DNA from: Patescibacteria group bacterium
Lineage (GTDB): Bacteria; Patescibacteriota; Patescibacteriia; JAZDEU01
Assembly: GCA_042568285.1 (NCBI GenBank)
Contig: JBHPIX010000001.1
Coordinates: forward strand, 539-64,538
DNA: 64,000 nt
Direction of reading: 5' to 3'
Shown here: positions 1-64,000 of the stretch, piece by piece
How positions within the stretch are numbered: position 1 is the first letter of the stretch
Layout of the letters: each line of letters begins with the position of its first letter
Notes under the pieces: generated by a model
What the model was told of the DNA's origin: nothing
Databases searched by the model: none
The model's input: only the letters and a program-made list of their open reading frames with translations
Made by a program: the position numbers and the translations under genes

Positions 1-97
1 AAAACGCAATTTTTAATTGACAAAAAATAATTAATGTAGTATCATAAAAAATTAAATATGTTCTTTTTTAATAATAATTTTAGACAATAAGGAGTAA

Positions 98-376
98 TTG
101 ATTATGCGAAGAGAAAAAAGGGAATTTTTTGTGGGAAATTGTTATCATACATATCATATTTATTATAATTATATAATAAATAATTCATTGCCACCTATTA
201 AGTGTATTAAATTGATAGAGACGGCTTTGCAAATTAAAAACCTTGATGACATTCTTAGAATAGAAGGATCAATAGTTGGAGAGTTATATGATATGCATAT
301 AAAAGATAAAAAAGATAATTATCCATGTGAAAGTATTATTATGATTAAGACAGAAAAAATCCTTTGTTTAGATTGA
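98..376 (+). CDS. hypothetical small protein (92 aa)
   Basis: ORF followed by a clear hairpin+T-run terminator; no recognisable domain. Confidence 0.25.
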   Translation: MIMRREKREFFVGNCYHTYHIYYNYIINNSLPPIKCIKLIETALQIKNLDDILRIEGSIVGELYDMHIKDKKDNYPCESIIMIKTEKILCLD

Positions 377-392
377 TAATTATAACGCATTA

Positions 393-430
393 AGCCGTTC
401 CTAAATTTTTATAATAGGAACGGTTTTTTT
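393..430 (+). terminator. rho-independent terminator (ccgttcctaaatttttataataggaacgg + T9)
   Basis: perfect 9-bp stem followed by a run of T. Confidence 0.55.
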
Positions 431-435
431 TTATA

Positions 436-468
436 ACCACACACCCCTAGCCCCTCTGATAGAGGGGA
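436..468. repeat. GC-rich hairpin element, copy upstream of tyrS (acacacccctagcccctct-gatag-aggggaa)
   Basis: member of a 9-copy family CCCCT..CCCCTCT/AGAGGGG hairpin found in 5' leaders. Confidence 0.6.
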
Positions 469-569
469 ATTAATATGTATATGCAAAATTATAGTTTTAT
501 GATATTATAATGATATATGATAGCAAAAAATGATGAAAAAATAATTAAAGAATTATTAAGCAGGGGAAA

Positions 570-1757
570 TTGAATTTGAAAAACCAATATATGGCGATAC
601 AGGAAGTTGAATTATTAAGCAGGGGAATTGAAGAGATAATAGATGTAAATTGTTTGAAGAAAAAGCTAAAAAGCGGTAAAAAGCTTAGAATTAAATTTGG
701 AATAGACCCGACGAGCCCGAATATACATATTGGAAGAGCAATACCATTGCTTAAATTAAGGGATTTTCAACAGCTTGGACATAAGATAGTTTTTATAATA
801 GGAGATTTCACTGGAACTATTGGCGATACTTCTGATAAAGACAGCGAAAGACCGATGCTGACTGAAAAGCAGGTTAAAGAGAATATGAAAAGCTATATAG
901 AACAGGCTGGCAAGTTACTGGACATTAAAAAATGCGAGATTCATTATAATAGCGAATGGCTTAAAAAATTAAAGTATCATGAAATTTGCAGGCAAGCTAA
1001 TATATTTTCTTTAAATGAATTTATTTCAAGGGAGAATATTAAAAAAAGATTAGACGGGGGAAAAAGAGTGTCTCTTAGAGAATTGTTGTATCCTCTTATG
1101 CAAGGGTATGATTCTGTTGCCATAAAAGCTGATGTTGAAATTGGAGGGACTGATCAGAGATTTAATCTATTGGCTGGCAGGGAATTACAGCGGAATTATG
1201 AACAGAAAGCTCAGGATATTATAACTAACCCGCTGATAGAAGGTTTAGATGGCAGAAAAATGAGTTCAAGTTGGAATAATACTATAAATTTATTTGATTC
1301 AGCGAATGAAATGTATGGCAAAGTTATGTCCCTTAGTGATGATTTAATTATAAAATATTTTATTTTAACTACTAGAATGGATTTGGATGAAATAGAGAAA
1401 TATAAAAAAGCCATAAAAGCTGGCGGTAATCCAAGGGATTATAAAATGAAATTAGGTTTTAAAATTGTTAAATTATATTATTCAGACAAGGAAGCTAAAA
1501 AAGCTGAAGAATATTTTATAAAAACTTTCAGCAAAAAAGAGGTTCCTGATAAGATGTCTGAAATAAAGCCAAGCAATTATGATGTTATAACAGCGCTTGT
1601 GGAATCTGGAATATGCAAAACAAGAACTGACGTTCGGCGGGTGATTTTGCAAAAAGGAGTTAAATTAAATAAAGAGGTTGTAGCTGATGGTAAAAAAAGT
1701 GTAAAAAAGGGTGATATTATACAAAAAGGCAAGAGGTTTTTTGTTAAAGTAGGGTAA
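570..1757 (+). CDS. tyrS: tyrosyl-tRNA synthetase (class I, with C-terminal S4 domain)
   Basis: HIGH-type motif PNIHIGRAIP, KMSKS-type KMSSS, C-terminal S4-like TRTDVRRVILQKGVKLN; track start is TTG at 570, ATG at 591 is an alternative. Confidence 0.88.
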   Translation: MNLKNQYMAIQEVELLSRGIEEIIDVNCLKKKLKSGKKLRIKFGIDPTSPNIHIGRAIPLLKLRDFQQLGHKIVFIIGDFTGTIGDTSDKDSERPMLTEKQVKENMKSYIEQAGKLLDIKKCEIHYNSEWLKKLKYHEICRQANIFSLNEFISRENIKKRLDGGKRVSLRELLYPLMQGYDSVAIKADVEIGGTDQRFNLLAGRELQRNYEQKAQDIITNPLIEGLDGRKMSSSWNNTINLFDSANEMYGKVMSLSDDLIIKYFILTTRMDLDEIEKYKKAIKAGGNPRDYKMKLGFKIVKLYYSDKEAKKAEEYFIKTFSKKEVPDKMSEIKPSNYDVITALVESGICKTRTDVRRVILQKGVKLNKEVVADGKKSVKKGDIIQKGKRFFVKVG

Positions 1758-1840
1758 TATATAAAAGACACGAAACACGCGAAGGGGAAGTGGAAAACAC
1801 GAAAAGCACGAATGTGGGGAGAGTGTGAGTTTTAAATTTT

Positions 1841-2416
1841 ATGTTTATGGAAAAAAATCAAGATATAAAAAATTTAAACAAAAATATAAAGGAATTAAAT
1901 AAAAGCTTTGGGAAAGCTAATTCATTTAAGCTTTCTTTTTTTAGGGGGCTGATGGTTGGCGTTGGAACAGCGATTGGCGCAACTATTATAGCCGCTATGG
2001 TAGTGACCATTCTGCTCAAAACAATAAAGACAGCTAAAAATATTCCGTTTTTTGGTGAACTTATAGAAACTACGAAAATAGAAAAATTTATTCCGCAGGA
2101 AGATGAAACTGGCGAAATAGAAATCAATGAAGATGAGCAGAATTTGTCTGTTAAAAAAATAGAACAGGAACAGATGTTTGAATCAGCGCGCGCGTATATT
2201 AAAAAATACAGCGCGGAAGGTATGGAAGTAGAACTGTCAATAATTAATCAAGTTGATAAATGGGCTATATTGCAAGTAGTTCCCGTTACCATAGAAACAG
2301 ATAATGCTTCTGTTATTATGGAAAAAGTTGAAGGCAAATGGATCACTCGGGAATTTGGCACTTTTTTATCTCCAGAGTGGATGGATAAAGCCCCTGAATT
2401 ATTTATTGAAGATTAG
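1841..2416 (+). CDS. hypothetical membrane-anchored protein
   Basis: one predicted TM helix (LMVGVGTAIGATIIAAMVVTILL), acidic C-terminal domain. Confidence 0.45.
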   Translation: MFMEKNQDIKNLNKNIKELNKSFGKANSFKLSFFRGLMVGVGTAIGATIIAAMVVTILLKTIKTAKNIPFFGELIETTKIEKFIPQEDETGEIEINEDEQNLSVKKIEQEQMFESARAYIKKYSAEGMEVELSIINQVDKWAILQVVPVTIETDNASVIMEKVEGKWITREFGTFLSPEWMDKAPELFIED

Positions 2417-2472
2417 TAGAGAACAAAAAATTTTGTTCTTCGAAAATTTTGTTCTCCGAATCCATTTAGTAT

Positions 2473-2504
2473 CAAAAAACCGCCCCTTGCGAGGCGGTCT
2501 TTTT
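2473..2504. terminator. bidirectional rho-independent terminator (aaaaaaccgcc-ccttgcga-ggcggtcttttt)
   Basis: 6-bp GC stem flanked by A-run and T-run between convergent genes. Confidence 0.6.
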
Positions 2505-2540
2505 ATGACAAATAGTTTTGTCATTGAATTTGTTTTGCTA

Positions 2541-2807
2541 TTAGAAGTTGTTTCTAGGTCTCATTGGACGAGCTTCGTTTACTGTTAATGTTCGTCCGTC
2601 AAGTTCTTTACCATTCCACATTTCTATAGCTGTTTCAGCTTCGTCGTCATTTGTCATTTCTACGAAACCAAAACCTTTTGAGCGTCCTGACATTTTATCC
2701 ATAATTATAACAGATGAGTCAACACTGCCAGCTTGGGCAAATGCGTCTTTTAAGGAATCCTCAGTTGTGTTATAAGAAATGCCACCGACGAATAATTTTT
2801 TAGCCAT
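2541..2807 (-). CDS. RRM-type RNA-binding protein
   Basis: RNP-2 LFVGGISY and RNP-1 KGFGFVEM motifs, 88 aa. Confidence 0.85.
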   Translation of the reverse strand: MAKKLFVGGISYNTTEDSLKDAFAQAGSVDSSVIIMDKMSGRSKGFGFVEMTNDDEAETAIEMWNGKELDGRTLTVNEARPMRPRNNF

Positions 2808-3119
2808 AATACTTTAAGAAAATTGTATAGTCAAAGATTTAAAATTTATATTATAAATATAAAAATTAAATTTTGCTATTTATTATATTGTAAGTCGACC
2901 TATTTTCTTGGATTATCCGCGCGCTATCCAGTTTTAGGACTTCGCGCGGTGGTTCCCGTTTTCTAAGACCAAAAAATTATTTGTCTTAATGCTATATTGC
3001 ATGTGGGGCTTGCCCCAGTGAAAGGGAAGAGTTAAGAATACTTACAATCTTTATTATACATTATTTTTATAAAATGTCAATAGGTTGCGAAAAAAGGGAG
3101 TTTTTGTTAAGATAGTGTT

Positions 3120-3710
3120 ATGGAAGAGATAGAAGTAAAATTTTTAAATATTAACCCAGTTGAGATAGAGAATAAGTTGAAAAAGCTGGGGGCAGATAGG
3201 CAATTTGAGCGACTTTATAGGCGACGCGTTTTTGATTATCCTGATTTGAGATTAGATAAGCAGGGCGCGTGGCTACGGCTTAGGGATGAGGGTGATAGCA
3301 TTAAATTAGCTTTTAAACAAAGGATTGGAATGTCTAATTTTGATGGAAAATTAAATGATATCGGTATGGAGGAAATAGAAATTGAAGTTAGCGATTTTGA
3401 TAAAACAGCTGATATTTTGTTAAAAAGCGGATTAAAGGAAAAATTTTATCAGGAAAATAAGAGAATAAGGTATGTTTTTGATAATATTGAATTTGATATA
3501 GATTTTTGGCCAAAGCTTGATCCGTATTTAGAAATAGAAGCTACAAGCTGGGATGATATTGATCGCGGAATTAAGCTTTTAGGATTAAACCCAGACGATA
3601 AGAAAATTTTTTCAACGAATCGGATTTATAAACTTAAAGGAATAGAAATTTTAGATTATAAAATAACTACTTTTGAACGGATGGTTAAAGGGGATAATAA
3701 AATGTTTTAG
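3120..3710 (+). CDS. CYTH-domain protein (class IV adenylate cyclase / triphosphatase fold)
   Basis: N-terminal EIEVKFL signature and overall 196-aa length typical of CYTH. Confidence 0.55.
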   Translation: MEEIEVKFLNINPVEIENKLKKLGADRQFERLYRRRVFDYPDLRLDKQGAWLRLRDEGDSIKLAFKQRIGMSNFDGKLNDIGMEEIEIEVSDFDKTADILLKSGLKEKFYQENKRIRYVFDNIEFDIDFWPKLDPYLEIEATSWDDIDRGIKLLGLNPDDKKIFSTNRIYKLKGIEILDYKITTFERMVKGDNKMF

Positions 3711-3767
3711 AATAATAACTCATACACGGATGTCTTATTTGTAAGATAGGATATTTGTATGTAAGGA

Positions 3768-3908
3768 AAAGAATCCCCCTGTCCCTCCCGGTCATCCGAC
3801 AGGACTTCGCCTTTATAAAAGGGGGAACTAGAGGAATTAGTTCGATTAGTTCCTCCCTCTGTGCCTGCCCGCCGAATTGGAGGGAGGGGGGACAGGGGGA
3901 TTCTTTAA
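3768..3908. repeat. 140-bp palindromic element with 20-bp perfect terminal inverted repeats (gaatccccctgtccctccc ... gggaggggggacagggggattc)
   Basis: read directly; internal sub-palindromes; GC-rich island in AT-rich DNA. Confidence 0.6.
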
Positions 3909-3944
3909 ATAAGTTCTTTAAACAATAAAAGATGTAAAACCATT

Positions 3945-4008
3945 AACAAAAAGGTCGTTGTCGCCCGCCGAATCGGCGAGGCTACGGCGGACCAAAGGAG
4001 GATTGATA
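3945..4008 (+). promoter_or_regulatory. conserved 5' leader motif (variant) ggtcg-tgtcgcccgccgaatcggcgaggctacggcggaccaaaggagg preceding pyrC start
   Basis: related to the ggtcgccgtcgcaaagctatggctgacaaaaggag leader found at 3 other genes. Confidence 0.35.
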
Positions 4009-5097
4009 ATGAAAGAGAATCAAGAACTAACAGAAATAATTGTCCCAAAATTTTTTGACGCGCACGCTCATCTGCGGGAAAAAGACATTCAGAATAATAT
4101 ATTATGGATTGTTTTAAAAGAAATGGTTAAATATTGTTTTGGCGCTGTGGTAATGCCAAATCTTTCTAGGCCAGTTTGTAATATAGAAGATGTTGGGTTT
4201 TATTCTAACAATATTAAGGAAAATTTAAAATGGATAAACAGTAGATATTCATCGTCTGAATTCCAAACTGTAATGACAATACAGCTTACTGACATTGAAA
4301 AAAAATATTTATGCAAAGCGACAACTCCAGAAATAATTTTAAAAGCGCATCAAGGCGGAGTAAAAGCGGGTAAAGCGTATCCTGTCGGCGCTACAACAAA
4401 TTCTGCAAGAGGCATAAAGAATTTTCGTTCGCAGGCGATGAAGATGGTTTGGAAAACTATGGAAGATCTTGGCATGCGAGCGCTTCTACATCCTGAACAG
4501 CCCGGCGTTTTTTGTATGGATAAAGAGAAAAAGTTTTTTGATACAGTAAGGTGGTTAGTTGATAAGTATCCAAAACTTAAAATAGTGTTGGAGCATATAA
4601 CAAGCGCTGAAGCAGTTAATTTTGTTAAGCAATTGCCTGATACAGTAAAAGCTACTATTACGGCTCATCATTTAATTTTAACATTAGATGATATTATCGG
4701 TGGCAAATTGCATCCGCATAATTTCTGCCATCCTATACCAAAACGACCTAAAGATAGGGATGCGTTAATTCAAGCCGCTATTAGCGGCAATCCTAAATTT
4801 TTCTTTGGTAGCGATAGAGCTCCGCATTTAAAAAAAAATAAAGAATGCGCCACTGGTTCTGCTGGCGTTTATTCTGGACCTGTTGTTCCTTCAATATTAG
4901 CTAAAATTTTTGCTGATAATTACGCAATTGATAAGTTAAAAGATTTTACTTCTACTTTCGCGTCTGATTTTTATGATATTACTCCTTCTACTAAAACTAT
5001 AAAGATAGTTAAAGAACCGTGGCGGGTTCCTAAAATGTATGACGAAATTGTTCCTTTTCTCGCAGACCAGACTCTTGATTGGCGGCTTGCGGATTAA
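4009..5097 (+). CDS. pyrC: dihydroorotase (type II, PyrC-like)
   Basis: FDAHAHLR metal-binding motif; GSDRAPHLKKNKECATGSAGVYSGP matches E. coli PyrC [25 protein letters not shown]; start taken at MKENQ (track ORF begins 3958 inside the leader). Confidence 0.75.
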   Translation: MKENQELTEIIVPKFFDAHAHLREKDIQNNILWIVLKEMVKYCFGAVVMPNLSRPVCNIEDVGFYSNNIKENLKWINSRYSSSEFQTVMTIQLTDIEKKYLCKATTPEIILKAHQGGVKAGKAYPVGATTNSARGIKNFRSQAMKMVWKTMEDLGMRALLHPEQPGVFCMDKEKKFFDTVRWLVDKYPKLKIVLEHITSAEAVNFVKQLPDTVKATITAHHLILTLDDIIGGKLHPHNFCHPIPKRPKDRDALIQAAISGNPKFFFGSDRAPHLKKNKECATGSAGVYSGPVVPSILAKIFADNYAIDKLKDFTSTFASDFYDITPSTKTIKIVKEPWRVPKMYDEIVPFLADQTLDWRLAD

Positions 5098-5112
5098 GTA
5101 TTTATAAAAAAA

Positions 5113-5148
5113 ATAGGCGATGAATAAATAAATATTCATCGCCTTTTA
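5113..5148. terminator. bidirectional terminator (ggcgatgaataaataaatattcatcgcc + T/A runs)
   Basis: 10-bp stem between convergent pyrC and phosphoesterase genes. Confidence 0.55.
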
Positions 5149-5173
5149 AAATAGCTGGGGAGCTTATAGATTA

Positions 5174-6310
5174 TTAAAGATCGGGAAGTGGATCATAAGG
5201 TATCCTGCCTAATGTTATTTCATATTTTGGCATTTCAATGATAGCGTAATTTCTGCCTTGAATGATATCTCCTGGATTAAGGAATATGACATTTATATCC
5301 TCCTCATAAAAAGCATCGTGAGTAAAACCTGATAAAATAAATTTCACCTGTGAATGTTCTCTTTGGATTTGGCGCGCTAAACAATTCATATCAAACTCGG
5401 ATTTAGATATGAGATCAGATCCTAAATCCCAGTGAACAAAAAATCCATAGCCTTTAATAGGAGTTATTTTGTCTTCTATTTTATGCCAATTTTTAAATGT
5501 TTGTGTTTGTATTTGCCTTTGTATCAAGCTATAGTGTACTTGGAATTTATCTAATTCAGAAATACCTATGTCATCTAAGTTAATATTGCCACAGTGTATA
5601 ATATCTGTGACATTTCTTTCTAAAAAAAGATTTCTTAGTTTTTCCCAAAAAGTAGGATCTTTTTTAGATATGTCCGCGCTATCTGAAATTATAGCTACTT
5701 TTAATTCTGGCGCTATACTCTGGCACATAGGTATTCTGCTATAAATTATTTCCTCTTTTTCAGTATCAATTATGGCATAACCGCAACCGCCTGCTATGCC
5801 CATAGGATTTTCTATAGCGCCGGGATTAATAAATGTAATCAATCTGTATTTAAGACAAATTTGATGGTGAGTGTGTCCTGAAAACATATATCGCACATTA
5901 TCATACTCTTTTCTTATCTCATCGAGCGTTTCCTTTAGTTTTGCTTCAGATCCCCTAAGTAATTCAAAAGACCTTTTATGACCTACATATACTCTAGTTT
6001 TTTCTTTTAATTTGCGCAAATCAACAATCCTCTCATTAGGGTGAGTGAATGTCCAATTATTAGGAGGAGAACAAAATGGTATATTATTCCTGTCTTTTGT
6101 CTTTTTTTCAGACTGGCAAAGTTGTGTCTGCTCATCTGTCAACGCGCAGAATACAGGTAAGTTGCCAAATAATTTTTTATTTACATGATTTTTTGATATA
6201 TCTCCGCAGTGTATAATTATTTCTACTCCATATCTTTTAAATATTTCTATTATATGACGAGTAGCTTTTTGCTTATCTCCATGAGTATCTGAAAGTATTC
6301 CTAGTTTCAT
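5174..6310 (-). CDS. tandem-domain calcineurin-like metallophosphoesterase (two YfcE/MJ0936-type domains)
   Basis: two copies of ILSDTHGD ... IIHCGDI type motifs; start taken at MKLGILSDTHGD. Confidence 0.65.
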   Translation of the reverse strand: MKLGILSDTHGDKQKATRHIIEIFKRYGVEIIIHCGDISKNHVNKKLFGNLPVFCALTDEQTQLCQSEKKTKDRNNIPFCSPPNNWTFTHPNERIVDLRKLKEKTRVYVGHKRSFELLRGSEAKLKETLDEIRKEYDNVRYMFSGHTHHQICLKYRLITFINPGAIENPMGIAGGCGYAIIDTEKEEIIYSRIPMCQSIAPELKVAIISDSADISKKDPTFWEKLRNLFLERNVTDIIHCGNINLDDIGISELDKFQVHYSLIQRQIQTQTFKNWHKIEDKITPIKGYGFFVHWDLGSDLISKSEFDMNCLARQIQREHSQVKFILSGFTHDAFYEEDINVIFLNPGDIIQGRNYAIIEMPKYEITLGRIPYDPLPDL

Positions 6311-6362
6311 CTTTTTTCTCCTTTTGTCAGCCATAGCTTTGCGACGGCGACCTTTTTGGTTA
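6311..6362 (-). promoter_or_regulatory. conserved 5' leader motif (reverse-strand copy) ggtcgccgtcgcaaagctatggctgacaaaaggag
   Basis: reverse complement of cttttgtcagccatagctttgcgacggcgacc read directly. Confidence 0.45.
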
Positions 6363-6434
6363 AAAATATTAAGTGATTGTTGTCGAAAAGAGCATTCGGC
6401 AACAGTTACAATTAGATAAAAAAAAATTGTAAAG

Positions 6435-6560
6435 AGCTATAATAATAATCCAAATCTCCGAATACCCGCCCGAACGACTGAATGGTTCAGTCGGGCAGGT
6501 ATCCGAATGACCCGAAAAATCCCTGCCTGACGGCAGGCAGGCGAATTACAATCCGAATGC
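6435..6560. repeat. GC-rich palindromic repeat block (ccgaatacccgcccgaacgactgaatggttcagtcgggcaggtatccgaatgac...ccctgcctgacggcaggcagg)
   Basis: nested inverted repeats, related tcaggcgggtatc copy at about 16240. Confidence 0.5.
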
Positions 6561-6687
6561 TCATTATATAGATTAGTATAACAGTAATATAAAAAAAAAT
6601 ATTTGTCAATATTGCGCTTATTATAAAAAGATTGTAAGGTTATGGGTAATAATATATAGTTCTTATAATTAGAATTTTACCCTTTTT

Positions 6688-6789
6688 GTCATTCCGCGCT
6701 TGACGCGGAATCTAGTGTTAAACTTGATGTTAGATCCCGCCAGTCTCGACTAGCTCGAGCCTAGGCGGACATCAAGTGCGGGATGACAA
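6688..6789. repeat. composite palindromic repeat R-family copy (gtcattccgcgcttgacgcggaat ... tccgcctaggctcgagctagtcgagactggcggg ... gcgggatgaca)
   Basis: same modules recur at 13486, 35552, 51626. Confidence 0.7.
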
Positions 6790-6850
6790 TTCCCCATTAT
6801 AGGAGGACTGAACATTGATAATTAAAGAGTAAAGGGATTTTTTTAAAACA

Positions 6851-6892
6851 GAACCCCACCCTGTCCCTCCCCTCAAAGGGGAGGGAACTATG
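6851..6892. repeat. GC-rich hairpin element copy (ccccaccctgtccctcccctc-aaa-ggggagggaactat)
   Basis: family member, upstream of pyrD-pyrK. Confidence 0.6.
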
Positions 6893-6902
6893 TGCCAAGG
6901 CA

Positions 6903-6957
6903 TAATTTTAAAAAAGGTCGCCGTCGCAAAGCTATGGCTGACAAAAGGAGAAATTAG
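6903..6957 (+). promoter_or_regulatory. conserved 5' leader motif ggtcgccgtcgcaaagctatggctgacaaaaggag + ATG
   Basis: identical 35-nt string also at 8745 and reverse at 6311. Confidence 0.45.
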
Positions 6958-8586
6958 ATGAACAAAAATTTTTGGAAACCGCCGTATTATTATTTTGACA
7001 AAAAAGTGAGAGGACCTTTTACTATACCAGCAGGTATAGTAACAACAAGAAAGGAGATTATTGAACTTATAGCATGGGAAATTCCAGAAGTTGGCATATT
7101 AACAACAAAGAGCACGAGTTTAAACCCGCGCGAGGGAAAAAAGGAGCCGATTATAGGATATGCTGGTCAATATTCTTTATTTAATGAAGTGAGATTAGCT
7201 AATCTGGGAGCAGAAAAAACAGCTGAATTTTTATCTAAACTAAATATTCCAAAAAATAAAGCTATAGTTGGCTCTGTTATTGGAAGTACTCCCGAAGAAG
7301 TCAAATCTGTCGCAGTAATATTGGCGCCGTATGTTGATGTTATTGAAATCAATGTGTCTTGTCCGAATGATGAAAAAGCAGGATTGGCAGTAGGTCAAGA
7401 CGCTATTCTTGTCCATAAAATAGTAAGCGCGGTAGTTGATGCTGTTAAACCAAAACCTGTAACAGTAAAGATCGCGGCAAGTTTGGATATTTATTCTGTA
7501 GTAGTGGTTTCTAAAGAGGCAGGCGCTTCTGGAATTGTAGCGATAAATACAGATGGGCCTAAGGAATATAACCATAATGGACATTTAGTTTTGAAAGGAG
7601 GAGAATCTGGCGAAAAGATTTTTAAGCTGCTTTTAAGAACCGTTAAAACATTGCAAGGGCTTCTTTCTGTTTGTCCTAATATTTATCCTTGCGGAGGAAT
7701 TGGATCAGCAAGACAAATACGGACATTAGTTGAAGCTAAAGCGCAGTTTGTAGGAACAGGGATTGGTACAGCTATTGGGGGTATGCGCTTGCAAGAAAAG
7801 AAATTGTTTTTTAACATATTGATGGATGATCTGCGAAAGGGGAAAAATAACGCAAAAGAATTTCGGCACGATTTTTCTGAAATGAAATATAGAAAACGTA
7901 CAGTTACGGGGATTAAAGAAATTTCAGAAGATGTTTTTACCATTACATTAAACGGAACTATTAAAATAAATCCAGGTCAATTTATTTTTGCAATGATTCC
8001 TGAAAAAGGAGAGAAGCCATTTTCCGCGCTGGATGTAAATAGTAAAAGTTTTTCTCTGTTAATTCAAAAAAGGAGATATTTTACTAAGGAATTGTCAGAG
8101 CTTAATAATGGAGATGATATTTATATCAGAGGACCGCATGGAAGATCTCCGCGACTTCAAGGTAGAATTTTATTAGTTGGAGGAGGAACTGGAGTAGCTG
8201 GATTATATCTTTTTGCTAAAGAATATAAAAATACATTTGCCATTTTAGGAGCTAAAGAAAAAATTCCTTATTTTGGCATGTTTTCTACTTTTTGCAAGAA
8301 AGTCTTACCAATTATTGAAAATCAGGAAGAAAGGAGAAGATTAGTTACAGATTGTTTAGATTATTTTATAGAAAGTATTAAACCAGATTATGTGTTAAAT
8401 TGCGGTCCGAAAGAGATGGTGATGAAAGCTATAGAGATTGAAAGGAAGTATTTATCTGAGGATAAAATTTTATCTGCAACAGAGGAGATTACTAAATGTG
8501 GCGAGAGTGTTTGTGGCAGTTGCGCTACTCCAAAAGGGTATTGTAGTTGTGTTGATGGACCGTTTATGACGGCGGATAAGATATAA
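6958..8586 (+). CDS. pyrD: dihydroorotate dehydrogenase 1B catalytic subunit fused to PyrK-like electron-transfer (FAD/NAD-binding, Fe-S) subunit
   Basis: N-terminal DHODH TIM-barrel motifs (INVSCPN, AINTDGP); C-terminal ferredoxin-reductase-like part with LLVGGGTGVAG and CGESVCGSCATPKGYCSC cluster. Confidence 0.7.
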   Translation: MNKNFWKPPYYYFDKKVRGPFTIPAGIVTTRKEIIELIAWEIPEVGILTTKSTSLNPREGKKEPIIGYAGQYSLFNEVRLANLGAEKTAEFLSKLNIPKNKAIVGSVIGSTPEEVKSVAVILAPYVDVIEINVSCPNDEKAGLAVGQDAILVHKIVSAVVDAVKPKPVTVKIAASLDIYSVVVVSKEAGASGIVAINTDGPKEYNHNGHLVLKGGESGEKIFKLLLRTVKTLQGLLSVCPNIYPCGGIGSARQIRTLVEAKAQFVGTGIGTAIGGMRLQEKKLFFNILMDDLRKGKNNAKEFRHDFSEMKYRKRTVTGIKEISEDVFTITLNGTIKINPGQFIFAMIPEKGEKPFSALDVNSKSFSLLIQKRRYFTKELSELNNGDDIYIRGPHGRSPRLQGRILLVGGGTGVAGLYLFAKEYKNTFAILGAKEKIPYFGMFSTFCKKVLPIIENQEERRRLVTDCLDYFIESIKPDYVLNCGPKEMVMKAIEIERKYLSEDKILSATEEITKCGESVCGSCATPKGYCSCVDGPFMTADKI

Positions 8587-8744
8587 AACAATGAAGAATA
8601 TTTATTATTGTTTTAAACGCCCCGCTGATTAACGCGGATATTAAGCCGCAAGAAATGCTATTGAATTTTCGTTAAATTTTTGAGGCGCGGCTTGACGCTG
8701 ATATACGCGGATATGTGACAGTAATTGTAACTGGTGAGTTAACA

Positions 8745-8789
8745 AAAGGTCGCCGTCGCAAAAGCTATGGCGAACCAAAGGAGAAAGAA
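8745..8789 (+). promoter_or_regulatory. conserved 5' leader motif ggtcgccgtcgcaaaagctatggcgaaccaaaggag
   Basis: third forward copy. Confidence 0.45.
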
Positions 8790-9872
8790 ATGAAAGAAAT
8801 GCCATCAGTATTAGTAGCAATGGTAACACCATTTGTTGATATGACTTGTCAATTGGATCATCCTGTAATAAATTTCAAATTGTTTAAAAAACATATTGAA
8901 TTTTTATGCTCCCAAGGAGTTGGACTACTTCCAATGGGAACAACAGGAGAGTCTCCTGTTGTAAGTGACATTGAGCATAAGAAAGTAATACAAATAACAC
9001 AAGAGGAGGTTTGCAAAAAAAAATCTGATATTTTTGTGTTAGCGGGAACAGGATCTAATAGTACATGGGAAGCAGGGCAATATACAGCGACAGCTAAAGC
9101 TTGCGGATGCGACGGGGCGTTGCTTGTAACTCCATATTATAACAAGCCTGCTTCGGAGCAGATGCTTAAAGAATATTTTATTCCTATTGCTAAGAAATTT
9201 CCTGATATGCCGATAATACCTTATCTTATTTCAGGACGGACAGGCAGTGTGTTTGTTCCACCTGATTTAGCAATATTAGTTGACCAGTGTCCTAATGTAG
9301 TCGCTGTAAAGTACGCTGAACCAGAACTTCATAACGCGAGAGAAATTCGTAGGTTGCTGCCTGATCCTGAAAAATTTGGAATTCTTTCAGGGGATGATAA
9401 TAGGACTTTGCAAATCATCACTGATACTAACATTAAAGCATGCGGAGTTATTTCGGTCATGGGGAATATTGTTCCAGCGGCTATCAAGGAAATGTGCGAT
9501 TTAGCTTTGGTAGGCAGAAAAGTTGAAGCTTCTTATATTCAAGAAAAATTAAAGCCATTGTTTGGATTAGTTAGTGTTAGCGGTTCAAGAACAATTGATG
9601 TTCCCGGAGATAAATTATATTATTTGGATAAATATCCAAATCCCGGACCTATTAAAACAATAATGAATGGGCTTGGAATAAATGCAGGTCATTGCGCTCC
9701 GCCTCTTGGGAAGATGTCATTGTTGTTGGTTCAAATTATTAGAGATATTGTTCGCAAAGTTTGGAGAACATACCCTGAGTGTTTACATCCTCTTGCTGAT
9801 TTTTATGATTTGGATATAGAGGAGCGATTAGAAGATGACGATGTTTGGCATCAGTTGGCTTATGAGGAATAA
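8790..9872 (+). CDS. DapA-family aldolase (4-hydroxy-tetrahydrodipicolinate synthase / N-acetylneuraminate lyase family) with C-terminal extension
   Basis: GTTGESP motif, YYNKP, candidate Schiff-base K in VVAVKYAE; start at MKEMPSV. Confidence 0.65.
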   Translation: MKEMPSVLVAMVTPFVDMTCQLDHPVINFKLFKKHIEFLCSQGVGLLPMGTTGESPVVSDIEHKKVIQITQEEVCKKKSDIFVLAGTGSNSTWEAGQYTATAKACGCDGALLVTPYYNKPASEQMLKEYFIPIAKKFPDMPIIPYLISGRTGSVFVPPDLAILVDQCPNVVAVKYAEPELHNAREIRRLLPDPEKFGILSGDDNRTLQIITDTNIKACGVISVMGNIVPAAIKEMCDLALVGRKVEASYIQEKLKPLFGLVSVSGSRTIDVPGDKLYYLDKYPNPGPIKTIMNGLGINAGHCAPPLGKMSLLLVQIIRDIVRKVWRTYPECLHPLADFYDLDIEERLEDDDVWHQLAYEE

Positions 9873-9911
9873 CTAAATTTTAATGGAATAAAGATATGAA
9901 AGGAATATATA

Positions 9912-11090
9912 ATGGAAAAAGATATGTATAAAGAATTAGGAGTTGATTCTGACAAGTCAGATATAGCTAAAACATTTGATGAAGTTAATGATAATGACTT
10001 CCCAAATGCTTTTTGCAATATGCTTACTGATCCAAAAAATTCTGATATGTTAATTATTAAACATGCGGACGGGGTAGGGAGCAAAAGTGTTCAAAGGTAT
10101 TTGCATTATTTACAAACAGGCGATAAAACAATTTTTCAAGGAGACATTTTTGACGCGGTTTCTATGAATACAGGCGACATAGCAGCAGTTGGGGCTGTGT
10201 TTTGCCCTTATATCGCTACTAACACAACAGCTATAAATGCTATAAATGTTAACAAAAATCTTATAAAAGAACAGTTTGCCATAGGAATTAAAAAAATAAA
10301 AGAGCTATACAGAAAATATTGCTTTGACTTTTTCTGGCTTGGAGGAGAAACTGCTGATTTGCCTGACCAGACTTCTTCTTATATTTTAGATGTTGATATT
10401 TATACTAGAGTTGAAAGACAAAAAGCTATCATAGGAAATGTTGAGCACGACGATATTATTTTTGGTTTTTCAAGTGGAGGCAGAGCTATCTGGGAAGAAA
10501 AAAAGAATTCAGGGCAGATGTCTAATGGTCTTACTATGAACAGAATCGCGCTTATGCATTCAGATTATACTAAAAAATATCCTTTTTTATTTCGCAATGA
10601 AGCTCCATGTCGTGGCAAATATGAAGTTTATGATTATTTAGATGATTTAGGCATGACAGTTAGCGATGCGCTTACTTGTCCAACTCGGCAATGGGCGATT
10701 GTTGTAAAAATGCTTATTGAAGAACTTGAGAAAAATAATGCTTTGCATCTATTGCACGGAATGTGCATGAATACAGGAGGAGGGAACACTAAGATTAAAA
10801 ATATAGGCAATAATATTAAGTATGTTAAAATACTTCCAAAGCCATTGCCGTTATTTAGATTAGTTCAATCTGAAACAGGCGAATCTTGGAAAAATATGTA
10901 TCAAGCCCAGAATATGGGAATAGGATTTGAAGTTGTTGGTTCTGCAGAAGGCGGATTTTTAAAAAATGCAATTGAAGAAGTTTCTAAAAAAACAAATGTG
11001 AGAAGTTATCTTTTGGGAAAATGTTATAATTCACCAGAAGATAAAAATCAAGTTGTTCTTGATACTGATTATGGGATTTTTGAGTATTGA
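9912..11090 (+). CDS. PurM-like (AIR synthase-related) protein
   Basis: LGVD...DGVGSK resembles PurM GVD...DGVGTK N-terminal motifs; family assignment only. Confidence 0.45.
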   Translation: MEKDMYKELGVDSDKSDIAKTFDEVNDNDFPNAFCNMLTDPKNSDMLIIKHADGVGSKSVQRYLHYLQTGDKTIFQGDIFDAVSMNTGDIAAVGAVFCPYIATNTTAINAINVNKNLIKEQFAIGIKKIKELYRKYCFDFFWLGGETADLPDQTSSYILDVDIYTRVERQKAIIGNVEHDDIIFGFSSGGRAIWEEKKNSGQMSNGLTMNRIALMHSDYTKKYPFLFRNEAPCRGKYEVYDYLDDLGMTVSDALTCPTRQWAIVVKMLIEELEKNNALHLLHGMCMNTGGGNTKIKNIGNNIKYVKILPKPLPLFRLVQSETGESWKNMYQAQNMGIGFEVVGSAEGGFLKNAIEEVSKKTNVRSYLLGKCYNSPEDKNQVVLDTDYGIFEY

Positions 11091-11119
11091 TCTTTAAATT
11101 AATAGTATAGATATTTATT

Positions 11120-11165
11120 AGGGCGAATTTTCAGGTTATAAACTTGAAAATTCGCCCTTTTTTTT
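11120..11165 (+). terminator. rho-independent terminator (gggcgaattttcaggttataaacttgaaaattcgccc + T9)
   Basis: long perfect stem plus T-run. Confidence 0.65.
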
Positions 11166-11188
11166 GTTTTTTGGTATAATTGTAGTTA

Positions 11189-11387
11189 GTCTATAAAGTT
11201 CATAAAGTCTATAAAGTCGTAAAGTCTGTAAAGAAAGTATGTTGTCATTCCGCACTTGATGCGGAATCTAGTTGTTTAAAAGTGTATCTTAACTAACTGG
11301 ATCCCGCATAATCGTTGCTACGATTTGCGGGATGACAAAAGGGAAGTGTCAAGCCTCGGCGAGCCGGCGGGTAAGCACGGGATGACA
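11189..11387. repeat. composite repeat: tandem ~10-mers (ctataaagtc x5) followed by R-family palindromes; left inverted copy flanking the peptidase gene
   Basis: reverse complement of block at 12346-12486. Confidence 0.65.
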
Positions 11388-11449
11388 AAACATAAGTAAT
11401 CGTGGTATGACAAGAAAACACCAATCCCATATAACATCAAATATAATTT

Positions 11450-12313
11450 ATGCTTAAAAAAATAATACTTATAATATCAATAATAGTCGCGTTGTTTTTT
11501 GTAATTCCTTTTGCGTTGCGTGATCCTAATGCTTCTTTATTAAATGAATCAGAAGAAATAACTTGGCAGATGTTTTTAGTGGATGAACAAGAACAAAAGG
11601 ATGATGTTGTGGCTGATGTTTTTTTGAAAGAAGAAATTTTAGTAAATGAAATAGAAAAAAATGAGCAAGCTAATTCTGAAAAAGTTAAGTTGCTTGTAAT
11701 TGACGATAATGAGGAAAAAATAGATGAGCGAAATGTTTTTTTAAAAGTTCCATTCACTCCGCAGGCTCCTTTTGCGAATTGGGATGATGTTCGCCAGCAG
11801 GATGGATGTGAAGAAGCGTCTGTCCTAATGGCAATGAGATGGATTGAAAATAAACAATTATCGCTTGAGGAGGCGGAAAAGGAAATTATTGCTATTTCAG
11901 AATATGAAAAAAGAGAATATGGAGAAGCTATTGATACCTCAGTTCAAGATACTGTTAGTAGAATTATAAAAGGATATTTTAAATATGAAAATAGTAAAGT
12001 AAAAGAAGATATAAATTTAGAAGATATTAAACAAGAAATTTTTAAAGGAAATCTTGTAATTGTTCCAATGGACGGCATAAAGTTAAATAATCCGTATTAT
12101 ACTCCTCCTGGACCTGAACGGCATATGCTTGTTATTAGGGGATATGATACTGAAAAAAAAGAATTTATCACTAATGATCCTGGCACTAAAAAAGGTGAAG
12201 CGTATTATTATCCTGAACAGCATTTTTTTAATTCTATTAGAGATTATTTAACAGGAGATCATAAGCCGATTGAAGTGGTGGAAAAGAATATTATAATAGT
12301 TGGGGGGGAGTAA
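11450..12313 (+). CDS. membrane-anchored papain-like cysteine peptidase (Peptidase_C39_2-like)
   Basis: N-terminal TM helix; PFTPQAPFANWDDVRQQDGCEEASVLMA matches the C39_2 N-terminal Q...C motif; downstream His in ERHMLVIRGYD. Confidence 0.45.
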   Translation: MLKKIILIISIIVALFFVIPFALRDPNASLLNESEEITWQMFLVDEQEQKDDVVADVFLKEEILVNEIEKNEQANSEKVKLLVIDDNEEKIDERNVFLKVPFTPQAPFANWDDVRQQDGCEEASVLMAMRWIENKQLSLEEAEKEIIAISEYEKREYGEAIDTSVQDTVSRIIKGYFKYENSKVKEDINLEDIKQEIFKGNLVIVPMDGIKLNNPYYTPPGPERHMLVIRGYDTEKKEFITNDPGTKKGEAYYYPEQHFFNSIRDYLTGDHKPIEVVEKNIIIVGGE

Positions 12314-12345
12314 TAGTAAATATAATCAATTTAAATTTTACTTAA

Positions 12346-12486
12346 TGTCATCCCGCACTTGATGCGGGATCCATTTCTGGATTCCGTGTCAAGCACGGAA
12401 TGACATAAACATATACTATTTCTAATTTCTAAATTTTCGACTTTACAGACTTTACGGACTTTCGACTTTACGACTTTATAGACTAA
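12346..12486. repeat. composite repeat right inverted copy (R-family hairpins + gactttatag tandem 10-mers)
   Basis: inverted partner of 11189-11387. Confidence 0.65.
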
Positions 12487-12492
12487 TTTTAT

Positions 12493-12897
12493 ATGAAAAA
12501 AGTAATGGTTTTTGGGACATTTGATATATTTCATAAAGGGCATCAGAGTTTTTTAAAGCAAGCAAGAGGATACGGAACATATTTGATAGTTGTAATTGCT
12601 AGAGATCGCACTGTGATTAATTTAAAGGGGAAAATGGCTAAAAATAGCGAAAAAATGCGCGCCAAAATAATTATGTCTAGTGGATTAGCAGATAAGGTAA
12701 TTTTAGGGCAATTAAGAAATAAATATAATATTATTAAGAAATATAGCCCAGATGTTATATGTTTAGGGTATGATCAGTTTAGTTTTTCTGAAGGATTAAA
12801 TAATAAATTGAGAGAGTTTGGCTTAAATAAGGCAAAAATTGTCCGCTTGAATGCATTTTGTCTAGATATTTATAAATCGTCAAAATTGGCATCTTGA
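12493..12897 (+). CDS. cytidylyltransferase-like nucleotidyltransferase (TagD / glycerol-3-phosphate cytidylyltransferase-like)
   Basis: GTFDIFHKGHQ HxGH motif at N-terminus, 134 aa. Confidence 0.6.
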   Translation: MKKVMVFGTFDIFHKGHQSFLKQARGYGTYLIVVIARDRTVINLKGKMAKNSEKMRAKIIMSSGLADKVILGQLRNKYNIIKKYSPDVICLGYDQFSFSEGLNNKLREFGLNKAKIVRLNAFCLDIYKSSKLAS

Positions 12898-13031
12898 CAA
12901 TTTTTTAAAATATGCTATAATAAAGATATCATACAGAAAATAAGTGTTAAAAATTTAGATTATTTATTTTTTAATTTAGGCTTTCATTTTATGTTTGTTA
13001 TTTTGAAAAAAAAATAATAAATTGTAATGAA

Positions 13032-13382
13032 ATGCTAGAAAACAGTATGGCAGTTAAAGATCAAGAGTTTGTGGAACAAGTTGTAAAATCCATTGTTTCT
13101 CATCCCGAAGATGTATCAACAGAAAGAACTGTTGATGAAAGGGGAGTTCTAATCACATTAAAAATTAATCAGGAAGATATGGGTTATGTGATTGGAAGAA
13201 AAGGTCAAACAGCAAGAGCTATTCGCACATTGGTAAAAATAGTTGGAGCTCAGAATAATGCTCGCGTAAATTTGAAAATTGAGGAGCCAGAAGGTTCTAT
13301 GAGACGAACTTCAGAAGCTTCTGAAGTTTCAACAGATGCTTCTGATATTTCAACAGACGCTGTTGACGAATTAAAAATATAA
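13032..13382 (+). CDS. KH-domain RNA-binding protein (KhpA-like) with acidic C-terminal tail
   Basis: GYVIGRKGQTARAIRTL KH GXXG motif. Confidence 0.7.
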   Translation: MLENSMAVKDQEFVEQVVKSIVSHPEDVSTERTVDERGVLITLKINQEDMGYVIGRKGQTARAIRTLVKIVGAQNNARVNLKIEEPEGSMRRTSEASEVSTDASDISTDAVDELKI

Positions 13383-13405
13383 TACATTATAATTAAATAA
13401 TATAA

Positions 13406-13431
13406 AGACCGTGGTTCGCCACGGTTTTTAT
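13406..13431 (+). terminator. rho-independent terminator (accgtggttcgccacggt + T-run)
   Basis: stem-loop plus TTTTTAT. Confidence 0.6.
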
Positions 13432-13485
13432 ATTGCTTTTATTTAGTGGAAAGGATATAATTAATTTAATATCATTGTCATCCCG

Positions 13486-13577
13486 CACTTGATGTCCGCC
13501 TAGGCTCGAGCTAGTCGAGACTGGCGGGATCTAACATCAAGTTTAACACTGGATTCCGCGTCAAGCGCGGAATGACA
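13486..13577. repeat. R-family composite palindromic repeat
   Basis: gtcatcccgcacttgatgtccgcctaggctcgagctagtcgagactggcgggat...gcggaatgaca. Confidence 0.7.
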
Positions 13578-13616
13578 AAAAGTATAAGTTATTTTATAAC
13601 AATAGAGCAATATAAT

Positions 13617-14276
13617 ATGACATATTATATATTAACAATTTTTCCAGATATTTTTGCTTCGTATGTTAATGAAAGTATTCTTAAACGAGCGCAAGAAAAA
13701 AGGATTATTAAAATTAAACCAATAAATTTTAGAGATTATACTGCTGATAAGCATAAAACAGTTGATGACAAACCGTATGGAGGGGGGACAGGAATGGTAA
13801 TGAAAGTAGATCCAATATATAAAGCTTTAAAAAATTTAAAGCGACTTAATGGAAAGAGCAGGATTATTTTATTAACTCCGCAAGGTAAAAAATTTAGCCA
13901 TAAAATAGCTCAACGGCTTTCTAAATATGAAAATGTTGTTTTTGTATGCGGTAGATATGAAGGCATTGACGCGCGCGTTGAAAAATTTGTTGATGAAAAA
14001 ATTTCAATTGGCGATTATGTTGTAACTGGCGGGGAATTGCCTGCTATGGTTATGATTGATAGTATTACACGATTGCTTCCAGGAGTTTTGGGAAATAAAA
14101 ATTCAATAAAAGAAGAAAGTCATTCTTCTGTAGGAATGATAGAATATCCTCAATATACACGACCTGAAGTTTTTGAAGCGGATGGTAAAAAAATAAAAGT
14201 CCCAAAGGTGCTTTTATCTGGCGATCATAAAAAAATCGCTGAGTGGCGGGGTAAGAATATGAAGAAAGCAAAGTAA
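13617..14276 (+). CDS. trmD: tRNA (guanine37-N1)-methyltransferase
   Basis: ILTIFPDIF, PYGGGTGMVM, VCGRYEGIDAR, VVTGGELPAMVMIDSITRLLPGVLG; start after the repeat. Confidence 0.9.
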   Translation: MTYYILTIFPDIFASYVNESILKRAQEKRIIKIKPINFRDYTADKHKTVDDKPYGGGTGMVMKVDPIYKALKNLKRLNGKSRIILLTPQGKKFSHKIAQRLSKYENVVFVCGRYEGIDARVEKFVDEKISIGDYVVTGGELPAMVMIDSITRLLPGVLGNKNSIKEESHSSVGMIEYPQYTRPEVFEADGKKIKVPKVLLSGDHKKIAEWRGKNMKKAK

Positions 14277-14462
14277 ATATTAACCTCCACCATAAACTCC
14301 ATATCTATATCCAGATCAGATGTCAATTCTAGGCTCTGATTTTTTTATTTAATTTATATGTCATTATATATAATTTTTAATCTCTTAACTTACATAAATC
14401 AATAAAAAAGGCAAGGATTAAGAATTTTTTTTATAATTCTTCATCCTTGCCATGCAATATGT

Positions 14463-15920
14463 TTAGTGGTGTCTTATGTAAATGCCATTATTTGTGGCAA
14501 TTACATCAAAGTTTTTTCCTCTATCCATTGACCAGACGATTAAACCATCGCCTGTCAATCCGTTATTATAGTTTGTCCAATTTTGACCATCATACAGCTT
14601 TATTCCAGAGCCGTAGGTAAGAGCAAAAATTTCTGTTGATGAATGAACATAATATCCTTGAAGTTCAAGGATCTGGATAGATATTTCTGTCCAATCTGCT
14701 CCTTTATTTGTGGAATAGAAATTACCGCAATATATTTTATCTGAGTCAGCGAAGGCGATTCCGGCGCCAGTTGAGATGCTATATTTGTCCCAAGTATCTC
14801 CGCCGTTATAGCTTAGGCGCGCGTATTTATCAATTGTATTATACACTGCCACAGTTCCATCAGAAGCTACATCAACCGCATCAAAAATAGAATTTATAGT
14901 TTGTAAGACATTTTCAGCTGTTGCCCAATTATCAGTAGTTTTCCATACGCCAGAATCCATTGTGCTTACATACCATGTTCTACTGTTCTTATCGCTTGGG
15001 TCAAAAGCGATTGTACCGACATATTCAAATTCAGTGTTTTCTAAATTTACATGACGATAAGTTTCAAATTTATTAAAACTTATGTATAGTCCGTTACCCC
15101 AAGAGGAGGCAAAAACTTTTTCAGGTCTAATTGTAGAGATTTCAATATCAGAAATTTTTACATCATTTAAATCGCTTTGTTCCCATGTTTTTCCAGAATC
15201 TTTGGAAATCCAAAGACCAGCAATCCCTACTCCAGCATAAATTGTGTTTGGATCATCCCTGTCTATTACTACAGAACGGCAAGTAATCCCATCAAATCCT
15301 AGTTGTATCCAATCTGTTTCTACAACAGGCGGATCTATTATGGGTTCATTAGGATCAGAATTTTCAATAACTATAGAATTGTTTTCATAATCTATAGGTT
15401 GATTGTTTATTATTACATCTAGCTCTATATTTATTATCGAGTTTTCAGATGAAGAATCTACAACCTCTACATCTGTTGGAGAGTTTTGCGACTGTGATGA
15501 AGATGAATCATCTTCTATTGTCATTGAAGAATCTTGCGATGAAGAATCTTCTATTGTTATTGAAGATGAATCTTCGCATCCTGAGCAATCTTGGCACCCT
15601 GCGCAATCAGAGCATTCTTCACAATCAACGCACTCTTCACAGTCAACACATTCTTCACAATCGGGGCAGTTAGTGTCTGGGCAATTACAGTCTGCATAAT
15701 CTGAGCAATCAGTACAATTACAATCTGGCAATATGTAATCTGGGTTATTTGAGTTATTACAGTTTATAGAATTACAATCTATATGGATATTGTAATTTTT
15801 TTGGCATTCTTCTGAATTGCATTCTTCATAGATTTTTTCAGTCCCACCGCATCCAGAAATGAATAATGCAATTATAACAATCAATACAATACCGAAATTT
15901 TTAAAAAATTTGTTTGTCAT
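14463..15920 (-). CDS. lipoprotein with Cys-rich acidic repeats and BNR/Asp-box beta-propeller repeats
   Basis: signal+lipobox LFISGCGG; repeated CxxC acidic units; SKDSGKTW, YNGGDTW, STNKGADW Asp-box motifs. Confidence 0.55.
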   Translation of the reverse strand: MTNKFFKNFGIVLIVIIALFISGCGGTEKIYEECNSEECQKNYNIHIDCNSINCNNSNNPDYILPDCNCTDCSDYADCNCPDTNCPDCEECVDCEECVDCEECSDCAGCQDCSGCEDSSSITIEDSSSQDSSMTIEDDSSSSQSQNSPTDVEVVDSSSENSIINIELDVIINNQPIDYENNSIVIENSDPNEPIIDPPVVETDWIQLGFDGITCRSVVIDRDDPNTIYAGVGIAGLWISKDSGKTWEQSDLNDVKISDIEISTIRPEKVFASSWGNGLYISFNKFETYRHVNLENTEFEYVGTIAFDPSDKNSRTWYVSTMDSGVWKTTDNWATAENVLQTINSIFDAVDVASDGTVAVYNTIDKYARLSYNGGDTWDKYSISTGAGIAFADSDKIYCGNFYSTNKGADWTEISIQILELQGYYVHSSTEIFALTYGSGIKLYDGQNWTNYNNGLTGDGLIVWSMDRGKNFDVIATNNGIYIRHH

Positions 15921-16120
15921 TTTAATTTCCCTTTCTTTTTGTTAAATGACGTTTTTAGAAAAATGAAAAAATTTTCCCTATAAAATTCCTCCTTTCTTTT
16001 TGTTTTATCAATGAACTACGTTAAAAACATTACGATTCCGTACTAAAAGTTTTTAAACCCCACCCTTACCCCTCATATTTAATATAAAACTTTACCATAA
16101 CATTGTAAAATAGTCAATGC

Positions 16121-16149
16121 CTTGACGGAAGAAATAAAAAAGTGTAAGA
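16121..16149 (+). promoter_or_regulatory. candidate sigma70-like promoter TTGACG-17nt-TAAGAT
   Basis: spacing 17 nt, immediately 5' of CIRCE. Confidence 0.35.
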
Positions 16150-16159
16150 TTATGATAAT

Positions 16160-16186
16160 CTGGCACTCGGAGCAAGAGAGTGCTAA
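16160..16186 (+). promoter_or_regulatory. CIRCE operator (HrcA site) TGGCACTC-N9-GAGTGCTAA
   Basis: matches TTAGCACTC-N9-GAGTGCTAA consensus in 16/18 positions; about 230 nt upstream of groES. Confidence 0.7.
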
Positions 16187-16413
16187 GGGGAGGTAATTTT
16201 AAATTTTAAATTTCAAATTTTAAAAAAACCTGCCCGACTTTGTCATTCAGGCGGGTATCAAATATTAAATTTTAAATAACCAAAGTTTTGTTTTTAAAAA
16301 TTTTATTTTAATAATAAATTACGATAATCTTAATATTTTTCCCGTGTAAATTAAAATAGTCATCTATATTATAGATATGATTTATGCGCTGTAAAAATAT
16401 TTTGAAATTAGTT

Positions 16414-16701
16414 ATGGATATTAAACCTTTAGCGGATAGGGTTATCCTAAAACCAATCCAAAAAGAAGAGGCGACTAAATCAGGAATTATTCTTCCTGAT
16501 ACAGTTGATAAAGAACGTCCTGAAAAAGGAGAGGTAATTGCTGTTGGTCAGGGTAAATTATTAAATGATGGGACACGAGCTCAGATGAGCGTTAAGCAGG
16601 GCGATCAAGTTATGTTTAAAAAATATAGTCCAGATGAAATTAAAATAGATAATGAAGATTATCTTGTCATTTCGGAAGAGGATATATTGGCTATTATTTA
16701 A
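16414..16701 (+). CDS. groES: co-chaperonin GroES
   Basis: MDIKPLADRVILKP...GEVIAVGQG typical GroES; real start at second Met of track ORF. Confidence 0.9.
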   Translation: MDIKPLADRVILKPIQKEEATKSGIILPDTVDKERPEKGEVIAVGQGKLLNDGTRAQMSVKQGDQVMFKKYSPDEIKIDNEDYLVISEEDILAII

Positions 16702-16776
16702 GTGGAACCTGATTTGCAAGATAAAAAGTGGCAAGTAATAAATGAGGCATGTAGAAATGCTATGTAATAATGAGGT

Positions 16777-16840
16777 TGTCATCCCGCGCTTGACGCGGGA
16801 TCCAATAGTGAGTAGATCCCGCATCAAGCGCGGGATGACA
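16777..16840. repeat. R-family double hairpin (tgtcatcccgcgcttgacgcgggat ... atcccgcatcaagcgcgggatgaca)
   Basis: in groES-groEL spacer. Confidence 0.7.
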
Positions 16841-16912
16841 TAAACAAAATTTAAAATTAAAAATTTTTAAGTAATTAGGTGGGTGATAAAAAATTAGTCA
16901 ATTAGTTCCCCT

Positions 16913-16990
16913 CTATCAGAGGGGACAGGGGTGTGTTTTAGTGAATTCAAGCGCTACACACCCCTAACCCCTCTCAAGAGGGGAACTATC
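16913..16990. repeat. two GC-rich hairpin elements in inverted orientation (agttcccctctatcagaggggacaggggtgtgt ... acacacccctaacccctctcaagaggggaactatc)
   Basis: read directly; just upstream of groEL. Confidence 0.65.
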
Positions 16991-16997
16991 TGAGTGA

Positions 16998-18680
<1,683 letters not shown>

Positions 18681-18683
18681 CCT

Positions 18684-18746
18684 GTGGGGGGCTACAGCGT
18701 AATAGCTCCCCCCCTTTCGGAGGGGGGGATAAAGGGGGGGTGTGGT
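18684..18746. repeat. GC-rich hairpin element(s), probable bidirectional terminator between groEL and DUF4342 gene
   Basis: ggggggctacagcgtaatagctcccccc and ctcccccc-ctttcgg-aggggggg hairpins. Confidence 0.5.
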
Positions 18747-18803
18747 CTGTGATATTATAAAAAAGAGAGGATTTTTCCTCTCTTTTTTGTTTAGCGTGAT
18801 GGT

Positions 18804-19058
18804 TTATTTTTTCTCAACTACAATAGTGCATTTTGTGAGCAGGGCAGCCAATGCTCCGACTGCGGCTAAAACTGGAGCGACAAGCGCTCCAACAGCGCCA
18901 ATTGTCAAAGGCACTTCAAGCATTGTTTCTCCTTTTTCGTTTTTAATGCTAATTTTTCTCGCGCTTCCTTCCTTGATTAGCTCTTTGACTTTTTTTACAA
19001 TTTCATCTCCTGAAACTTTAAACTCTTCTTTTTTTGTTGTTTTAGTTTTTTTAGTCAT
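18804..19058 (-). CDS. DUF4342-like small protein
   Basis: EVKGSEIVEKVKELIKEGxxRRIxIKxExGxTxLEIPLTIG..LAPVLAAVGA pattern recalled for DUF4342. Confidence 0.45.
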   Translation of the reverse strand: MTKKTKTTKKEEFKVSGDEIVKKVKELIKEGSARKISIKNEKGETMLEVPLTIGAVGALVAPVLAAVGALAALLTKCTIVVEKK

Positions 19059-19082
19059 ATTTTGTTTATCAAAAGTTACAAT

Positions 19083-19125
19083 AGTTCTCCCCTTCCCAGA
19101 GGGGGAGATAAAGAGGGGGTGTTAT
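19083..19125. repeat. GC-rich hairpin element (reverse orientation) upstream of DUF4342 gene
   Basis: ctccccttcccagagggggagataaagagggggtgtta. Confidence 0.55.
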
Positions 19126-19268
19126 AGTTATTACAATTTATTTATTATTATCTTCTTTAATGCCCATAATTATTACATAGCTAAAAAGCGCTAAAAATAA
19201 TATTGCAAGTATAATTATCATCATATATGTTTAGTATAAGACTTTAGAGTTTTATTGTCAAAGTTTTT

Positions 19269-19574
19269 TTACTTTACAAACTCTATTTTAAGATTGCGAT
19301 TAAGCGCGGAAGCGATTTTTTGGACGGTTGCGATTGTAAAATTTTGTTCACCGGCTTCCATCCTTGCTATATTGCTTTGTTTTGCGCCGATTTTTTTCGC
19401 AAGATCTGATTGGGATATTCCAGCCTGTTTCCGCAGTTGCAAAATTTTATAAGAAATCTCTAACTGCTTTGCATATTCATCATAATATTTTTTTATTTTC
19501 GGATCCTTTAATTGCTCGGATAGGTATTCCTGAAAATCTATAATTTTTTTTTGGTTTTTGTATAGTTTATTCAT
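19269..19574 (-). CDS. higA: XRE-family HTH antitoxin (HigA-like)
   Basis: HTH_3 motif ISQSDLAKKIGAKQSNIARME; 8-nt overlap with upstream toxin gene. Confidence 0.65.
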   Translation of the reverse strand: MNKLYKNQKKIIDFQEYLSEQLKDPKIKKYYDEYAKQLEISYKILQLRKQAGISQSDLAKKIGAKQSNIARMEAGEQNFTIATVQKIASALNRNLKIEFVK

Positions 19575-19905
19575 ATATATCTTTTTTATTTATAACATCG
19601 TAATAATTTTGTTCTGCTTTTTTAATTTCGGAAAGAGGAGTTTTAGAGGTGTTTTTTAAAAAAGCGTGGAGCAGGATAATATTTTTACCAATAAAGGTAA
19701 AGTAAAAAATTCTATGTCTATTTTTAGAAAAATCAAACGGTTCATCAAGAACACCTTTGTTTATTCGCAAAAAATCAATATATTTTAAAATCTTAGCCTT
19801 TTCTTTATCACGCAAGTTTTCAATATAGTCTAATACTGGGCTATTATAATTCTTTGTGTCTTTATAAAATTTTACTTTATAAGTTACATTGTTATTATAT
19901 ACCAT
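19567..19905 (-). CDS. higB: RelE/ParE-superfamily toxin, HigB / Gp49-like
   Basis: C-terminal IFYFTFIGKNIILLHAFLKNTSKTPLSEIKKAEQNY typical of Gp49/HigB family. Confidence 0.6.
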   Translation of the reverse strand: MVYNNNVTYKVKFYKDTKNYNSPVLDYIENLRDKEKAKILKYIDFLRINKGVLDEPFDFSKNRHRIFYFTFIGKNIILLHAFLKNTSKTPLSEIKKAEQNYYDVINKKDIYE

Positions 19906-19948
19906 ATATGATATATGTCAATAGGGTGATAAAACATGTTGTTCTATA

Positions 19949-20383
19949 TTAACTAAAATTAAATATCCTTTTCCCAATAAACTTTTCTATATACTCTACA
20001 ACCTCTTTTTTAGCTTCAGGCGGGCTGGCCGCTACCCATCGAGCAACATTATAAAGTTCAGTCGTATTAGTTTTTAACCATTTTTTATTTAGAGCTAAAA
20101 AAATTAATAGGGTAGTGACAGCTATTCTTTTATTTCCATTTTGAAATGGATGATTTTTTATTAAAAGATAAAAAAGGATGGCTACTTTGCCACTTAATCC
20201 TTTATATAAAAATTGCTTATTGAATTTTTGAAAAGGAGTTGCAATGCAACTTTCAAGTATGTTTGGCTGTCTAGTATTAAATTCAGGAATAGGCTCATCC
20301 CAACTCATAGTCTGGACAGCAAGTTGATGAGCAATATATTTGATGTGTTCAATTGTTATGTTATTTATTTTATTCATCTCCAA
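19949..20383 (-). CDS. doc: Doc-family toxin (Fic/Doc fold)
   Basis: HPFQNGNKRIAVT matches the Doc variant of the Fic motif HxFx(D/N)GNKR. Confidence 0.75.
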   Translation of the reverse strand: MEMNKINNITIEHIKYIAHQLAVQTMSWDEPIPEFNTRQPNILESCIATPFQKFNKQFLYKGLSGKVAILFYLLIKNHPFQNGNKRIAVTTLLIFLALNKKWLKTNTTELYNVARWVAASPPEAKKEVVEYIEKFIGKRIFNFS

Positions 20384-20666
20384 GCATTTTTAATGTGTCG
20401 CCATATTCTTCAATAACTTTGGCAACACCTTTTTTTATTTCTCCTTTAATTTTGTCAGTCAATTCATTATTCACAAGACCTTTTAACTCATCTCTGTGTA
20501 TGATATAAGCGCGTCCAACTTTTTCAGCCTTAATTTGGCCGTTTTGGATTTTTTTAAACACGGCAATACGGCTGATATTTAAAATATCAGCTAATTCTTT
20601 TACGGTATAATATTTTTTTTTAACGCCAGTATTAGGATTGTTAGCCATATATTTATAGGTTAACAT
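20370..20666 (-). CDS. HTH_17 / excisionase-type DNA-binding protein, putative antitoxin partner of Doc
   Basis: TVKELADILNISRIAVFKKIQNGQIKAEKVGRAYII; 14-nt overlap with doc; likely start at MANNPN. Confidence 0.5.
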   Translation of the reverse strand: MLTYKYMANNPNTGVKKKYYTVKELADILNISRIAVFKKIQNGQIKAEKVGRAYIIHRDELKGLVNNELTDKIKGEIKKGVAKVIEEYGDTLKMLGDE

Positions 20667-20697
20667 ATGTTAATTAAAAAGTCAATAATTAACATAA

Positions 20698-20728
20698 AAA
20701 TCCCGCTATTTTAGCGGGATTTTTATGA
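20698..20728. terminator. bidirectional terminator (aaaaatcccgctattttagcgggattttt)
   Basis: 7-bp stem with flanking A/T runs. Confidence 0.55.
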
Positions 20729-20910
20729 ATTTGGGGTCGGGTAGTGGATAGTATTAGAACTATATTGCAGAAACAAAGTAAATATATCTATATTCCTAAT
20801 TTGGTTTAAAATAAAATTTTACCCCACGCTACTACTCACTATATTAAAGTTTATAAAATTTAATCAATTTGGTCTAAATAAATAAACAAAAAAGGCAGAT
20901 TAAAAAATTT

Positions 20911-21939
20911 TTAATTAAAGCTATCAACAATACCGTCATCATCACCATAAAAACAAGACGGAGTATAATCGTGCCAACACCATTGCCAAGAAGTTCCATA
21001 ACCATAATTTGAAGGATTAGACGAATTTGGCACGCCTCTCCTATATTTCAACATATCAAGTGACATACCAATCCATATTTTATTATTCGCCAATCTTTCG
21101 CAATCATTTTTCCCCCATTCTGGATGTGCCTTGCAGATTTTTCCTGCTTTAGATTGTTCCCACGCTTTTTGTTCAGCCAATTCTTTCGCTTTTCTTTCTT
21201 CTTCCGCTTTTTTTTGTGCCTCAAGTATAGCCTGTTTTTTCTTTTCTGCTTCTGCTTTTTGTATCTCCATTTCTTTTTTTTGTTGTTCTTGTTGCTTTTC
21301 GCGCTCAACTAATTCTTCTTCTGTAAATATCCGATTAACCGTTATTGTTGCCTTAGACTCTTTTTCCCCATTTTTCGCAGAGAAAACAAAATTATTCTGT
21401 TCATTAAATAATTCTAATAGATATTCAAAATCGCCATCTATTGTCGCAATGGTTATGCCGTTAAAAATTATTTGTGATTTTTTAGGGCTAACTTTTCCTT
21501 TAATTGTAATACTTTCTGCTTGTATAGAAAAATTATTTTCGGGTTCAATAATCGTTATTTTAGGAGCGCGTGTAATATAATTTTTAATTCCAACGACAAC
21601 AACGAAAAAAACGATAATAACACCTATACTAATCAACTTTTTTTGTCTATTTAATTTTGTTTTTTTCCAAACAAGCCAAATTAAAAGGAGAGGCAAGGTA
21701 AAATACCAAAAAAATATGGTAGCAATAATAAAGGCAATCCACATTATAATTTTTAAATCTTTATCCCGCTTTTCTTTCTTTTCTTTATTTACAATATTGA
21801 GTGCATTTTTCCTTATATCTTCAAATTCTTGATCTGATACGACTGATTTTTTTAAATCACTCCCACAATGCTTGCATTTTATTGCTTCAATTTTTATGTC
21901 TTCAGCGCAAAACGGACATTTTTTAGTTTTATTTTCCAT
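20911..21939 (-). CDS. zinc-ribbon / TM / coiled-coil membrane protein, hypothetical
   Basis: CPFCAEDIKIEAIKCKHCG zinc ribbon, two TM helices, K/E-rich coiled coil. Confidence 0.4.
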   Translation of the reverse strand: MENKTKKCPFCAEDIKIEAIKCKHCGSDLKKSVVSDQEFEDIRKNALNIVNKEKKEKRDKDLKIIMWIAFIIATIFFWYFTLPLLLIWLVWKKTKLNRQKKLISIGVIIVFFVVVVGIKNYITRAPKITIIEPENNFSIQAESITIKGKVSPKKSQIIFNGITIATIDGDFEYLLELFNEQNNFVFSAKNGEKESKATITVNRIFTEEELVEREKQQEQQKKEMEIQKAEAEKKKQAILEAQKKAEEERKAKELAEQKAWEQSKAGKICKAHPEWGKNDCERLANNKIWIGMSLDMLKYRRGVPNSSNPSNYGYGTSWQWCWHDYTPSCFYGDDDGIVDSFN

Positions 21940-22000
21940 ATAGTTTTTTACATTTTTATTTCATAATTCACTTTTACATCGGTCGCTATTTATTGTTATA

Positions 22001-22618
22001 TTACCAACTTACACTATAATCTTTAAGAAATACCCAACCGCTGCCCCAAGAACTTGTGCCGTCAATATTATTACAATTAAAATTATCATTTTTTCTTTTT
22101 GATTTAATACCTGTATCTTCTTGTTTTGCAAATGATACAACACCTTTTACATCAATACAAACTTTTGTCCATTTTCCGTGCATTACTAAACTTTCTGTAA
22201 TATCCGTTCTGTTATCAGTTATCCCTTTGTCGTGCATTAACTTTGCTTTCTCTAATTCTATAATTCTTTTTTCTAATTCTTCTAAATAAGTATTATCGGT
22301 TTCTACTACCATTTTTTCAACTGGTTCTTTTGTGTTTGCGTTGGTTATACTTTTTAATTTTTCATCAATTATATTATTTATAATTGAAAAGTAAGGACTA
22401 AATTCAAATAAACTATTATTTTCTTTCCAGCCATATTTTTCAGCCCAATCTTTTAAATTTTTATTGTCCTCTAAATATGGATTTGGGAATGCTTTTTGTA
22501 AATCTGGTCTATTGTTCCAAACTTTAATTAGCTTATTATTAACATCAAACGCTTTTGCTGTTATAAAACTAAACAAGAATAGAACTACTACCAACGAAAT
22601 GATTTTAAATTTTTTCAT
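22001..22618 (-). CDS. secreted hypothetical protein
   Basis: N-terminal signal peptide; no known domain. Confidence 0.35.
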   Translation of the reverse strand: MKKFKIISLVVVLFLFSFITAKAFDVNNKLIKVWNNRPDLQKAFPNPYLEDNKNLKDWAEKYGWKENNSLFEFSPYFSIINNIIDEKLKSITNANTKEPVEKMVVETDNTYLEELEKRIIELEKAKLMHDKGITDNRTDITESLVMHGKWTKVCIDVKGVVSFAKQEDTGIKSKRKNDNFNCNNIDGTSSWGSGWVFLKDYSVSW

Positions 22619-22628
22619 ATTTTTTTTG

Positions 22629-22988
22629 TTATTGAATTATAACATAATTATATCCACATTTTGGACATCCTATATGTCTTGAATTAACTCTCCAAAGTGA
22701 ATAAATTATACCTACTGGAAAAAATAAAATCCAAAGAAATAATTCCATTAAAAAACTTCCTTTTGTTATTTTTTTTCCATTCCCTTCATACTTACAATTT
22801 GGACATTTTATGATTTGCATATCTTTTTTGTTAATTAAGTTAATAAATATATTATATGTTATTTTCGTATTCATATTTAACCATTCCGTAATCGTTGCCC
22901 CACTCCTGTTTTGCTCTTTCCATAATTTCTGGATATGCTGTTTGTTTGTTAATCCATTCATAATCCTCAACTTGATTTTCATATTCAT
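22629..22988 (-). CDS. small zinc-ribbon membrane protein (likely shorter, starting at MQIIKCPNCK)
   Basis: CPNCKYEG ... TM ... CPKCGYNY; track ORF overlaps the neighbouring gene 3' end. Confidence 0.3.
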   Translation of the reverse strand: MNMKIKLRIMNGLTNKQHIQKLWKEQNRSGATITEWLNMNTKITYNIFINLINKKDMQIIKCPNCKYEGNGKKITKGSFLMELFLWILFFPVGIIYSLWRVNSRHIGCPKCGYNYVIIQ

Positions 22989-23949
22989 ATTTAACCATTC
23001 CGTAATCGTTGCTCCATTCTTGTTTAGCTCTTGTCATAATCGCTGGATACGCTGTTTGTCTGTTAATCCATTCATAATCTTCAACTTGATTTTCGTATTC
23101 ATATTTAATCATTCCGTAATCATTGTCCCACTCTTGTTTTGCTTTTGTCATAATCGCTGGATATGCTGTTTGTTTAACAATCCAATCGTATGCTTCAGTC
23201 TGATTTTCTACCTCATAATTTACCATTTCGTAATCATTACCCCATTGTGCTAAAGCTTCTGCCCTAAAAATTTCTATTATCTTATCTCTGTCGCTCTTTG
23301 GTTCTATTATTGATACAGTTGGTGTAGGTTCTGGCGTTGGTGCTACTGTTGGTTGTGATGTTGGCTTTGTTGTTAGTATTGGTTTTATAATCGGTTTTGG
23401 TGTCAATACTGGAGTCGGCTCTGGTATTGGTTTTATTATTGGTGTTATTATTTTCTTTTTTGGTTCTTCAGCAACACTTTCATAAATTTGCTCTTTGTAT
23501 TTTTGAAAAATTGGAACTTTATTAAGGTCTTTATTAGTAATACCCAGTCCTTTTTCTCTCATAATCCTAAAAGCCTCATTTGGTCTGCTAAGATAATATC
23601 CTTTTAAATCTTCTGGATAAACATAATAAGCTTCTCCTTTACTTTCTACATCTAATAATATTTTACCAGCTAATCTTTCAGGAAAGGAAGAATTAAGATA
23701 TTTTTCTAATTCAATATGCTTTATTCCAAGTCCTAATTCCTGCATAATCTTAAAAGCGTCCGCAGGTCGTCCTAAATATGCCCTTTCTTGCGTGTCTGGG
23801 TCTATATACCACCCTTGCCCTTTATCTTCTACCTGTAATAAAATTTTACCTTTTAATCTACTTGATATATTTTGAGCATTAGAAAAATTGAAAGGAATTA
23901 AAAGTAAAATGAAAGTTAAAGTTGCTAACATTGTAAATTGTTTTTTCAT
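22852..23949 (-). CDS. secreted repeat protein (2 N-terminal + 4 C-terminal near-identical repeats, Pro/Thr-rich linker)
   Basis: signal peptide; four ~33-aa repeats AKQEWxNDYGMVKYEYENQVEDYEWI encoded by ~100-bp DNA tandem repeats. Confidence 0.5.
   Translation of the reverse strand: MKKQFTMLATLTFILLLIPFNFSNAQNISSRLKGKILLQVEDKGQGWYIDPDTQERAYLGRPADAFKIMQELGLGIKHIELEKYLNSSFPERLAGKILLDVESKGEAYYVYPEDLKGYYLSRPNEAFRIMREKGLGITNKDLNKVPIFQKYKEQIYESVAEEPKKKIITPIIKPIPEPTPVLTPKPIIKPILTTKPTSQPTVAPTPEPTPTVSIIEPKSDRDKIIEIFRAEALAQWGNDYEMVNYEVENQTEAYDWIVKQTAYPAIMTKAKQEWDNDYGMIKYEYENQVEDYEWINRQTAYPAIMTRAKQEWSNDYGMVKYEYENQVEDYEWINKQTAYPEIMERAKQEWGNDYGMVKYEYENNI
22860..23250. repeat. tandem ~99-bp DNA repeat x4 inside CDS
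   Basis: near-identical blocks starting ttcgtattcatatttaaccattccgtaatcgttgc. Confidence 0.8.
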
Positions 23950-24157
23950 AGTTTTTTATAATAGCTTAATTTTGGTTATTACTGGCGGAAAATATAAAGC
24001 CCGCCGCCAGCGATGGCTTACACCACCCATATTCCTTTCGGAATATGACCTGCTACAGGTGCTCTGACGACGAGCTTTCTATCCTGTAGCAGGTTTTTTT
24101 GCCATACCTCGCAGATTGACTACGAGGGTTAGGCAATTAAATTGTTAATGGTTTATG

Positions 24158-24376
24158 TTATTTTTTTTGATTTATCAATTTTAGAATATCTTCCTTTTTA
24201 TACCGCATTACTCTTTTAATTCCAATACGAATAGCTTGAAATATTCCTTTTTTATCCCATTGTCTTAAAGTGTTCGGATGGCATTTCAAAATATCACACG
24301 CCTCTTGCAGTGTGAGTAATTCTGGTATTTCTTGTTGATTTTTAGCTGTTTTTAGCATTGACTTTTTATCTAACAT
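24158..24376 (-). CDS. HTH_17 / excisionase-family DNA-binding protein
   Basis: LTLQEACDILKCHPNTLRQWDKKGIF. Confidence 0.55.
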   Translation of the reverse strand: MLDKKSMLKTAKNQQEIPELLTLQEACDILKCHPNTLRQWDKKGIFQAIRIGIKRVMRYKKEDILKLINQKK

Positions 24377-24410
24377 TTGATAACATTAGTATATAACAAA
24401 AATAAAAAAA

Positions 24411-25616
24411 TTGCAAATTAAATTACTATTACCAAAAATTACTATGACCCCAGAGGAAAAATTTAACCAAGAGGTTTGGTGGATTTTACAACGATTAAAG
24501 TATCTGGAAATCTCCTCAAAAAAGGGAGAAATCATCAATTTTATTATTGAAGCCAGACCCATTAGTCCCCCTAACGAACCATCACCAAGAGCTCAAGAAA
24601 GTGCCATTTTAAAGTTAGAGGAATGGCAAGCCATAAAAATACTTAACCAAAAAGTTAAATACGATACTTATGGAAAAGATTTTATTTATAATTTAAAAAT
24701 TTTACAACCAAAATTTGATGAGTTTTACAAAAAATATGAGGAAAAGTTAGAAAAAAATAGCCCCAAAAGAAAATTTTCCACTGAACAAGGCAATAAAACA
24801 ATTGCACAAGAAAATTTGGATTATACAGATACAGCTTCACGAAGAGCGTGGGAGAAAAAGTGGGACGCACTACAAGCAATATGGACTAACTACGAGAGTA
24901 GCAATAAACCAGATAATCTATTCATTCCTATTGAGCGATTGGCAATTAAAAATAGAACTGCCTTTGAGATAGATGGAATAATTGGCGGATTTCAAAAAGA
25001 GGGTTGTTTTAAGGATTGGCACAGAGGAACGGAGAATTATGAAATTAAAGATATAAACCATAATCAATTTGCTGAAAATTATAAAAAAACGGAACTTATT
25101 TACACTAAGTTTGCTAAAATTTATCAAGAAAGGGTTGGCGATAAAATATCTATAAACAATCAAGAAGAAAAATTAGAAAAAAGTAATAAAGAAAACTACA
25201 AAAATAATACTTTTCTACAATCAATTCATCTGATTACAACCACCTTAGAACCATCTGATGTTATATTTTTAGTGCTTGATAGAAACTTTAATATACCAAC
25301 AAGGTGTGCTGTAAAAAATTATAAAGGAACTCCTGCATATATAAAAAAATTATATGACATTGCTTATATAGCAGATGTTCCAAACAAAAAGGTTATTTAT
25401 GACAAAAAGTTGGCTGATAATATAAACAATGGATTATTTAGAAAAAGACCTATAAAGAAATTTATGAGAACAAATAAATTTAAAAAACCAACACTTGTTC
25501 AAAAATCAGAAGATAAAAAAACTTTAGTATTAAAAAATGAAATTCAGGTGGAAACAATCCTTGTAAAAAATATTCCACTCCAATATCAATATCTTTATAA
25601 AGACAAAACCAAATAG
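24411..25616 (+). CDS. hypothetical protein (401 aa), mobile-element cargo
   Basis: no recognisable motif; followed by terminator. Confidence 0.4.
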   Translation: MQIKLLLPKITMTPEEKFNQEVWWILQRLKYLEISSKKGEIINFIIEARPISPPNEPSPRAQESAILKLEEWQAIKILNQKVKYDTYGKDFIYNLKILQPKFDEFYKKYEEKLEKNSPKRKFSTEQGNKTIAQENLDYTDTASRRAWEKKWDALQAIWTNYESSNKPDNLFIPIERLAIKNRTAFEIDGIIGGFQKEGCFKDWHRGTENYEIKDINHNQFAENYKKTELIYTKFAKIYQERVGDKISINNQEEKLEKSNKENYKNNTFLQSIHLITTTLEPSDVIFLVLDRNFNIPTRCAVKNYKGTPAYIKKLYDIAYIADVPNKKVIYDKKLADNINNGLFRKRPIKKFMRTNKFKKPTLVQKSEDKKTLVLKNEIQVETILVKNIPLQYQYLYKDKTK

Positions 25617-25656
25617 TATACGAATACTATCAGTGCAATAAAATAGTCTTATACTA

Positions 25657-25685
25657 AAACCCGCTTATCTAAGCGGGTTTTTTAT
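25657..25685 (+). terminator. rho-independent terminator (aaacccgcttatctaagcgggttttttat)
   Basis: 7-bp stem + T-run. Confidence 0.65.
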
Positions 25686-25710
25686 TTATTCTCCGTCTGG
25701 TCAGTGAGAT

Positions 25711-26016
25711 ATGATAATTGTAAAAGTAAAACAATTAACCAAACAAAATTATATGAGCAAAAAATTACAAAACAATTTAGAAGACAATGGAGTGTTCGCT
25801 AATTATGATTTAGGCTGTGCCGCCGCTTTAGTAACGGCGAATTTTGTGTTGCTCACTTTAGACAGGGAAAACCCACGCAAAGTGAGATTTATTTTTCGCC
25901 GTGAGGCGGGAATTGAAAAGGTCGCAGATGACTTTTGGTCTGATCGTCTTGAGCAAAAGTCCCGTTCGTTTTGGGATAACATTAAAAATCTCAAGAACAG
26001 ATTATATTCGGACTAA
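25711..26016 (+). CDS. hypothetical small protein
   Basis: ORF only; overlaps alternative-frame ORF 25901-26224. Confidence 0.25.
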   Translation: MIIVKVKQLTKQNYMSKKLQNNLEDNGVFANYDLGCAAALVTANFVLLTLDRENPRKVRFIFRREAGIEKVADDFWSDRLEQKSRSFWDNIKNLKNRLYSD

Positions 26017-26224
26017 TAAATTTATGTTGTCGGACGAGCAAATTACAAAATTTCAGACGCTTTATAAAAACCGCTTTGGCAAAGAAATTAGCCGAGAGGA
26101 AGCGTATAAACAGGGTGCGAAACTCATCCGACTTGTTGAGTTGATTTATAAACCAATAACAGAACACGAGTATCAAAAATTACAGGAACGCCGTCAAAAA
26201 ACAGGCGAACTAAACATTAACTAA
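25901..26224 (+). CDS. hypothetical small protein
   Basis: ORF only. Confidence 0.25.
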   Translation: MRRELKRSQMTFGLIVLSKSPVRFGITLKISRTDYIRTNKFMLSDEQITKFQTLYKNRFGKEISREEAYKQGAKLIRLVELIYKPITEHEYQKLQERRQKTGELNIN

Positions 26225-26239
26225 ATTAACATTAAAATT

Positions 26240-28375
26240 ATGCAAGAATTACAAACCATTACAATTAAAGAATATCTTACACGCAAAGGTATTGCCTTTA
26301 GTGAAAGCGGAAAAGAACTTATAACTCACTGCCTATTTAACGGCTGTGATGAAGATAGCCGAAACAATGAAGCTCACCTGTATTTTCAGGCGGAAACAGG
26401 TCAATATAATTGCAAAAAATGCGGAGAAACTGGCAATATAATAACGCTCGCAAGACATTTAGGTGATGATATTAAGGATGTTGCGATTGATAGTTTTTCG
26501 GCACATAAAAAAGGGGCAATAAATCAACTAAAAGCCACTTATATTAACCCTGATATAGTCGCAAAGTGCCATAAAGAACTCCCAGAGCGTATCAGACGAT
26601 ATTTAAACAAAAGAGGGCTTACAGACGATTTTATAAGCGAATTTAAGCTTGGATATGGACAGTTTTATAAAAAATCGTGGATTACAATCCCTATTACAGA
26701 TATTGACGGCAATGTTTTGTTTTTTAAACTAAGGCAAGATCCTGATGACAAAGATAATCCTCATAAGCTTAAAGCTTATCCATCGGGAAGCAAGGCGACT
26801 ATTTACGGATTAGAGATGTTAAAAAATAATGAGGACATGATAATGATTTGCGAGGGCGAATTTGATAGATTGATTTTGTTAAAAAATGGAATACCTGCCA
26901 TTACTTCTACGGCTGGAGCTGGAACTTTTAAAGAGGGCTGGCTGGAAAATTTAAGCAAGCTTGAAAAAATATATATTTGTTTTGATAAAGATGAGGCGGG
27001 AGAGAAAGGGGCGGAAAAAGTAATAAAGGTAATGGCGGGAAAATTGCCAGAGGTTGCTATATATAAAACTACTCTTCCTGAACGAATGAATGAAGGCAAA
27101 GATATAACGGATTATTTTATAAAATATAACGGTACACCAGATGAATTAATCTATAAACTTTCAAAGCAGGTGGCTGGCAAAAAGCCCATTGATGTTTCAA
27201 AATTTACACCGCTTAAACTTGATGATATTATAAAGATATTAGGGCTTACAATAAAAAAAGATGAAGAAAATAAAATCGTAACTTTTTTATGTGAATTATC
27301 CGCTTATACGGAAAGCTCTCAGTTTAATATTAGTTTCAATGCTCCCTCATCAACTGGTAAAAGTTATATACCAACAGAAATAGCTCAATTATTCCCCGAA
27401 AAAGATGTTAAAGAAATAGGTTATTGTTCTCCAACCGCCTTTTTTCACGATGTAGGGGCATTTAACAAAGAACGGGAAGGGTATGAGATAGATTTATCAA
27501 GGAAAATATTGATATTTTTAGATCAACCGCATACAATGCTTTTAGAGAGATTAAGACCTTTGCTTTCTCACGATAAAAAGGAAATGCACCTAAAAATTAC
27601 AGACAAATCTCAAAAATCAGGTTTGAGGACAAAAAATGTTTTTATAAAAGGTTATCCATCGGTTATTTTTTGCAGTGCGGGTCTAAAGATTGATGAACAG
27701 GAAAGCACAAGATTTTTATTGCTTTCTCCCCAAACCGACAAAGAAAAAATTAGGGAGTCAATAATAGAGAGAATAAAAAAGGAATCAGACAATAGTAGTT
27801 ATTCGCAATGGTTAAATAGCGACTCAAGCAGAATAATGTTAAAAGAAAGAATTGAAGCGATAAAAAAAGAAAAGATAGAGCATATTAAAATTAAGAATCC
27901 GAAAATTATTGAAGAAAAATTTTTTAAAGGCAGAGATATTCTTAAACCAAGACATCAGCGAGATGTTGGCAGGCTAATATCTTTAATAAAGTCCATTGCT
28001 TTGCTTAATCTCTGGTTTAGGGAGCGAGAGGATAACATCATTATTGCTAATGAGGAAGACATAAGCGAAGCCGTAAAATTATGGGATAAAATCTCTGAAA
28101 GCCAAGAGTATAATTTGCCCCCATATATTTATCAACTTTATCAAGAAGTGATTATAACCGCATGGCAGGATCTAAATAATGGGAAAAATGGGATAAAAAT
28201 TGGGGTAAGTAGAAAGGATATAATGAAAAAACATTTTAAAGTATATGGGCGTATGATTCAAGATTGGCAATTAAGGCAACAAATTATTCCAATGCTGGAA
28301 ACCGCGGGGCTTATAACTGAAGAGAGGGATTCACAAGACAAAAGAAAAACATTAATTTACCCCACCACCCTTTAA
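26240..28375 (+). CDS. mobile-element primase / replication protein: zinc-finger + Toprim + P-loop (SF3-like) C-terminal domain
   Basis: CxxC...CKKCG zinc ribbon, Toprim ICEGEFD...CFDKDEAGEKGA acidic motifs, NAPSSTGKSY Walker A. Confidence 0.65.
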   Translation: MQELQTITIKEYLTRKGIAFSESGKELITHCLFNGCDEDSRNNEAHLYFQAETGQYNCKKCGETGNIITLARHLGDDIKDVAIDSFSAHKKGAINQLKATYINPDIVAKCHKELPERIRRYLNKRGLTDDFISEFKLGYGQFYKKSWITIPITDIDGNVLFFKLRQDPDDKDNPHKLKAYPSGSKATIYGLEMLKNNEDMIMICEGEFDRLILLKNGIPAITSTAGAGTFKEGWLENLSKLEKIYICFDKDEAGEKGAEKVIKVMAGKLPEVAIYKTTLPERMNEGKDITDYFIKYNGTPDELIYKLSKQVAGKKPIDVSKFTPLKLDDIIKILGLTIKKDEENKIVTFLCELSAYTESSQFNISFNAPSSTGKSYIPTEIAQLFPEKDVKEIGYCSPTAFFHDVGAFNKEREGYEIDLSRKILIFLDQPHTMLLERLRPLLSHDKKEMHLKITDKSQKSGLRTKNVFIKGYPSVIFCSAGLKIDEQESTRFLLLSPQTDKEKIRESIIERIKKESDNSSYSQWLNSDSSRIMLKERIEAIKKEKIEHIKIKNPKIIEEKFFKGRDILKPRHQRDVGRLISLIKSIALLNLWFREREDNIIIANEEDISEAVKLWDKISESQEYNLPPYIYQLYQEVIITAWQDLNNGKNGIKIGVSRKDIMKKHFKVYGRMIQDWQLRQQIIPMLETAGLITEERDSQDKRKTLIYPTTL

Positions 28376-28573
28376 CTCACTATATTATAAATAGTGAGTG
28401 ATACTGGGGGGATGTGGGAATAAAATACTAAATTTATGATTGGGAAATACTGGAAAAACAGGAAGATTAAAAATGTCGTTTTAAAATGATATTTTTGGCT
28501 AAAATTAGCTAAAATATAGTAATTAAATACAAAATTTAGAAAGCTTAATCTCTAATTATTTCGGTAAAATTAT

Positions 28574-29170
28574 ATGAGCAAAATAATAAAAGAAAATTGC
28601 AAGGAATTAAGTATTTATAGGTTAAAAGAATGGGGTTATTTTGAGGCTGGCTGGCGTAAAAACGGGGGAATTACTTGGACAAGCCCGAATGGAGATAAAA
28701 GTAATATTAGTTTTGTAGTAGATTTGGGAGAACAAAATGATATGTTTATAGAGGTAGATTATAGGGTAAAAAATTGGGGAGAGGATGAATGGACTAATAT
28801 AAAACAGAAATATCCGATCGTTGCGACTACTTGCAATTATGGAGGCGTAAGATATTGGTTTGAATGTTCAATTTATCATAATGGTGTTTATTGCGGACGG
28901 AGAGTGGCTAAATTGTATTTGGGAGCAGGAAGCAAGTATTTTGCTTGCAGGCATTGCTATGGTTTAACTTATCGTTCCCGATTAGAAGGATTTGCTTATA
29001 CTGCTCCCTATTTAGACGAATACGCTGAGAAAACAAAAAGGTGGTATTATAACGGGAAGCCAACCAGACGGCATAGGCAGTATATAAAGAAAGAAAATAG
29101 TATGATGAGATATTGGGCAAGGTTTTTATTTAAGGCAAATGAAAGAATGGACGGGAGAATAAATAAATAA
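28574..29170 (+). CDS. hypothetical protein (198 aa, Cys/His-containing)
   Basis: ORF only. Confidence 0.3.
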   Translation: MSKIIKENCKELSIYRLKEWGYFEAGWRKNGGITWTSPNGDKSNISFVVDLGEQNDMFIEVDYRVKNWGEDEWTNIKQKYPIVATTCNYGGVRYWFECSIYHNGVYCGRRVAKLYLGAGSKYFACRHCYGLTYRSRLEGFAYTAPYLDEYAEKTKRWYYNGKPTRRHRQYIKKENSMMRYWARFLFKANERMDGRINK

Positions 29171-29239
29171 ATTAAATAAAATAAAATAAAATGAGGTGAA
29201 TGAGTTGGCTAAATGAATTTTATGGTGTATAATATAAAT

Positions 29240-29340
29240 GTTGACCCACACATAAACTAATAACCGAAGGTTTTTGTTTTGTCGCCCCAAATGGGCGGTT
29301 CTGCCGATAAATACTACCTTCGGGAAAGTGTGTTGGGTCA
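29240..29340. promoter_or_regulatory. 100-bp imperfect palindrome (gttgacccacaca ... tgtgttgggtcaac with nested ccgaaggt...accttcgg) directly upstream of the serine recombinase; candidate att / operator site
   Basis: read directly; large serine recombinase att sites are typically int-adjacent imperfect palindromes. Confidence 0.35.
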
Positions 29341-29384
29341 ACCAGAACCGTCCTTTTGAGTTTTTATACAACTCTAACAATATG

Positions 29385-31031
29385 AGACAAAATGACAATA
29401 AAATTAAATACTTCCTTTATGCTCGCAAATCTTCTGAAAGCGAAGACAGACAAATTCAATCTATCAAAGACCAAATTGATCGTTTAAATGATTTGGCGAA
29501 AGATTTGGATTTGGAAATAATAAAAACTTTTACAGAAGCGAAATCGGCTAAACAGCCAAACAATAGACCTATCTTTGACGATATGTTAAGCAGAATTGAA
29601 AAAGGAGATGCTGATGGGATATTGTGCTGGCAAATCAACCGCTTATCAAGAAATCCTGTTGATAGCGGTAAAATAAACTGGTTACTACAACAAGGAACTA
29701 TTAAAGCAATACAAACCATTGATAAACAATATCTCCCAGAAGATAATGTTTTGATGTTTAGCGTGGAAAGCGGAATGGCAAATCAGTTTATTTTGGATTT
29801 AAGAAAAAATACTATAAGAGGCTTGGAGAGCAAAATTCAAAAAGGTTGGTTTCCAAGCAGAGCTCCACAAGGTTATATAAATGATGTGATAGATAAAATT
29901 ATTATCAAAGACCCAGAAAGATTTAATTTAGTAAGAAAAATGTGGGATTTGATGTTGACTGGGAGTTATCAACCGCCCAAAATATTGGACATAGTTACTG
30001 ATGAATGGGGATATTTAACAAGGAAAACAAAAAGAGGCGGAGGCAAACCAATGTCAAAAAGTGAAATTTACAGAATATTTAATGACCCGTTTTATTATGG
30101 CTGTTTTAAATATAAAGACAAAATTTATAAAGGCAAGCATAATCCAATGATAACAGTTGATGAATATGAGAGGGTGCAGGAACTTTTAGGCAGAAAGGAT
30201 AAGCCAAAACAAAAGACCCACGAATTTGCTTTTACTGGGATTATTAGGTGCGGTAATTGCGGATGTTTAGTTACTGCCGAAGAAAAGAAAAAATTTATTA
30301 AAAGCACAAAAGAATATGCGACTTATACTTATTATCGTTGCACCAGAAGAAAAAGGGAAGTTAAATGCAAAGAGCCGACAATAAATTTAGATAATTTGCA
30401 AAATCAGATTATTAATGAAATTGATAAATATACTATTCCCCCAGAGTTTAGGGATTGGGCATTAGAGGTAATAAAAGGAAATAATGAAAAGGAAATAGAA
30501 ACTCGCAATCAAGCTTATGAAATGCTTAATAAAAAATATTTGGATTTACAAAAACAGTTAGATAATTTAACCAAATTGAGATTAAGAGATTTGATTAGTG
30601 ATGAGGAGTTTGTCAAAGAAAGAAAAGAATTGCAAAATCAAGTTATTAAAGTTAGAGAAAAATTAAATCAAAATCAAGATAGAGGGCAAAATTGGGTTGA
30701 TTTAATTGAAAGGGCTTTTAATTTTGCGACTTTGGCAAGAGAGAAATTTATAAACGGCGATTTACAGACTAAAAGAGAAATATTATCGGCATTAGGGCAA
30801 ACTTACACATTAAAGGGAGGTAAATTATACATTGAACCAATAGAATGGTTAGCTCCCATTTCTAACCTTGCTAAAATTGAACAAGATGAGGTTGTGAGGT
30901 TAGAACCAGCTAATTTTCGCTTAAATAAAGCAAAAAACAGGGCTTTAAACCCTGTAATTGCGAATTGGGGTGATAGATGGGATTTGAACCCACGACTTCC
31001 AGTACCACAAACTGGCGCTCTAACCAACTGA
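29385..31031 (+). CDS. large serine recombinase (resolvase/invertase catalytic domain + recombinase domain + zinc ribbon + coiled coil)
   Basis: YFLYARKSS catalytic Ser context, ...RLSRN, CGNCGC...CTRRK zinc ribbon; ORF has no stop until 31031, so the last ~22 codons are antisense to tRNA-His. Confidence 0.8.
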   Translation, partial: RQNDNKIKYFLYARKSSESEDRQIQSIKDQIDRLNDLAKDLDLEIIKTFTEAKSAKQPNNRPIFDDMLSRIEKGDADGILCWQINRLSRNPVDSGKINWLLQQGTIKAIQTIDKQYLPEDNVLMFSVESGMANQFILDLRKNTIRGLESKIQKGWFPSRAPQGYINDVIDKIIIKDPERFNLVRKMWDLMLTGSYQPPKILDIVTDEWGYLTRKTKRGGGKPMSKSEIYRIFNDPFYYGCFKYKDKIYKGKHNPMITVDEYERVQELLGRKDKPKQKTHEFAFTGIIRCGNCGCLVTAEEKKKFIKSTKEYATYTYYRCTRRKREVKCKEPTINLDNLQNQIINEIDKYTIPPEFRDWALEVIKGNNEKEIETRNQAYEMLNKKYLDLQKQLDNLTKLRLRDLISDEEFVKERKELQNQVIKVREKLNQNQDRGQNWVDLIERAFNFATLAREKFINGDLQTKREILSALGQTYTLKGGKLYIEPIEWLAPISNLAKIEQDEVVRLEPANFRLNKAKNRALNPVIANWGDRWDLNPRLPVPQTGALTN

Positions 31032-31043
31032 GCTACTATCACC
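30966..31043 (-). tRNA. tRNA-His (GTG) with extra 5' G and encoded CCA
   Basis: cloverleaf read by eye: GGTGATAG acceptor, anticodon loop TTGTGGT, T-arm GTGGGTTCAAATCCCAT. Confidence 0.8.
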
Positions 31044-31070
31044 ATAATTTAATTTTAGATTGTAAATAGT

Positions 31071-31141
31071 GTCTCCGGAGGGAATCGAACCCCCATAACC
31101 AGCTTAGAAGGCTGGTGTTCTATCCGTTGAACTACGGAGAC
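31071..31141 (-). tRNA. tRNA-Arg (TCT)
   Basis: GTCTCCG acceptor, anticodon loop CTTCTAA, T-arm GGGGGTTCGATTCCCTC. Confidence 0.8.
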
Positions 31142-31159
31142 ATATTATATAATAAATTT

Positions 31160-31323
31160 TATGGAATCGCCCGCTAATACAGCGGGCGCTCGCCGTGGTG
31201 GCGAGCGAACCCCCATAACCAGCTTAGAAGGTTTGCCTCTCCGTAGCTTTAGCGTAGGCGGGTTGGTGTTCTATCCTCCTTCGCTAAAGCTACGGCGGAC
31301 AAAGTCCGTTGAACTACGAGCGC
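31160..31323 (-). pseudogene. degenerate tRNA-Arg(TCT)-like sequence with three insertions (D-loop, anticodon stem, T-loop); 3' acceptor strand missing
   Basis: blocks GTAGTTCAACGGA, GGATAGAACACCA, CCTTCTAAGCTGGTTATGGGGGTTCG align to tRNA-Arg; inserts at 31236-31266 and 31281-31308 are mutually complementary over 14 nt. Confidence 0.45.
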
Positions 31324-31376
31324 ATTTTATAACTGTATATAAAACTTATCAGAAAAGATTGTGATTGTCAATTTAA

Positions 31377-34040
31377 TTAACTTCTCAACTTCTTTTCAGC
31401 CTCTTCAAATTTAATACTTAACAACCTTGAAATGCCGTCATCTCCCATTGAAACTCCGTATAATAATTTTGCTTTTTGCATAGTTGCCCTGTTATGAGTT
31501 ATAACAATAAATTGAGATTTATTGGATAATTCACCAATTATTTTAGCGAGATTATGTGAATTTGCTTCATCAAGAGCCGCGTCTACTTCATCCAAAACAA
31601 TAAATGGGGAAGGGTTATTTGAAATAATAGCGCAAAGTAGCGCGATCGCGGTAAGCGCTCTTTCACCTCCTGATAGCATATTTATACTGTTGATTTTTTT
31701 TCCAGGAGGCGCTGCTTGTATTTCAATGCCAAATACAACTTTTTGTTTGTAAATTTTTAATGGATTTTTTTCTTTTACATCATTATTTTCTGCGATTATA
31801 TTTTCTTCTGATTCTGATGTTTGTTGGTTTTCTTCAGTTTCTTTTTCATCTTCCGCAATTTTTATTAAATTAGATTTGCCACCACCGAATAGAAGACTAA
31901 AATATTTTTGAAATTCTTTATTTATGGCATTAAATGATTTTTCAAATTTATTTTTAATAGTTAAATCAAGTTCTTTAATAATTTTTTCAAGGGAAGTAAT
32001 CGCTTTGCTTAAGTCTGTTGTTTGTTCTGATAAAAAAGTAAACCTTTCTTTTGTCTCTGTATATTCAGTTTTTGTTTCAGGATCAATTCCTCCAATAAAT
32101 TCTAATTGTTCCTTTATTTTTTTAATTTGCGGAAGCAGGTTTTCAGGGTGTTCTATAAATTCAAAATTTTCGCTTGTAAGGTGAATTTCATCTTGTTTTA
32201 TTTCATACATTAAATCCTCTTTTTTTGTTGTGATTTTTGCCAGCTCAATTCTAATTGTATTAGTTTCTTCAGACAGCTTATTAAATTTCATTTGATGCTC
32301 CTGATATTGTTTTTGCAGTTCAAACAAGTTTTCTTTTTTTATTTCTTCTTTTATATTAAATTCGTTTATTGCATTTTTTAATTTATTGATTTTTTTGTCT
32401 AATTCTGAAATTTGATTTTCTATTTTTTGATTTTTCGCTTCTAATTCTTTTAATTTTTGTTGTTCATTAACTGGTTTTTCTTTAGCTTCGGAAATTTCAC
32501 GAAATAAATTTTTTTCTTCCGTTTCCATTTTTTGCAATGATTCTTTGAGAGTTTTCTCCCTTTCTTTTTTACCATTAATTTCTATTAGCAGTTTATTAAA
32601 CGAAGCAATAATGTTTTCTCTTTCTTGAATGGCGATTTTAACATTATCTTTGGCGATTAGAATTTTTTGGGCGTTTTGGTCATCTTTTGGGCATAATTCT
32701 TTTAGTATTTCGTTTAAATTTTTGTCTATTTGCTTCGCTTCTTTTATTATATTATTTAACTCTTCTATATCTTTGGCTGATTCTAATTTTTTTACTAAAT
32801 TTTGATAAGAATAATATATCAAAGAGATGCTTTTTTCTAATTCTTTATCGTTTATCTTTTTTACATTATTATTCGCCTGCAAGTTATCAAGGCATTCTTG
32901 CGCCTTTTGTTCATCTTTCGTCGCTTTTTCTTTTTTTTCGCTAATTTTTTTAATGTTTCTATCTAACCTTGAGATTATATCAGAAATTGATGATATGGAA
33001 TCTTCTATTTTTTCTTTTTCTTTTTTAATCTCGTCATATTTTTTTTCCAGCCAAATTAAATTTACTTTTCCAATTTTTTTATACTCTATTTCTTTATTTC
33101 CTTTTATAACAGCTTGTTGTCTTAATAGTAGATTTTTTTCATCAATTAAGATGTCATATTTATTTCTAAGAATATTAAATGCCTCTGATCGTGTTTCTTC
33201 CTCTTTTTGTTTTTGTATGGCTGTTTCTATTGCATGCAATTCTTTCTTTAACTCATTTTCTTGTTTAATTAGTATATCTAAGTCAGTTTGAACGGTTTCT
33301 TGATGAGAGTTTAATTGTTTTTTTATAGTTCCGTAATAATTTAGTTGTAATTTTCTTAGATTAGAAGTTAAGCTTTCTCGTTTTTCTAATTTTTTCATTT
33401 GCCTTGTAAGAGATTTTAGGCGAGGGTCAATTTCTTTAAGCAGAAGATCTGTTTGCGATAAATTATCATGAGCATTAATTAGTTTATTTAATGATTGATT
33501 TCTTTTAATTTGATATTCTTTAACTCCTGCGGCTTCATCAAAAAATTCTTTTCTTTCATTCGGAGGCGCAATGAGAAAATAGTCTATCATTCCTTGACCG
33601 ATAACGCTGTAAGTCCTTTGCCCAATTTGAGCTTTTGCTAAAAGCATTTGGATGTCTAACAGTCTAACTTTATTTTTATTAATTAAATATTCGCTTTCTC
33701 CATTTCTGTATAGTCGTCTTGTTAAAACAAGCTCAGAATAATCAATTGGCGCTTTGCCGCTTTCATTATTCAAATACAAAGAAACTTCGGCAAATCCAAG
33801 CCGAGTTTTTTTATCAGATCCAGCAAAAATAACATCTTCGCTTTTTTTCCCGCGTAGAGTTTTTAAGCTTTGTTCCCCGAGAACCCATCTTATTGCGTCT
33901 GCAATATTAGATTTGCCACTCCCATTAGGACCGACAATGGCTGTAATAGTATGCTCATCAGCTTTTTCTTTTGGGAATTGCAGGACAGTTTTTTCAGCAA
34001 ATGATTTGAATCCTTTTATTTCTATTTTCTGTAAATACAT
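31377..34040 (-). CDS. smc: SMC-family chromosome segregation ATPase (887 aa)
   Basis: N-terminal Walker A GPNGSGKSN, C-terminal signature LSGGERALTAIALL and Walker B FIVLDEVDAALD, long coiled coils. Confidence 0.85.
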   Translation of the reverse strand: MYLQKIEIKGFKSFAEKTVLQFPKEKADEHTITAIVGPNGSGKSNIADAIRWVLGEQSLKTLRGKKSEDVIFAGSDKKTRLGFAEVSLYLNNESGKAPIDYSELVLTRRLYRNGESEYLINKNKVRLLDIQMLLAKAQIGQRTYSVIGQGMIDYFLIAPPNERKEFFDEAAGVKEYQIKRNQSLNKLINAHDNLSQTDLLLKEIDPRLKSLTRQMKKLEKRESLTSNLRKLQLNYYGTIKKQLNSHQETVQTDLDILIKQENELKKELHAIETAIQKQKEEETRSEAFNILRNKYDILIDEKNLLLRQQAVIKGNKEIEYKKIGKVNLIWLEKKYDEIKKEKEKIEDSISSISDIISRLDRNIKKISEKKEKATKDEQKAQECLDNLQANNNVKKINDKELEKSISLIYYSYQNLVKKLESAKDIEELNNIIKEAKQIDKNLNEILKELCPKDDQNAQKILIAKDNVKIAIQERENIIASFNKLLIEINGKKEREKTLKESLQKMETEEKNLFREISEAKEKPVNEQQKLKELEAKNQKIENQISELDKKINKLKNAINEFNIKEEIKKENLFELQKQYQEHQMKFNKLSEETNTIRIELAKITTKKEDLMYEIKQDEIHLTSENFEFIEHPENLLPQIKKIKEQLEFIGGIDPETKTEYTETKERFTFLSEQTTDLSKAITSLEKIIKELDLTIKNKFEKSFNAINKEFQKYFSLLFGGGKSNLIKIAEDEKETEENQQTSESEENIIAENNDVKEKNPLKIYKQKVVFGIEIQAAPPGKKINSINMLSGGERALTAIALLCAIISNNPSPFIVLDEVDAALDEANSHNLAKIIGELSNKSQFIVITHNRATMQKAKLLYGVSMGDDGISRLLSIKFEEAEKKLRS

Positions 34041-34216
34041 AGTTATATTTTACAATATATAACTTTGTAAAGCAAGGATATTTTTTATTGCCAGTCCTCT
34101 TGACGGATTCTGCATAAAAGCATAAGATAAAGCCAACAAGAAAGGGGGGGATAGCTCATTAAAAATATTGTATAACAAAAATTTATTTAAAACATTTAAG
34201 CTTAAAGGAGAAAAAG

Positions 34217-34837
34217 ATGGCAATTGAAAGAGCTTTAATAAGCGTATCAGATAAAACAGGAATAGTGAAATTTGCAAAAGAGCTGATAGAGTTGACTGGA
34301 TGTGACATTATTTCAACAGGAGGGACAGCTGAAATTTTACTGGAGGATGGTATTCCAATAATTCCAATTAAAAATGTTTAAGGCAATCCAGAATCTTTTG
34401 GCGGAAGAATGAAAACTATTAGTTTTGAAGTTGAATCCGCTATTTTGTATAGACGCAACAATGAAATGGATGTTTCAGACGCTGATGCGTTAGGCATTAT
34501 GCCAATTGATATAGTTATATGCAATCTATATCCTTTTGAAAGAACTATCGCGCGTCCAGATTGCACATTTGAACAGGCAATTGAAAATATTGATATTGGC
34601 GGACCGACAATGTTGCGCGCCGCAGCTAAAAATTATCAGGATGTGGTTGTTGTTATAGATCCTTATGATTATTATACTATAATAAAAGAGTTGAGAGACC
34701 GAAAGGGAAGTATTTCCATTGAAACCAGAGAACAGTTAATGCTAAAAGTGTTTGCGCGAACAAAAAATTATGATACTGCGATTTATAATTATTTAAACCA
34801 ACAATATTTAAACCAAGAATTAGGGAATGCTTATTGA
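34217..34837 (+). pseudogene. purH: PurH N-terminal (IMP cyclohydrolase / MGS-like) domain gene interrupted by in-frame TAA at about 34379-34381
   Basis: [12 protein letters not shown]...STGGTA and GRMKTISFEV...IDIVICNLYPF...NIDIGGPTMLRAAAKN align across the stop to E. coli PurH residues 1-200. Confidence 0.5.
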
Positions 34838-34889
34838 TTCAAAATTGTGATATTATTTTCTCCACTAAAAAATTGTTCTGTCTAAACTA

Positions 34890-34927
34890 TAAAGCCCCAA
34901 GGCATTTATGCGATTGGGGCTTTTTTT
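34890..34927 (+). terminator. rho-independent terminator (aagccccaa...ttggggcttttttt)
   Basis: stem + T-run. Confidence 0.6.
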
Positions 34928-34948
34928 ATTTTTATTTTTGAATTTTAA

Positions 34949-34985
34949 AATCCCCCTGTCCCCCCTTATAAAGGGGGGAACTATC
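34949..34985. repeat. GC-rich hairpin element (aatccccctgtcccccc-ttataaa-ggggggaactatc)
   Basis: family member. Confidence 0.6.
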
Positions 34986-35020
34986 TAATAAATCCTGTGG
35001 CATAATTTTTTTCTGCTACT

Positions 35021-35095
35021 GGATCCCGTGTCAATCCCGCCGAATCGGCCTGCCTGCCGGTAGGCAAGGCAAGCACGGGATGACAATCCGTGTCC
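35021..35095. repeat. R-family repeat (ggatcccgtgtcaatcccgccgaatcggcctgcctgccggtaggcaaggcaagcacgggatgaca)
   Basis: same module as 43490-43556. Confidence 0.65.
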
Positions 35096-35114
35096 ATCCG
35101 TTTCTAATCTGTGT

Positions 35115-38100
35115 CTATCCGTCTTGAGCCCGTCTTTTCCAAACCAAGACTCCCAGCACGACAGCTAAAATCCCAACCGCTATAGATAAAACCCACTGTA
35201 ATATTTTTTTTATGCCGATAGCGCGATCAGCGTCTTTTTGTAAATTTTCTATTGTTTGCGCCAGTTTTATTTCAGGCACTTCCTCAACTGTTTCTTGCTC
35301 AGAAATTTCATCTACATTTAAAGAAATTTCAATATCCTCTTCGCCTTCCAAATCTACGCCGATAACTTCTGTCTCCCATTCGCCGTCTTCGGGATCTTCA
35401 ACAACCACAATTGCTCCCATGCCGTCCTGCATGGGCTCGCCTGAATATTTTTTTCCAGACGGACTTATTAAAGCAAACTCAATAACTGGTTTGTCTTCAG
35501 CCATCGCTGGCGAGATATTCCAGAGCCTATCAGACTCTCTAAAGTGCTTTTTGTCATTCCGCGCTTGATGTCCGCCTAGGCTCGACTCCGCCTCGGATCG
35601 CCGAGTGCGAGACGGGATAGTCGAGACTGGCGGAATCCAGTTAGTTAATCTGGATTGCAAAATTTCTGGATCCCGCGTCAAGCGCGGGATGACATTCCCA
35701 GAATACTCTGATAGTAACGCGGACCCAAACCTCATAACCCCAGTTAAAATTTGCCTGCCCCCGCTTCTAACCGCCTCCGCTGTTTGGCGCGCAGTTTCTT
35801 CTACTCTCTCACCAGTTTCAATAATGGTTTTAGCGGCTTCTTCCGCTATATTTTCAGCTGTTTCAACAGCTTGCTCTGTTTTTTCCTGAATTGCGTCCCG
35901 CATCGCTTCGCCAGTTTGACTTGTCGCCTGTACTACAAATTTTTTTGTTTTCTTAACTCCTCTAACGAGAGTGGTCTTTGTTGTATTTGCTACTTGCCTA
36001 AAAATATTCACCATTTCATTGGATATTCTATCAGCTTCTCTTGTAAATTCATAAGCTAAATTACCTCCTTTTACAATAGCATTATCAATAGAAGCTCCCA
36101 ACGGTCTCATTGACTGATAAACTGATTCCAGATCAATAATCTCTTGGGTTCCCGGAATACGGATTACTGAATGGCAATCACCGATAGTGGCTTCGCACCA
36201 ATCACTCGCGGTATTATGATAAATTGCGAACATCTTTCCTTCTGAATATATACCGAAAATCGCCTTGCCATAAAGTCCAGCGATATTAATGCCGTCAGTC
36301 GCTAATTTTAATTTGTCATTAATATCTCTGGCGAAATCGCTAACTTTTTCAAAAACATCGCCAAAAATAGTTTCCTTGCCTAATAAACTGGCGCCCCAAT
36401 CTACTGCCGCGCCAGCTAATCCAAGCTGATCCATTAGCTTGCCAAAATTTGTGGTAGTATCAATTAATTGGTTGCCCATATTTTTGCTTTTATCAAAAAT
36501 ATTGTCATTATTGTAAACAAAATTTTTCTCTGCTATTAATGCTTCTCTGATTTGATTAATTTTTGTTTGATATCCATAATAAGGAACATCGCTATTTGGC
36601 ACAGCTCCAACAAATTTATTTTGATGCCATATAGCAACTTGATAATCAACCATTTGGTTAGAAACAGCTTCTTTAAAATTCGTCATAAAAGCTAATTTAT
36701 ATAAATTTTTATATTTATGTTTTACAGTCTTTTCTAATTCATCCATATAGCGCTTCAAACTTCCCTGCGAGTTTTCAAACGCCCTGTCAGCTTCCATTTT
36801 AAAATCCGCGATTTGCGCGGAACTTTCTATTCCCAAACTATTCAATACAGATTCCAAACTATGTCCTTCCAACTGTCCTCCTACTAATTCAGTAGCGGCA
36901 GTTAATTTATCCGCGACACCTCTTAAATTTACATTAAGTTTTCCTGACAAGCTATTTAATCTTTGGTGCGCGACAATCTTCGCTTTAAACAATAAGAACG
37001 TTCTCATCAACTGCCATGTCGCTTCTCCAAGAACATCCGCCATTTCTGTTCCTGCCTCAATAGTCGCAACTCCTAATTTTTCTATGGCAATAGAACTTTT
37101 TAATAAAGCGATTGCTTTTACTTTATTGCCCCCGTCCTTTTCTTCTTCTACGGAAATCATTAAGGTTCTATGCATATCATGCGGGCTAAAATTACCTTCC
37201 AGTCCAGGCACATATTTTTTATCATTTAATGGCATTATACTTCCATAAATATTGCTATACTCATTAATATATTCAATTACATTTTCTTCCATCGCGCATT
37301 TTTTTTCCCAGCAAAAATCAGACTTGCATTGCGAACTTTCAGAACATGCGTCGCCATTATTAAACAATAAACATTCTCTTCTTGTTGTGGCGCAGTCAGG
37401 ACATGAACAATCTTCATTATCCTGGCATTCTCCATCACCGCACCAAGTGTATCCTAGGGGTCTGCATACAGACTCTACGCAATTATTTGATGCGCAGTCT
37501 TGTTGCTCGTCACAACTTTGTCCGTTTTCTTTTTTAACTTCTTCTTCCTCTCGCTCTTCTGCACCTTCTTCCACTTTTAATTCATCTTCTACTCCATTCT
37601 CATCGTTCCCCTCTTGAGAGGGGTCAGGGGTGTGTTCTGTTTCAGCAGAAACACTTACCCTTAATTTTACACCTATAGCTTCAATTGTAGTGTAATGATA
37701 GAATTTAACTGTATTAGATCCAGCTTGAAAAAACTTTGTGGCGTCAATCCATTTATTTAAACCGCTTGCTTCTGTCACATTTTTTCCAAGCGAAGCATCA
37801 TAAACTTGTCCGTTTGACGATGAATATGGAGAAAATTCCCAAACTGTTTTATCATTCACTTTTACATATCCATTTTTTCCCATATATTTTTTAACATAGT
37901 TAGAACTGTTCTTAGCATAATGGGTAATTTCTACTTTGGTAAACCGGCTCGGAAGATTAACTGTCCATATATGAGGCGCGCGCGAAGCTGGAATAACTCC
38001 TCCGTCTTTCATTTCTCCACTTGATCCAAATGACATAGAATTTATTGCTGTAAATTCATCATCCTCGCACTGTCCGCAATCTTTTACGCAATCAACGCAT

Positions 38101-40034
38101 GTTTCTCCGCTATCGCAAAATGTGTCTCCACAATATGTTTCAGAGCTTCTGCATTTACTGTGAACACAATGGTTATTTTTGCATTCTGAATTAGCTCCGC
38201 ATGTTTCTCCAGTATCTTTCAATGAACATGCTCCACAATCAGAAGTACAGCTTGAACAAGACTCTCCTCTATCGCAAAATGTATCGCCGCAATATGTTTC
38301 AGAGCTTCTGCATTTGCCATGAACACAATGCCAATTTTTACATTCCCCGCTATTAACGCAATCAGAACCGTCTGGCTTACTGCATAATCCGCAATCATCA
38401 GAACAATCATCGCATGTTTCACCTGTATCGCAGTTACTGTCTCCGCAGTATGTTGAAGAGCTTCTGCATTTTCCGTGAACACAATAATTGTTCGCGCATT
38501 CTGAATTAGCGTTGCATACAGCTCCATCAATTTTTAATGAACATGACCCGCAGTCGGAAGTACAGCTTGAACAAGATTCGTCGCTATCGCAAAATGTATC
38601 CCCGCAATATGTAGAATTTTCGCGACATATATTATGAACACAATAATAATCCCCGCAATCAATCTGCGAAAGGCATTGCTCTCCTATTCCAGCTCGGCAG
38701 TTTCCGCAGTCCTGCTGGCACACATCGCACTCTTCGCCATTGTCGCAATGACCGTCTCCGCAGTATGGGGATGAAGATCTGCACCTGCTATGCAAACAAT
38801 ATGGACTTTCGCACTCTGAATTGTTTGAGCAAACCTCGCCGTCTGCTTTTAAATTTAATTCGCAATAATAATTAGAAGTATCGCATAAATAACCGCTATC
38901 GCAATGATCATTTATTGAGCAACATGTTTTGCCAGCTTCGCAACATACATAATTTGCGCAATTTTCTGATTTGCAAGTTGAAGATGCATAGCAGACTTCT
39001 CCAATTTCTTTTCTTGTATCCACTTTTTCAACGCAATATTTATTATAATGGCATTCATATCCAGTTGAACAATCATCATCGTCATAACAGCACGTTCCAG
39101 AATCACAACATTTTCCATTGTTGCAGTATCCACTAGCGCATTCTTCTGAAGATGCGCAGACAGAACCATTTACTTTTAAGTATGTATACTCGCATAAATA
39201 ATTTGAATTGCATAAACCATTATTGCCACAATCATTATCAGTTTCGCAACACCATCCAACGCCTCCGCAGCATATTTTTTTTGAATAATCGCTTCCAAGC
39301 ACATAATCACAAATACTTGATTCGCATTCGCTATATTGAGAGCAAGCTTCGCCATTTGCCTTTTTAACTTTATCTTCGCAATAATAATTATCATTGCAAA
39401 TAGTATTCAATCCAAAAAGATCTCCGCAGTCGTTGCTTGTCTTGCAACATTCTTTGCCAGCTTCGCAACAAGTTCTATGCTGGCAATTATCTGATACGCA
39501 GTCTGTGTTAGAGCTACAACTCCCGCCATTCGCGGTCGTAGCGTCTGATTCGCAATAGCATCCGCCGGATTCGCCATATAGGGTGCAAGTAGCCGCGTAT
39601 GGACAATGGTCATTATTGAAACAGCATACGCTTCCCGTTTTACAGCATATATTATTACTGCAATTTCCTGATTCACATTCTGCGTCTTCGCCTGAATCGC
39701 ATGTCATAGAATTTATTACACTGCCGGCGCAATCTTCTGGACAAATGGTATATCCTTCATCGCAATAGCCGTCTCCGCAAAAATAATAATGATCTCTGCA
39801 AATATTATGGATGCAATAATCCGCATCGCAGTCCCATGATGTTGTACAGCTTTCACCCAGAGCGTTCGTCGCAAAAGAAACATTCGCGAACAGCGACATT
39901 GCGAATATTGCAAAAACAAAAACAGCGATAAACTTTAATGAACTAAAAGTACAATCGCTGTTTGCAGATAACTGTTTTACGAAATGCCACAATTTTTCGT
40001 AAAATGTTTGTGGCGTTTTGATAGAGTGTTTCAT
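35115..40034 (-). CDS. giant (1639 aa) Cys-rich modular surface protein with N-terminal signal/TM and C-terminal TM anchor
   Basis: dozens of ~45-aa Cys-rich repeats (GxxCxxxxxCxSxxC...CC), a second repeat class (YCGDxxCDxGExCxxCxxDCGxC), ~700-aa helical region, C-terminal hydrophobic helix. Confidence 0.6.
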   Translation of the reverse strand: MKHSIKTPQTFYEKLWHFVKQLSANSDCTFSSLKFIAVFVFAIFAMSLFANVSFATNALGESCTTSWDCDADYCIHNICRDHYYFCGDGYCDEGYTICPEDCAGSVINSMTCDSGEDAECESGNCSNNICCKTGSVCCFNNDHCPYAATCTLYGESGGCYCESDATTANGGSCSSNTDCVSDNCQHRTCCEAGKECCKTSNDCGDLFGLNTICNDNYYCEDKVKKANGEACSQYSECESSICDYVLGSDYSKKICCGGVGWCCETDNDCGNNGLCNSNYLCEYTYLKVNGSVCASSEECASGYCNNGKCCDSGTCCYDDDDCSTGYECHYNKYCVEKVDTRKEIGEVCYASSTCKSENCANYVCCEAGKTCCSINDHCDSGYLCDTSNYYCELNLKADGEVCSNNSECESPYCLHSRCRSSSPYCGDGHCDNGEECDVCQQDCGNCRAGIGEQCLSQIDCGDYYCVHNICRENSTYCGDTFCDSDESCSSCTSDCGSCSLKIDGAVCNANSECANNYCVHGKCRSSSTYCGDSNCDTGETCDDCSDDCGLCSKPDGSDCVNSGECKNWHCVHGKCRSSETYCGDTFCDRGESCSSCTSDCGACSLKDTGETCGANSECKNNHCVHSKCRSSETYCGDTFCDSGETCVDCVKDCGQCEDDEFTAINSMSFGSSGEMKDGGVIPASRAPHIWTVNLPSRFTKVEITHYAKNSSNYVKKYMGKNGYVKVNDKTVWEFSPYSSSNGQVYDASLGKNVTEASGLNKWIDATKFFQAGSNTVKFYHYTTIEAIGVKLRVSVSAETEHTPDPSQEGNDENGVEDELKVEEGAEEREEEEVKKENGQSCDEQQDCASNNCVESVCRPLGYTWCGDGECQDNEDCSCPDCATTRRECLLFNNGDACSESSQCKSDFCWEKKCAMEENVIEYINEYSNIYGSIMPLNDKKYVPGLEGNFSPHDMHRTLMISVEEEKDGGNKVKAIALLKSSIAIEKLGVATIEAGTEMADVLGEATWQLMRTFLLFKAKIVAHQRLNSLSGKLNVNLRGVADKLTAATELVGGQLEGHSLESVLNSLGIESSAQIADFKMEADRAFENSQGSLKRYMDELEKTVKHKYKNLYKLAFMTNFKEAVSNQMVDYQVAIWHQNKFVGAVPNSDVPYYGYQTKINQIREALIAEKNFVYNNDNIFDKSKNMGNQLIDTTTNFGKLMDQLGLAGAAVDWGASLLGKETIFGDVFEKVSDFARDINDKLKLATDGINIAGLYGKAIFGIYSEGKMFAIYHNTASDWCEATIGDCHSVIRIPGTQEIIDLESVYQSMRPLGASIDNAIVKGGNLAYEFTREADRISNEMVNIFRQVANTTKTTLVRGVKKTKKFVVQATSQTGEAMRDAIQEKTEQAVETAENIAEEAAKTIIETGERVEETARQTAEAVRSGGRQILTGVMRFGSALLSEYSGNVIPRLTRDPEILQSRLTNWIPPVSTIPSRTRRSEAESSLGGHQARNDKKHFRESDRLWNISPAMAEDKPVIEFALISPSGKKYSGEPMQDGMGAIVVVEDPEDGEWETEVIGVDLEGEEDIEISLNVDEISEQETVEEVPEIKLAQTIENLQKDADRAIGIKKILQWVLSIAVGILAVVLGVLVWKRRAQDG
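35552..35694. repeat. R-family composite repeat inserted in-frame inside the giant protein CDS
   Basis: translated as VIPRLTRDPE...NWIPPVSTIPSRTRRSEAESSLGGHQ, the same peptide as in the MiaB-like gene. Confidence 0.8.
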
Positions 40035-40561
40035 ATAGTTTGTATTTTAAAATTATTTTTTATACGAAATCCAATTTCATTTGCAGGTTCTTTTTGCGGC
40101 GAAATTAGTTGTTTTATAGCTTCAAAAATAATTTTAAATTGTTGGTCGTATTTTTTTTCTAATTTTTGTATTTTATTTTTAAGTTCTTTATTGGTTAATA
40201 ATATTTCCCTCAATTTTACAAAAGTCCTTATAATTTGGATGTTAACCTTTATGGCTTTTTCACTATTTAAAACACTGGATAGCATAGCCACTCCTTGTTC
40301 TGTGAAAGCATAGGGAAGATATCTTTGTCCGCCCCAACTTGAGGTCACAATTTGTGACCTCAAAATTTGAAATTCCTCGTTTGTTAGTTGAAACATAAAA
40401 TCAATGGGGAAACGTTTGATATTTCGTCTGATGGCTTGGTTAAGAACTTTTGTTTCAACTCCGTAAAGTTTAGCAATGTCTTTATCCAAAATTATTTTTT
40501 TGCCACGGATATAGAATATTTTATCCATTATTCTTTCTTGGGGTATTAGATTTTTTGACAT
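40031..40561 (-). CDS. ORF6N-domain (KilA-N-like, DNA-binding) protein
   Basis: IYxIRGxKIxLDxDxAxLYGVETKVLNQAxxRNxxRFPxDFMFQLTxEE ... VAMLSSVL consensus of ORF6N; 4-nt overlap with the giant gene start. Confidence 0.6.
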   Translation of the reverse strand: MSKNLIPQERIMDKIFYIRGKKIILDKDIAKLYGVETKVLNQAIRRNIKRFPIDFMFQLTNEEFQILRSQIVTSSWGGQRYLPYAFTEQGVAMLSSVLNSEKAIKVNIQIIRTFVKLREILLTNKELKNKIQKLEKKYDQQFKIIFEAIKQLISPQKEPANEIGFRIKNNFKIQTI

Positions 40562-41023
40562 AAAGTAATAGTCTGTTTAAGGTTGCAATTTATGAACAGT
40601 TAAATTCTATGAAACACAGAATTTAAGTTTTTGTTTTCTTGCTTTCTTGTTTAATATTATACCAAAAAAACAAAATATCAGCAAAAAATTTTTTGACGGT
40701 TCCATTGTCCCGCCGATTCGGCGGGCAGATGCGCGTTCAAGAATCCACACCATAAAGCAACCTTGCGTTTTCTTTTTAAAGTATTATAATTAAAGTTATA
40801 TTTATTTTTTTATTGCTTTTTGACAATTTAACTTAATCCCGAAAGGAAAAAAATGGAAAACAAAAAATTAATCATGACAAAAGTCGTAAAAAAAAATTTT
40901 ATGAATAATTTTCCATTATTATGTGTCGTTATTTTTAGTTTATTATTTTTATTGCTTATTATTCTTTATTTAAAATGTCCTTTAATAATTTTATAAATAA
41001 TTACTCAGAAAGGAGTATAAAAA

Positions 41024-41488
41024 ATGAAAAACAAAGAATTAATTTCAAAATTTGCAGATAAACTTGCGAATAGGTTTTTAATATTTTTTTCAGCGTTGAT
41101 TACATCCGCTGTAACTTTATTATTGCTGTATATTGCGAAATGGTCTCTTGACAGAGGAATAACAGATTTCCAACATCTAAACTTTATCTTTGCTGTTATT
41201 GTTTGCATAACATGCGATATTATAATGTCTTTGAATTTTGGCAAATATGCTTATGATACCTTGTCTGGCTCCAAGTTCCAAACTTTAGACAGCATTCTTT
41301 ATAGCATAGTTCACTCTATTTTTATATTCTTCATATGCTCTTTATTTGTCAGTGCAACCCTTTCCATTGTATTCGCAGTAATTTCTTTTATCACAGTTAT
41401 ATTTATCCAATTTTTTATCAGAATAAAAAATGGTGAAAAAATTAACTTATGGCCAACGGGCCACAACAAATTGCTCTTTTCTATATAA
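41024..41488 (+). CDS. hypothetical multi-pass membrane protein
   Basis: 4 hydrophobic helices. Confidence 0.4.
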   Translation: MKNKELISKFADKLANRFLIFFSALITSAVTLLLLYIAKWSLDRGITDFQHLNFIFAVIVCITCDIIMSLNFGKYAYDTLSGSKFQTLDSILYSIVHSIFIFFICSLFVSATLSIVFAVISFITVIFIQFFIRIKNGEKINLWPTGHNKLLFSI

Positions 41489-41499
41489 ATTGTCCAAAC

Positions 41500-41535
41500 A
41501 AAAAAGCCTGTCGTTCAATATGAATGACAGGCTTG
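41500..41535 (+). terminator. rho-independent terminator (aaaaagcctgtcgttcaatatgaatgacaggcttgtttt)
   Basis: stem-loop + T-run. Confidence 0.6.
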
Positions 41536-41565
41536 TTTTATTTAATTTATATTTTAGAGAACTAT

Positions 41566-41605
41566 ATTGACGCGGTGTTGTCATCCCGCACTTGATGCGG
41601 GATCC
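41566..41605. repeat. R-family single hairpin (tgtcatcccgcacttgatgcgggat)
   Basis: read directly. Confidence 0.65.
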
Positions 41606-41609
41606 ATTC

Positions 41610-42554
41610 CTAAATATCATAGAGCAATTTTTTAAAGTTCATTGCTTTCCAATAATCAAAGATCCGATCAAAAGAAGGGGATAATGAATCTTTTATATGT
41701 TCTGTTGTTTTTATAAATATATAATGTCTCCCTGTTTCAGTATGATAAAATAACCATTCAATGCCACGTCTTAATGCTTCCGCAACAAGTCCGCATATTA
41801 TGCCATTGCAAAATGCAACGATCCACAATAATATCACATTTTCTATAAAAGGAAGTAAAAAATACGCTAAAGCAACTGTTATTGCCATTGTTGTAAAAAG
41901 GCAAATCCAGTAGCCAGATAATTTTACTGCTTTATAAATAGCTTTTATGCTGATGATATACGTTATTGAAAGTAATGCAAATAAAAGGAATATGAATCCT
42001 GTAATACTAAAATAAATAAATCCAAAATATGCCATTATTATCCAAAAAATTTGAACTCTAAATAAGCTAATTATATCGCTAAAAAAGAACTTTAATGGGT
42101 TTATAGATTGATAGTTTTTAAACCTTTGGTTAAAAGGGCTTTTTTCTTTAGAAAAAAGAAAAGACATAGGGAAGCTACTTAAGATAAAACAATTTATATA
42201 ATCCCATCTGCCAACAATAAAAAAACGACGAATAAACAAATAACTAATCAAAAAGACAATAATAACAGCAAATGCCCGAATTATCCAAGCATGATTTTTA
42301 TTAACGGCTTGTTTTGCCTCACCTGTTTTTATGCAAACATAGTTCAAACTTTTTTTGCCGACCAGAACGCTTTTTTTATAAATAGCAATTATATTGCAAT
42401 AAATTTCCTGATAGCACCAACCGATTAACACTCCCAGAATAACTCCAAATCCTAATAAATAAAAATTTTTACTATAACCGAATGCCAATAATCCAACAAA
42501 ACCTCCAAGAAAAGCTCCTAACACATTTTTTTTCGTAATTTCTTTTATTTCCAT
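41610..42554 (-). CDS. hypothetical multi-pass membrane protein (314 aa)
   Basis: many hydrophobic helices. Confidence 0.4.
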   Translation of the reverse strand: MEIKEITKKNVLGAFLGGFVGLLAFGYSKNFYLLGFGVILGVLIGWCYQEIYCNIIAIYKKSVLVGKKSLNYVCIKTGEAKQAVNKNHAWIIRAFAVIIVFLISYLFIRRFFIVGRWDYINCFILSSFPMSFLFSKEKSPFNQRFKNYQSINPLKFFFSDIISLFRVQIFWIIMAYFGFIYFSITGFIFLLFALLSITYIISIKAIYKAVKLSGYWICLFTTMAITVALAYFLLPFIENVILLWIVAFCNGIICGLVAEALRRGIEWLFYHTETGRHYIFIKTTEHIKDSLSPSFDRIFDYWKAMNFKKLLYDI

Positions 42555-42572
42555 CTTAAACTCCTCCTCTTG

Positions 42573-43112
42573 TTAATAATAAAAATAATAATATCCAACA
42601 TAAAATAAAATTCCTGTAAATAAAAAAGAGACTACGGTAACAACAATGTTTCGCCATATAGTAAATTGATCTATAATAATATCTATCTCATTTAATGCCA
42701 CCAAAGAAAAAATAACAATACCTCCATCTATTACTGAAATCAATAATAAACTTGATAGTGATATATCTGATAACAATTTTATTTTTGCTACACACATAAT
42801 AGAAGATATTAGAAACGTTATTCCTGCGATAACTGATAAAATGGAGCACATAATACTGAAGAATGCAATTTTAACACTACAATTCTTTTTTTCGTTTTCT
42901 ATAAATTTCAAAAAAGCAATAAAACAGATTATAGCCGAGATAAAAAAACCTACACAAATTTTAGGCCAGATAGGATAATTTAAATTTATTATTATTATGG
43001 CTAAAAATAAAAATATTACAGCTGATATTATTACGGCTTCCAGAACATCATTAAAAAATAAGTTGAAATTTGTATTAAATCCATTCTTAATTTTATTAAC
43101 AACATTTTCCAT
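42573..43112 (-). CDS. hypothetical multi-pass membrane protein (179 aa)
   Basis: hydrophobic helices. Confidence 0.4.
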   Translation of the reverse strand: MENVVNKIKNGFNTNFNLFFNDVLEAVIISAVIFLFLAIIIINLNYPIWPKICVGFFISAIICFIAFLKFIENEKKNCSVKIAFFSIMCSILSVIAGITFLISSIMCVAKIKLLSDISLSSLLLISVIDGGIVIFSLVALNEIDIIIDQFTIWRNIVVTVVSFLFTGILFYVGYYYFYY

Positions 43113-43186
43113 TTTTTTCTCCTTCTTTTAAATTATTTGGATTAACAACGTTTATAACGTTGCCTCTGATTTTTTCAAAGAGCTAT

Positions 43187-43250
43187 GTGCCGGGAAGAGG
43201 ATTCTTGCCCTGTCGTATGACAGGGTGAACCTCCACGCTCATTCGCACTA
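43187..43250 (-). pseudogene. 3' fragment of tRNA-Leu duplicated immediately 3' of the intact gene, carrying a 26-nt hairpin insertion in the T-loop
   Basis: tgtgccgggaagagga[ttcttgccctgtcgtatgacagggtg]aacctccacgc matches the tRNA-Leu 3' end. Confidence 0.5.
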
Positions 43251-43269
43251 CAAAAACGAAATTCCTATG

Positions 43270-43351
43270 TGCCGGGAAGAGGACTTGAACCTCCACGCCC
43301 GAAGGCACGTGCTCCTAAGGCACGCGTGTCTGCCAATTTCACCATCCCGGC
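43270..43351 (-). tRNA. tRNA-Leu (TAG) with long variable arm
   Basis: GCCGGGATGGTGAAATTGG..., anticodon loop CTTAGGA, variable arm GTGCCTTCGGGCGTGGA, T-arm GGTTCAAGTCC. Confidence 0.8.
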
Positions 43352-43401
43352 GTTACTCAAAAAAATAATCAAGCTGTCTTAAAAAGCAATTAAAGCAGTT
43401 T

Positions 43402-43556
43402 TTGTCATCCCGCAAATCGTAGCAACGATTATGTCCGCTTCGGCTTGAATCGAGACGAGCGGGATCCACTTTTAAATCAAATTTCTGAATCCCGTGTCAA
43501 GCCCGCCGAATTGGCCTGCCTGCCGGTAGGCAAGGCGAGGCAAGCACGGGATGACA
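43402..43556. repeat. R-family composite repeat (three modules)
   Basis: gtcatcccgcaaatcgtagcaacgattatg..., ...cgtgtcaagcccgccgaattggcctgcctgccggtaggcaaggcgaggcaagcacgggatgaca. Confidence 0.7.
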
Positions 43557-43592
43557 GTTTTTAATGTTAGCACAATTTAATAAATTTGCAAG

Positions 43593-44444
43593 TTAAAAAG
43601 AAAATGAAACCGCGCCGTATCCTACCACTCCACCCTTGTCAGATATTGTATCTCCTGAATTCATATATTTTAAAATATCTATTTTATTAGCGCCCAAATC
43701 TTTTGCTAAAAGCATAACTGTTTTAACCGCGCCGGACCCGCATAAAAAAGAAACTCCATTCGGGATTATTTCTATCTCAAGATCCAGTAATAATTTTTCC
43801 AGTTTAGCTTCATCTCCTGTCTGAATAGTTTTTAAAACTTCATTATCAACTTTAACCGCGTCATCATAAGCTGGATAATGTGACATATCGCTAGAAGCTA
43901 TAACTAAAATATCTTTTCTATCTCCAATTATAGCTACTAAAATTTCAGATAACATTTTGCAATTATCTATTAAATCATTACCCAGTAATATCGGAATTAT
44001 TTTAAATTCTTTTAAAGTGTTCTGTAAAAATGGCAACTGGACTTCAATAGAATGTTCTTCTTTATGCGCATCGCTATTAAATGATATTTTTTCATTTTTT
44101 TCAATTATTAAATTTGCCATTGCGCTATCAATTTCTACTTCTCCTAAAGGGGTTTTATAACCGCCACTGCTATAAACTGATATTCCGTCAAAAAGACTGT
44201 GGTGACTATTGCCAATAATAATTACTGTATTAATGTTCCTATCTTTTATTTTAGAATAAGCGCTCGCCATCACTTTTCCCGCGTATTTATATCCAGCATG
44301 AGGAACCATTAAGGCTAAAACATTTTCTGACGTAGAAGTTTTTTCATTTTTTAATAAGCTATTTATTTCTTTAGTTAAAAGATCTGCAGAAGCGGGATAA
44401 AATTTTCCAGCCGCTGAAGGTTGTCTCAAATTGTTTTTAGGCAT
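43593..44444 (-). CDS. Memo-like protein (AmmeMemoRadiSam system protein B family)
   Basis: AAGKFYPAS and VPHAGYKYAGKVMASAY motifs. Confidence 0.7.
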   Translation of the reverse strand: MPKNNLRQPSAAGKFYPASADLLTKEINSLLKNEKTSTSENVLALMVPHAGYKYAGKVMASAYSKIKDRNINTVIIIGNSHHSLFDGISVYSSGGYKTPLGEVEIDSAMANLIIEKNEKISFNSDAHKEEHSIEVQLPFLQNTLKEFKIIPILLGNDLIDNCKMLSEILVAIIGDRKDILVIASSDMSHYPAYDDAVKVDNEVLKTIQTGDEAKLEKLLLDLEIEIIPNGVSFLCGSGAVKTVMLLAKDLGANKIDILKYMNSGDTISDKGGVVGYGAVSFSF

Positions 44445-44643
44445 ATTGATTTCACATTAAAGATAAAATAATTAAAAATATTTTTTTATTATATTATAAT
44501 TTTACCATATTTCCATTATTAAAGAAAGATAATAAACTAATATTTGACAATGAGTAATAAAAAATATACACTAAATGCTATAGACCTGTTGCGGAATGAG
44601 TTCCATAGCGAAATATTGCGTAATATATTTATAAAATAATTTT

Positions 44644-46422
44644 ATGAAAAATAAAAATGAAAAATTAGAGCTATTAAGACACTCTTTATCTCACATTCTT
44701 ATGCAAGCGCTCACTAGGTTATATGGAGCTATTCCTGGTGTAGGACCAGCTATTGAAAATGGTTTTTATCATGATATAGATGCGGAATACCAAATTACAG
44801 CTGAAGACATCCCAAAAATAGAAAAGGAGATGAAAAAAATCATAAAAGCAAATTATCCTATTGAAAAAAAAGTTATGCCCATTGATGAAGGTATAAAATT
44901 TTTAAAAGAAAAAGGATATATCTATACTGCTGAACTGGCGGAAGATTTAAAAAAAGAAGGCAAAGCAGAAATTACATTTTATCAACAAGCGGAATTTATC
45001 AATATGTGCAAAGGACCTCATTTAGAAGCTACTGGAAAAATAAATCCAGACGGTTTTAAACTTACAAAACTTGCTGGCGCTTACTGGAAAGGGGATGAAA
45101 AAAATAAAATGATACAGAGACTTTATGGAGTAGCTTTTGAAACAAAAGATGAATTGGAGAAATATTTGAAGATGATGGAAGAAGCTGAAAAGAGAGATCA
45201 TAGGAAAATCGGATCTGAATTAGATTTATTTAGCTTTTCCAGAGGATCGGCAGGACTACCGGGAAGCGTGTATTGGCACCCAAAAGGGACTATTATATAT
45301 CAAGAAATTATTAGTTATATAAGGGAAAAATTAAAAAAATTTAATTATGGCGAAATTAGAACTCCCATGATTTTAAATAGGGAACTTTGGAAAAAAAGCG
45401 GACATTGGGAAAAATATAAAGAAAATATGTTTTTTGCGGCAGATACTTCCGATATAGAAGATATAAGAAAAGGAAAAAGTCCTGTTTGGGGAATAAAGCC
45501 AATGAACTGCCCTGGAGCAATAGCTGGAATATATAATGCTAAAAAAAGATCATATAAAGAATTTCCTTTGCGAATTGCTGAATTTGGAATGGTGTATCGT
45601 AATGAAGAAAAAGGGGTAATTCACGGACTTTTTAGAGCAAGAGCTTTTACGCAAGATGACGCTCATATTTTTTGCACCGAGGATCAATTAATTTCTGAAA
45701 TAGAAGCTTTAATAGATATTGTTCTTTCAACTTATAAAGATTTTGGTTTTGACGATATTAATACAGAACTTTCTACAAGACCTAAAAAGTATATTGGGAG
45801 TTTAAAAACTTGGGATAAAGCAGAAAAAATTCTTGAAGCTTCTTTAAAGAATACAAAATTAAAATTTGTAATAAATGAAGGTGACGGCGCTTTTTATGGA
45901 CCTAAAATAGATTTTCACATAAAAGATGCTTTAAACAGATCATGGCAATTAGGAACTATTCAATTAGATTTTTCCATGCCTGAAAAACTTGATGCCAAAT
46001 TTACTGATAAAGATGGGAAAGAAAAAGCGCCAATAATGTTGCATAGAGCAGTTTTGGGTTCGTTGGAAAGATTTATAGGCATACTTGTAGAACACTACGG
46101 CGGAGCCTTCCCTCTATGGTTATCACCTGTTCAAGTGAAAATAATTTCAGTTGGTGAAGGGCATATTGAATTCTGCAACAAGCTGGCAGATGAATTTAAA
46201 GAACAAAATGTAAGAGTAGAAGTTGATTCAAATGACGAAACAGTTGGGAATAAAATTAGAAAAGCCAGAACAGAAAAAATTCCTTATGTTTTAGTAATCG
46301 GCGATAAAGAAATGAACTCTGACAAACTGCATATCAATGTAAGAGGAAAAAAAGAAATCATTGAAATGACAAAAAATAATTTTTTTGGTAAAATAAAGGA
46401 AGAGATTGGAGAACGGGTATAA
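44644..46422 (+). CDS. thrS: threonyl-tRNA synthetase (lacking N-terminal TGS domain)
   Basis: class II motifs, HRAVLGSLERFIGILVEHYGGAFPLWLSPVQV, anticodon-binding C-terminus. Confidence 0.9.
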   Translation: MKNKNEKLELLRHSLSHILMQALTRLYGAIPGVGPAIENGFYHDIDAEYQITAEDIPKIEKEMKKIIKANYPIEKKVMPIDEGIKFLKEKGYIYTAELAEDLKKEGKAEITFYQQAEFINMCKGPHLEATGKINPDGFKLTKLAGAYWKGDEKNKMIQRLYGVAFETKDELEKYLKMMEEAEKRDHRKIGSELDLFSFSRGSAGLPGSVYWHPKGTIIYQEIISYIREKLKKFNYGEIRTPMILNRELWKKSGHWEKYKENMFFAADTSDIEDIRKGKSPVWGIKPMNCPGAIAGIYNAKKRSYKEFPLRIAEFGMVYRNEEKGVIHGLFRARAFTQDDAHIFCTEDQLISEIEALIDIVLSTYKDFGFDDINTELSTRPKKYIGSLKTWDKAEKILEASLKNTKLKFVINEGDGAFYGPKIDFHIKDALNRSWQLGTIQLDFSMPEKLDAKFTDKDGKEKAPIMLHRAVLGSLERFIGILVEHYGGAFPLWLSPVQVKIISVGEGHIEFCNKLADEFKEQNVRVEVDSNDETVGNKIRKARTEKIPYVLVIGDKEMNSDKLHINVRGKKEIIEMTKNNFFGKIKEEIGERV

Positions 46423-46459
46423 AATTGCGAAATTTCTATTTTTTTGATATACTATAATT

Positions 46460-46753
46460 ATGATTACTCAAATTTTTAAAAAGAAAATAACTCCCGTATT
46501 AAAACGGCAAGGGGTAACCAAAGCTGCCATTTTTGGTTCTTTCGCAAGAGGAGATTGTAAAAAAAATAGCGATATTGACATTTTAGTAAGTTTAGAAAAA
46601 GATAAAACATTGCTTGACCTTATAGGATTAAAAATTGAATTGGAAAATAAGCTTAAAAGAAAAGTTGATGTTTTAACATATAATGGAATTAACCCTCGTT
46701 TAAAGGATATAATTTTAAATGAACAAAAAATAATTTATGAAAAAAGATCTTAA
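46460..46753 (+). CDS. MNT-type nucleotidyltransferase antitoxin
   Basis: IFGSFARGDCKKNSDIDILV GS...D.D motif. Confidence 0.75.
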   Translation: MITQIFKKKITPVLKRQGVTKAAIFGSFARGDCKKNSDIDILVSLEKDKTLLDLIGLKIELENKLKRKVDVLTYNGINPRLKDIILNEQKIIYEKRS

Positions 46754-47075
46754 TATTTTCATAGAACATATCTTGGAAAGCATTACTGAAATTGAAAAAT
46801 ACACAAAAAATATTTCTTGTGCCAAATTTTTAAAAACCACACAAATTCAAGACGCGGTTATTAGAAGATTAGAAATCATAGGAGAGGCGGTAAAAAATTT
46901 ACCACTTTCTTTAAAAAAACAATCTCCATATATACCATGGCAAAAAATTGCTGGATTAAGAGATGTCCTAATTCATGAATATTTCGGAGTTGATATAGAC
47001 TTAGTTTGGAAAATTATAAAGAAAGATCTGCCAAAATTCAAAAAGGAAATTATAGAATTGACAAAATTAATATAA
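46737..47075 (+). CDS. HepT/DUF86 toxin
   Basis: overlaps MNT gene by 17 nt; DUF86 R-x4-HxY-like region RDVLIHEYF. Confidence 0.7.
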   Translation: MKKDLNIFIEHILESITEIEKYTKNISCAKFLKTTQIQDAVIRRLEIIGEAVKNLPLSLKKQSPYIPWQKIAGLRDVLIHEYFGVDIDLVWKIIKKDLPKFKKEIIELTKLI

Positions 47076-47146
47076 TATAAAATTAAAATTAGTAATGCCA
47101 ATGTATTGCGCAACTAATGCTCATCATTGACACATTCTAAAATTAT

Positions 47147-49747
47147 ATGCAAAAAAAACTTTTCTCAATCATACTAATTTCTTTTTGTATGATTTTTTGC
47201 GTTGGAACTATAAAAGCGCAGGAAATTGTCGCTGATGAAGCGAATTTAGATATTACTGTTGAGCAAAATGAAACTGCGCAGGAAGATGCTGGAATGACAG
47301 CTGAAACAGAAGCAACTGAAACCGCAGACACGACAACAGGCATGGCAGAAGAAACAACTGGCGCGACAGAAGCTCCATCTTCAGAACAAGTAGCGGCAGA
47401 AGTAAAAGAAATGACTGAAGACATTGAAGCGCAGGCTATAGTTGACGGTGATGTGAACATAGAAGCTGAAGATTTTGGCATCTCTGAACCTACTATGCTT
47501 CCTGATAGTCCATGGTATTTTACAAAAAGTTTATGGCGCGGAGTAAAATCAGCTGTAACATTTAATCCAATCAAAAAAGCTGAATTAAAATTGCAATTTG
47601 CTAATGAAAAATTAATTGAGACAAAAAAATTAGCAGAAAAAACAGGAGCAACCGGCGCGATAGAAAATGCTCTTGAAAGTTATCAGAACGAAGTTGACAA
47701 AGTAAAAGAAAAAATTGATAATATTAAAGAAACAGTAAAAGAAAATCCTAATGTGGATAAATTTTTAGATAAATTAGCTGACCATCAAATAAAGCAAAAA
47801 AAACTTCTTGATAAGTTAGAAGAAAAAATGCCTGAAAAAACATTCGCGAAAATACAAGAAGCTAAAGATAATGTAATGGAAAATTTAGGCAATGCTTTAA
47901 ATAAATTGGATGATAGAAAAGAAAAAATAACTGAACGGTTAGAAAAAATTATTGAGAATCAAGATGGAAGCAAATTTAAAGATTTTAAAAATATAGAAAT
48001 TTTAAAAGAAATAGAGGATAGAGCTCCAGAAGAGGCGAAAGAAGCTATACAGAAAGCTCAAAAAAATACAATGGCAAATTTTCAAATACAAATGGGAAAG
48101 ATGGAAAATAAAAAAGAAGATTTAATGGAATTTCAAAAATATATAGGAGCTATAGGTGGTGATCAGACAAGGCATTTAGAAATATTAAATGATTTTAAAC
48201 AAGGAGAAAATGTTGGAGAGGGAATGGTTAATATAATTAATGAAGTAAAATTAAAACCACTTGCTAGATTAAGGTATGAATTAGAAACTTTGCCCAATGA
48301 AGAAGCTAGGGGACAATTTTTAAATAACTTGCAAGATGGAGAGATGGGAAAAATGCAGATTATGAAAGAAATTGAAAATAGTCTGCCGCCAGAGATGCAA
48401 AACAAAATAAAAATAATAAAAGAAAATGCGTTTAAAGTATTTGAAAATAAAATGAAAGATGTCATCAAAGATCCTGAAAGAAGAAAAGAATTTTTTGAAA
48501 ATATGCCTCCACCTCCGATTGAACAGCTTGAGATGATGGATGAGATGAAAGATTTTGTTACTCCTGAGAATATGGCTATGATACAGGAAATAAAAGAGAA
48601 ATCAATGGATAAATTTAAAGAAAAATTTGAAGAAATGGAAGGCGATCCTGAGCAGCAGAAAATGTTTATGAAAAAAATGATGGGCGCGCCTGCTCCAATG
48701 TTTATGGATGGTAATATGGATAGGCTGCGGGCGATGAAAGAAATGGAAAATAATCTTCCTGATGAAATACAGAAGAAAATGGAACCAATGAAAAATATGT
48801 TTATGGAAAATTTTCAAGATAAAATGGAAGATATAGAAAATAATCCTGAAAAGAGAAAAATATTTTTTGATAATACTATGAATCCTGACGCTAAACATTT
48901 TGAGGTTATGGAAGAATTAGATAATTATATGCCGTATGTAAAAGATGGATTTATGGAAGAAATGAAAGAAAAGGCGTTTGAAATGGTTGGCGAAGAATTA
49001 AAAAATATGGAAAATAATCCTGACCAAAAAGAGAAATTTATTGAAAGATTTGCAGGGGATGACATGCAACATTTTCAAGTTTTAGAGAGAGTTCAAGAAA
49101 AATTGCGTGAATTTTTGCCTGATCAGGCGAAAGCTCCCAATGTCTTGCAAGAAGTAATAGAAAGGCAGACTGAACGGATGAAAGAAAAAGCTCAATTTAT
49201 TGAAGATCCAGAAAGATTTCAAGATTTTAGAAAAGAATTAGAAACAGGAAATGTAAATTATAAATTAAAACAAGAATTAATGAAAGATATACCAAAAGAA
49301 ATGCCAATTAAACCTTTTATCCCGCCAACATCACAGGAAACAATGCCATTTAAAAAAATAATGGAAAGAATTGAAAATATAAAAGAGGAAGCTATAAATT
49401 CACCAAAAGATAGAATGCCATTTAAAGAAGCATTTAATGGTGATGAGAATACTGGAGAGGAAAATTCAAATGTTGATATGTTTAATAAACAGATGGAAAA
49501 TTTTGGATTTAAAAAAGAGAATAACGAAATAGATTTTTCTAAATTAAAACAAGACGATTCTGTAAAAAATAATGCGCCTGAACCTGTGAAACAGCCTGCG
49601 CGGACTGAACCTTATCAGCAGAGAGAACAAGAAAGAACGCAAGCTGCTCAGCCGCTAAATCAGCCGAAATACTCTGAACCTGCGCCAGTAGAGCCAAAAC
49701 CAGCGCAACAGCAGGAATCGAAAAATTATGTTCCTGAACCAAACTAA
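47147..49747 (+). CDS. DUF5667-like secreted protein with long Met/Glu/Lys-rich repeats and Pro/Gln-rich C-terminus
   Basis: signal peptide; LPDSPWYFTKSLWRGVK N-terminal signature recalled for DUF5667 (Patescibacteria); repeated MENNPEKRKIFFDN-type modules. Confidence 0.5.
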   Translation: MQKKLFSIILISFCMIFCVGTIKAQEIVADEANLDITVEQNETAQEDAGMTAETEATETADTTTGMAEETTGATEAPSSEQVAAEVKEMTEDIEAQAIVDGDVNIEAEDFGISEPTMLPDSPWYFTKSLWRGVKSAVTFNPIKKAELKLQFANEKLIETKKLAEKTGATGAIENALESYQNEVDKVKEKIDNIKETVKENPNVDKFLDKLADHQIKQKKLLDKLEEKMPEKTFAKIQEAKDNVMENLGNALNKLDDRKEKITERLEKIIENQDGSKFKDFKNIEILKEIEDRAPEEAKEAIQKAQKNTMANFQIQMGKMENKKEDLMEFQKYIGAIGGDQTRHLEILNDFKQGENVGEGMVNIINEVKLKPLARLRYELETLPNEEARGQFLNNLQDGEMGKMQIMKEIENSLPPEMQNKIKIIKENAFKVFENKMKDVIKDPERRKEFFENMPPPPIEQLEMMDEMKDFVTPENMAMIQEIKEKSMDKFKEKFEEMEGDPEQQKMFMKKMMGAPAPMFMDGNMDRLRAMKEMENNLPDEIQKKMEPMKNMFMENFQDKMEDIENNPEKRKIFFDNTMNPDAKHFEVMEELDNYMPYVKDGFMEEMKEKAFEMVGEELKNMENNPDQKEKFIERFAGDDMQHFQVLERVQEKLREFLPDQAKAPNVLQEVIERQTERMKEKAQFIEDPERFQDFRKELETGNVNYKLKQELMKDIPKEMPIKPFIPPTSQETMPFKKIMERIENIKEEAINSPKDRMPFKEAFNGDENTGEENSNVDMFNKQMENFGFKKENNEIDFSKLKQDDSVKNNAPEPVKQPARTEPYQQREQERTQAAQPLNQPKYSEPAPVEPKPAQQQESKNYVPEPN

Positions 49748-49751
49748 AAAA

Positions 49752-49813
49752 TGTCATCCCGCGCTTGACGCGGGATCCATGAATTTAGATCCCGCGTCAA
49801 GCGCGGGATGACA
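49752..49813. repeat. R-family double hairpin abutting the stop codon of the preceding gene
   Basis: tgtcatcccgcgcttgacgcgggatcc...gatcccgcgtcaagcgcgggatgaca. Confidence 0.7.
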
Positions 49814-50018
49814 AAAAGGATTTTTATTGCATTTTGAGCGAAACGTCGCCTTTTGTCATATACCAAAAAGCGTCTAAATGGGCGCTTTTTTTGTGCCATT
49901 GACAAATTATCCTTAATATGCTAATTTATAATATTGCTAATTGACAACTAAACAACCGTCCGATTTCGGACTATATTAACAATTTTTTGCCAAATATGAT
50001 GGCGAGGAGGAAGAAAAG

Positions 50019-50588
50019 ATGAAAGAAGAATTAGTAAAAAAAGAATCAAAAAAACAGGAATCAGCGTTTTCTTATAATGTAGAGCCGTATATATTATATA
50101 AAGCTATAAGAGTTTTTCATAATCAAAATAATATTCTAATCAATGCGCCTGATCTAAAGTTTCTTGGAACATCAATAGACCAAAAATTTTATAAATATAA
50201 TGATGAGTGTCCTTGTGGAATATTATTGACCTGCTTAGGAATGGAAAAAGCTGTGAAGAAAGATCTTATAGCTGTTGTCTATTCTGAAATAGTGGAAGGA
50301 TATAAATATAAGCAAGCTTGCTTTATAGAAGTAATAGTTGATCGTTTTGATTTAGCGATGAATCTGGCGAAAATTAATAATTATGAGATGAGTGCGGTGA
50401 AAACGAACATAAATATCAATATTCCTTTTATTCCTCAACCAGAAGATAATATTATAATAGATTATGATGATGCCATAATATTCTATAGGGAGGGAGAGAA
50501 GTTTTCCACTGAGTATATCGCACCAGAAAAGGCGGTTCTGTTTTTAAAATTTTATTTAAACCATATAACAGAAGAAGAGTTAGAATAA
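50019..50588 (+). CDS. hypothetical protein (189 aa)
   Basis: ORF with terminator downstream. Confidence 0.35.
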   Translation: MKEELVKKESKKQESAFSYNVEPYILYKAIRVFHNQNNILINAPDLKFLGTSIDQKFYKYNDECPCGILLTCLGMEKAVKKDLIAVVYSEIVEGYKYKQACFIEVIVDRFDLAMNLAKINNYEMSAVKTNININIPFIPQPEDNIIIDYDDAIIFYREGEKFSTEYIAPEKAVLFLKFYLNHITEEELE

Positions 50589-50695
50589 TAGTTATGAAAA
50601 ATTAAAAAAATAATGAACATCGAACATTTCACAGGGAAGAAGAAAAAAACAGCACAAATTAAGCGCTGTTTTTTCTTTGACAATATTTTTCTAAA

Positions 50696-50920
50696 ATGGT
50701 ATTATATAAGTATATGTTATCTACTGAACAGCTCAAAATAATTTCTAATTTTTTATCTGATAGCGCTAAAATTATATTCGGATCAATGGTAATAGGAATT
50801 TTTGTGCCAAGCGCGTCTGGAGAAACGCCATGGGCTACATTTATAATGGGATTAACATTAACAATAGCATTTTTGATTTCAGCTATAATTTTATCAAAAC
50901 CATCAAAAAAAACTTTATGA
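50696..50920 (+). CDS. small two-TM membrane protein
   Basis: hydrophobic helices. Confidence 0.3.
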   Translation: MVLYKYMLSTEQLKIISNFLSDSAKIIFGSMVIGIFVPSASGETPWATFIMGLTLTIAFLISAIILSKPSKKTL

Positions 50921-51117
50921 ATCTTCTAACTTTTTATATCGCTGCTGGAATTTTACTCTTGATAATTATTACAGGGGTAATACTTGCTCAGCGAAAATAA
51001 ATATGAATTTAAGTATTCCAGTTTACATCGCAGGAGTAATCCTTCTCGCTGATCTTATCGGCATTCTTTATCTTAATAAATATATTACAAAATAAGCATC
51101 TTGATTTGCACCGAAGA

Positions 51118-51149
51118 AAAAAAACAGCGCCGAACACGCGCTGTTTTTT
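51118..51149 (+). terminator. rho-independent terminator (aacagcgccgaacacgcgctgtttttt)
   Basis: stem + T-run. Confidence 0.6.
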
Positions 51150-51180
51150 ATTAGACATTTCTTCCAAAATCTGTTTAACT

Positions 51181-51230
51181 TATAATAGTATATCCGTGTT
51201 CATCCGTAACTAATCCGTGTCAATCCGTTT
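51181..51230. repeat. short motif atccgtgttcatccgtaactaatccgtgtcaatccgt, also at 35093-35140
   Basis: two ~45-nt copies sharing atccgtgt.catccgt..ctaatc.gtgtc.atccgt. Confidence 0.5.
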
Positions 51231-51281
51231 TTCACTGTCAAAATACGCCAGAAAATCTATAAATTAAACAAACATATCTCT

Positions 51282-52787
51282 ATGCAAAATTATTATATAA
51301 CTACATACGGATGCCAGATGAATAAAAGCGACAGCGAACGAATTGCAACTGTTTTAGAAAATGTTGGATATAAAGTATGTTCAAAAGAAGAAGATGCTGA
51401 TTTAATAGTGGTAGTTTCCTGCTCTGTTAGACAAACTGCTGTTGATAGAATTTACGGAAGGGGAGTAAAGTATAAAAAATTAGAAAAGGAAAATCCTAAT
51501 TTGAAAACAATTTTAACTGGATGTCTTTTAGATGAAGACAAGAAAAAATTAGCAGATAAGTTTGATGTGATCTGTGATATAAGAGAGATAGAAAAAATAT
51601 CAGACTTAATAAAATGCAAGAAAATTGTCATCCCGCGCTTGACGCGGGATCCAGAATTTACTAAATTTTGTTTAAATAACTGGATTCCGCCAGTCTCGAC
51701 TATCCCGTCTCGCACTCGGCGATCCGAGGCGGAGTCGAGCCTAGGCGGACATCAAGTGCCGTGCCTACCCTGCCTACCGGACAGGCAGGCGGCAGGCAGG
51801 CGGAATGACAAAAAGGTGATTGATTGCGTTTTTAGACAGTCTGAACCGATCGATTCCATACATAACAAGAAAAAATTAGATTACTCATACCTCTCAATTC
51901 CACCAAAACACTCCTCGCTATTCAAGGCATACATTCCAATAATGACAGGATGTAATAATTTTTGCTCATACTGCGTTGTTCCATATACAAGAGGTAGAGA
52001 ATACTCGCGTCCCGCTGATGAAATTTTAAACGAAGCGCGCCAGTTAATCCAAAATGGCTACAAAGAAATCACGCTAATCGGGCAGAATGTTAATAGTTAT
52101 AATGGAAAAATAAACTTCCCATCCCTCCTTCGCGAAATAAATTTTATCCCGGGAGATTTTTGGATTAGATTTGCCACAAGTCATCCAAAAGATATGAGTG
52201 ACGAACTGATAACCACTATATCAGAATGTGAAAAAATAACTCCATACATACATTTGCCAATTCAATCTGGAAGCGATAAAATTCTTAAAGCAATGAATCG
52301 TAAATATACAAAAAATCATTATCTAAATTTAATAAAAAAAATAAAGTCTAAAATTCCTAATGTAATGCTATCAACAGATATTATAGTAGGATTTCCTAAT
52401 GAGACAGAAGCAGATTTTAATGAAACTGTTGATGTATTTAAAAAAGTGAAATATTCTATGGCATATATTGCTAAATATTCTACTCGTAAAGGTACTGTCG
52501 CTGGCTCTTTAGCGGACAATGTTACGCAAGAAGAAAAAGCTAGGCGAGAAAATGTTTTAACTGACATTTTAAAACAAACTGCTTTAGAAAATAATAAAAA
52601 ATTTATAGGTAAAACTGTAAAAGTGTTAATTGAAAAAAAATTTGGGAATTACTATATTGGAAAAACTGATCAATTTATAAATGTAAAAGTAGATCTATCT
52701 GAAAGGCGAGATGCGCAAGTATCATCTGTCGTATTCATAAACTGCAAAATTATGAAAGTTGCTTCATTTGGCATGGAAGCGAAGTAA
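51282..52787 (+). CDS. MiaB/RimO-family radical-SAM methylthiotransferase carrying a ~60-aa repeat-encoded insertion
   Basis: N-terminal MTTase YGCQMN, radical-SAM CNNFCSYC, TRAM-like C-terminus; insertion between MTTase and radical-SAM domains. Confidence 0.8.
   Translation: MQNYYITTYGCQMNKSDSERIATVLENVGYKVCSKEEDADLIVVVSCSVRQTAVDRIYGRGVKYKKLEKENPNLKTILTGCLLDEDKKKLADKFDVICDIREIEKISDLIKCKKIVIPRLTRDPEFTKFCLNNWIPPVSTIPSRTRRSEAESSLGGHQVPCLPCLPDRQAAGRRNDKKVIDCVFRQSEPIDSIHNKKKLDYSYLSIPPKHSSLFKAYIPIMTGCNNFCSYCVVPYTRGREYSRPADEILNEARQLIQNGYKEITLIGQNVNSYNGKINFPSLLREINFIPGDFWIRFATSHPKDMSDELITTISECEKITPYIHLPIQSGSDKILKAMNRKYTKNHYLNLIKKIKSKIPNVMLSTDIIVGFPNETEADFNETVDVFKKVKYSMAYIAKYSTRKGTVAGSLADNVTQEEKARRENVLTDILKQTALENNKKFIGKTVKVLIEKKFGNYYIGKTDQFINVKVDLSERRDAQVSSVVFINCKIMKVASFGMEAK
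51626..51810. repeat. R-family composite repeat inserted in-frame in the MiaB-like CDS
   Basis: encodes VIPRLTRDPE..NWIPPVSTIPSRTRRSEAESSLGGHQ.. identical to the segment in the giant protein. Confidence 0.8.
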
Positions 52788-52791
52788 AACA

Positions 52792-52828
52792 AAAAACGAA
52801 TATTTTTGCGAATATTCGTTTTTTTATT
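52792..52828. terminator. bidirectional terminator (aaaacgaatatttttgcgaatattcgttttttt)
   Basis: 12-bp stem with A/T runs. Confidence 0.65.
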
Positions 52829-52842
52829 GAGTGTCATTTAGT

Positions 52843-53268
52843 TTATGATATGCCCGTAGTAGCGCGAATTAAATTTTCTAAAACGAAATATGTTATAGCG
52901 TAAGAAGATATAATTATAATTACTCCGATAATACCGTTAGTGATAATGCTCTTCGCGCGAGTGACTTGTTCTTCGTTTCCTCCAGCTGTCATCCATAGAA
53001 ATCCGCCATATAGAGTTAGAACTAAAAATATAATGCCTAGGAATGAAAGGATATATTTTATGATTTCAGCAATTATTTGCGTAACAGATTTTTGTGGAGT
53101 TTCACTTCCATAAACAGTATATCCAATGTCTTCTAATCCACCTTCTTTAATTTCATCAAACATAGACGCTTGCGCTGTATGAATTAGAGAAGTAGAATAC
53201 ACCAATCCGTAGCAGAAAGATGAGATTAAAAAGAGGGAAATGAGTGAGATGAAAATTTTTTTTTGCAT
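52843..53268 (-). CDS. TrbC/VirB2-like pilin-type membrane protein (tentative)
   Basis: signal peptide, two hydrophobic helices separated by short loop. Confidence 0.3.
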   Translation of the reverse strand: MQKKIFISLISLFLISSFCYGLVYSTSLIHTAQASMFDEIKEGGLEDIGYTVYGSETPQKSVTQIIAEIIKYILSFLGIIFLVLTLYGGFLWMTAGGNEEQVTRAKSIITNGIIGVIIIISSYAITYFVLENLIRATTGIS

Positions 53269-53393
53269 AGAATTAAATTTATTTAATTAAATCTATAATA
53301 TTATAAGTATAGCAGAAAAGTGATTTATAGGCAATACATTATATTATTTGATGTTATATTTTTTTTATGATAAAGTATATTGTATATATTGAT

Positions 53394-53420
53394 TAGATCC
53401 CGCATCAAGTGCGGGATGAC
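53394..53420. repeat. R-family hairpin (agatcccgcatcaagtgcgggatgaca) overlapping the 5' end of the activase ORF
   Basis: translates as SRIKCGMTY in track ORF. Confidence 0.65.
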
Positions 53421-53436
53421 ATACCTATTTATGCAA

Positions 53437-54237
53437 ATTGCGGGACTGCAAAAAATTAGTTTGCTGGATTATCCAGATAAAATATCTTCGGTTGTTTTTA
53501 CGCAAGGATGTAATTTTATATGTCCGTTTTGCCATAATCCAGAACTTACTGGAATGAGGGGGAGTTCATTGAATGCATCGCATAACCCCCCCTTAATCCC
53601 CCCCTTACTAAGGGGGGGAGCGGAGAAGTTAATCTCCCCATTGGTAAGTGGGGAAGCTGATCATTTATATATAAATGAAAAAGATTTTTTCAAGCATTTA
53701 GATGAGAGAAAAGGTTTTATAGATGGAGTATGTATAACTGGAGGTGAGCCTTTGATGCAAAAAGATATTGCTGATTTTATAAAAAAAGTTAAAGAAAGGG
53801 GATTGTTAGTTAAGTTGGACACTAATGGATCTTATCCAGATAAGTTGCGAAATTTAATAAAACAAAAAATATTGGATTATATAGCAATGGACATAAAAAA
53901 TACATTTTCTAATAAATATAGCGAAGCATCTGGCGTTAATGTTGATTTAAATCAAATTAAAAAAAGTATAAAATTAATAATGGATAGTGGTTTAGGTTAT
54001 GAATTTAGGACAACAGTAGTTAAAGAATTGCATAAAAAAGAAAATATTTTGGAAATAGCTGAATATATAAATGGCGCGCGAAAATATGTCTTGCAAAAAT
54101 TTGAAATTAGAGATAAAATAATGGATAGGAGCTTTATTAATTATTCAAGTATAACAACAGAGGAGGCATTAGAGTTAAAAAAGGAATGTAGTCAATTTGT
54201 TGAAAAAGTTGAACTTAGGGGATGGGGGGAGTCTTAA
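53437..54237 (+). CDS. nrdG: radical-SAM activating enzyme (anaerobic RNR activase NrdG-like)
   Basis: LLDYPDKISSVVFTQGCNFICPFCHNPE radical-SAM CxxxCxxC; likely start MQIAGLQK (track ORF 53380 starts inside a repeat). Confidence 0.6.
   Translation: MAGLQKISLLDYPDKISSVVFTQGCNFICPFCHNPELTGMRGSSLNASHNPPLIPPLLRGGAEKLISPLVSGEADHLYINEKDFFKHLDERKGFIDGVCITGGEPLMQKDIADFIKKVKERGLLVKLDTNGSYPDKLRNLIKQKILDYIAMDIKNTFSNKYSEASGVNVDLNQIKKSIKLIMDSGLGYEFRTTVVKELHKKENILEIAEYINGARKYVLQKFEIRDKIMDRSFINYSSITTEEALELKKECSQFVEKVELRGWGES
53571..53660. repeat. GC-rich hairpin element embedded in-frame in the activase CDS
   Basis: cataacccccccttaatccccccc-ttactaa-gggggggag translated as HNPPLIPPLLRGGAEK. Confidence 0.6.
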
Positions 54238-54296
54238 TTTCAAATTTCAAATTTTAAATAAAATATTAAATATTAAAAAATATACTTACAAAAAAT

Positions 54297-54554
54297 ATGG
54301 AAAATAATAATGAAGAAATAAAAAAAATGCTGGCAGAAAATTTAGAACAGTCAAAAAATATTTTAAAATGCGTTAAGTCAACTCGTAAAATTATGATGTT
54401 TGACCAAATTATGGGTGTTCTCAAAATTGTTATAATAATTGTGCCATTAATTCTAGGTTTCCTTTATTTAGGTCCTTTTATTAAAAAATCAATGGGCATT
54501 TATTCTGAGATAATGGGAGAGCAGGGAATAAATATTGAAAATCTATTGAAGTAA
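54297..54554 (+). CDS. small membrane protein
   Basis: one TM helix. Confidence 0.3.
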   Translation: MENNNEEIKKMLAENLEQSKNILKCVKSTRKIMMFDQIMGVLKIVIIIVPLILGFLYLGPFIKKSMGIYSEIMGEQGINIENLLK

Positions 54555-54558
54555 TCAC

Positions 54559-54596
54559 TTACACACCCCTAACCCCTCTTAGTAGAGGGGAACTAT
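54559..54596. repeat. GC-rich hairpin element (acacacccctaacccctct-tagt-agaggggaactat)
   Basis: canonical family copy 7 nt upstream of start. Confidence 0.65.
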
Positions 54597-54602
54597 AAAT
54601 AT

Positions 54603-55895
54603 ATGGAATTTAAAAATTCAAAAATGAATATGAATAATTATTTAAATCAATCTGAAAAAAATAATACGCAAGGTAAAAAGAGACTAGTTTTTTTAATAAG
54701 TGTATTATTTTTAGTTGGAATTGGAATTATTGTTTCATTATTTTTTTGGTCTGGTAATATAAATTTTAAAAATATTTTTCCTTCATCTGTATCTTGTCTT
54801 TCAAAAAAAGAAAATAATTCATCTAAACAGATTGTGGTTGAAGAAGAGTCTGCGACGATATCGGCAGTTCAAAAAGTATCTCCATCCGTTGTTAGTATAA
54901 TTGTTAGCAAGGATTTGAATAATTTATATAATATAACTGGTCCTGGAATATTTCCGTTTAATGATTTTTTTGGTTTTGATGTTCCTAATTATGAAGAGCC
55001 TGAGAATGAAGAGTCTAAAAATGGCAAACAAAAAGTAGGTGGTGGCACTGGTTTTATTATTTCTGATGATGGTTTAATTTTAACAAATAAGCATGTTGTT
55101 TCTGATGATGAAGCAGAATATACAGTTATTACTAATACTGGAAAAGAATATGAAGCAAAAGTTTTAGCAAGTGATTTTTTAAATGACATAGCTATTCTGA
55201 AAATTGAAGAGAAGGGAATGCCAGTAGTTGAATTAGGCGATTCAGATTCTTTACAATTAGGGCAAACTGTTATTGCAATAGGTAATAGTTTGGCTGAATA
55301 TAGCAACACTGTTACTAAAGGTGTTGTGAGCGGTATAGGAAGAAAAGTAGAGGCAGGTAATGGGAGAGGGGCAAGTGAAGTTTTAGAAGAAGCTATACAA
55401 ACTGACGCAGCTATAAATCCTGGCAATTCAGGAGGGCCTTTAAGTAATTTGTCAGGACAAGTTATAGGTATTAACACAGCTGTTAATATGTCGGGGCAAC
55501 TTATAGGGTTTGCTATTCCTATAAATCAAGCAAAACGGATTATAGAAAGTGTAAAAAAATATGGCAAAATTATCAGGCCATTTTTAGGAGTCAGATATAT
55601 ATTGCTTAATAAACAAATTGCGAAAGAAAATAATTTAGATGTTGATTATGGGGCATTAATTATTCGTGGAATGAGTCAAACAGATTTAGCTGTTATTCCT
55701 GGCAGTCCTGCTGACAAAGCTGATTTAAAAGAAAATGACATTATAATTGAAATTAATGGGCAGAAAATTGACAGTGATCATAGCTTGGCAAAGGAGCTAT
55801 CAAATTATAATCCGAAAGATGAAATTGAATTAAAAGTTTTACATAAAGGCAACGAAAAAATGGTAAAAGTCATTTTAGATGAATATGAAAATTAG
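54603..55895 (+). CDS. htrA: HtrA/DegP-family trypsin-like serine protease with PDZ domain
   Basis: TNKHVV His, DIAILKI Asp, GNSGGPL Ser triad; C-terminal PDZ. Confidence 0.85.
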   Translation: MEFKNSKMNMNNYLNQSEKNNTQGKKRLVFLISVLFLVGIGIIVSLFFWSGNINFKNIFPSSVSCLSKKENNSSKQIVVEEESATISAVQKVSPSVVSIIVSKDLNNLYNITGPGIFPFNDFFGFDVPNYEEPENEESKNGKQKVGGGTGFIISDDGLILTNKHVVSDDEAEYTVITNTGKEYEAKVLASDFLNDIAILKIEEKGMPVVELGDSDSLQLGQTVIAIGNSLAEYSNTVTKGVVSGIGRKVEAGNGRGASEVLEEAIQTDAAINPGNSGGPLSNLSGQVIGINTAVNMSGQLIGFAIPINQAKRIIESVKKYGKIIRPFLGVRYILLNKQIAKENNLDVDYGALIIRGMSQTDLAVIPGSPADKADLKENDIIIEINGQKIDSDHSLAKELSNYNPKDEIELKVLHKGNEKMVKVILDEYEN

Positions 55896-55904
55896 AGATT
55901 ACTT

Positions 55905-56997
55905 ATGAAAGAACTTATAAATAAAATTAAAAATTTAGCCGACAAAATTGTCGAGGTCCGGGGGTTACTTTGACTTTGCTGAAAAGGAAAAGGAGATTAA
56001 AAATTTAAAATCAGAAATCGCTGTTCCAAGATTTTGGGATGATCAGAATAAGGCTAAGCAAATTACGCAAAAGTTAGCTGATTTAGAGAGAGAGGCGGAA
56101 GAGTGGAATGATTTTAAAAAAGAGACTAATGATTTGTTGGAATTATCTGAATTAGCAGAGAAAGATGCTGATTCTGACTTAGAGAAAGATATAGAATTGA
56201 AATTATCTAGTTTAGAGAAGAAATATGAAGAACTAGAATTTTTTGTATTATTCAATGGAAAATATGACAAGAATAATGCAATAATATCAATTCATGCTGG
56301 GACTGGTGGAGTTGACGCTCAAGATTGGGCTGAAATGCTTCTTAGAATGATTTTACGTTTTTGTGAGAATAAAAATTTAAAGACTAATATTATTAGTCAA
56401 GTTATGGGTTCAGAAGCTGGGATTAAGAATGTTACATTAGAAATTTTAGGCAGATATGCTTATGGATGGCTTAAATCAGAAGCAGGTGTCCATCGTTTAG
56501 TCCGTATTTCTCCTTTTGATGCTGAAAAGATGCGTCATACATCTTTTTCTTTAATTGAAGTTATTCCTGAATTGCCTGAAAATAATAGCATTGAAATAGC
56601 TCAAGAAGATTTGAGAATAGATACATTTATGTCTAGCGGGCATGGAGGGCAGAGTGTTAATACTACTTATTCTGCTGTGCGAATTGTTCATTTACCGACT
56701 AATATTACAGTAACATGCCAAAATGAAAGATCACAGCTACAGAATAAAGAAACAGCTTTAAAGATTTTAAGATCTAAATTAAATCAATTACAAGTTGAAC
56801 AGCGCGCAAAGGAAGTTAAAGATGTGAAAGGTGATTATATGAAAGCTCAGTGGGGGAACCAAATTAGATCTTATGTATTGCATCCTTATAAAATGGTTAA
56901 AGATCACCGAACAAAATTTGTGTTCAAAGAGCCTTATAAAGTTTTAGATGGAAATTTAGATGAATTTGTTAAAGAGTATCTGAAGATGGAAGTATAA
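55905..56997 (+). CDS. prfB: peptide chain release factor 2, requires +1 programmed frameshift at 55968-55974
   Basis: frame 0 MKELINKIKNLADKIVEVRGLL then CTT TGA C; +1 frame continues DFAEKEKE... with SPF (RISPFD) and GGQ (HGGQSVN) motifs. Confidence 0.85.
55959..55974 (+). promoter_or_regulatory. prfB autoregulatory +1 frameshift site (GGGGG-TTA-CTT-TGA-C)
   Basis: internal SD-like GGGGG 3 nt upstream of CTT-UGA-C shifty stop. Confidence 0.8.
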
Positions 56998-57017
56998 TAT
57001 ATAAATGTAATTGTCCA

Positions 57018-57130
57018 TGTCATCCCGCAAATTGTAGCAACAATTATGCGGGATCTATATAGGAAAATTATAGCAATTAGAAAGGAGCTTCTTATTGAAA
57101 ATTAGATCCCGCATCAAGTGCGGGATGACA
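57018..57130. repeat. R-family composite repeat
   Basis: gtcatcccgcaaattgtagcaacaattatgcgggat ... agatcccgcatcaagtgcgggatgaca. Confidence 0.7.
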
Positions 57131-57158
57131 TTTAATAAATTAGTATTAATTTAATCTA

Positions 57159-58652
57159 ATGAAGAAATCAGAAACATTTTTATTTTATTCATTTTCTTTC
57201 ATTATTGGAATAGCAGTTGGATTGTTAGCAGATATTAGTTTTTTTACAATTTATATTTTACTATTATTAGTTATAATTTTTGTTGTTACATTTTGGAATA
57301 ATAAAAATTTGAGGATCTTTTTTATAGGGATTCTTTTTTTGTTTTTAGGGATTGGAAGAACTATAATTTTTTTTAATTTATCTTTTACTCAAAATGAAAT
57401 TAGTAAATACAATGAAACAGAAGTTGCGATTAAAGGGATGATTATAGATGAGCCACAGCGAGCTTATAGTAAACAAAAATTTAAGTTTAAAGCAAAAAGT
57501 ATTAAAAAAGATAATATCGGATGGGCAGAAATTAAAGGAAATGTTTTAGTTTATGTAGATTTTTATCCTTCTCGCGTATATGGAGATAATCTAGAAATAA
57601 AGTGTAAGTTAGCGACTGTTGAGCCTTTTGATGGTTTTAGATATGATAAATATTTAGCTATAGATGATATTTATTCTATTTGCTATTATCCAGAAGTAAA
57701 ATTTTTAGGTAAAGGCAATGGAAATATAGTATATGCTAAAATTTTAGTTTTTAAAGATAAAATGCAGAATATTATAAAGGCATATATAGATGAGCCACAA
57801 GCGTCTATTTTGTCAGCTGTATTATTAGGGAATAAATATGGTGTTAATAAAGAATTAAAAGATTTATTTAGTAGAGTTGGGATTAGTCATATTATTGCTG
57901 TTTCAGGTATGCATATTGCAATTGTGTCAATAATTATTTTATTTTTTTTATCTTTTATTGGGATATCCCGTAAAAAATCTTTTTATATTACTACTGTTAT
58001 TCTTGTATTATATGTGATTATGATTGGCGCGCCAGCTTCAGCAGTAAGGGCAGTTATTATGGCTTTTGTTATCTTGCTTGCTGTTCAGATAGGAAGATTG
58101 TCAAAATTAATAAATGCTATTTTATTAGCAGCTGTTATAATGATTTTTGTTAATCCATATATTTTATTTTATGATGTCGGATTCCAATTTTCATTTATTG
58201 CTTTATTAGGAATATTCCATTTATTCTCAATTATTAGAGGTTTAATTAAATTACCATTAAATAAATATGTAAAAGATTTAATAAGTATTTCTTTATCAGC
58301 TGAAATTGCTATTTTACCATTAGTTTTTTATTATTTTGGCTTATTTTCATTAACAGCTCCATTTACAAACCTTTTAGTTGTTTGGCTTATTCCTTCCGTG
58401 ATGTTAATGGGAATAATTTTAGTGTTCACTGGGATGTTTCCTTTATTTTCTATTTTGTCATATTTTGTCGGCGCTCTTATAGGAGCTATATTAAAGTATA
58501 TCATCTTTATTGCTGGGAGTTTTGCTAGCCCGCAATGGGTTGCAATTAATGTTGATAATTTTCCTTTATGGGGCGTTGGTTTATATTATATTTTTTTGGC
58601 GTTTTTGGTTTTAAAGTCTAAAAAGGCAGTATCCAAAGTTGAAAGAAGTTGA
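57159..58652 (+). CDS. comEC: ComEC/Rec2-family membrane protein (DUF4131 + competence domain, no beta-lactamase domain)
   Basis: multi-TM; VGISHIIAVSGMHIAIV conserved competence-domain motif. Confidence 0.65.
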   Translation: MKKSETFLFYSFSFIIGIAVGLLADISFFTIYILLLLVIIFVVTFWNNKNLRIFFIGILFLFLGIGRTIIFFNLSFTQNEISKYNETEVAIKGMIIDEPQRAYSKQKFKFKAKSIKKDNIGWAEIKGNVLVYVDFYPSRVYGDNLEIKCKLATVEPFDGFRYDKYLAIDDIYSICYYPEVKFLGKGNGNIVYAKILVFKDKMQNIIKAYIDEPQASILSAVLLGNKYGVNKELKDLFSRVGISHIIAVSGMHIAIVSIIILFFLSFIGISRKKSFYITTVILVLYVIMIGAPASAVRAVIMAFVILLAVQIGRLSKLINAILLAAVIMIFVNPYILFYDVGFQFSFIALLGIFHLFSIIRGLIKLPLNKYVKDLISISLSAEIAILPLVFYYFGLFSLTAPFTNLLVVWLIPSVMLMGIILVFTGMFPLFSILSYFVGALIGAILKYIIFIAGSFASPQWVAINVDNFPLWGVGLYYIFLAFLVLKSKKAVSKVERS

Positions 58653-58707
58653 TTTATAATAGAGTATAGGTTAAAATAGGTATTAAGGGGCTGATAACAC
58701 TTTTTAT

Positions 58708-58871
58708 GGGACTGTTGCCGAATGCTCCTTTAGGCATAAATTTTTAGATTTTGAGGCACAATTTTTTAAACAATTTTTGAGGTTTAGCCTAAGCTAAGCC
58801 AAAAAAAATTTTGGAAAATTTGACCAAAATATGAAAATTTAGGACAAAGAGGAGCATTCGGCAACAGTCCC
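58708..58871. repeat. MITE-like element B (TIR gggactgttgccgaatgctcc ... ggagcattcggcaacagtccc, ~164 bp)
   Basis: copy 1 of 4. Confidence 0.75.
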
Positions 58872-58878
58872 TTTATAT

Positions 58879-60096
58879 ATGATTTTTTCACATTTTCCAG
58901 CAGGATATATTACAGCAAAAATTACAGAGAAAAAATTTTGGAAAAATTTTTCGCGTATTGAGATTTTATGGCTTTATGCTATAATTTTATTTTTTAGCAT
59001 TTTTCCTGACATAGATTTATTTTATTTTTATTTTATAAACGGCATTAATGGACATCATGAAAATTTAACTCATTCTTTTTTCTTGTATATATTTATTGCT
59101 TTAATTGTTTATTTTTTAGGGACATTGAAAAAAAATAGATTTATAAAGTATATGGCTTTTTCTATTGTTTTAGGCGCGACTTCTCATCTTGTTTTAGATT
59201 CGTTATTTTCTTGTGTGAAATGGATATGGCCGATTAGAAATGGAGTATATGGTTTGCCACTTATAACAAGTTATTTTAATATTTTAAATCAATATGGAAT
59301 TGGTTTCTATTTATTTGTAGAGTTGTTTATTATTTTTTTAGCAATTAGTATATATATATGTGAAAAATTAAGCAAAAAAAATGGTATAATTATGTTGATA
59401 TTTTTTTTAATATTTTCTTTTGTATCCGCGTATTTAGCGCTGGATAATTTTTATATGCAACCCAATATTTGTTATAGAGATTTAGATAATGATTGCATCC
59501 CAAATGTAAAGGATTTTGATTCTGATAATGACGGAATTGAAAATATTTTAGATACAGATGCAAATAATAATGGTATTAGCAATAAGGAAGAGATTTTAAC
59601 GCATGTTAAGCAGATGGAAGGTAAATATTCTAATATATTACATGGAGAATTTTGGCATAACGGCGTTAGCTGGGGATTAGTTTCTGATACAGCCGTTCTT
59701 AAAGATGGTTTAGAAAAGGCAGGAATATTTTTATCCACTGAAATTAGCAGAGATTTTGAGAAAGATCCAAAATTATATGAATTTAAACAAAATGATTCTC
59801 CTGTAAATGTATATTTTTCTGATAAAATAAATAATATTTATAGTTTTTTGAGAAATAAAAATATGTTAATTTTTGATGGCGCTACTTGTAAAAAACTAGA
59901 GTCTCTTAACCTTGAACCAGCCGATATAATTTTTTATGGTAGTAATTTAATTCATATTGCGATTGTTGTTGATACTAAAGAAGAATCTTATCAGGTTTTG
60001 GAAATTGAGAATTATTATAAAAAAGCAGTAATTTTAGATAATTGGGAGATGGAAAGGTATTATGGCGTCCCTATCGCAGTTGCTAGATTGCCTTGA
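58879..60096 (+). CDS. membrane-bound metal-dependent hydrolase-like (YdjM/DUF457-type) protein with C-terminal Asp-rich Ca-binding-like repeats
   Basis: N-terminal TM helices with conserved His; DNDCIPNVKDFDSDNDGIENILDTDANNNGISNKEE repeats. Confidence 0.4.
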   Translation: MIFSHFPAGYITAKITEKKFWKNFSRIEILWLYAIILFFSIFPDIDLFYFYFINGINGHHENLTHSFFLYIFIALIVYFLGTLKKNRFIKYMAFSIVLGATSHLVLDSLFSCVKWIWPIRNGVYGLPLITSYFNILNQYGIGFYLFVELFIIFLAISIYICEKLSKKNGIIMLIFFLIFSFVSAYLALDNFYMQPNICYRDLDNDCIPNVKDFDSDNDGIENILDTDANNNGISNKEEILTHVKQMEGKYSNILHGEFWHNGVSWGLVSDTAVLKDGLEKAGIFLSTEISRDFEKDPKLYEFKQNDSPVNVYFSDKINNIYSFLRNKNMLIFDGATCKKLESLNLEPADIIFYGSNLIHIAIVVDTKEESYQVLEIENYYKKAVILDNWEMERYYGVPIAVARLP

Positions 60097-60127
60097 AAAA
60101 AAGGTTTTATAATGATATGCTTTAAGT

Positions 60128-60164
60128 GGGACTGTTGCCGAATGCTACTTTAGTCAACAGTCCC
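60128..60164. repeat. MITE-B minimal copy (termini only: gggactgttgccgaatgctactttagtcaacagtccc)
   Basis: copy 2. Confidence 0.65.
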
Positions 60165-60204
60165 ACAGTAGTCTTTTTAGTTTGAGAATTAGTTCTTGTA
60201 AATT

Positions 60205-62208
60205 ATGAAAAATAGCAAATTTATAAAAAATATAGCAATTTCTTTTTTTTCAGCAGGTTTTTTATTCGTTATTTTTGTGTATCTTTGGATTTTAGGAGTT
60301 TCTGACTTAATTGTTTCAAAAATTGATTATTTAGGGCGTAATTTTCAGGGATTAAATAAATCGTTATTTTTTAGTAGTAGCTTTTTTTCTTCTTATATTT
60401 TTGTGATAGTATCTTTTACTGCAGGCGCGCTTGTTTTTTTAGAGATTAAAAATAAGATTTTTAAAGCATGTTTATATGTTTTAGTAAGTTTAAGTTTATT
60501 GCTTTTAATCTTCATAGATTTTTTAATTATATGGATATTATTGCTCATTGTGTCTTTTATCGCATCATATTTATTGGATAAGAAAAAAAAAGGATGTATT
60601 CCAAAATTATATTTATATATTAGTATTATCGCTATATTTTTTAGTTTTTTGCAGGTTAATAATTTTATTAATTCATTTAAAAAAAATATTAATTCAAATA
60701 ATAATAGCGCGATGTTTTTTGTTTTTGATAGAATATCTTTTTTGAATTTTAAAAGCAACAGTTTTGGATTTAATGATTCTTTCAAGATTGCAAAAGAATC
60801 ATTTAAAGAAAATTGGTTTATAGGATCTGGACAGGGAACCTTTACTTATAATGTTTCAAAATATGGAGGAGCAGTAGATGGATCGGCAAGTCCAGAAATG
60901 ATCCGTTCTAATAATCCATCTAATTATTTTTTTATGTTAGTTTCTAATAGCGGATTGCTTGGAATTTTGGTATATTTTGTGTTTATTTCCCTTTTTTTTA
61001 TTATATCCTTCCATATTTTATATGACAATTTGACGAAAGATTATGCCATATATAGAAAAAATAGTTTTATTTTAATTAGTATTATTTCAGTAATTTTTGC
61101 GAACCTTTTTTTATTGCCTAATATTTTTTTAACGTTTATTTTTTGGATTTTATTAGCAATAATGATGATTGAAATTAAAAAAGATGTTCCTCAATTTTTT
61201 TCAGATAAGATTATCTCACGTGATGTCGAGAATAATCAAGAAAATAAAATAAACATTTATCCGCTTGCTAATCTATTGTTTGTAGTAATTATAGTTATTT
61301 TATCTGGTTTTTATACAATTATTTTTCGTTACCATATAGCTGATTATAATTATAAAGAATATTTAATAAATAGCGCTAAAGCGTCTGAGGAATTAAAGGA
61401 AGCTATTCGTTTAAATCCTTATTTTGAAGATTATTCTATTAAACTTGCAGAAAATTCTTTGGCAAAGATTAGTTTTGAATTGGGTAAGGAAAATGAGGAA
61501 GATAAAGATTTGAGTGTACTTGGAGAAGAATCAGCTCGTAGCATAGAAATCATAAAAAGAAATCTTAAAGAGCATCCTAATTCTGTTAGAGCATGGGAAA
61601 TCGCCGGCAATGTATATAAAAATGTATCTCCATTTATTAAAAAAGGAGTTCAAGAATGGATTATAAAAAGTTTTGAAAATGCATTGGAATTTGAGCCCCA
61701 TAATCTTTTTTTTAAACTTGAGATAGCAAAAGCGTATTTATTAGAAGGGACGACTGATGGCGTGGATAATGAAAAAGTTAATAAATCAATTGATTTATTA
61801 AATAGTATAACAGATAAGTGTCTAAATAATAGATGCCTGTATTATACAGAAGCAAAGTTTTATTTAGCAAAAGCATTGGAAGCAAAAGGAAAAAATAAGC
61901 AAGCTATAGAAGAGTTGCAAGATATAAATATAGATAAGCAGGAGTTTATAGATGAGAATGACCCTAATGTTTTATTTGAATTAGGAAGAATTTATTTTAA
62001 TAATGAAGAACTTGATAAGGCAAAAAAAGTTTTAGAAGAAGTTTTAAGAATAAAACCAAATTATTCAAATGCATTATATACATTAGCATCTGTATATGAA
62101 AAACAGGGAAATATCGGGAGAGCTATTACATTATTAGAAAAGGTAAAAGAATTAAATCAGGATAATAGTGAAATATTAGAAAAAATAGATAGCCTTAAAA
62201 AATTATAA
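60205..62208 (+). CDS. O-antigen ligase/polymerase-like multi-TM protein with C-terminal TPR repeats
   Basis: about 10 TM helices followed by TPR-like helical repeats. Confidence 0.5.
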   Translation: MKNSKFIKNIAISFFSAGFLFVIFVYLWILGVSDLIVSKIDYLGRNFQGLNKSLFFSSSFFSSYIFVIVSFTAGALVFLEIKNKIFKACLYVLVSLSLLLLIFIDFLIIWILLLIVSFIASYLLDKKKKGCIPKLYLYISIIAIFFSFLQVNNFINSFKKNINSNNNSAMFFVFDRISFLNFKSNSFGFNDSFKIAKESFKENWFIGSGQGTFTYNVSKYGGAVDGSASPEMIRSNNPSNYFFMLVSNSGLLGILVYFVFISLFFIISFHILYDNLTKDYAIYRKNSFILISIISVIFANLFLLPNIFLTFIFWILLAIMMIEIKKDVPQFFSDKIISRDVENNQENKINIYPLANLLFVVIIVILSGFYTIIFRYHIADYNYKEYLINSAKASEELKEAIRLNPYFEDYSIKLAENSLAKISFELGKENEEDKDLSVLGEESARSIEIIKRNLKEHPNSVRAWEIAGNVYKNVSPFIKKGVQEWIIKSFENALEFEPHNLFFKLEIAKAYLLEGTTDGVDNEKVNKSIDLLNSITDKCLNNRCLYYTEAKFYLAKALEAKGKNKQAIEELQDINIDKQEFIDENDPNVLFELGRIYFNNEELDKAKKVLEEVLRIKPNYSNALYTLASVYEKQGNIGRAITLLEKVKELNQDNSEILEKIDSLKKL

Positions 62209-62230
62209 CAGTCCAAATATATAAAATTAT

Positions 62231-62521
62231 ATGTCTATAACAAAAACTAAAATTGAAGAGATCGCAAATTTGGCGCGTATAAAATTAACAGAGGAAGAAA
62301 AAAATATTTATATTGAACAGCTTTCTTCAATATTAGATTATTTTAAGCAATTAAAAGAAGTTGATACTTCAAAAATAACTCCATTAATTAATGCTAATTT
62401 AGAGTTTAATGTTTTAAGGGATGATATTATAGATGATTGCGAGAAAGATATTGCAGAAGAAATTTTATGTCAGTTGCCTGAAAAAAAAGGACGAAATATT
62501 AAAGTTAAGAAAATTTTGTAA
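62231..62521 (+). CDS. gatC: Asp-tRNA(Asn)/Glu-tRNA(Gln) amidotransferase subunit C
   Basis: IEEIANLARIKLTEEEK...LSSILDYFKQLKEVDTSKITP. Confidence 0.85.
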   Translation: MSITKTKIEEIANLARIKLTEEEKNIYIEQLSSILDYFKQLKEVDTSKITPLINANLEFNVLRDDIIDDCEKDIAEEILCQLPEKKGRNIKVKKIL

Positions 62522-62522
62522 A

Positions 62523-62686
62523 GGGGACTGTTGCCGAATGCTCCTTTAGGCATAAATTTTCAAATTTTGAGGCAAAATTTTTTTAACAATTTTTGCGGTT
62601 TAGCTTTAGCTAAGCTAAGAAAATTTTTAGAAAATTTGACCAAAATATGAGAATTTAGGACAAAGAGGTATTCGGCAACAGTCCCC
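62523..62686. repeat. MITE-B copy 3
   Basis: near-identical to 58708-58871. Confidence 0.75.
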
Positions 62687-62703
62687 TAAAAGAATTCAAG
62701 CTA

Positions 62704-63528
62704 ATGAACTATAAAAAAGATATCTTAAAAGATACTTATAAAAATCCTTTTTACCCTAAAAAGGATATTAGTGTTAATAAAGGAATAATATTAACATTAA
62801 TTTTTAGTATTATTATGGGTTATTGGGTATATTTATTATTTTATTCGCCGTATTTTAAGATTAAAAGAATCTATATTAATGATATAGAATATATTGATAA
62901 TAAAAAAGTTTTAGAAATCGTTAGATCTCAAATATCTGAGAGAAGATTTTTTATATTTCATCAAAATAATTCGCTATTGCTAGATGAGCTAATGTTGCAA
63001 ACAAAAATAAAAAAAACTTTTTTGGTAGAGGATATTCAGATTAGAATTCAAAGTTTTAATGATATTTATATACAAATAATAGGGAAGCCATCAGGAGTTA
63101 CATGGATTGCAGGAGATAAATATTATTATTTGGATATGGATGGGAATGTAAAAAGAGAAGTTTCGCCGATGGAAGCAAAAAGGGAGTATCTCATTATTTA
63201 TGGTTTTAATAATGATAGAGTAGATGAAAATTTTGATAATCAAAAGTTTATTAGTAAAGAATATATAAATAGCGCGATAAAAATTAAAGAAGATATTAAG
63301 AAGAATACTCAGTTTACGATTATATCATTTAAATATATAAATAATGATTATATTCAAGAATTTTATGCAAAAACAGACAAAGGATATGAAATATTTTTTG
63401 ATTTAAGGATAGATCTAACAGAGCAATTAGGTAATTTATATACTTTATTAAACCAAACATTTAAAAATAACGTTTATCCTGATCAGTATATAGATTTAAG
63501 ATTTGGAGAAAGAGTTTATTATAAGTAA
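62704..63528 (+). CDS. FtsQ/DivIB-like cell division protein (POTRA)
   Basis: single N-terminal TM followed by FKIKRIYINDIEYIDNKKVLEIV POTRA-like start. Confidence 0.4.
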   Translation: MNYKKDILKDTYKNPFYPKKDISVNKGIILTLIFSIIMGYWVYLLFYSPYFKIKRIYINDIEYIDNKKVLEIVRSQISERRFFIFHQNNSLLLDELMLQTKIKKTFLVEDIQIRIQSFNDIYIQIIGKPSGVTWIAGDKYYYLDMDGNVKREVSPMEAKREYLIIYGFNNDRVDENFDNQKFISKEYINSAIKIKEDIKKNTQFTIISFKYINNDYIQEFYAKTDKGYEIFFDLRIDLTEQLGNLYTLLNQTFKNNVYPDQYIDLRFGERVYYK

Positions 63529-63532
63529 TTTT

Positions 63533-63706
63533 TTATTCGGTCATATCATTAGCATTAATTTTATATTCCTTTCTATCATAAAATTCCGCTTGTTTTCCTT
63601 TATTCCATGAATTAACAGGACGTAAATATCCTGACACTCTGGAATAAACTTCGCATTTTTGTCTTTTTTGATTTTGTAAAATTGTAGGATTTGATTGATT
63701 TGACAT
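63533..63706 (-). CDS. 57-aa ORF encoding only the glycyl-radical C-terminal tail of NrdD
   Basis: YSRVSGYLRPVNSWNKGKQAEFYDRK matches NrdD RVCGYLGSP...FNAGKQEEV glycyl radical region. Confidence 0.5.
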   Translation of the reverse strand: MSNQSNPTILQNQKRQKCEVYSRVSGYLRPVNSWNKGKQAEFYDRKEYKINANDMTE

Positions 63707-63746
63707 ATAATTTAATTATAGCATATCCTAAAATTTTTAGCCATTA

Positions 63747-63909
63747 TGGGGCTGTCGCCTAATACCTCTTTGTCCTAAATTCCCATATTTTGGTCAAATT
63801 TTCTAAAATTTTTTTGGCTTAGCTAAGGCTAAACCGCAAAAATTGTTTAAAAAATTATACCTCAAAATCTGAAAATTTATGCCTAAAGGAGCATTAGGCG
63901 ATAGCCCCA
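63747..63909. repeat. MITE-B copy 4 (inverted, diverged) inserted in the 3' end of nrdD
   Basis: ggggctgtcgcctaatacctc ... gagcattaggcgatagcccc. Confidence 0.7.
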
Positions 63910-64000
63910 TTGTTGTTAGTGACGTTTTGTTCCTCATCGCATATAGGGCAATAGAAATGTTCACCTGCGATATATCCATGTTTGGGACAAATGCTGAAAG
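63894..64000 (-). CDS. nrdD: anaerobic ribonucleoside-triphosphate reductase NrdD, 3' part (zinc ribbon), 5' end beyond window; terminated by stop inside MITE
   Basis: minus-strand translation ...FSICPKHGYIAGEHFYCPICDEEQNVTNNNGAIA* shows NrdD C-terminal CPxxG...CPxC zinc ribbon. Confidence 0.5.
   Translation of the reverse strand, partial: FSICPKHGYIAGEHFYCPICDEEQNVTNNNGAIA

What the first reader, a model, noticed from the sequence alone, without database searches (positions are those of the whole stretch)
35552..35694. Second in-frame copy of the R-family element inside the giant Cys-rich surface protein
Listed separately so the two host genes can be inspected independently. The element lies in the C-terminal alpha-helical part of the giant protein, just before the membrane anchor.
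Basis: seen in the sequence. Interest (0 to 1): 0.55.

Follow-up and report, generated by a model that had tools for sequence, protein, structure and literature searches.

The report
Palindromic repeat inserted in-frame in gene
A 143-base, GC-rich palindromic repeat sits inside the gene for a giant surface protein of an uncultured Patescibacteria bacterium without breaking its reading frame, the same thing long known from Rickettsia, and the repeat's end hairpins are of a type recently shown to be cut by small Ssn nucleases.

Summary
Window 35552-35694 is a 143-nt element (56.6% GC; window 32.3%) bounded by TGTCAT...ATGACA. It lies in the 1639-aa ORF 35115-40034 (minus strand) and is read through as residues 1448-1494 (VIPRLTRDPE...HQARND).

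A sister copy, 92% identical, sits in the same orientation and frame in the MiaB gene (51626-51810). About 11 further copies in the window are intergenic. Only one of the six frames of each genic copy is open, and that is the frame used.

Relatives lack the insert. These are P0124, the only homologue found for the giant protein's C-terminal part, and P0005, the closest MiaB (74-75% identical).

The basic unit is two inverted 27-nt hairpins, and long forms carry extra palindromes nested in a hairpin loop. The hairpin matches the published Ssn-related motif (SRM/NTS), with 6 strict matches against 0.01 expected. The same 26-mer occurs in over 119 loci across many phyla, mostly as doublets and sometimes in-frame in genes.

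Best reading: a non-autonomous SRM-type repeat has inserted into a permissive linker and is translated as a disordered loop, as with Rickettsia palindromic elements. Mobilisation by an Ssn nuclease is inferred only, since no such gene lies in the window. This is a new member of a known kind, of moderate interest.

The parts
35552..35694 (-). The finding: a 143-nt composite palindromic element (long form of the family), translated in the host frame as residues 1448-1494, VIPRLTRDPEILQSRLTNWIPPVSTIPSRTRRSEAESSLGGHQARND
   Evidence: It is 92% identical to the MiaB copy.
35666..35694 (-). Intact terminal hairpin, TGTCATCCCGCGCTTGACGCGGGATCCAG on the coding strand. It matches the published Ssn-related motif (SRM) and encodes VIPRLTRDPE.
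   Evidence: SRM pattern match. Across 14 hairpin units all stem positions pair, and 3 of 8 pairs show compensatory changes.
35641..35667 (-). Spacer between the two hairpins. It is homologous to the spacer of the plain 83-nt doublet in the related contig L120 (7867-7949).
35552..35640 (-). Second (inverted) hairpin, whose loop is expanded by nested palindromes. Outer half-hairpin 35552-35568, closed by 35631-35640; module B arms 35569-35585 and 35620-35630; module C 35586-35619.
   Evidence: Module B alone is present in the copies at 6687-6788 and 13476-13577.
35115..40034 (-). Host gene: a 1639-aa Cys-rich protein with N- and C-terminal hydrophobic segments (NCBI MFC1612738.1, hypothetical protein ACFL23_00205, Patescibacteria group bacterium)
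   Evidence: No Pfam family. Homologue P0124.
51626..51810 (+). Sister copy (185 nt) in-frame in MiaB, residues 116-176. It has the same orientation and frame and carries one extra nested GC-rich module at 51758-51801.
51282..52787 (+). MiaB/RimO-type methylthiotransferase gene hosting the sister copy, in the linker between the UPF0004 and Radical_SAM domains
49752..49813 (.). Plain short doublet (62 nt) of the same family, just after the stop of ORF 47147-49747. The related contig L120 has a doublet at the corresponding place.
13476..13577 (.). Intergenic 102-nt copy with module B only, 97% identical to the inverted copy at 6687-6788
16777..16840 (.). Plain 64-nt doublet in the groES-groEL spacer

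Best explanation
The 143-nt stretch is one copy of a non-autonomous, interspersed palindromic repeat. Its basic unit is a pair of inverted 27-nt hairpins (TGTCATCCCGCGCTTGACGCGGGATCC) of the Ssn-related-motif (SRM/NTS) type. In this copy the second hairpin has grown by two extra palindromes nested in its loop.

The copy inserted into a linker of the giant surface-protein gene, between its long non-Cys region and a conserved C-terminal domain. In this orientation and frame the element has no stop codon and the downstream frame is kept. The gene therefore stays intact and the element is translated as a 47-residue hydrophilic loop rich in Arg, Ser, Pro and Thr. The loop need have no function of its own. 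Copies in other frames, or at less tolerant sites, would have been removed by selection. This is why only 2 of about 13 copies in this gene-dense window are inside genes and both use the one open frame.

Shown here: the repeat nature, the hairpin structure, the SRM match, the in-frame read-through, and the absence of the insert in homologues. Inferred: that the element spreads as single-stranded DNA with the help of an Ssn-type GIY-YIG nuclease encoded elsewhere in the genome, and that the peptide is actually made.
For: Repeat family: about 13 elements in 64 kb, and the two genic copies are 92% identical although their host genes are unrelated.

Structure: fold z-scores are -8.6 and -7.5. In 14 hairpin units 100% of stem positions pair and 3 of 8 pairs have compensatory changes; 0 of 500 shuffles reach the observed percentage paired or covariation score.

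SRM identity: there are 6 strict matches to HGTCWYN(0-2)YYVSBRHN(0-5)WNVSBRGN(0-2)RNCYNB against 0.01 expected, one of them at 35666-35694.

Frame: only 1 of 6 frames is open in each genic copy, and that frame is the one used.

Insertion: P0124 aligns on both sides of the site (37% identity over giant 832-1374, 52% over 1507-1596) and lacks the insert. MiaB's inter-domain linker is 122 aa against 53 aa in PDB 7mjv. The closest MiaB, P0005 (74-75% identical, 435 aa), lacks the element.

Tolerance: in the AlphaFold2 model of MiaB (mean pLDDT 81.9) the only low-confidence segment is residues 115-198, which contains the insert.

Generality: the 26-mer occurs in over 119 loci from many phyla. Of these, 63% are followed by an inverted partner hairpin against 3% in control windows. 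In-frame doublets occur in a MurB-like gene of Daviesbacteria, an SDR-like gene of Nitrospirae and a HemN-like gene of Bacteroidales. 12 of 120 MiaB homologues carry hairpin-type peptides, confirmed at the DNA level in L123.

Literature: SRM hairpins are bound and cut as ssDNA by Ssn nucleases, and 81% of genomes with more than 200 SRMs encode one (PMC11893778).
Against: No Ssn-like or other GIY-YIG gene, and no transposase that could act on these ends, was found in the 64-kb window. None was found in the roughly 15 Patescibacteria loci fetched either. The rest of the genome could not be read.

No target-site duplication is visible, and no exact empty site at the DNA level is available. The closest relatives are too diverged in these linkers.

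Translation of the insert is not shown. The model of the giant protein's C-terminus is too poor to place the insert in a structure (mean pLDDT 39). The sequence is a single metagenome assembly with no second assembly to compare.
Confidence: 0.8

Rival explanations
1. The shared 47-61 residue segment is a real protein module, such as a binding or sorting peptide, that was recruited by both proteins. The DNA palindrome would be incidental.
For: The peptide is nearly identical in two proteins and lies in the same frame. In the giant protein it lies in the extracellular or linker part.
Against: Most copies are intergenic. The similarity is at the nucleotide level (92%) between unrelated genes. The DNA is a strong palindrome with compensatory stem changes. 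An exhaustive search of 1.84 billion representative proteins found the peptide only in this protein itself. Homologues of both hosts lack it. It is predicted to be disordered in MiaB.
Confidence: 0.04
2. It is an assembly artefact. A short repeat made the assembler join unrelated pieces or insert a repeat copy that is not there.
For: The source is a single metagenome-assembled contig, and both host proteins are singletons in the databases. The repeat is about as long as a short read.
Against: The sequences on both sides belong to one gene and run in the order seen in homologues. P0124 shows this for the giant protein and all MiaBs show it for the sister copy. A mis-join would not keep both colinearity and frame twice. 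Independent assemblies of other organisms show the same kind of in-frame hairpin inserts.
Confidence: 0.04
3. The insert has inactivated or is inactivating the gene, which would be a young pseudogene. Alternatively it is removed before translation, so the peptide is never made.
For: Translation is not shown. A hairpin of -70.8 kcal/mol in the mRNA could hinder ribosomes. The giant gene is accessory: it is absent between the ORF6N and SMC genes in the related contig L120.
Against: The ORF stays open for about 145 codons after the insert, through a domain 52% identical to P0124 and the membrane anchor. MiaB keeps its catalytic Cys motifs and folds confidently on both sides of the insert. Both copies use the only open frame. 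At 143 nt the element is too short for an intein or a group I or II intron, and no RNA family matches it.
Confidence: 0.07
4. The element is kept inside the gene because it does something at the DNA or RNA level. As a cut site for an Ssn nuclease on incoming single-stranded DNA, it could limit or shape recombination in a variable surface-protein gene, as NTS repeats do around variable genes in Neisseria. It could also act as an mRNA processing or stability signal.
For: NTS/SRM repeats cluster around variable genes and lower transformation in Neisseria (PMC11893778). The host is an accessory surface protein. The intergenic copies sit in the spacers between genes, as REP elements do.
Against: The sister copy is in a housekeeping tRNA-modification gene. 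No Ssn gene is seen. Nothing here separates selection for such a role from mere tolerance.
Confidence: 0.1

Closest known systems
Ssn-related motifs (SRM) / Neisseria transformation sequence (NTS, including dRS3), the hairpin repeats cut by Ssn GIY-YIG single-strand nucleases (Chenal et al. 2025, PMC11893778)
   Same: The terminal hairpin has the GTCAT leader, a GC-rich semi-palindrome and a trailing C plus YRG. It matches the published degenerate SRM pattern. It is present in many copies and is found across distant phyla.
   Different: The paper describes single hairpins around genes. A term search of it found no mention of in-frame insertion in coding sequence or of nested composite forms. 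Here the unit is an inverted doublet with nested palindromes, and it is translated. No ssn gene was found in the window.
Rickettsia palindromic elements (RPE), 'protein-coding palindromes' (Ogata et al. 2000 and 2002, as summarised in PMC10969869, PMC1779305 and PMC1166351)
   Same: These are interspersed palindromic repeats of 100-150 bp, found both between genes and in-frame within unrelated genes, where they encode a conserved peptide and are judged compatible with the host protein's fold. The behaviour here is the same.
   Different: The host is a Patescibacteria bacterium, not a member of Rickettsiales. Sequence relatedness to the RPE families was not tested. The hairpin-doublet architecture with nested modules is described here from this family only. 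The Ssn paper lists Rickettsia among genomes with more than 300 SRMs, so the two may be connected, but that is not shown.
REP / BIME / REPIN elements mobilised by RAYT (IS200/IS605-like) transposases
   Same: They are short hairpins arranged as inverted pairs in intergenic spacers, present in many copies, and have no target duplication.
   Different: No GTAG-type REP head was seen in the aligned units. No RAYT (Y1 transposase) domain appeared in the ORFs scanned. The hairpin matches the SRM pattern instead.
Bacterial MITEs such as Correia, ERIC and QMITE1/2 (PMC10969869, PMC5896051)
   Same: They are small, non-coding, have terminal inverted repeats, fold stably and occasionally make in-frame fusions with genes.
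   Different: No direct repeats flank the copies and no parent insertion sequence with these ends was found. The ends are themselves complete hairpins.

Membership tests
Ssn-related motif (SRM/NTS-like) hairpin repeats | Matches the published degenerate search sequence HGTCWYN(0-2)YYVSBRHN(0-5)WNVSBRGN(0-2)RNCYNB | tested here: met
   35666-35694 (minus strand) and 51626-51654 (plus strand) match. There are 6 matches in the window against 0.01 expected in 100 dinucleotide shuffles. Variants with a TCC stem miss the strict pattern by one stem base but align without gaps.
Ssn-related motif (SRM/NTS-like) hairpin repeats | Hairpin-forming semi-palindrome with oriented, non-palindromic flanks | tested here: met
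   In 14 units 100% of stem positions pair and 3 of 8 pairs have compensatory changes. TGTCAT upstream and ATC downstream are invariant.
Ssn-related motif (SRM/NTS-like) hairpin repeats | A cd10448 GIY-YIG ssn gene in the same genome, often flanked by the motif | tested here: inconclusive
   None in the 64-kb window by motif scan, tblastn or HMM. The rest of the genome is not available. 5 of 119 loci from other phyla have such a gene within 8 kb of the hairpin.
Ssn-related motif (SRM/NTS-like) hairpin repeats | Bound and cut as single-stranded DNA by the cognate Ssn | not testable with these tools
   This needs purified protein and oligonucleotides.
Rickettsia palindromic elements (RPE) | Interspersed palindromic repeat of 100-150 bp found in both intergenic and coding regions | tested here: met
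   The genic copies are 143 and 185 nt, and about 11 copies are intergenic.
Rickettsia palindromic elements (RPE) | In-frame insertion in unrelated genes, encoding a conserved peptide | tested here: met
   The two copies have the same frame and orientation in the giant protein and in MiaB. Homologues lack the insert.
Rickettsia palindromic elements (RPE) | Insert sits at a site compatible with the fold of the host protein | tested here: met
   MiaB: the insert lies in the inter-domain linker and in the only low-pLDDT segment, 115-198. Giant protein: inconclusive, because the model is poor.
Rickettsia palindromic elements (RPE) | Sequence similarity to the RPE-1 to RPE-10 families of Rickettsiales | not tested
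   No RPE models or Rickettsia genomes were within reach. The host is a Patescibacteria bacterium, so this is an analogue rather than a family member unless similarity is shown.
Classical MITE (derived from an insertion sequence) | Terminal inverted repeats | tested here: met
   TGTCATYCCGCGCTTGA at both ends.
Classical MITE (derived from an insertion sequence) | Target-site duplications and a parent IS with the same ends | tested here: not met
   No direct repeats flank any of the copies read. No transposase domain appeared in the roughly 34 ORFs scanned. There is no match in plasmids.
REP/REPIN-RAYT | REP head tetranucleotide (GTAG-like) and a RAYT gene flanked by REPs | tested here: not met
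   The units begin with an invariant TGTCAT. No Y1 transposase was found in the ORFs scanned. The doublet arrangement is nevertheless REPIN-like.

The most novel reading that the evidence does not exclude
Inverted doublets of SRM-type hairpins would be a class of 'protein-coding palindromes' spanning many phyla. The same hairpins that Ssn GIY-YIG nucleases recognise would be what inserts in-frame into genes in Patescibacteria, Nitrospirota, Bacteroidota and Campylobacterota, and possibly what Rickettsia RPEs are built from. The RPE phenomenon would then be general, and Ssn would be a candidate for the enzyme that spreads these elements. In gene-poor Patescibacteria the inserts would be a regular source of new loops in proteins, and MiaB would be a recurrent host.
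Probability: 0.35. Interest if true: 0.7.

Novelty: new member of a known kind. Interest (0 to 1): 0.5.

Why it matters
In-frame 'selfish' palindromes have been treated mostly as a Rickettsia curiosity, and the enzyme that spreads them has not been identified. Here the same behaviour appears in an unrelated, reduced-genome lineage. The element's ends belong to the hairpin class now known to be cut by Ssn nucleases. That gives a concrete hypothesis to test: that Ssn spreads protein-coding palindromes.

It also has practical consequences. Peptides such as VIPRLTRDP..., WIPASAGMT or CHPELVSGS in proteins from metagenome-assembled genomes are repeat-derived inserts. They should not be treated as lineage-specific domains in annotation, alignment or structure prediction.

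Tried and rejected
- **Exact look-up of the source contig.** Tried for both host proteins; not on record. The source was identified through cluster names instead.
- **Homologue search with the C-terminal 760 aa.** It returned nothing, not even the protein itself. The full-length search then found P0124. I have no explanation for the first result.
- **Exhaustive peptide search.** Only the protein itself and two chance repeat proteins were found.
- **Nested modules elsewhere.** Exact scans of JGI metagenome contigs for module C and for the junction with module B gave 0 hits each. blastn against plasmids gave no match. These modules seem specific to this lineage.
- **Rfam.** No family matches the element.
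- **Search for the mobilising enzyme.** A GIY-YIG motif scan, tblastn and an HMM built from five Ssn-like ORFs found nothing in the window or in the Patescibacteria loci. Pfam scans of about 34 ORFs showed no transposase. They did show a serine recombinase at 29274-31031, which acts on other kinds of sites.
- **Target-site duplications.** None seen.
- **Exact empty site at the DNA level.** The MiaB linker of the close relative L120 carries a different palindromic insert, so the boundary cannot be fixed to the base.
- **Structure of the giant protein's C-terminus.** Mean pLDDT is 39, which is not usable.
- **Ideas rejected.** Intein, self-splicing intron and programmed frameshift were rejected because the frame is open, the element is only 143 nt and no RNA family matches. 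A shared functional domain was rejected because of the intergenic copies and the nucleotide-level identity.
Full report
**Source and setting.** The window is from a metagenome-assembled Patescibacteria genome. Both host proteins are in NCBI as MFC1612738.1 (hypothetical protein ACFL23_00205, 1639 aa) and MFC1612750.1 (MiaB/RimO family), on a contig of 75,985 bp. Each is a singleton at 90% identity. The window is 32% GC. It also carries a LOOT RNA and three tRNAs.

**The observation.** Window 35552-35694 runs from TGTCAT to ATGACA. It is 143 nt and 56.6% GC, and it folds far better than shuffled sequence. As DNA the energy is -43.7 kcal/mol (z = -8.6). As RNA of the coding strand it is -70.8 kcal/mol (z = -7.5). 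None of 200 shuffles does as well.

The element lies inside ORF 35115-40034 on the minus strand and is read through as residues 1448-1494, VIPRLTRDPEILQSRLTNWIPPVSTIPSRTRRSEAESSLGGHQARND. Of its six reading frames only this one is free of stop codons.

The host protein has 126 Cys (18% of residues 60-660) and hydrophobic segments at about 28-56 and 1608-1634. It has no Pfam domain.

**It is a repeat.** Positions 35561-35694 are 92% complementary to 51626-51759. That second copy lies in the MiaB gene (ORF 51282-52787) and is read in the same orientation and frame (VIPRLTRDPEFTKFCLNNWIPPVSTIPSRTRRSEAESSLGGHQ...RRND). It too has only one open frame.

The terminal motif occurs 20 times in the window and marks about 13 elements. 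The other 11 lie between genes. Examples are just after the stop of ORF 47147-49747, in the groES-groEL spacer, and downstream of the giant gene itself. In a gene-dense window, 2 of 13 copies inside genes with both in the single open frame is what selection against disruptive insertions would leave.

**Anatomy.** The short forms (58-64 nt; 12346-12405, 16777-16840, 49752-49813) are two inverted copies of a 27-nt hairpin, TGTCATCCCGCGCTTGACGCGGGATCC, separated by a short spacer.

In 14 hairpin units every stem position pairs, and 3 of the 8 pairs show compensatory double changes. None of 500 shuffles reaches the observed percentage paired or covariation score. Versions with the 3' partners slid by 1-3 columns pair at only 12-50%.

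The long forms keep one hairpin intact. In the loop of the other they carry extra palindromes:
- Module B is present at 6687-6788 and 13476-13577.
- Modules B and C are present in the two genic copies.
- A further GC-rich module is present in the MiaB copy and, in similar form, in the copies at 35019-35085 and 43485-43556.

A related contig, L120, has a plain 83-nt doublet whose spacer is homologous to the spacer of the genic copies. On this reading the 143-nt form is that doublet plus about 60 nt nested in one loop.

**Evidence that it is an insertion.**

*Giant protein.* A full-length search found one homologue covering the C-terminal part, P0124 (998 aa). Giant residues 832-1374 align with P0124 residues 334-852 at 37% identity. 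Residues 1507-1596 align with 877-966 at 52% identity. The element-encoded residues have no counterpart in between.

*MiaB.* The UPF0004 domain (residues 4-96) and the Radical_SAM domain (218-384) are separated by a 122-aa linker, against 53 aa in the solved MiaB structure 7mjv. The closest homologue, P0005 (435 aa, 74-75% identical), lacks the element.

An AlphaFold2 model of MiaB built on 76 sequences has mean pLDDT 81.9. Its only low-confidence segment is residues 115-198, which contains the insert (116-176). The domains on both sides are above 90. A model of the giant protein's C-terminus was too poor to use (mean pLDDT 39).

**What the hairpin is.** A literature search by sequence led to Chenal et al. 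2025 (PMC11893778). That paper defines the Neisseria transformation sequence, CGTCATTCCCGCGMAVGCGGGAATCYRG, and a degenerate Ssn-related motif (SRM). It shows that small GIY-YIG proteins (Ssn, cd10448) bind and cut these hairpins as single-stranded DNA.

The published SRM pattern matches 6 times in the window against 0.01 expected. The matches include the intact hairpin of the giant copy (35666-35694) and that of the MiaB copy.

They span Patescibacteria, Nitrospirota, Bacteroidota, Planctomycetota, Campylobacterota, Coxiellaceae, Chloroflexota and one Methanosarcinales MAG. In 82 of 131 cases (63%) an inverted partner hairpin follows within 200 nt, against 3 of 94 control windows. The median total length is 77.5 nt. 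The doublet is therefore the usual form well beyond this genome.

Five of the 119 loci encode an Ssn-like protein within 8 kb. In one case, L115, it lies directly beside the hairpin.

**In-frame insertion is not unique to this genome.** In the fetched loci, doublets or single hairpins are read through in several genes:
- a MurB-like gene of a Daviesbacteria MAG (L085);
- an SDR-like gene of a Nitrospirae MAG (L059, VIPAKAGIQ...WIPCQARNDK);
- a HemN-like gene of a Bacteroidales MAG (L068, two inserts);
- a Sulfurimonas glycosyltransferase-like ORF (L023);
- a membrane protein (L057).

These gene names come from reading the translations, not from a family search.

Among the 120 closest MiaB homologues, 12 carry hairpin-type peptides such as NWIPASAGMT or CHPELVSGS. 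For P0048 the hairpins were confirmed in the DNA (L123). The MiaB linker of the close relative L120 carries a different palindromic insert. A term search of the Ssn paper found no mention of in-frame insertion. Searches found no paper linking Rickettsia palindromic elements with GIY-YIG proteins, and none describing such inserts in the Candidate Phyla Radiation.

**Mechanism.** The most likely account is that a non-autonomous SRM-type doublet inserted into a permissive linker, stayed open by frame, and is translated as a disordered loop.

The spread of such elements by an Ssn-type nuclease acting on single-stranded hairpins is an inference from the literature. It is not shown here. No GIY-YIG gene or suitable transposase lies in the window or in the Patescibacteria loci fetched, no target duplication is seen, and the rest of the genome was out of reach.

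Rivals were considered and rated low:
- *Shared functional module.* Most copies are intergenic, the identity is at the nucleotide level, and the peptide is absent from 1.84 billion representative proteins apart from the protein itself.
- *Assembly artefact.* The flanks are colinear with homologues at two independent sites.
- *Pseudogene or removal before translation.* The ORF stays open through conserved downstream domains.
- *Role at the DNA or RNA level.* This remains possible but untested.

**Comparison with known systems.** In behaviour this is the Rickettsia palindromic element phenomenon: palindromic repeats of 100-150 bp found both between genes and in-frame within unrelated genes (PMC10969869, PMC1779305, PMC1166351). 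In sequence its hairpins are SRM/NTS-type.

It resembles REP/REPIN doublets in arrangement but lacks their head motif and a RAYT gene. It lacks the target duplications and parent insertion sequence of classical MITEs.

I file it as a new member of a known kind. New here are the host phylum, the link between SRM hairpins and in-frame inserts, and the nested composite form.

**Context of the host gene.** In the related contig L120 the ORF6N and SMC genes are adjacent. In the window the giant gene lies between them. Its GC content is also raised, at 0.37-0.41. The giant gene is therefore accessory in this lineage.

Noticed in passing
window 37595-37635 (minus strand, inside the giant ORF); other copies at 439-486, 16956-17003 and 54561-54608: A second, unrelated palindromic repeat family (ACACACCCCTAACCCCTCTCAAGAGGGGAAC) is also read through in-frame in the giant protein, as ...HTPDPSQEGNDENG... 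at about residue 800. The giant protein therefore hosts at least two repeat families.
   Followed up: partly
L120 10259-10450 (MiaB linker of the closest relative, JGI Ga0117905_1001913): The same MiaB linker carries a different palindromic insert, a CCCC...GGGG hairpin read as PLSPSSKEGEPCSLPFKGKVGVG. This linker seems to be a recurrent landing site for repeats in different lineages.
   Followed up: partly
MiaB homologues P0025, P0039, P0048, P0059, P0070, P0107, P0116 and others; L123 1492-1513 and 1846-1866: 12 of 120 MiaB homologues carry hairpin-type peptides (NWIPASAGMT near residue 240, CHPELVSGS or CHSEFISES near residues 100-136). Two hairpins were confirmed in the DNA of L123.
   Followed up: partly
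L085 3150-4178 (-), L059 4535-5827 (+), L068 2277-3650 (+), L023 2-2416 (-), L057 2305-3564 (+): Hairpin doublets of the same class are read through in long ORFs of genomes from other phyla. By reading the translations these look MurB-like, SDR-like, HemN-like, glycosyltransferase-like and like a membrane protein. The host ORFs were not checked against protein families.
   Followed up: partly
L015 (Methanosarcinales archaeon MAG) 366-391; viral contigs L124-L129: The exact 26-mer hairpin also occurs in an archaeal MAG and in 6 stretches of IMG/VR viral contigs, some with several copies per contig.
   Followed up: no
window 31377-40561 compared with L120 11427-14644: The ORF6N and SMC genes are adjacent in the relative, but in the window they are separated by the giant gene plus about 1 kb. 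This block also lies inverted and upstream of MiaB here, so there has been a rearrangement and the giant gene is accessory.
   Followed up: partly
window 24012-24135 (-): A LOOT RNA (RF03000) match at 97.5 bits, well above its gathering score of 46.4.
   Followed up: no
window 26240-31141: A Toprim-domain protein (26240-28375) and a large serine recombinase (29274-31031) end at tRNA-His and tRNA-Arg (30966-31141). This looks like the edge of an integrated element.
   Followed up: no
window 13572 and 53380: The first possible start codon of the TrmD ORF (ATG at 13572) lies in the terminal ATGACA of an element. The TTG start listed for ORF 53380-54237 lies just upstream of a solo hairpin (53393-53421), so the hairpin falls inside the listed ORF. 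The true starts may be further downstream, or the repeats may supply the 5' ends.
   Followed up: no
window 58681-58852, 62497-62668 and 63744-63911; also 60110-60156 and 6362-6414: Another interspersed repeat family of about 115-170 nt (85-94% identity, in both orientations) shares the core GGGACTGTTGCCGAATGCTCCTTTAGGCA. It is unrelated to the finding.
   Followed up: no
window 22816-23267: Three tandem copies of a 114-nt period (73-82% identical) lie inside ORF 22852-23949, which has no Pfam hit.
   Followed up: no
window 46460-47075: A nucleotidyltransferase/HepT (HEPN) toxin-antitoxin pair lies between the ORF at 44644-46422 (by position the counterpart of the tRNA-synthetase gene in L120) and the 866-aa ORF. 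The relative L120 has a HicB (HicAB in L121) module at that place, and an NTase/HEPN pair elsewhere.
   Followed up: no
tool behaviour: The homologue search with the C-terminal 760 aa of the giant protein returned no hit at all, not even the protein itself. The full-length query found the protein itself and P0124. I cannot explain the first result.
   Followed up: partly

Follow-up and report, generated by a model that had tools for sequence, protein, structure and literature searches.

A nested composite of SRM/NTS-type hairpins lies in frame within two unrelated genes of a Patescibacteria group bacterium

RESULTS

One composite palindrome in two unrelated reading frames

In a 64-kb window (the whole stretch of 64,000 nucleotides analyzed here) from a Patescibacteria group bacterium, we found two unrelated genes, one coding for a MiaB/RimO-family methylthiotransferase and the other for a Cys-rich surface protein, which each contain a copy of one and the same composite palindrome. 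The arms of this palindrome are hairpins that fit the "Ssn-related motif" (SRM), a published class which includes the NTS/dRS3 repeats of Neisseria, and their loops contain additional, nested GC-rich hairpins. We consider it likely that a nested composite, built on an inverted doublet of SRM/NTS hairpins, landed in frame in protein linkers and is passively translated there. This is behavior resembling that of the Rickettsia palindromic elements (RPEs), displayed by a repeat class that is known as such but new both to CPR and to coding sequences.

The original prediction had described a palindromic repeat that was inserted in both genes with the reading frame kept, and this was borne out with exact coordinates for the two elements, which measure 185 nt in the MiaB/RimO gene and 143 nt, on the minus strand, in the surface-protein gene (Table 1). 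The left arms of the two coding copies are identical at 29 of 29 bases, and the right arms with their nested modules match at 79 of 80, compared with 15 of 25 (60%) for the AT-rich spacers. This match is far beyond chance, and a repeat search of the window returned no inverted repeat longer than this pair (134 nt, 92%). The MiaB copy carries an extra 42-nt GC hairpin, designated S3, which the surface-protein copy lacks. Both elements are predicted to form highly stable RNA structures, with folding energies of -86.4 kcal/mol for the MiaB copy (z = -6.06 versus shuffles) and -71.6 kcal/mol for the surface-protein copy (z = -6.26 versus shuffles).

In both hosts, the first base of the element falls on codon position 3. 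The insert products comprise 63 residues of the methylthiotransferase (VIPRLTRDPEFTKFCLNNWIPPVSTIPSRTRRSEAESSLGGHQVPCLPCLPDRQAAGRRNDKK) and 49 residues of the surface protein (VIPRLTRDPEILQSRLTNWIPPVSTIPSRTRRSEAESSLGGHQARNDKK), one peptide predicted from the element being NWIPPVSTIPSR. An identical peptide of about 35 residues had been proposed; the identity holds for the parts encoded by the hairpin modules and is limited to them, with 8 spacer-encoded residues differing between the copies. Since the lengths of 185 and 143 nt are both of the form 3n+2, each insertion must be taken to include a further 1 or 4 bases, such as those of the conserved AAAA tail.

Each coding copy is free of stop codons in only one of its six frames, and the common frame and peptide of the two copies are thus forced. 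A preference for one frame, which had been raised as a point to check, was rejected, as readings of this hairpin in other genomes comprise four or more combinations of frame and orientation. Among the nine intergenic elements that we tabulated, 11 of 54 frames are open, and the intergenic composites bearing the nested module S1 have no stop-free frame at all. In-frame SRM doublets were also detected in ileS of Sphingopyxis and in miaA of a member of the Moraniibacteriota, and 7 of 123 metagenome matches lie inside long open reading frames (ORFs), in several different frames. All in-frame copies, in this window and in other genomes, are stop-free in the frame of the host gene.

Table 1. Positions of the composite elements, their parts, their host genes and related hairpin elements in the window
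Feature	Coordinates	Strand	Remarks
Composite palindromic element in MiaB/RimO gene	51626..51810	+	Read as residues 116-178
Left arm, MiaB copy: canonical SRM/NTS-type hairpin TGTCATCCCGCGCTTGACGCGGGATCCAG	51626..51654	+	Encodes VIPRLTRDPE; strict SRM string match; compared with NTS
AT-rich spacer between arms, MiaB copy	51655..51679	+	15/25 versus other copy
Right arm, MiaB copy: inverted SRM hairpin CTGGATTCCGC...ATCAAGTGC...GGAATGACA	51680..51810	+	GC hairpins nested in loop
S1+S2, nested in right arm of MiaB copy	51691-51750		60 nt
S3, nested in right arm of MiaB copy	51760-51801		42 nt; absent from surface-protein copy
Second composite copy, in surface-protein gene	35552..35694	-	Read as residues 1448-1496
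Left arm, surface-protein copy: canonical SRM hairpin	35666..35694	-	29/29 versus 51626-51654
Right arm, surface-protein copy, S1+S2 nested	35552..35640	-	79/80 versus MiaB copy
Host gene 1: MiaB/RimO-family methylthiotransferase, 501 aa	51282..52787	+	Intact; cluster cysteines all kept
Host gene 2: Cys-rich surface protein, 1639 aa	35115..40034	-	C-terminal membrane anchor
Simple doublet of two inverted SRM hairpins, intergenic	49752..49813	+	62 nt; same doublet at orthologous site in L118
Simple SRM doublet, intergenic	12346..12405	+	60 nt
Simple SRM doublet, intergenic	16777..16840	+	64 nt
Doublet with S1 nested in one arm, intergenic	6687..6788	-	102 nt; no stop-free frame
Doublet with S1 nested in one arm, intergenic	13476..13577	+	102 nt; 97% identical to 6687-6788; no stop-free frame
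Doublet with loop-extended second arm (ATAATCGTTGCTACGATT), intergenic	11243..11337	+	95 nt
Composite with loop-extended arms and S1-like nested module, intergenic	43403..43556	-	154 nt
Doublet with one loop-extended arm, intergenic	57018..57130	+	113 nt
Single loop-extended hairpin, CCCGTG/CACGGG stem, intergenic	35019..35085	+	Same hairpin class; just 3' of surface-protein gene
Solo SRM hairpin, intergenic	41579..41607	+
Solo inverted SRM hairpin	53394..53421	+	Just upstream of probable start of radical-SAM activase gene

The arms belong to the SRM/NTS hairpin class

The arm TGTCATCCCGCGCTTGACGCGGGATCCAG fits the SRM, a hairpin class described in 2025 by Chenal et al. as the target of site-specific single-strand DNA nucleases (Ssn) (PMC11893778). 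Strict matches to the published string, HGTCWYN(0-2)YYVSBRHN(0-5)WNVSBRGN(0-2)RNCYNB, occur six times in the window, compared with 0.04 expected from 100 dinucleotide shuffles, and the left arms of both coding copies are among them. Like SRM/NTS repeats, with their oriented (H)GTCAT, GC stem-loop and ATCYRG, the elements are multicopy, mostly intergenic and arranged in mosaics with AT-rich spacers. The arm is of the form TGTCATCCCGCG...ATCCAG, with oriented GTCAT and ATCCAG flanks around the GC stem, and its stem-loop reads CCCGCG-CTTGA-CGCGGG, compared with TCCCGCG-MAV-CGCGGGA in NTS. The Neisseria sequences used in this comparison were CGTCATTCCCGCGMAVGCGGGAATCYRG for NTS and ATTCCC-N8-GGGAAT for dRS3 (PMC11893778; Bentley et al. 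2007, PMC1797815). In contrast to dRS3/NIME arrays, in which exact 20-bp repeats flank RS spacers, the arms in the window are of the ATCCCGCG-N5-CGCGGGAT or ATTCCGCG type. They further differ from the Neisseria SRMs in being joined into inverted doublets and in carrying further hairpins nested in their loops.

The core of the repeat is not specific to this lineage, as its arms are SRM/NTS-type hairpins. Exact matches to the 27-nt arm number more than 117 and come from many phyla, the inverted arm was found in 114 metagenome stretches, and the arm with which it is usually paired in other phyla is an exact dRS3. Moreover, Ssn-like ORFs, which resemble the small single-domain GIY-YIG genes of the Ssn type (cd10448), directly adjoin the hairpin in six of the loci inspected (L049, L072, L141, L151, L166 and L196) and are located somewhere in the hairpin locus in two others (L105 and L148). 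The ORF in L049 is 48% identical to the product of a single N. gonorrhoeae locus which is flanked by 13 NTS copies. Within the 64-kb window itself, a hidden Markov model built from 10 Ssn-like ORFs gave no match at E <= 1e-3, and no Pfam GIY-YIG domain was detected.

The original prediction had also held that the element was uncharacterized in this lineage. Our literature search returned no description from Patescibacteria, which the SRM paper does not mention, just as it does not discuss in-frame intragenic copies; the arms themselves, however, belong to the class published there (PMC11893778). Literature searches with literal sequence strings yielded only chance matches to primers. No Rfam family was assigned to the elements at the gathering threshold. 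An odd tRNA-like region gave only microRNA matches in a permissive Rfam scan, which we judged meaningless.

Most copies are intergenic and vary in their architecture

In this AT-rich genome (32% GC), 23 half-sites of the TGTCATYCCGC type make up about 13 elements within 64 kb, most of them intergenic (Table 1). An AAAA(G) run recurs on one side of the elements. Relative to the arm that carries it, S1 is placed identically in two intergenic copies, where this is the left arm, and in both coding copies, where it is the right one. This module (CCGCCAGTCTCGACTA...TCGAGCCTAGGCGGAC) had no match in the metagenome scan and thus seems to be confined to this lineage.

These architectures suggest how the composites may have been assembled. 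Two inverted arms with an AT-rich spacer of approximately 6 to 25 nt would constitute a unit of 60 to 64 nt, which would have been scattered through the genome, and insertion of the GC-rich hairpins S1, S2 and S3 into the arm loops would have given rise to composites of 95 to 185 nt. Two copies of one such composite would then have landed in coding DNA. They presumably persist there because the sole stop-free frame was used, because their net length keeps the frame and because the linkers that received them are variable and unstructured. Their passive translation would yield basic, disordered loops of 63 and 49 residues. Spread and maintenance of the hairpins might depend on an Ssn-type single-strand DNA nuclease, or on another trans-acting enzyme, encoded elsewhere in the genome. 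Ssn nucleases have been shown only to cut single-stranded DNA and are not known to have strand transfer or copying activity. Loop insertions may be tolerated since Ssn recognition is reported not to require a particular loop sequence and to allow a longer loop (PMC11893778).

Comparison with RPEs and REP sequences

Known palindromes that colonize coding DNA include RPE-1 to RPE-10 (Ogata et al. 2000/2002, summarized in PMC10969869), and the elements had been predicted to behave in an RPE-like manner. This held for their behavior: as with RPEs, palindromes of approximately 100 to 150 bp in an AT-rich, reduced genome lie in frame in unrelated housekeeping genes, at linker sites tolerated by the protein fold, and encode a conserved peptide. 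No relationship in sequence was detected, with no NCBIfam or Pfam match to the insert peptides at E <= 10 in a comparison made at the peptide level. The elements also differ from RPEs in the phylum of their host and in their nested modular architecture. Rickettsia is listed among the SRM-rich genomes (PMC11893778).

The elements further resemble REP/BIME/REPIN sequences with their RAYT (Y1) transposases, being short, nonautonomous GC hairpins that occur solo or in inverted pairs capable of folding into one long hairpin. For REPs, too, a dependence on one domesticated enzyme recognizing single-stranded hairpins is assumed (comparison in PMC11893778). In contrast to REPs, however, the arm begins with TGTCAT and has no GTAG/CGTC tag (superfamilies defined in PMC3733652), no Y1_Tnp domain is encoded in the 64-kb window, and REPs are extragenic by definition.

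The present observations join two separate literatures, that on the in-frame palindromes discovered 25 years ago as RPEs and that on the class of Ssn target hairpins described in 2025. They extend the SRM hairpin class to Patescibacteria, where it builds nested composites, and show that such hairpins can lie, apparently without harm, inside essential genes (miaB, miaA, ileS and possibly others). Many odd stretches in proteins predicted from metagenomes, of the VIPRLTRDPE, WIPAFAGMT and LDSRFRGND types, can be explained as derived from repeats and not as domain features, and a testable route by which reduced genomes might acquire new disordered protein loops is indicated. A broader view, which we regard as rather doubtful, would be that SRM/NTS hairpins are a common agent of "coding palindromes" in many bacteria, RPE-like insertions included, that the CPR copies grow by loop nesting, and that the DNA hairpin is selected even in essential genes, where it might, for instance, serve to check single-stranded DNA entering organisms which rely on DNA uptake.

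Mode of spread and conservation of the hairpins

The elements might alternatively be classical MITEs, that is, deletion derivatives of an insertion sequence (IS) which are mobilized in trans by a DDE transposase recognizing TGTCAT...ATGACA terminal inverted repeats (TIRs), their SRM likeness being incidental. We consider this unlikely, even though the elements have TG...CA ends, perfect terminal inverted repeats of 29 nt, lengths of 60 to 185 nt, no coding capacity or transposase of their own and many dispersed copies. ORF-fusing MITEs (Coxiella QMITE1/2, PMC5896051; ERIC, Nezha and Anabaena MITEs, PMC10969869) are likewise small, with inverted-repeat ends and structured transcripts, and occasionally encode basic peptides fused in frame to their hosts. 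However, no target-site duplication was seen at 10 copies in the window or in other phyla, nor was there an empty site by which the ends of the element could be fixed. A parent IS was found neither in the window nor in the loci inspected, and no longer element with the same ends was seen in about 240 loci. No transposase, DDE, Y1 or RAYT protein is encoded in the 64-kb window; its sole recombinase, a large serine recombinase beside tRNA genes, is unlikely to be relevant. What would be the TIR is, moreover, a complete oriented SRM hairpin, an autonomous motif found across phyla in contrast to the lineage-specific TIRs of MITEs, and it also occurs solo (at 41579 and 53394) and next to Ssn-like genes. 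In other genomes, half-hairpins form tandem arrays which sit between ordinary genes. We had considered these arrays as binding sites at transposon ends and rejected this interpretation in view of their ordinary metabolic neighbors and the lack of a transposase.

Another possibility is that the intragenic hairpins are more than passengers and are kept for a role of the DNA itself, for instance as sites of Ssn cutting which would restrict recombination or transformation across these genes, or for a useful peptide. The conservation pattern favors such a role: arms are approximately 99 to 100% conserved while spacers and flanks drift, as is seen both for the two coding copies and for intergenic copies at orthologous sites of two species. 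Neisseria offers a case in which transformation is modulated by NTS and SsnA together (PMC11893778), and ComEC is encoded in the window. The same pattern is, however, predicted by gene conversion among many copies or by repeated insertion at hot spots; in addition, the genome has no known Ssn gene, and the coding copies number only two. We thus regard selection for a function of the intragenic copies as improbable. As to how the copies arose, the contrast between arms (∼99% identity) and spacers (60%) is better accommodated by gene conversion or selection on the hairpin than by a simple, recent transposition of whole units.

Both segments interrupt variable linkers of otherwise intact proteins

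Alignment with related proteins indicated that both segments are insertions into variable linkers and not ancestral protein sequence, since relatives of both host proteins lack them. The MiaB segment is absent from all 19 of the closest homologues (51 to 74% identity), and the surface-protein segment, which lies in a variable linker ahead of the C-terminal domain, is absent from four homologues (34 to 43% identity), with conserved blocks flanking it on both sides. As originally predicted, the MiaB insert is located between the methylthiotransferase (MTTase) and radical-SAM domains, on which the Pfam limits (UPF0004, residues 4-96; Radical_SAM, residues 218-384), an AlphaFold2 model and alignment with the solved structure of Bacteroides uniformis MiaB (7mjv) all agree. 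The linker between these domains comprises 122 residues here, compared with 53 in the B. uniformis protein. In the model, residues 114-200 have pLDDT values below 50 while the flanking domains reach approximately 90, and the insert is therefore predicted to be a disordered segment between two confidently modeled domains. This, together with retention of the invariant cysteines C47, C81, C224, C228 and C231, is consistent with the further suggestion that the enzyme may tolerate the insertion.

These observations bear on the possibility that the host genes are pseudogenes or functionally crippled, with an open frame that is a recent accident not yet eroded. The 1639-aa ORF is missing from one gene-call collection, and the MAGs of this group carry gene fragments, such as that of purH at 34409..34837. 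Nevertheless, both ORFs are full length, the catalytic residues and domain models of MiaB are as just described, and the 1639-aa product is recorded intact in a larger protein library (P0121). Both copies use the single stop-free frame, which without constraint on orientation and frame would have a chance of about 1/36, and similar inserts occur in other housekeeping genes. Gene decay is thus quite unlikely as an explanation for the open frames.

It is more improbable still that the element goes untranslated, being removed from the mRNA like an intron or skipped by the ribosome. Its RNA fold is very stable, and GC-rich "byp" hairpins of Magnusiomyces mitochondria and T4 gene 60 are examples of ribosome bypass. 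Mobile GC clusters, double-hairpin elements and byp elements of fungal mitochondria are, more generally, GC palindromes that invade AT-rich genomes, coding genes included, and nest mutually, a situation which GC-rich hairpins in an AT-rich genome resemble. The byp elements, however, are organellar, disrupt the reading frame and are skipped. Both copies described here keep the frame open, with neither an intron nor any other Rfam family on the elements and no Pfam match, to an intein or otherwise, in the peptide. Removal would also free frame and orientation from constraint, yet copies here and elsewhere are invariably stop-free in the frame of their hosts.

That the segments are native low-complexity linkers resembling repeats by chance or convergence could be suspected from the variability of both sites but is refuted by the identity of the arms at the DNA level across unrelated genes, by their match to modules of the intergenic copies, by the absence of the segments from all homologues compared and by a search of 5.8 billion proteins with the surface-protein C terminus, in which the sole match was the MiaB protein of the same genome, via the insert peptide.

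Passive translation of in-frame composites is the explanation that we favor. A PDB search with the radical-SAM activase, which has an insert, returned no match. In the syntenic relative L118, the same MiaB linker contains a different GC palindrome, and this linker therefore appears, from these sequences, to be a permissive site that has been used repeatedly. The threonyl-tRNA synthetase (ThrRS) of L118 likewise carries a 28-aa insert encoded by a palindrome, which the ThrRS in the window lacks.

Composite palindromes within two unrelated coding regions

The two coding copies of the palindrome, one in the gene for a MiaB-like methylthiotransferase and one in that for a surface protein, form the longest inverted repeat detected in a repeat search of the window (134 nt, 92% identity). 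Their left arms are identical (29/29) and their right arms nearly so (79/80), whereas only 15 of 25 positions agree in the AT-rich spacers. In both host genes the first base of the element falls at codon position 3, and the products span MiaB residues 116-178 and surface-protein residues 1448-1496. The original prediction of one palindrome lying in the same frame in two unrelated genes was thus borne out as stated. The peptide is identical where the hairpin modules encode it: VIPRLTRDPE, NWIPPVSTIPSRTRRSEAESSLGGHQ and RNDKK are common to both products, the spacer-encoded residues differ, and hairpin S3 occurs only in MiaB. By its MiaB, a 100% match to P0001, the window derives from a CPR (Patescibacteria) metagenome-assembled genome. 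The MiaB copy has a GC content of 58% in a window of 32%, and both elements fold far more stably than shuffled controls (z ~ -6). The lengths are both 3n+2, or 189 and 147 nt if one includes the AAAA found after ATGACA in most copies, the element boundaries being provisional. The insert-encoded loops are basic (pI 9.9 and 11.3, computed from the predicted peptides).

Alignment of the host proteins to homologues revealed that the segment is missing from all 19 of the closest MiaB sequences (51-74% identity), with the gap exactly at the segment, and that 49 residues are absent from all four aligned surface-protein homologues. The MiaB gap falls in a linker of variable length that joins the UPF0004 (4-96) and Radical_SAM (218-384) domains, as had been proposed for the methylthiotransferase. 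Both domains align to the solved Bacteroides uniformis MiaB, the linker measuring 122 aa in the window protein versus 53 aa, and the invariant cluster cysteines are all kept in the homologue alignment. In an AlphaFold2 model built on this alignment, the two domains and the C-terminal beta domain reach pLDDT values of ~90, and residues 114-200 stay below 50. For the surface protein, the sole match in a word-indexed search was MiaB of the same genome, via the repeat peptide; an exhaustive HMMER search recovered the four homologues (34-43% identity), which place the insert between a conserved helical region and a conserved C-terminal domain (PVIEFALISPSG...), before the membrane anchor. Judging from these alignments, we conclude that the segments are insertions in both hosts.

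Features of the window, with positions on the 64,000-nt stretch (S1 to S3, GC hairpins nested in arm loops)
Feature	Position	Strand	Details
Composite palindrome, MiaB copy	51626-51810	+	185 nt, within ORF 51282..52787; S1 containing nested S2 (60 nt); S3 (42 nt), this copy only
Composite palindrome, surface-protein copy	35552-35694	-	143 nt, within ORF 35115..40034(-); S1 containing nested S2 (60 nt)
Doublets	12346, 16777, 49752		60-64 nt; two inverted hairpins and short spacer, simplest form
Nested S1	6687, 13476		S1, 30 nt
Other loop extensions	11243, 43403, 57018
Third palindrome family (CCCCCCCTTAATCCCCCCCTTACTAAGGGGGGGAGC)	53574-53641	+	in-frame in radical-SAM activase-like ORF 53380..54237; peptide NPPLIPPLLRGGAEKLISPLVSGEADH
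GC palindrome family ACACACCCCT.ACCCCTCT...AGAGGGG	37595-37639	-	in-frame in surface-protein gene, read HTPDPSQEGN
Same family, intergenic	438, 16901, 16955, 54560
Surface-protein tandem units	38104-38816	-	~five diverged 156-159-nt units; Cys-rich modules CVHxKCRSSxTYCGDxxCD
purH fragment	34409-34837	+	142 aa (MGS and AICARFT start), the only purH; between SMC and surface-protein gene
tRNA-Arg(TCT)-like copy	31160-31323	-	14684-14852 in relative L118
tRNA-Leu 3' fragment, duplicated	43186-43250	-	24-nt hairpin in T-loop; 18 nt from intact tRNA-Leu (43269-43351)
LOOT RNA (Rfam RF03000)	24012-24135	-	97.5 bits, well above gathering score
Large serine recombinase ORF	29274-31031	+	extends into tRNA-His gene 30966-31042 (-)
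Toxin-antitoxin-like pairs	19269-20666, 46460-47075		HTH/Gp49, Fic/HTH, nucleotidyltransferase/HepT

A single open frame accounts for the shared peptide

Six-frame translation left only one frame without stop codons in each coding copy, so that any copy surviving in an intact gene has this orientation, frame and peptide. Among nine tabulated intergenic relatives, 11 of 54 frames were open and four elements had no open frame at all, including the two 102-nt S1-bearing composites, to which the coding copies are most closely related. Were the element removed before translation, both copies would lie in the single open frame with a probability of ~1/36, which is modest evidence that both are translated.

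In-frame copies in other organisms use different frames (CHPALDAGS, VIPHLMRDPE, GSRIKCGMT and IPHQVRDD); the frame used is whichever is open, and the frame preference raised in the original prediction was not supported. One complete doublet of the Ssn-related motif (SRM) class was identified in ileS of Sphingopyxis indica pMC4 (L127; RHPRESGDPERASANPTLDSRFRGNDK), where it is read in-frame with the annotated isoleucyl-tRNA synthetase. Further in-frame SRM hairpins or doublets were found in MiaA of a Moraniibacteriota MAG (L064), where the corresponding loop of solved MiaA is shorter, in a membrane protein of a Saccharibacteria MAG (L100), and in 7 of 123 metagenome matches (including L134, L156, L192, L210 and L235), whose hosts, identified by eye, are nucleotide kinase-, prepilin peptidase- and MutS2-like ORFs and membrane proteins.

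The arm belongs to the SRM/NTS class

A search of species-representative genomes for the 27-nt arm pattern TGTCATYCCGCRCTTGAYGCGGRATCC yielded more than 117 exact matches spread over many phyla and groups, among them Planctomycetota, Nitrospirota, Bacteroidota (including cultured Flavobacteriaceae), Coxiellaceae, Chloroflexota, several CPR lineages and one archaeal MAG. Six matching stretches were found among viral contigs, and the inverted arm occurs in 114 metagenome stretches. The usual unit elsewhere, commonly ~60-120 nt, consists of TGTCATTCC-hairpin-GGAATCCAG, 10-20 nt and CTGGATTCC-hairpin-GGAATGACA, and its frequent partner arm matches the dRS3 repeat of Neisseria gonorrhoeae at 100%. 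The NTS (CGTCATTCCCGCGMAVGCGGGAATCYRG) and the degenerate SRM were defined by Chenal et al. in 2025 (PMC11893778), who showed that small GIY-YIG proteins (Ssn, cd10448) cut single-stranded DNA next to SRM hairpins, which typically also flank the ssn genes, and who reported the loop to be extendable and its identity dispensable; the paper mentions neither Patescibacteria nor intragenic copies. Strict SRM matches in the window number 6, versus 0.04 expected. Ssn-like GIY-YIG ORFs directly adjoin the identical hairpin in at least six fetched loci of other genomes, one of them being 48% identical to a single locus of N. gonorrhoeae, on whose flanks 13 NTS copies were found. By sequence, the window arm falls into the SRM/NTS class.

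The window holds ~13 elements with the ends TGTCATYCCGC and GCGGRATGACA, 11 of them intergenic. Larger copies carry extra GC hairpins in the arm loops, which fits the reported loop tolerance (PMC11893778). S1 keeps a constant position relative to its own arm, yet sits in the left arm of intergenic and the right arm of coding copies (oriented by the AAAAG tail), so that loop insertion was independent and took place at a preferred position. Between ordinary genes of other genomes (L024, 780-1140; L052, 4886-4975; L005, L018 and L036), we observed tandem arrays of 20-28-nt units, representing the 5' half of the SRM hairpin, with one complete terminal hairpin; these suggest replication slippage or template switching at the hairpin.

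Spread of the element and comparison with known repeats

The best-supported reading is that a nested SRM-class composite enters unstructured linkers in-frame by a passive process limited by a filter, which only stop-free copies would pass; these would then be translated as basic loops, predicted to be disordered. An Ssn-dependent process is the leading candidate for spreading the hairpins. Neither Pfam scans of 55 candidate ORFs in the 64-kb window (DDE, Y1 and GIY-YIG proteins) nor an HMM built from 10 Ssn-like ORFs gave a match; with no Ssn gene in the window, the Ssn link for the host organism is drawn from class membership. The main rival, spread by a classical transposase, would agree with the MITE-like shape of the element, but no target duplication was seen at 10 window copies or in other phyla, and no parent IS in the window or the loci inspected. 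REPINs are likewise similar in shape, but the doublet lacks REPIN tags and the window a RAYT gene, and Rfam assigned no family to the elements. Gene conversion among copies probably contributes. Arms are nearly invariant while spacers drift, both between the coding copies and between orthologous intergenic copies of the window and its syntenic relative L118, and on this basis the hairpins may be under selection even within genes.

The predicted resemblance to Rickettsia palindromic elements was confirmed for behavior, with in-frame, linker-sited copies in two unrelated genes (PMC10969869); by sequence, the insert peptides were not found to be members of that family. We found no report of the SRM class in CPR, or of in-frame coding copies, in the open-access literature; the element appears to be new for this lineage, and its arm belongs to a known class. 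Its main value is that it ties coding palindromes to Ssn-type hairpins.

Palindromes and other features in the syntenic relative

L118 (JGI; MiaB P0002) has the gene order ThrRS - DUF5667 - 189 aa - MiaB - ORF6N - SMC. At the orthologous site after the DUF5667 gene it carries the same doublet, with nearly identical arms, a spacer longer by 21 nt and diverged flanks. Its MiaB linker contains a GC palindrome of a different family (PLSPSSKEGEPCSLPFKGKVGVG). In its ThrRS, a palindrome encodes a 28-aa insert (2727-2789; ILSPPLNPPLSKGGSEKASS...) that is missing from the window ThrRS (44644..46422), the flanks being fully conserved; from the alignment, this is a filled/empty orthologue difference, by gain or loss. 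The ThrRS insert belongs to the family found in the window radical-SAM activase ORF. Together with the window cases, these inserts indicate that in-frame colonization of linkers by GC palindromes is recurrent in the lineage and involves several families.

In both species, a tRNA-Arg(TCT)-like copy with three GC-rich insertions (D-loop, anticodon stem and T-loop region) is conserved beside the true tRNA-Arg; neither ARAGORN nor Rfam calls this copy, which may be either a pseudogene or a structured RNA of an unusual kind. The overlap of the serine recombinase with tRNA-His could be the boundary of an integrated element, and the purH fragment is probably a gene remnant. In L118, ORF6N adjoins SMC without an intervening surface-protein gene, an MNT/HEPN-type pair (NTP_transf_2/Polbeta and HEPN) lies on the opposite strand between the 189-aa gene and miaB, and a HicB-like gene between ThrRS and the DUF5667 gene takes the place of the toxin-antitoxin-like pair of the window.

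Follow-up and report, generated by a model that had tools for sequence, protein, structure and literature searches.

A tail-less NrdD and a separately encoded glycyl-radical peptide suggest a two-gene class III ribonucleotide reductase in Patescibacteria and other lineages

Introduction

In the usual account, a glycyl-radical enzyme is a single chain that carries the radical on a C-terminal domain, and to our knowledge GrcA, which serves pyruvate formate-lyase, is the only known free-standing radical carrier. In a stretch of 64,000 nucleotides from a Patescibacteria group bacterium (the window), nrdD, the gene for the class III ribonucleotide reductase (RNR), lies in two pieces, a long body and a short glycyl-radical tail, with a miniature inverted-repeat element (MITE) between them. 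Gene disruption by MITEs is possible, and the locus raises the question whether the element has broken nrdD or whether the enzyme is naturally encoded by two genes. A sequence-only reading of the window had allowed for both outcomes, namely that nrdD was recently inactivated by the insertion, or that the insertion left the radical-bearing tail to be expressed as a separate polypeptide.

Results

Body and tail are complementary parts of NrdD

On the minus strand, the frame from 63998 translates as FSICPKHGYIAGEHFYCPICDEEQNVTNNN, followed by GAIA and a TAA stop at 63896-63894, inside the MITE (Table 1). As the MITE begins at 63908 (GGG), the body ORF enters it by four codons, not three as counted before, and these last four codons and the stop are MITE-derived. 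The rest of the body gene was recovered from the same NCBI contig (75,985 bp), as had been proposed; its complete product, P0104, has the C-terminus ...CPICDEEQNVTNNNGAIA.

The second ORF was recognized from the start as the glycyl-radical tail with an ATG of its own. This ATG is located 41 nt past the MITE (ca. 35 nt in the first estimate), in a frame that differs from that of the body, and the radical glycine is residue 26 (codon 63631-63629). In Pfam the sole match of the tail is NRDD, at positions 530-562 of 562 (E 2.7e-10), which is the extreme C-terminus of the model. In NCBIfam it matches NrdD models alone, with NF006126 aligned at positions 648-683 of 684. Neither NCBIfam nor Pfam contains a dedicated family for the tail. 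Within the 64-kb window no other nrdD-like sequence was found, and hence no full-length nrdD of which this locus might be a decayed paralogue, as had been considered.

P0104 is an unbroken ORF with the finger-loop motif SMCCRLRL and the CPKHG...CPIC zinc ribbon, both of which are conserved in 60 of 60 homologues inspected. It scores above the NrdD cutoffs of NF006126 (1031 bits, cutoff 548) and TIGR02487 (535 bits, cutoff 326). On NF006126 the body covers positions 3-655, followed by the tail match given above; on the T. maritima NrdD structure (4coi_A), the body (residues 159-673) occupies 100-610 and the tail (residues 16-48) 611-643, directly after the stretch covered by the body. The RV.GY motif, which in NrdD is expected on the barrel polypeptide, is found on the 57-aa ORF, while the body stops after the zinc ribbon. 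As judged from these alignments, body and tail complement each other and together make up a single NrdD chain.

The cognate radical SAM activase, NrdG, is intact apart from an insert, as first described; the insert is 34 aa long and in frame, and the protein is 40% identical to the NrdG of Halanaerobium. Its gene is unlinked, about 9 kb from nrdD and on the opposite strand.

Table 1. Coordinates of the features of the nrdD locus, its activase gene and the comparison locus from a cultured species. Positions refer to the window, except in the last three rows, which refer to locus L067.
Feature	Position	Strand	Remarks
nrdD body, 3' end	63894..64000	minus	truncated by window edge; Zn ribbon CPKHG...CPIC; complete product 685 aa (P0104)
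Left target-site duplication	63909..63913	minus	ACAAT; pairs with ATAAT at 4 of 5 bases
MITE-B copy at nrdD	63748..63908	minus	161 nt, non-coding; terminal inverted repeats GGGGCTATCGCCTAAT / ATTAGGCGACAGCCCC
Right target-site duplication	63743..63747	minus	ATAAT
Native body stop TAA, pre-insertion	63737..63739	minus	reconstructed C-terminus ...EEQNVTNNNG-stop
Body-tail intergenic spacer, ancestral	63707..63736	minus	30 nt; read from sequence
nrdD tail gene	63533..63706	minus	57-aa glycyl-radical peptide MSNQSNPTILQNQKRQKCEVYSRVSG-YLRPVNSWNKGKQAEFYDRKEYKINANDMTE; starts ATG
nrdG activase (radical SAM)	53437..54237	plus	TIGR02495 NrdG2, 206 bits, cutoff 131
Sister MITE-B copy	58708..58871	plus	comEC / ydjM-like spacer; perfect 5-bp target duplication TTTAT/TTTAT
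Sister MITE-B copy	62524..62685	plus	gatC / 274-aa-ORF spacer; begins 3 nt past gatC stop
L067 (Halanaerobium saccharolyticum, cultured), body	2111-4171		
L067, NrdG	4172-4870		
L067, tail	5007-5141		MAKKQKCEVYSRVVGYLSPV...

The split is older than the MITE

The inserted element, MITE-B, has 16-nt terminal inverted repeats (TIRs) and occurs in the window in three full copies (161-164 nt) and two solo-TIR mini-hairpins; the copy at nrdD is 90-92% identical to its two sisters. The whole element folds as a single long hairpin (dG -72.4 kcal/mol, z = -9.3, with 0 of 200 shuffles as good), and its terminal repeats are kept complementary by three paired (compensatory) changes. A duplicated target sequence, which had been suggested as a check on the insertion, is present with one mismatch. 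Terminal inverted repeats, target duplication, several copies and the lack of coding capacity identify the element as a MITE. It resembles Correia/NEMIS, RPE, RUP and ERIC in being short and non-coding, in its terminal inverted repeats and AT-rich 5-bp target duplication, and in its multiple intergenic copies and long-hairpin fold, but it could be matched to none of these named families. A match to any other named MITE family or to Rfam was not found either.

Removing MITE-B and one 5-bp target duplication in silico yields an in-frame body TAA, 30 nt of spacer and the tail ATG. From the restored stop into the first part of the spacer, the sequence aligns to GTA-TAA-TTAATTTAGGATG of L001, a relative that is syntenic with the window (gatC, a TPR gene and a ydjM-like gene in the same order). 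In L001 the body/tail split is present and MITE-B is absent: its body ends with CPICDEENVV-TAA, its tail starts at the same ATG as that of the window, and its spacer of 201 nt contains a different, GC-rich palindrome unrelated to the one in the window. This architecture is seen in three independent JGI metagenomes, and nrdG is unlinked in L001 too. A further relative, L004, is split at the same place, again without MITE-B, and shows an extra frameshift in an A9 run, which is probably an assembly error. The comparison with these two relatives, of the kind proposed to find an uninterrupted gene, returned genes that are split as well. The split predates the MITE and is the ancestral state, and the MITE is a secondary passenger that is incidental to the locus. 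It would have inserted at the last sense codon of the body, duplicating 5 bp of target sequence, turning ...NNNG-stop into ...NNNGAIA-stop and lengthening the existing spacer from 30 to 187 nt.

For the tail, dN/dS between the window and L001 is 0.069 (15.5 synonymous and 7.5 non-synonymous differences); in 10 further pairs, whose synonymous sites are close to saturated, it ranges from 0.02 to 0.14. The start regions of the tails are conserved (MSPIETKR..., MKKVxRQ...), while the DNA upstream of them is unalignable, and the tail groups defined by these starts follow the clades of the body tree. Both body and tail are intact and under purifying selection.

These data bear directly on the suspicion that the MITE cut a continuous nrdD and that both fragments are now decaying. 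The body ORF does end within the MITE and the tail does lie in another frame, as such a recent pseudogenisation would have it. The stop codon and the 30-nt spacer, however, were already in place before the insertion; L001 and L004, and with them dozens of distant genomes, are split without MITE-B; the spacer of the window has stops in all three frames; and the 685-aa body and the tail are intact, with a dN/dS of 0.07. The flanking genes are also free of lesions although the MITE does not look brand new: divergence among the copies amounts to 8-10%, and none therefore looks recent. Inactivation by the MITE is hardly credible on this evidence, and the locus is not a pseudogene. A sequencing frameshift in the window was rejected as well: all three spacer frames are closed and the three independent metagenomes repeat the architecture. 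The same applies to an alternative genetic code, given that the stop is TAA and that the window holds many long table-11 ORFs.

The split is widespread

All 21 tail homologues were between 45 and 88 aa long. A tail-based search, which by construction enriches for split loci, found a stand-alone tail gene of 45-60 aa in 48 of 80 GTDB species loci. In nearly all of these 48 split loci the body lies just upstream and ends in ...CPKCDEEIGY plus an extension of 8-25 aa. The spacers between body and tail vary from -29 to 811 nt, place the tail in any frame and share no sequence. When the search started from the body, 42 of the 60 closest homologues of the L001 body were tail-less, in a sample biased toward intein-bearing relatives of L001; the three tail-less bodies that were looked up all had a 47-49-aa tail ORF ahead of nrdG.

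The order body, tail, nrdG was observed in 38 of the 48 split loci, and nrdG is adjacent in 41. Three loci, from Halanaerobium saccharolyticum, a Halanaerobiales MAG and a Bacillota MAG, have the order body, nrdG, tail; here the tail is preceded by a canonical Shine-Dalgarno sequence, AAAGGAGG, and two of the three carry a cobalamin riboswitch upstream. Overall, a Shine-Dalgarno sequence was found before 14 of 46 tails. In the unsplit relatives L011, L019 and L060 a long linker (...CPICDEEIGLKKSAKAKSLERKRTRCEVYSRV...) is located exactly at the position of the break. The tail ORF of one locus (L084) had been left uncalled in the annotation. In related lineages an extra glycyl-radical protein of ~92 aa adjoins a full-length nrdD.

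Split loci occur in many Patescibacteria and in Halanaerobiales, and also in MAGs whose labels assign them to the DPANN and Thermoplasmatota archaea. Across the genomes compared, a tail-less NrdD with a separate tail appears as the normal, widespread and conserved arrangement in this bacterium and many uncultured relatives.

No sign that the pieces are rejoined

A single-chain NrdD might still be made if splicing (through a self-splicing intron or a split intein) or a ribosomal bypass or frameshift rejoined the two pieces. There is precedent for the elements needed, as phage nrdD genes with group I introns are known and RNR genes are intein hot spots (PMC3653736), and inteins do occur elsewhere in these same nrdD genes. 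The junctions themselves point the other way. Rfam searches of the spacers of 13 split loci (gathering threshold) and of window positions 63300-64000 (E <= 1) returned no intron, only cobalamin riboswitches and sub-threshold noise, and no recoding signal was found for the body-tail junction. The wide range of spacer lengths, the unshared spacer sequences and the unrelated palindromes of the window and L001 speak against such rejoining, and in Halanaerobiales the spacer holds the entire nrdG gene. A split intein would need an N-terminal half of ~100 aa and a C-terminal half of ~35 aa that ends in HN before a Cys, Ser or Thr. The extensions of the body (3-25 aa) are too short for the former, and those of the tail (likewise 3-25 aa) have variable leaders without the HN|C end; the Cys is also present in unsplit relatives. 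Together with the conserved ATG starts and the Shine-Dalgarno sequences of the tails, this makes rejoining extremely improbable, and separate translation of the two pieces is preferred.

Expression of the tail in the window

The comparative evidence thus upholds the earlier idea of the tail as a separate polypeptide, while the MITE, which had been named as its cause, arrived at a locus that was already split. It may nevertheless have affected expression. The -72 kcal/mol hairpin stands between body and tail, and tail expression in this organism could therefore be impaired: the arrangement might work in the relatives and be newly crippled here, with the MITE uncoupling or silencing the tail by a polar effect. 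The 161-nt hairpin does include a terminator-like sub-hairpin directly after the body stop, no Shine-Dalgarno sequence was found in the 30-nt spacer before the tail, a consensus scan of the minus strand gave no full -35/-10 promoter ahead of it, and nrdG is unlinked. On the other hand, L001 tolerates its structured 201-nt insert in the same spacer in three independent metagenomes, the spacers of other relatives reach 100-355 nt, and MITE-B has its other copies in short spacers within arrays of genes that appear intact. The ORFs have remained free of lesions although the MITE differs from its sisters by ~10% and one mismatch is present in its target duplication. An extended -10-like sequence, TGCTATAAT, lies between the MITE and the tail ATG (63723-63715, 8 nt upstream of the ATG); it is a candidate seen by eye and is not conserved in L001, for which reason we do not rely on it as the tail promoter. 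On balance, a silenced tail is unlikely in this bacterium.

Discussion

From the comparisons above, the locus probably encodes a naturally two-gene class III RNR whose radical glycine resides on a small subunit that is translated by itself. The 685-aa body would contribute the catalytic barrel, including the SMCCRLRL finger loop, as well as the ATP-cone and the C/H/C/C zinc ribbon. The 57-aa tail, presumably translated from its own ATG, would add only the last ~35 residues of an ordinary NrdD with the radical glycine (the G of RVSGYLRP). NrdG and S-adenosylmethionine would convert Gly26 of the tail to the glycyl radical; the tail would dock non-covalently into the barrel of the body, and the radical would pass to the finger-loop cysteine as in the single-chain enzyme. 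Glycyl-radical proteins are cleaved by oxygen at the radical glycine. A plausible advantage of the split is therefore that only a ~6-kDa "cartridge" would need replacing after oxygen damage.

The canonical NrdD/NrdG systems (T. maritima, 4COI/4U3E; phage T4, 1H78; E. coli) have the same order of ATP-cone, barrel, finger-loop Cys, zinc ribbon and RV.GY loop, and the same NrdG2-type activase. What differs is that the split system has its break in the linker from zinc ribbon to radical loop, which places the radical glycine on a separate peptide of 45-60 aa.

The tail had been likened to GrcA/YfiD, which receives its radical from the cognate activase and provides a radical segment for a large enzyme without a working one (PMC8683613, PMC13450708). 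The likeness holds as an analogy: GrcA/YfiD, like T4 Y06I, is a small free-standing protein with the RVSGY glycyl-radical motif. GrcA, however, is a homologue of the PFL C-terminus (Pfam Gly_radical, PF01228) that rescues oxygen-cleaved full-length PFL, whereas the tail matches NRDD only and lies outside the GrcA/PFL family. GrcA coexists with a full-length enzyme that has its own radical domain; the body adjacent to the tail is without the domain, and the window holds no second nrdD. As its partner never had the segment, the tail would be obligate and no spare. The ~92-aa proteins beside full-length NrdD are a closer functional analogue of GrcA. These proteins, and an orphan copy in one Thermodesulfobacteriota genome, might suggest a role as GrcA-type spare part or regulator for the small ORF as well, with a body that uses another radical source or has a different function. 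Yet the body still resembles NrdD at full equivalog level, finger loop included, and the split operons encode no alternative radical generator. The bodies of split loci lack any glycyl-radical segment, which leaves the tail as the only candidate radical site. A mere spare part is thus very unlikely, and the role of an obligate subunit fits the tail better.

Other RNRs in pieces have been described. The class II NrdJa/NrdJb of Pseudomonas aeruginosa and Thermus phage YS40 has its catalytic chain in two consecutive ORFs, with a C-terminal functional module on the second (cited in PMC9669993 and PMC3653736). This B12-dependent enzyme differs from the split NrdD in that NrdJb is much larger and bears a redox Cys pair and a zinc finger, not the radical site. 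In Aeromonas phage Aeh1 the gene for NrdA-a/NrdA-b is split at the DNA level and functional without splicing, and phage phiAS4 has a fragmented nrdD (PMC3653736). Both are single phage cases, due to homing-endonuclease insertion or of unknown origin, unlike the split NrdD described here, which is conserved at a fixed position over many cellular lineages and not caused by the MITE. A review of June 2026 lists spare parts for formate lyases only (PMC13450708). A full-text literature search, whose range leaves most subscription journals outside, turned up no account of either a split class III RNR or a spare part of the NrdD type.

More generally, we lean towards the view that a two-subunit class III RNR is widespread, with many Patescibacteria, the Halanaerobiales and the MAGs with DPANN and Thermoplasmatota labels among its carriers, and that in this enzyme an NrdG-activated radical peptide of ~5-6 kDa would plug into a tail-less NrdD. 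Together with the ~92-aa proteins of sister lineages, these peptides would for the first time extend autonomous glycyl-radical proteins beyond the formate-lyase class, and they may point to a replaceable "radical cartridge" against oxygen.

If this is true, the substrate of NrdG would be a free ~50-mer, which would change the picture of activation, and the ~50-aa tail might serve as a minimal substrate for the study of the activase. The annotation of nrdD would change as well, since length filters in gene callers and RNR surveys lead to the loss of the tail or to a body marked as truncated. The view of oxygen-damage repair in ultra-small anaerobes would also have to change, and the three-gene operon of the cultured Halanaerobium saccharolyticum makes the question directly testable.

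Anatomy of the split nrdD locus

Translations and model matches agree with the sequence-only reading in the coordinates and description of the locus, small counts aside. The body ORF ends inside the MITE, although four codons deep instead of three; the repeat supplies these last four codons and the TAA at 63896-63894 (minus strand). The tail ORF does begin with an ATG past the other MITE end, at a distance of 41 nt rather than ca. 35 nt and in a frame different from that of the body, and the interval between body and tail contains stops in all three frames. Similarity of the tail is limited to the extreme C-terminus of the NrdD models, with matches to positions 530-562 of 562 in Pfam NRDD and 648-683 of 684 in NF006126.

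The full body that had been sought was recovered by searching with the body of the relative L001: it is the 685-aa NCBI protein P0104, encoded on a contig of 75,985 bp, a size shared with the contig of P0001, which matches the tail exactly. The C-terminus of P0104, ...CPICDEEQNVTNNNGAIA, is identical to the body end read in the window. Against the NrdD equivalog NF006126, P0104 scores 1031 bits (cutoff 548), and both the finger-loop motif SMCCRLRL and the Zn ribbon are preserved in it; the window's own NrdD body is intact. No second nrdD-like sequence was found elsewhere within the window. The radical-SAM activase NrdG, which in the sequence-only reading appeared intact apart from repeat inserts, indeed scores above the NrdG2 cutoff, and its insert is in-frame. 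It lies just past the CxxxCxxC cluster motif and is encoded by a C7/G7-rich palindrome with a partial match at 18721-18741. The NrdG of L008 has a similar, likewise GC-rich insert in the corresponding position.

Features of the nrdD locus, its repeats and activase (window coordinates unless a locus is named)
Feature	Position	Strand	Remarks
nrdD body, 3' end	frame from 63998	minus	translation reads FSICPKHGYIAGEHFYCPICDEEQNVTNNN-GAIA-stop
Tail ORF	63706-63533	minus	ATG start, 57 aa, MSNQSNPTILQNQKRQKCEVYSRVSGYLRPVNSWNKGKQAEFYDRKEYKINANDMTE
MITE-B, nrdD copy	63748-63908		between body and tail
MITE-B, sister copy	58708-58871		full copy; identity range of sisters 90-92%; perfect 5-bp duplication TTTAT
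MITE-B, sister copy	62524-62685		full copy; identity range of sisters 90-92%; starts 3 nt past the gatC stop
nrdG activase	53437-54237		NrdG2 score 206 bits, cutoff 131
Insert in activase	53585-53650		34 aa
~92-aa glycyl-radical ORF	L020, 5143-5421		also in L025, L034, L037, L038, L041, L081

The split is older than the MITE

The repeat between body and tail is a genuine MITE. Its 161 nt fold into a single continuous hairpin (-72.4 kcal/mol, z = -9.3), and MITE-B has 16-nt terminal inverted repeats; besides the full copies, of which the sisters occupy short intergenic spacers, the window holds two solo-TIR mini-hairpins. The check for a target-site duplication showed ACAAT/ATAAT on either side of the nrdD copy and a perfect repeat around the 58708 copy. 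Relative to its sisters, the nrdD copy differs at three positions in each terminal repeat; these changes are paired (compensatory) and preserve the stem, implying either that selection maintains the stem or that this copy derives from another master copy. Distinct from MITE-B is a further family of small repeats, a ~35-nt palindrome TTGTCATCCCGCGCTTGACGCGGGATCC (families D3 and D5, 14 hits between 6686 and 57143) scattered in intergenic regions, frequently as inverted pairs. Separately, a 1639-aa ORF (35115-40034, minus strand) contains Cys-codon-rich tandem repeats of ~157 nt at 38073-38816 (families D2 and D4).

Once the MITE is removed in silico together with one of the two duplicated 5-mers, the sequence reads ...GAA CAA AAC GTC ACT AAC AAC AAT GGC TAA; the reconstructed body ends ...EEQNVTNNNG-stop and is followed, after 30 nt, by the tail ATG. 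On this reconstruction, the MITE hit the final sense codon of a reading frame that already stopped at this point. L001, a metagenomic relative with gatC, a TPR gene and a ydjM-like gene in the window's order, has a tail protein 87% identical to the window's. Its body ends CPICDEENVV-TAA, its tail begins at the homologous ATG, and the 201-nt spacer between them contains a GC-rich palindrome unrelated to MITE-B, which is absent; three JGI metagenomes separately show this arrangement. L004, a third relative, shares the split, and its spacer holds a palindrome different again. Because the MITE-free reconstruction ends in its own stop and L001 is independently split without MITE-B, the MITE did not cause the split.

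In the comparison with close relatives for an uninterrupted gene, the syntenic L001 and also L004 proved to be split. That the insertion recently inactivated nrdD, one of two options of the sequence-only reading, is contradicted by the pre-insertion stop, the MITE-free split of L001, the intact body and activase and the low dN/dS of the tail; the split predates the MITE, which speaks against recent pseudogenisation. The 161-nt hairpin may still have lowered tail expression in the window organism, as it places a terminator-like stem directly after the new body stop, but structured inserts of 100-355 nt are tolerated at the same place in L001 and others, and neither ORF is damaged.

The body of L004 is frameshifted in a run of nine A's (4630-4650), ~45 codons from its end. 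The downstream frame restores ...CPICDEEMGYNESKKQENNKT*, and the shift is probably an assembly error.

Conservation of the divided architecture

All database homologues of the tail (21 of 21) are 45-88 aa long. When one genome per GTDB species was scanned using the tail alignment, 80 loci were kept, 48 of them with a stand-alone glycyl-radical ORF of 46-140 codons between stops, nearly always directly 3' of a ~690-aa body (~1000 aa with intein). The split bodies end ...TPTFSICPKHGY.xGEH..CPKCDEEIGY plus 8-25 variable residues, and the spacers, which measure between -29 and 811 nt, place body and tail in any frame relative to each other. The records are titled Patescibacteria (many lineages), Woesearchaeota, Thermoplasmatota, Omnitrophota and Halanaerobiales, labels that are the records' own and in several cases doubtful. 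In a tail-independent sample, the 60 closest homologues of the L001 body, 42 proteins stop past the Zn ribbon and the other 18 carry the tail in fusion. Three of the tail-less bodies were picked at random, and each is followed by a 47-49-aa tail ORF between body and nrdG; one of these ORFs went uncalled in its source. These sequence comparisons identify the split as a conserved architecture. In a rough neighbour-joining tree, split forms are interspersed with fused ones, which suggests repeated fission or fusion. Unsplit relatives (L011, L019, L060) have a long linker ...CPICDEEIGLKKSAKAKSLERKRTRCEVYSRV..., and the split forms break exactly there. Alignment to solved structures places body residues 159-673 on residues 100-610 of T. 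maritima NrdD (4coi_A) and tail residues 16-48 on residues 611-643; the two ORFs are complementary parts of one fold.

An intron joining the two pieces is unlikely: Rfam intron models found no match in 13 split loci or the window, the spacers have no sequence in common, and that of Halanaerobiales holds nrdG. A split intein is excluded: the extensions are short and variable and no HN|C junction is present. Fused forms, too, have the conserved Cys that precedes EVYSRV.

Inteins do occur within NrdD bodies. That of L001 (2791-5799) has a 317-aa intein-like insert (VGFQ|CMSED...FITGN|TPFT), absent from the 88%-identical P0104, and in other homologues a second intein, which has LAGLIDADG and intein Pfam domains, interrupts the finger loop precisely at SMC|CRLRL. 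Many split bodies (P0025-P0049, L005, L026, L044, L066, L070), not including the window's, end (D/E)R(D/N)I(I/V)xA(I/M)(A/S)-COOH after a variable acidic stretch, a motif on which the tail or NrdG may dock. Cysteine pairs (CGC, CTTC, CPTC, CESC, CSCSSCC) end many tails (L006, L010, L017, L018, L027, L052, L056, L062, L064; P0014-P0016) and resemble the C-termini that serve as redox shuttles in class I and class II RNRs; such pairs are absent from the window's tail. In L084 the tail ORF between body and nrdG (5613-5756, MSPVQTQRQECIVYSRVVGWFTPVQNWNKGKK...) was missed by the source's gene caller and has an unusual GWF replacing GYL after the radical Gly.

Operon context and selection on the tail

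The order body, tail, nrdG is found in 38 of the 48 split loci. Three others, from cultured Halanaerobium saccharolyticum, a Halanaerobiales MAG and a Bacillota MAG, have nrdG between body and tail, with AAAGGAGG at canonical distance before the tail start; two of these have a cobalamin riboswitch upstream (L065 1974-2153 and L067 1572-1777, 111 and 104 bits). In L084 and L086 the operon is preceded by NrdR genes. A recognisable Shine-Dalgarno sequence precedes 14 of 46 tails, and none was found before the tail in the window or L001. Within groups, tail N-termini are conserved from the initiator Met (MSPIETKRQxCEVYSRV..., MKKVxRQxCEVYSRV...), while the DNA upstream is unalignable. These groups match clades of the body tree, and therefore body and tail genes were inherited together.

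Between window and L001, the tail has a dN/dS of 0.069 (15.5 synonymous and 7.5 non-synonymous differences), or 0.026 over the conserved 36 codons. Ten more pairs from different lineages gave 0.02-0.14, with synonymous sites almost saturated, and two additional pairs were too saturated for any ratio. In an alignment of 19 sequences, the radical Gly is invariant, as are 14 further positions.

A probable two-subunit class III ribonucleotide reductase

The locus probably encodes a two-subunit class III RNR. The comparisons establish the anatomy and ancestry of the split, show it to be conserved, under selection and linked in operons, and show its two parts to be structurally complementary; for assembly and activation we infer the following. 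The small subunit, the tail, would be translated separately and converted by NrdG to its glycyl-radical form, and would then dock into the barrel of the body, generating the thiyl radical.

Split RNRs mentioned in PMC9669993 and PMC3653736 are class II NrdJa/NrdJb and NrdA-a/NrdA-b of phage Aeh1; phage nrdD is known with introns or fragmented, as in phiAS4 (PMC9669993, PMC3653736). GrcA/YfiD is the known autonomous glycyl-radical protein, and according to a 2026 review spare parts are known for formate lyases only (PMC13450708). Our full-text literature search, with most subscription journals outside its reach, turned up neither a split cellular NrdD nor an autonomous radical protein of the NrdD type; earlier mention elsewhere, e.g. 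in RNR databases, is possible.

The closer analogue of GrcA is not the window's tail but a ~92-aa family. Loci labelled Paceibacteria and Pacearchaeota encode a complete NrdD, then an ORF of ~92 aa that contains both a separate Zn ribbon (CHDCG...FKCNxCF) and a full glycyl-radical motif, then nrdG. The family has 883 database homologues; the best 120 of these are all 74-110 aa long and include a protein of cultured Minisyncoccus archaeiphilus. A Thermodesulfobacteriota MAG has an orphan 120-aa version (L046 4779-5141), and neither nrdD nor nrdG is close to it. The ~92-aa protein appears to be a spare part of the GrcA type serving class III RNR. In analogy to GrcA (PMC8683613), we hypothesize that the divided enzyme may keep the cost of oxygen cleavage low through a peptide that is cheap and replaceable.
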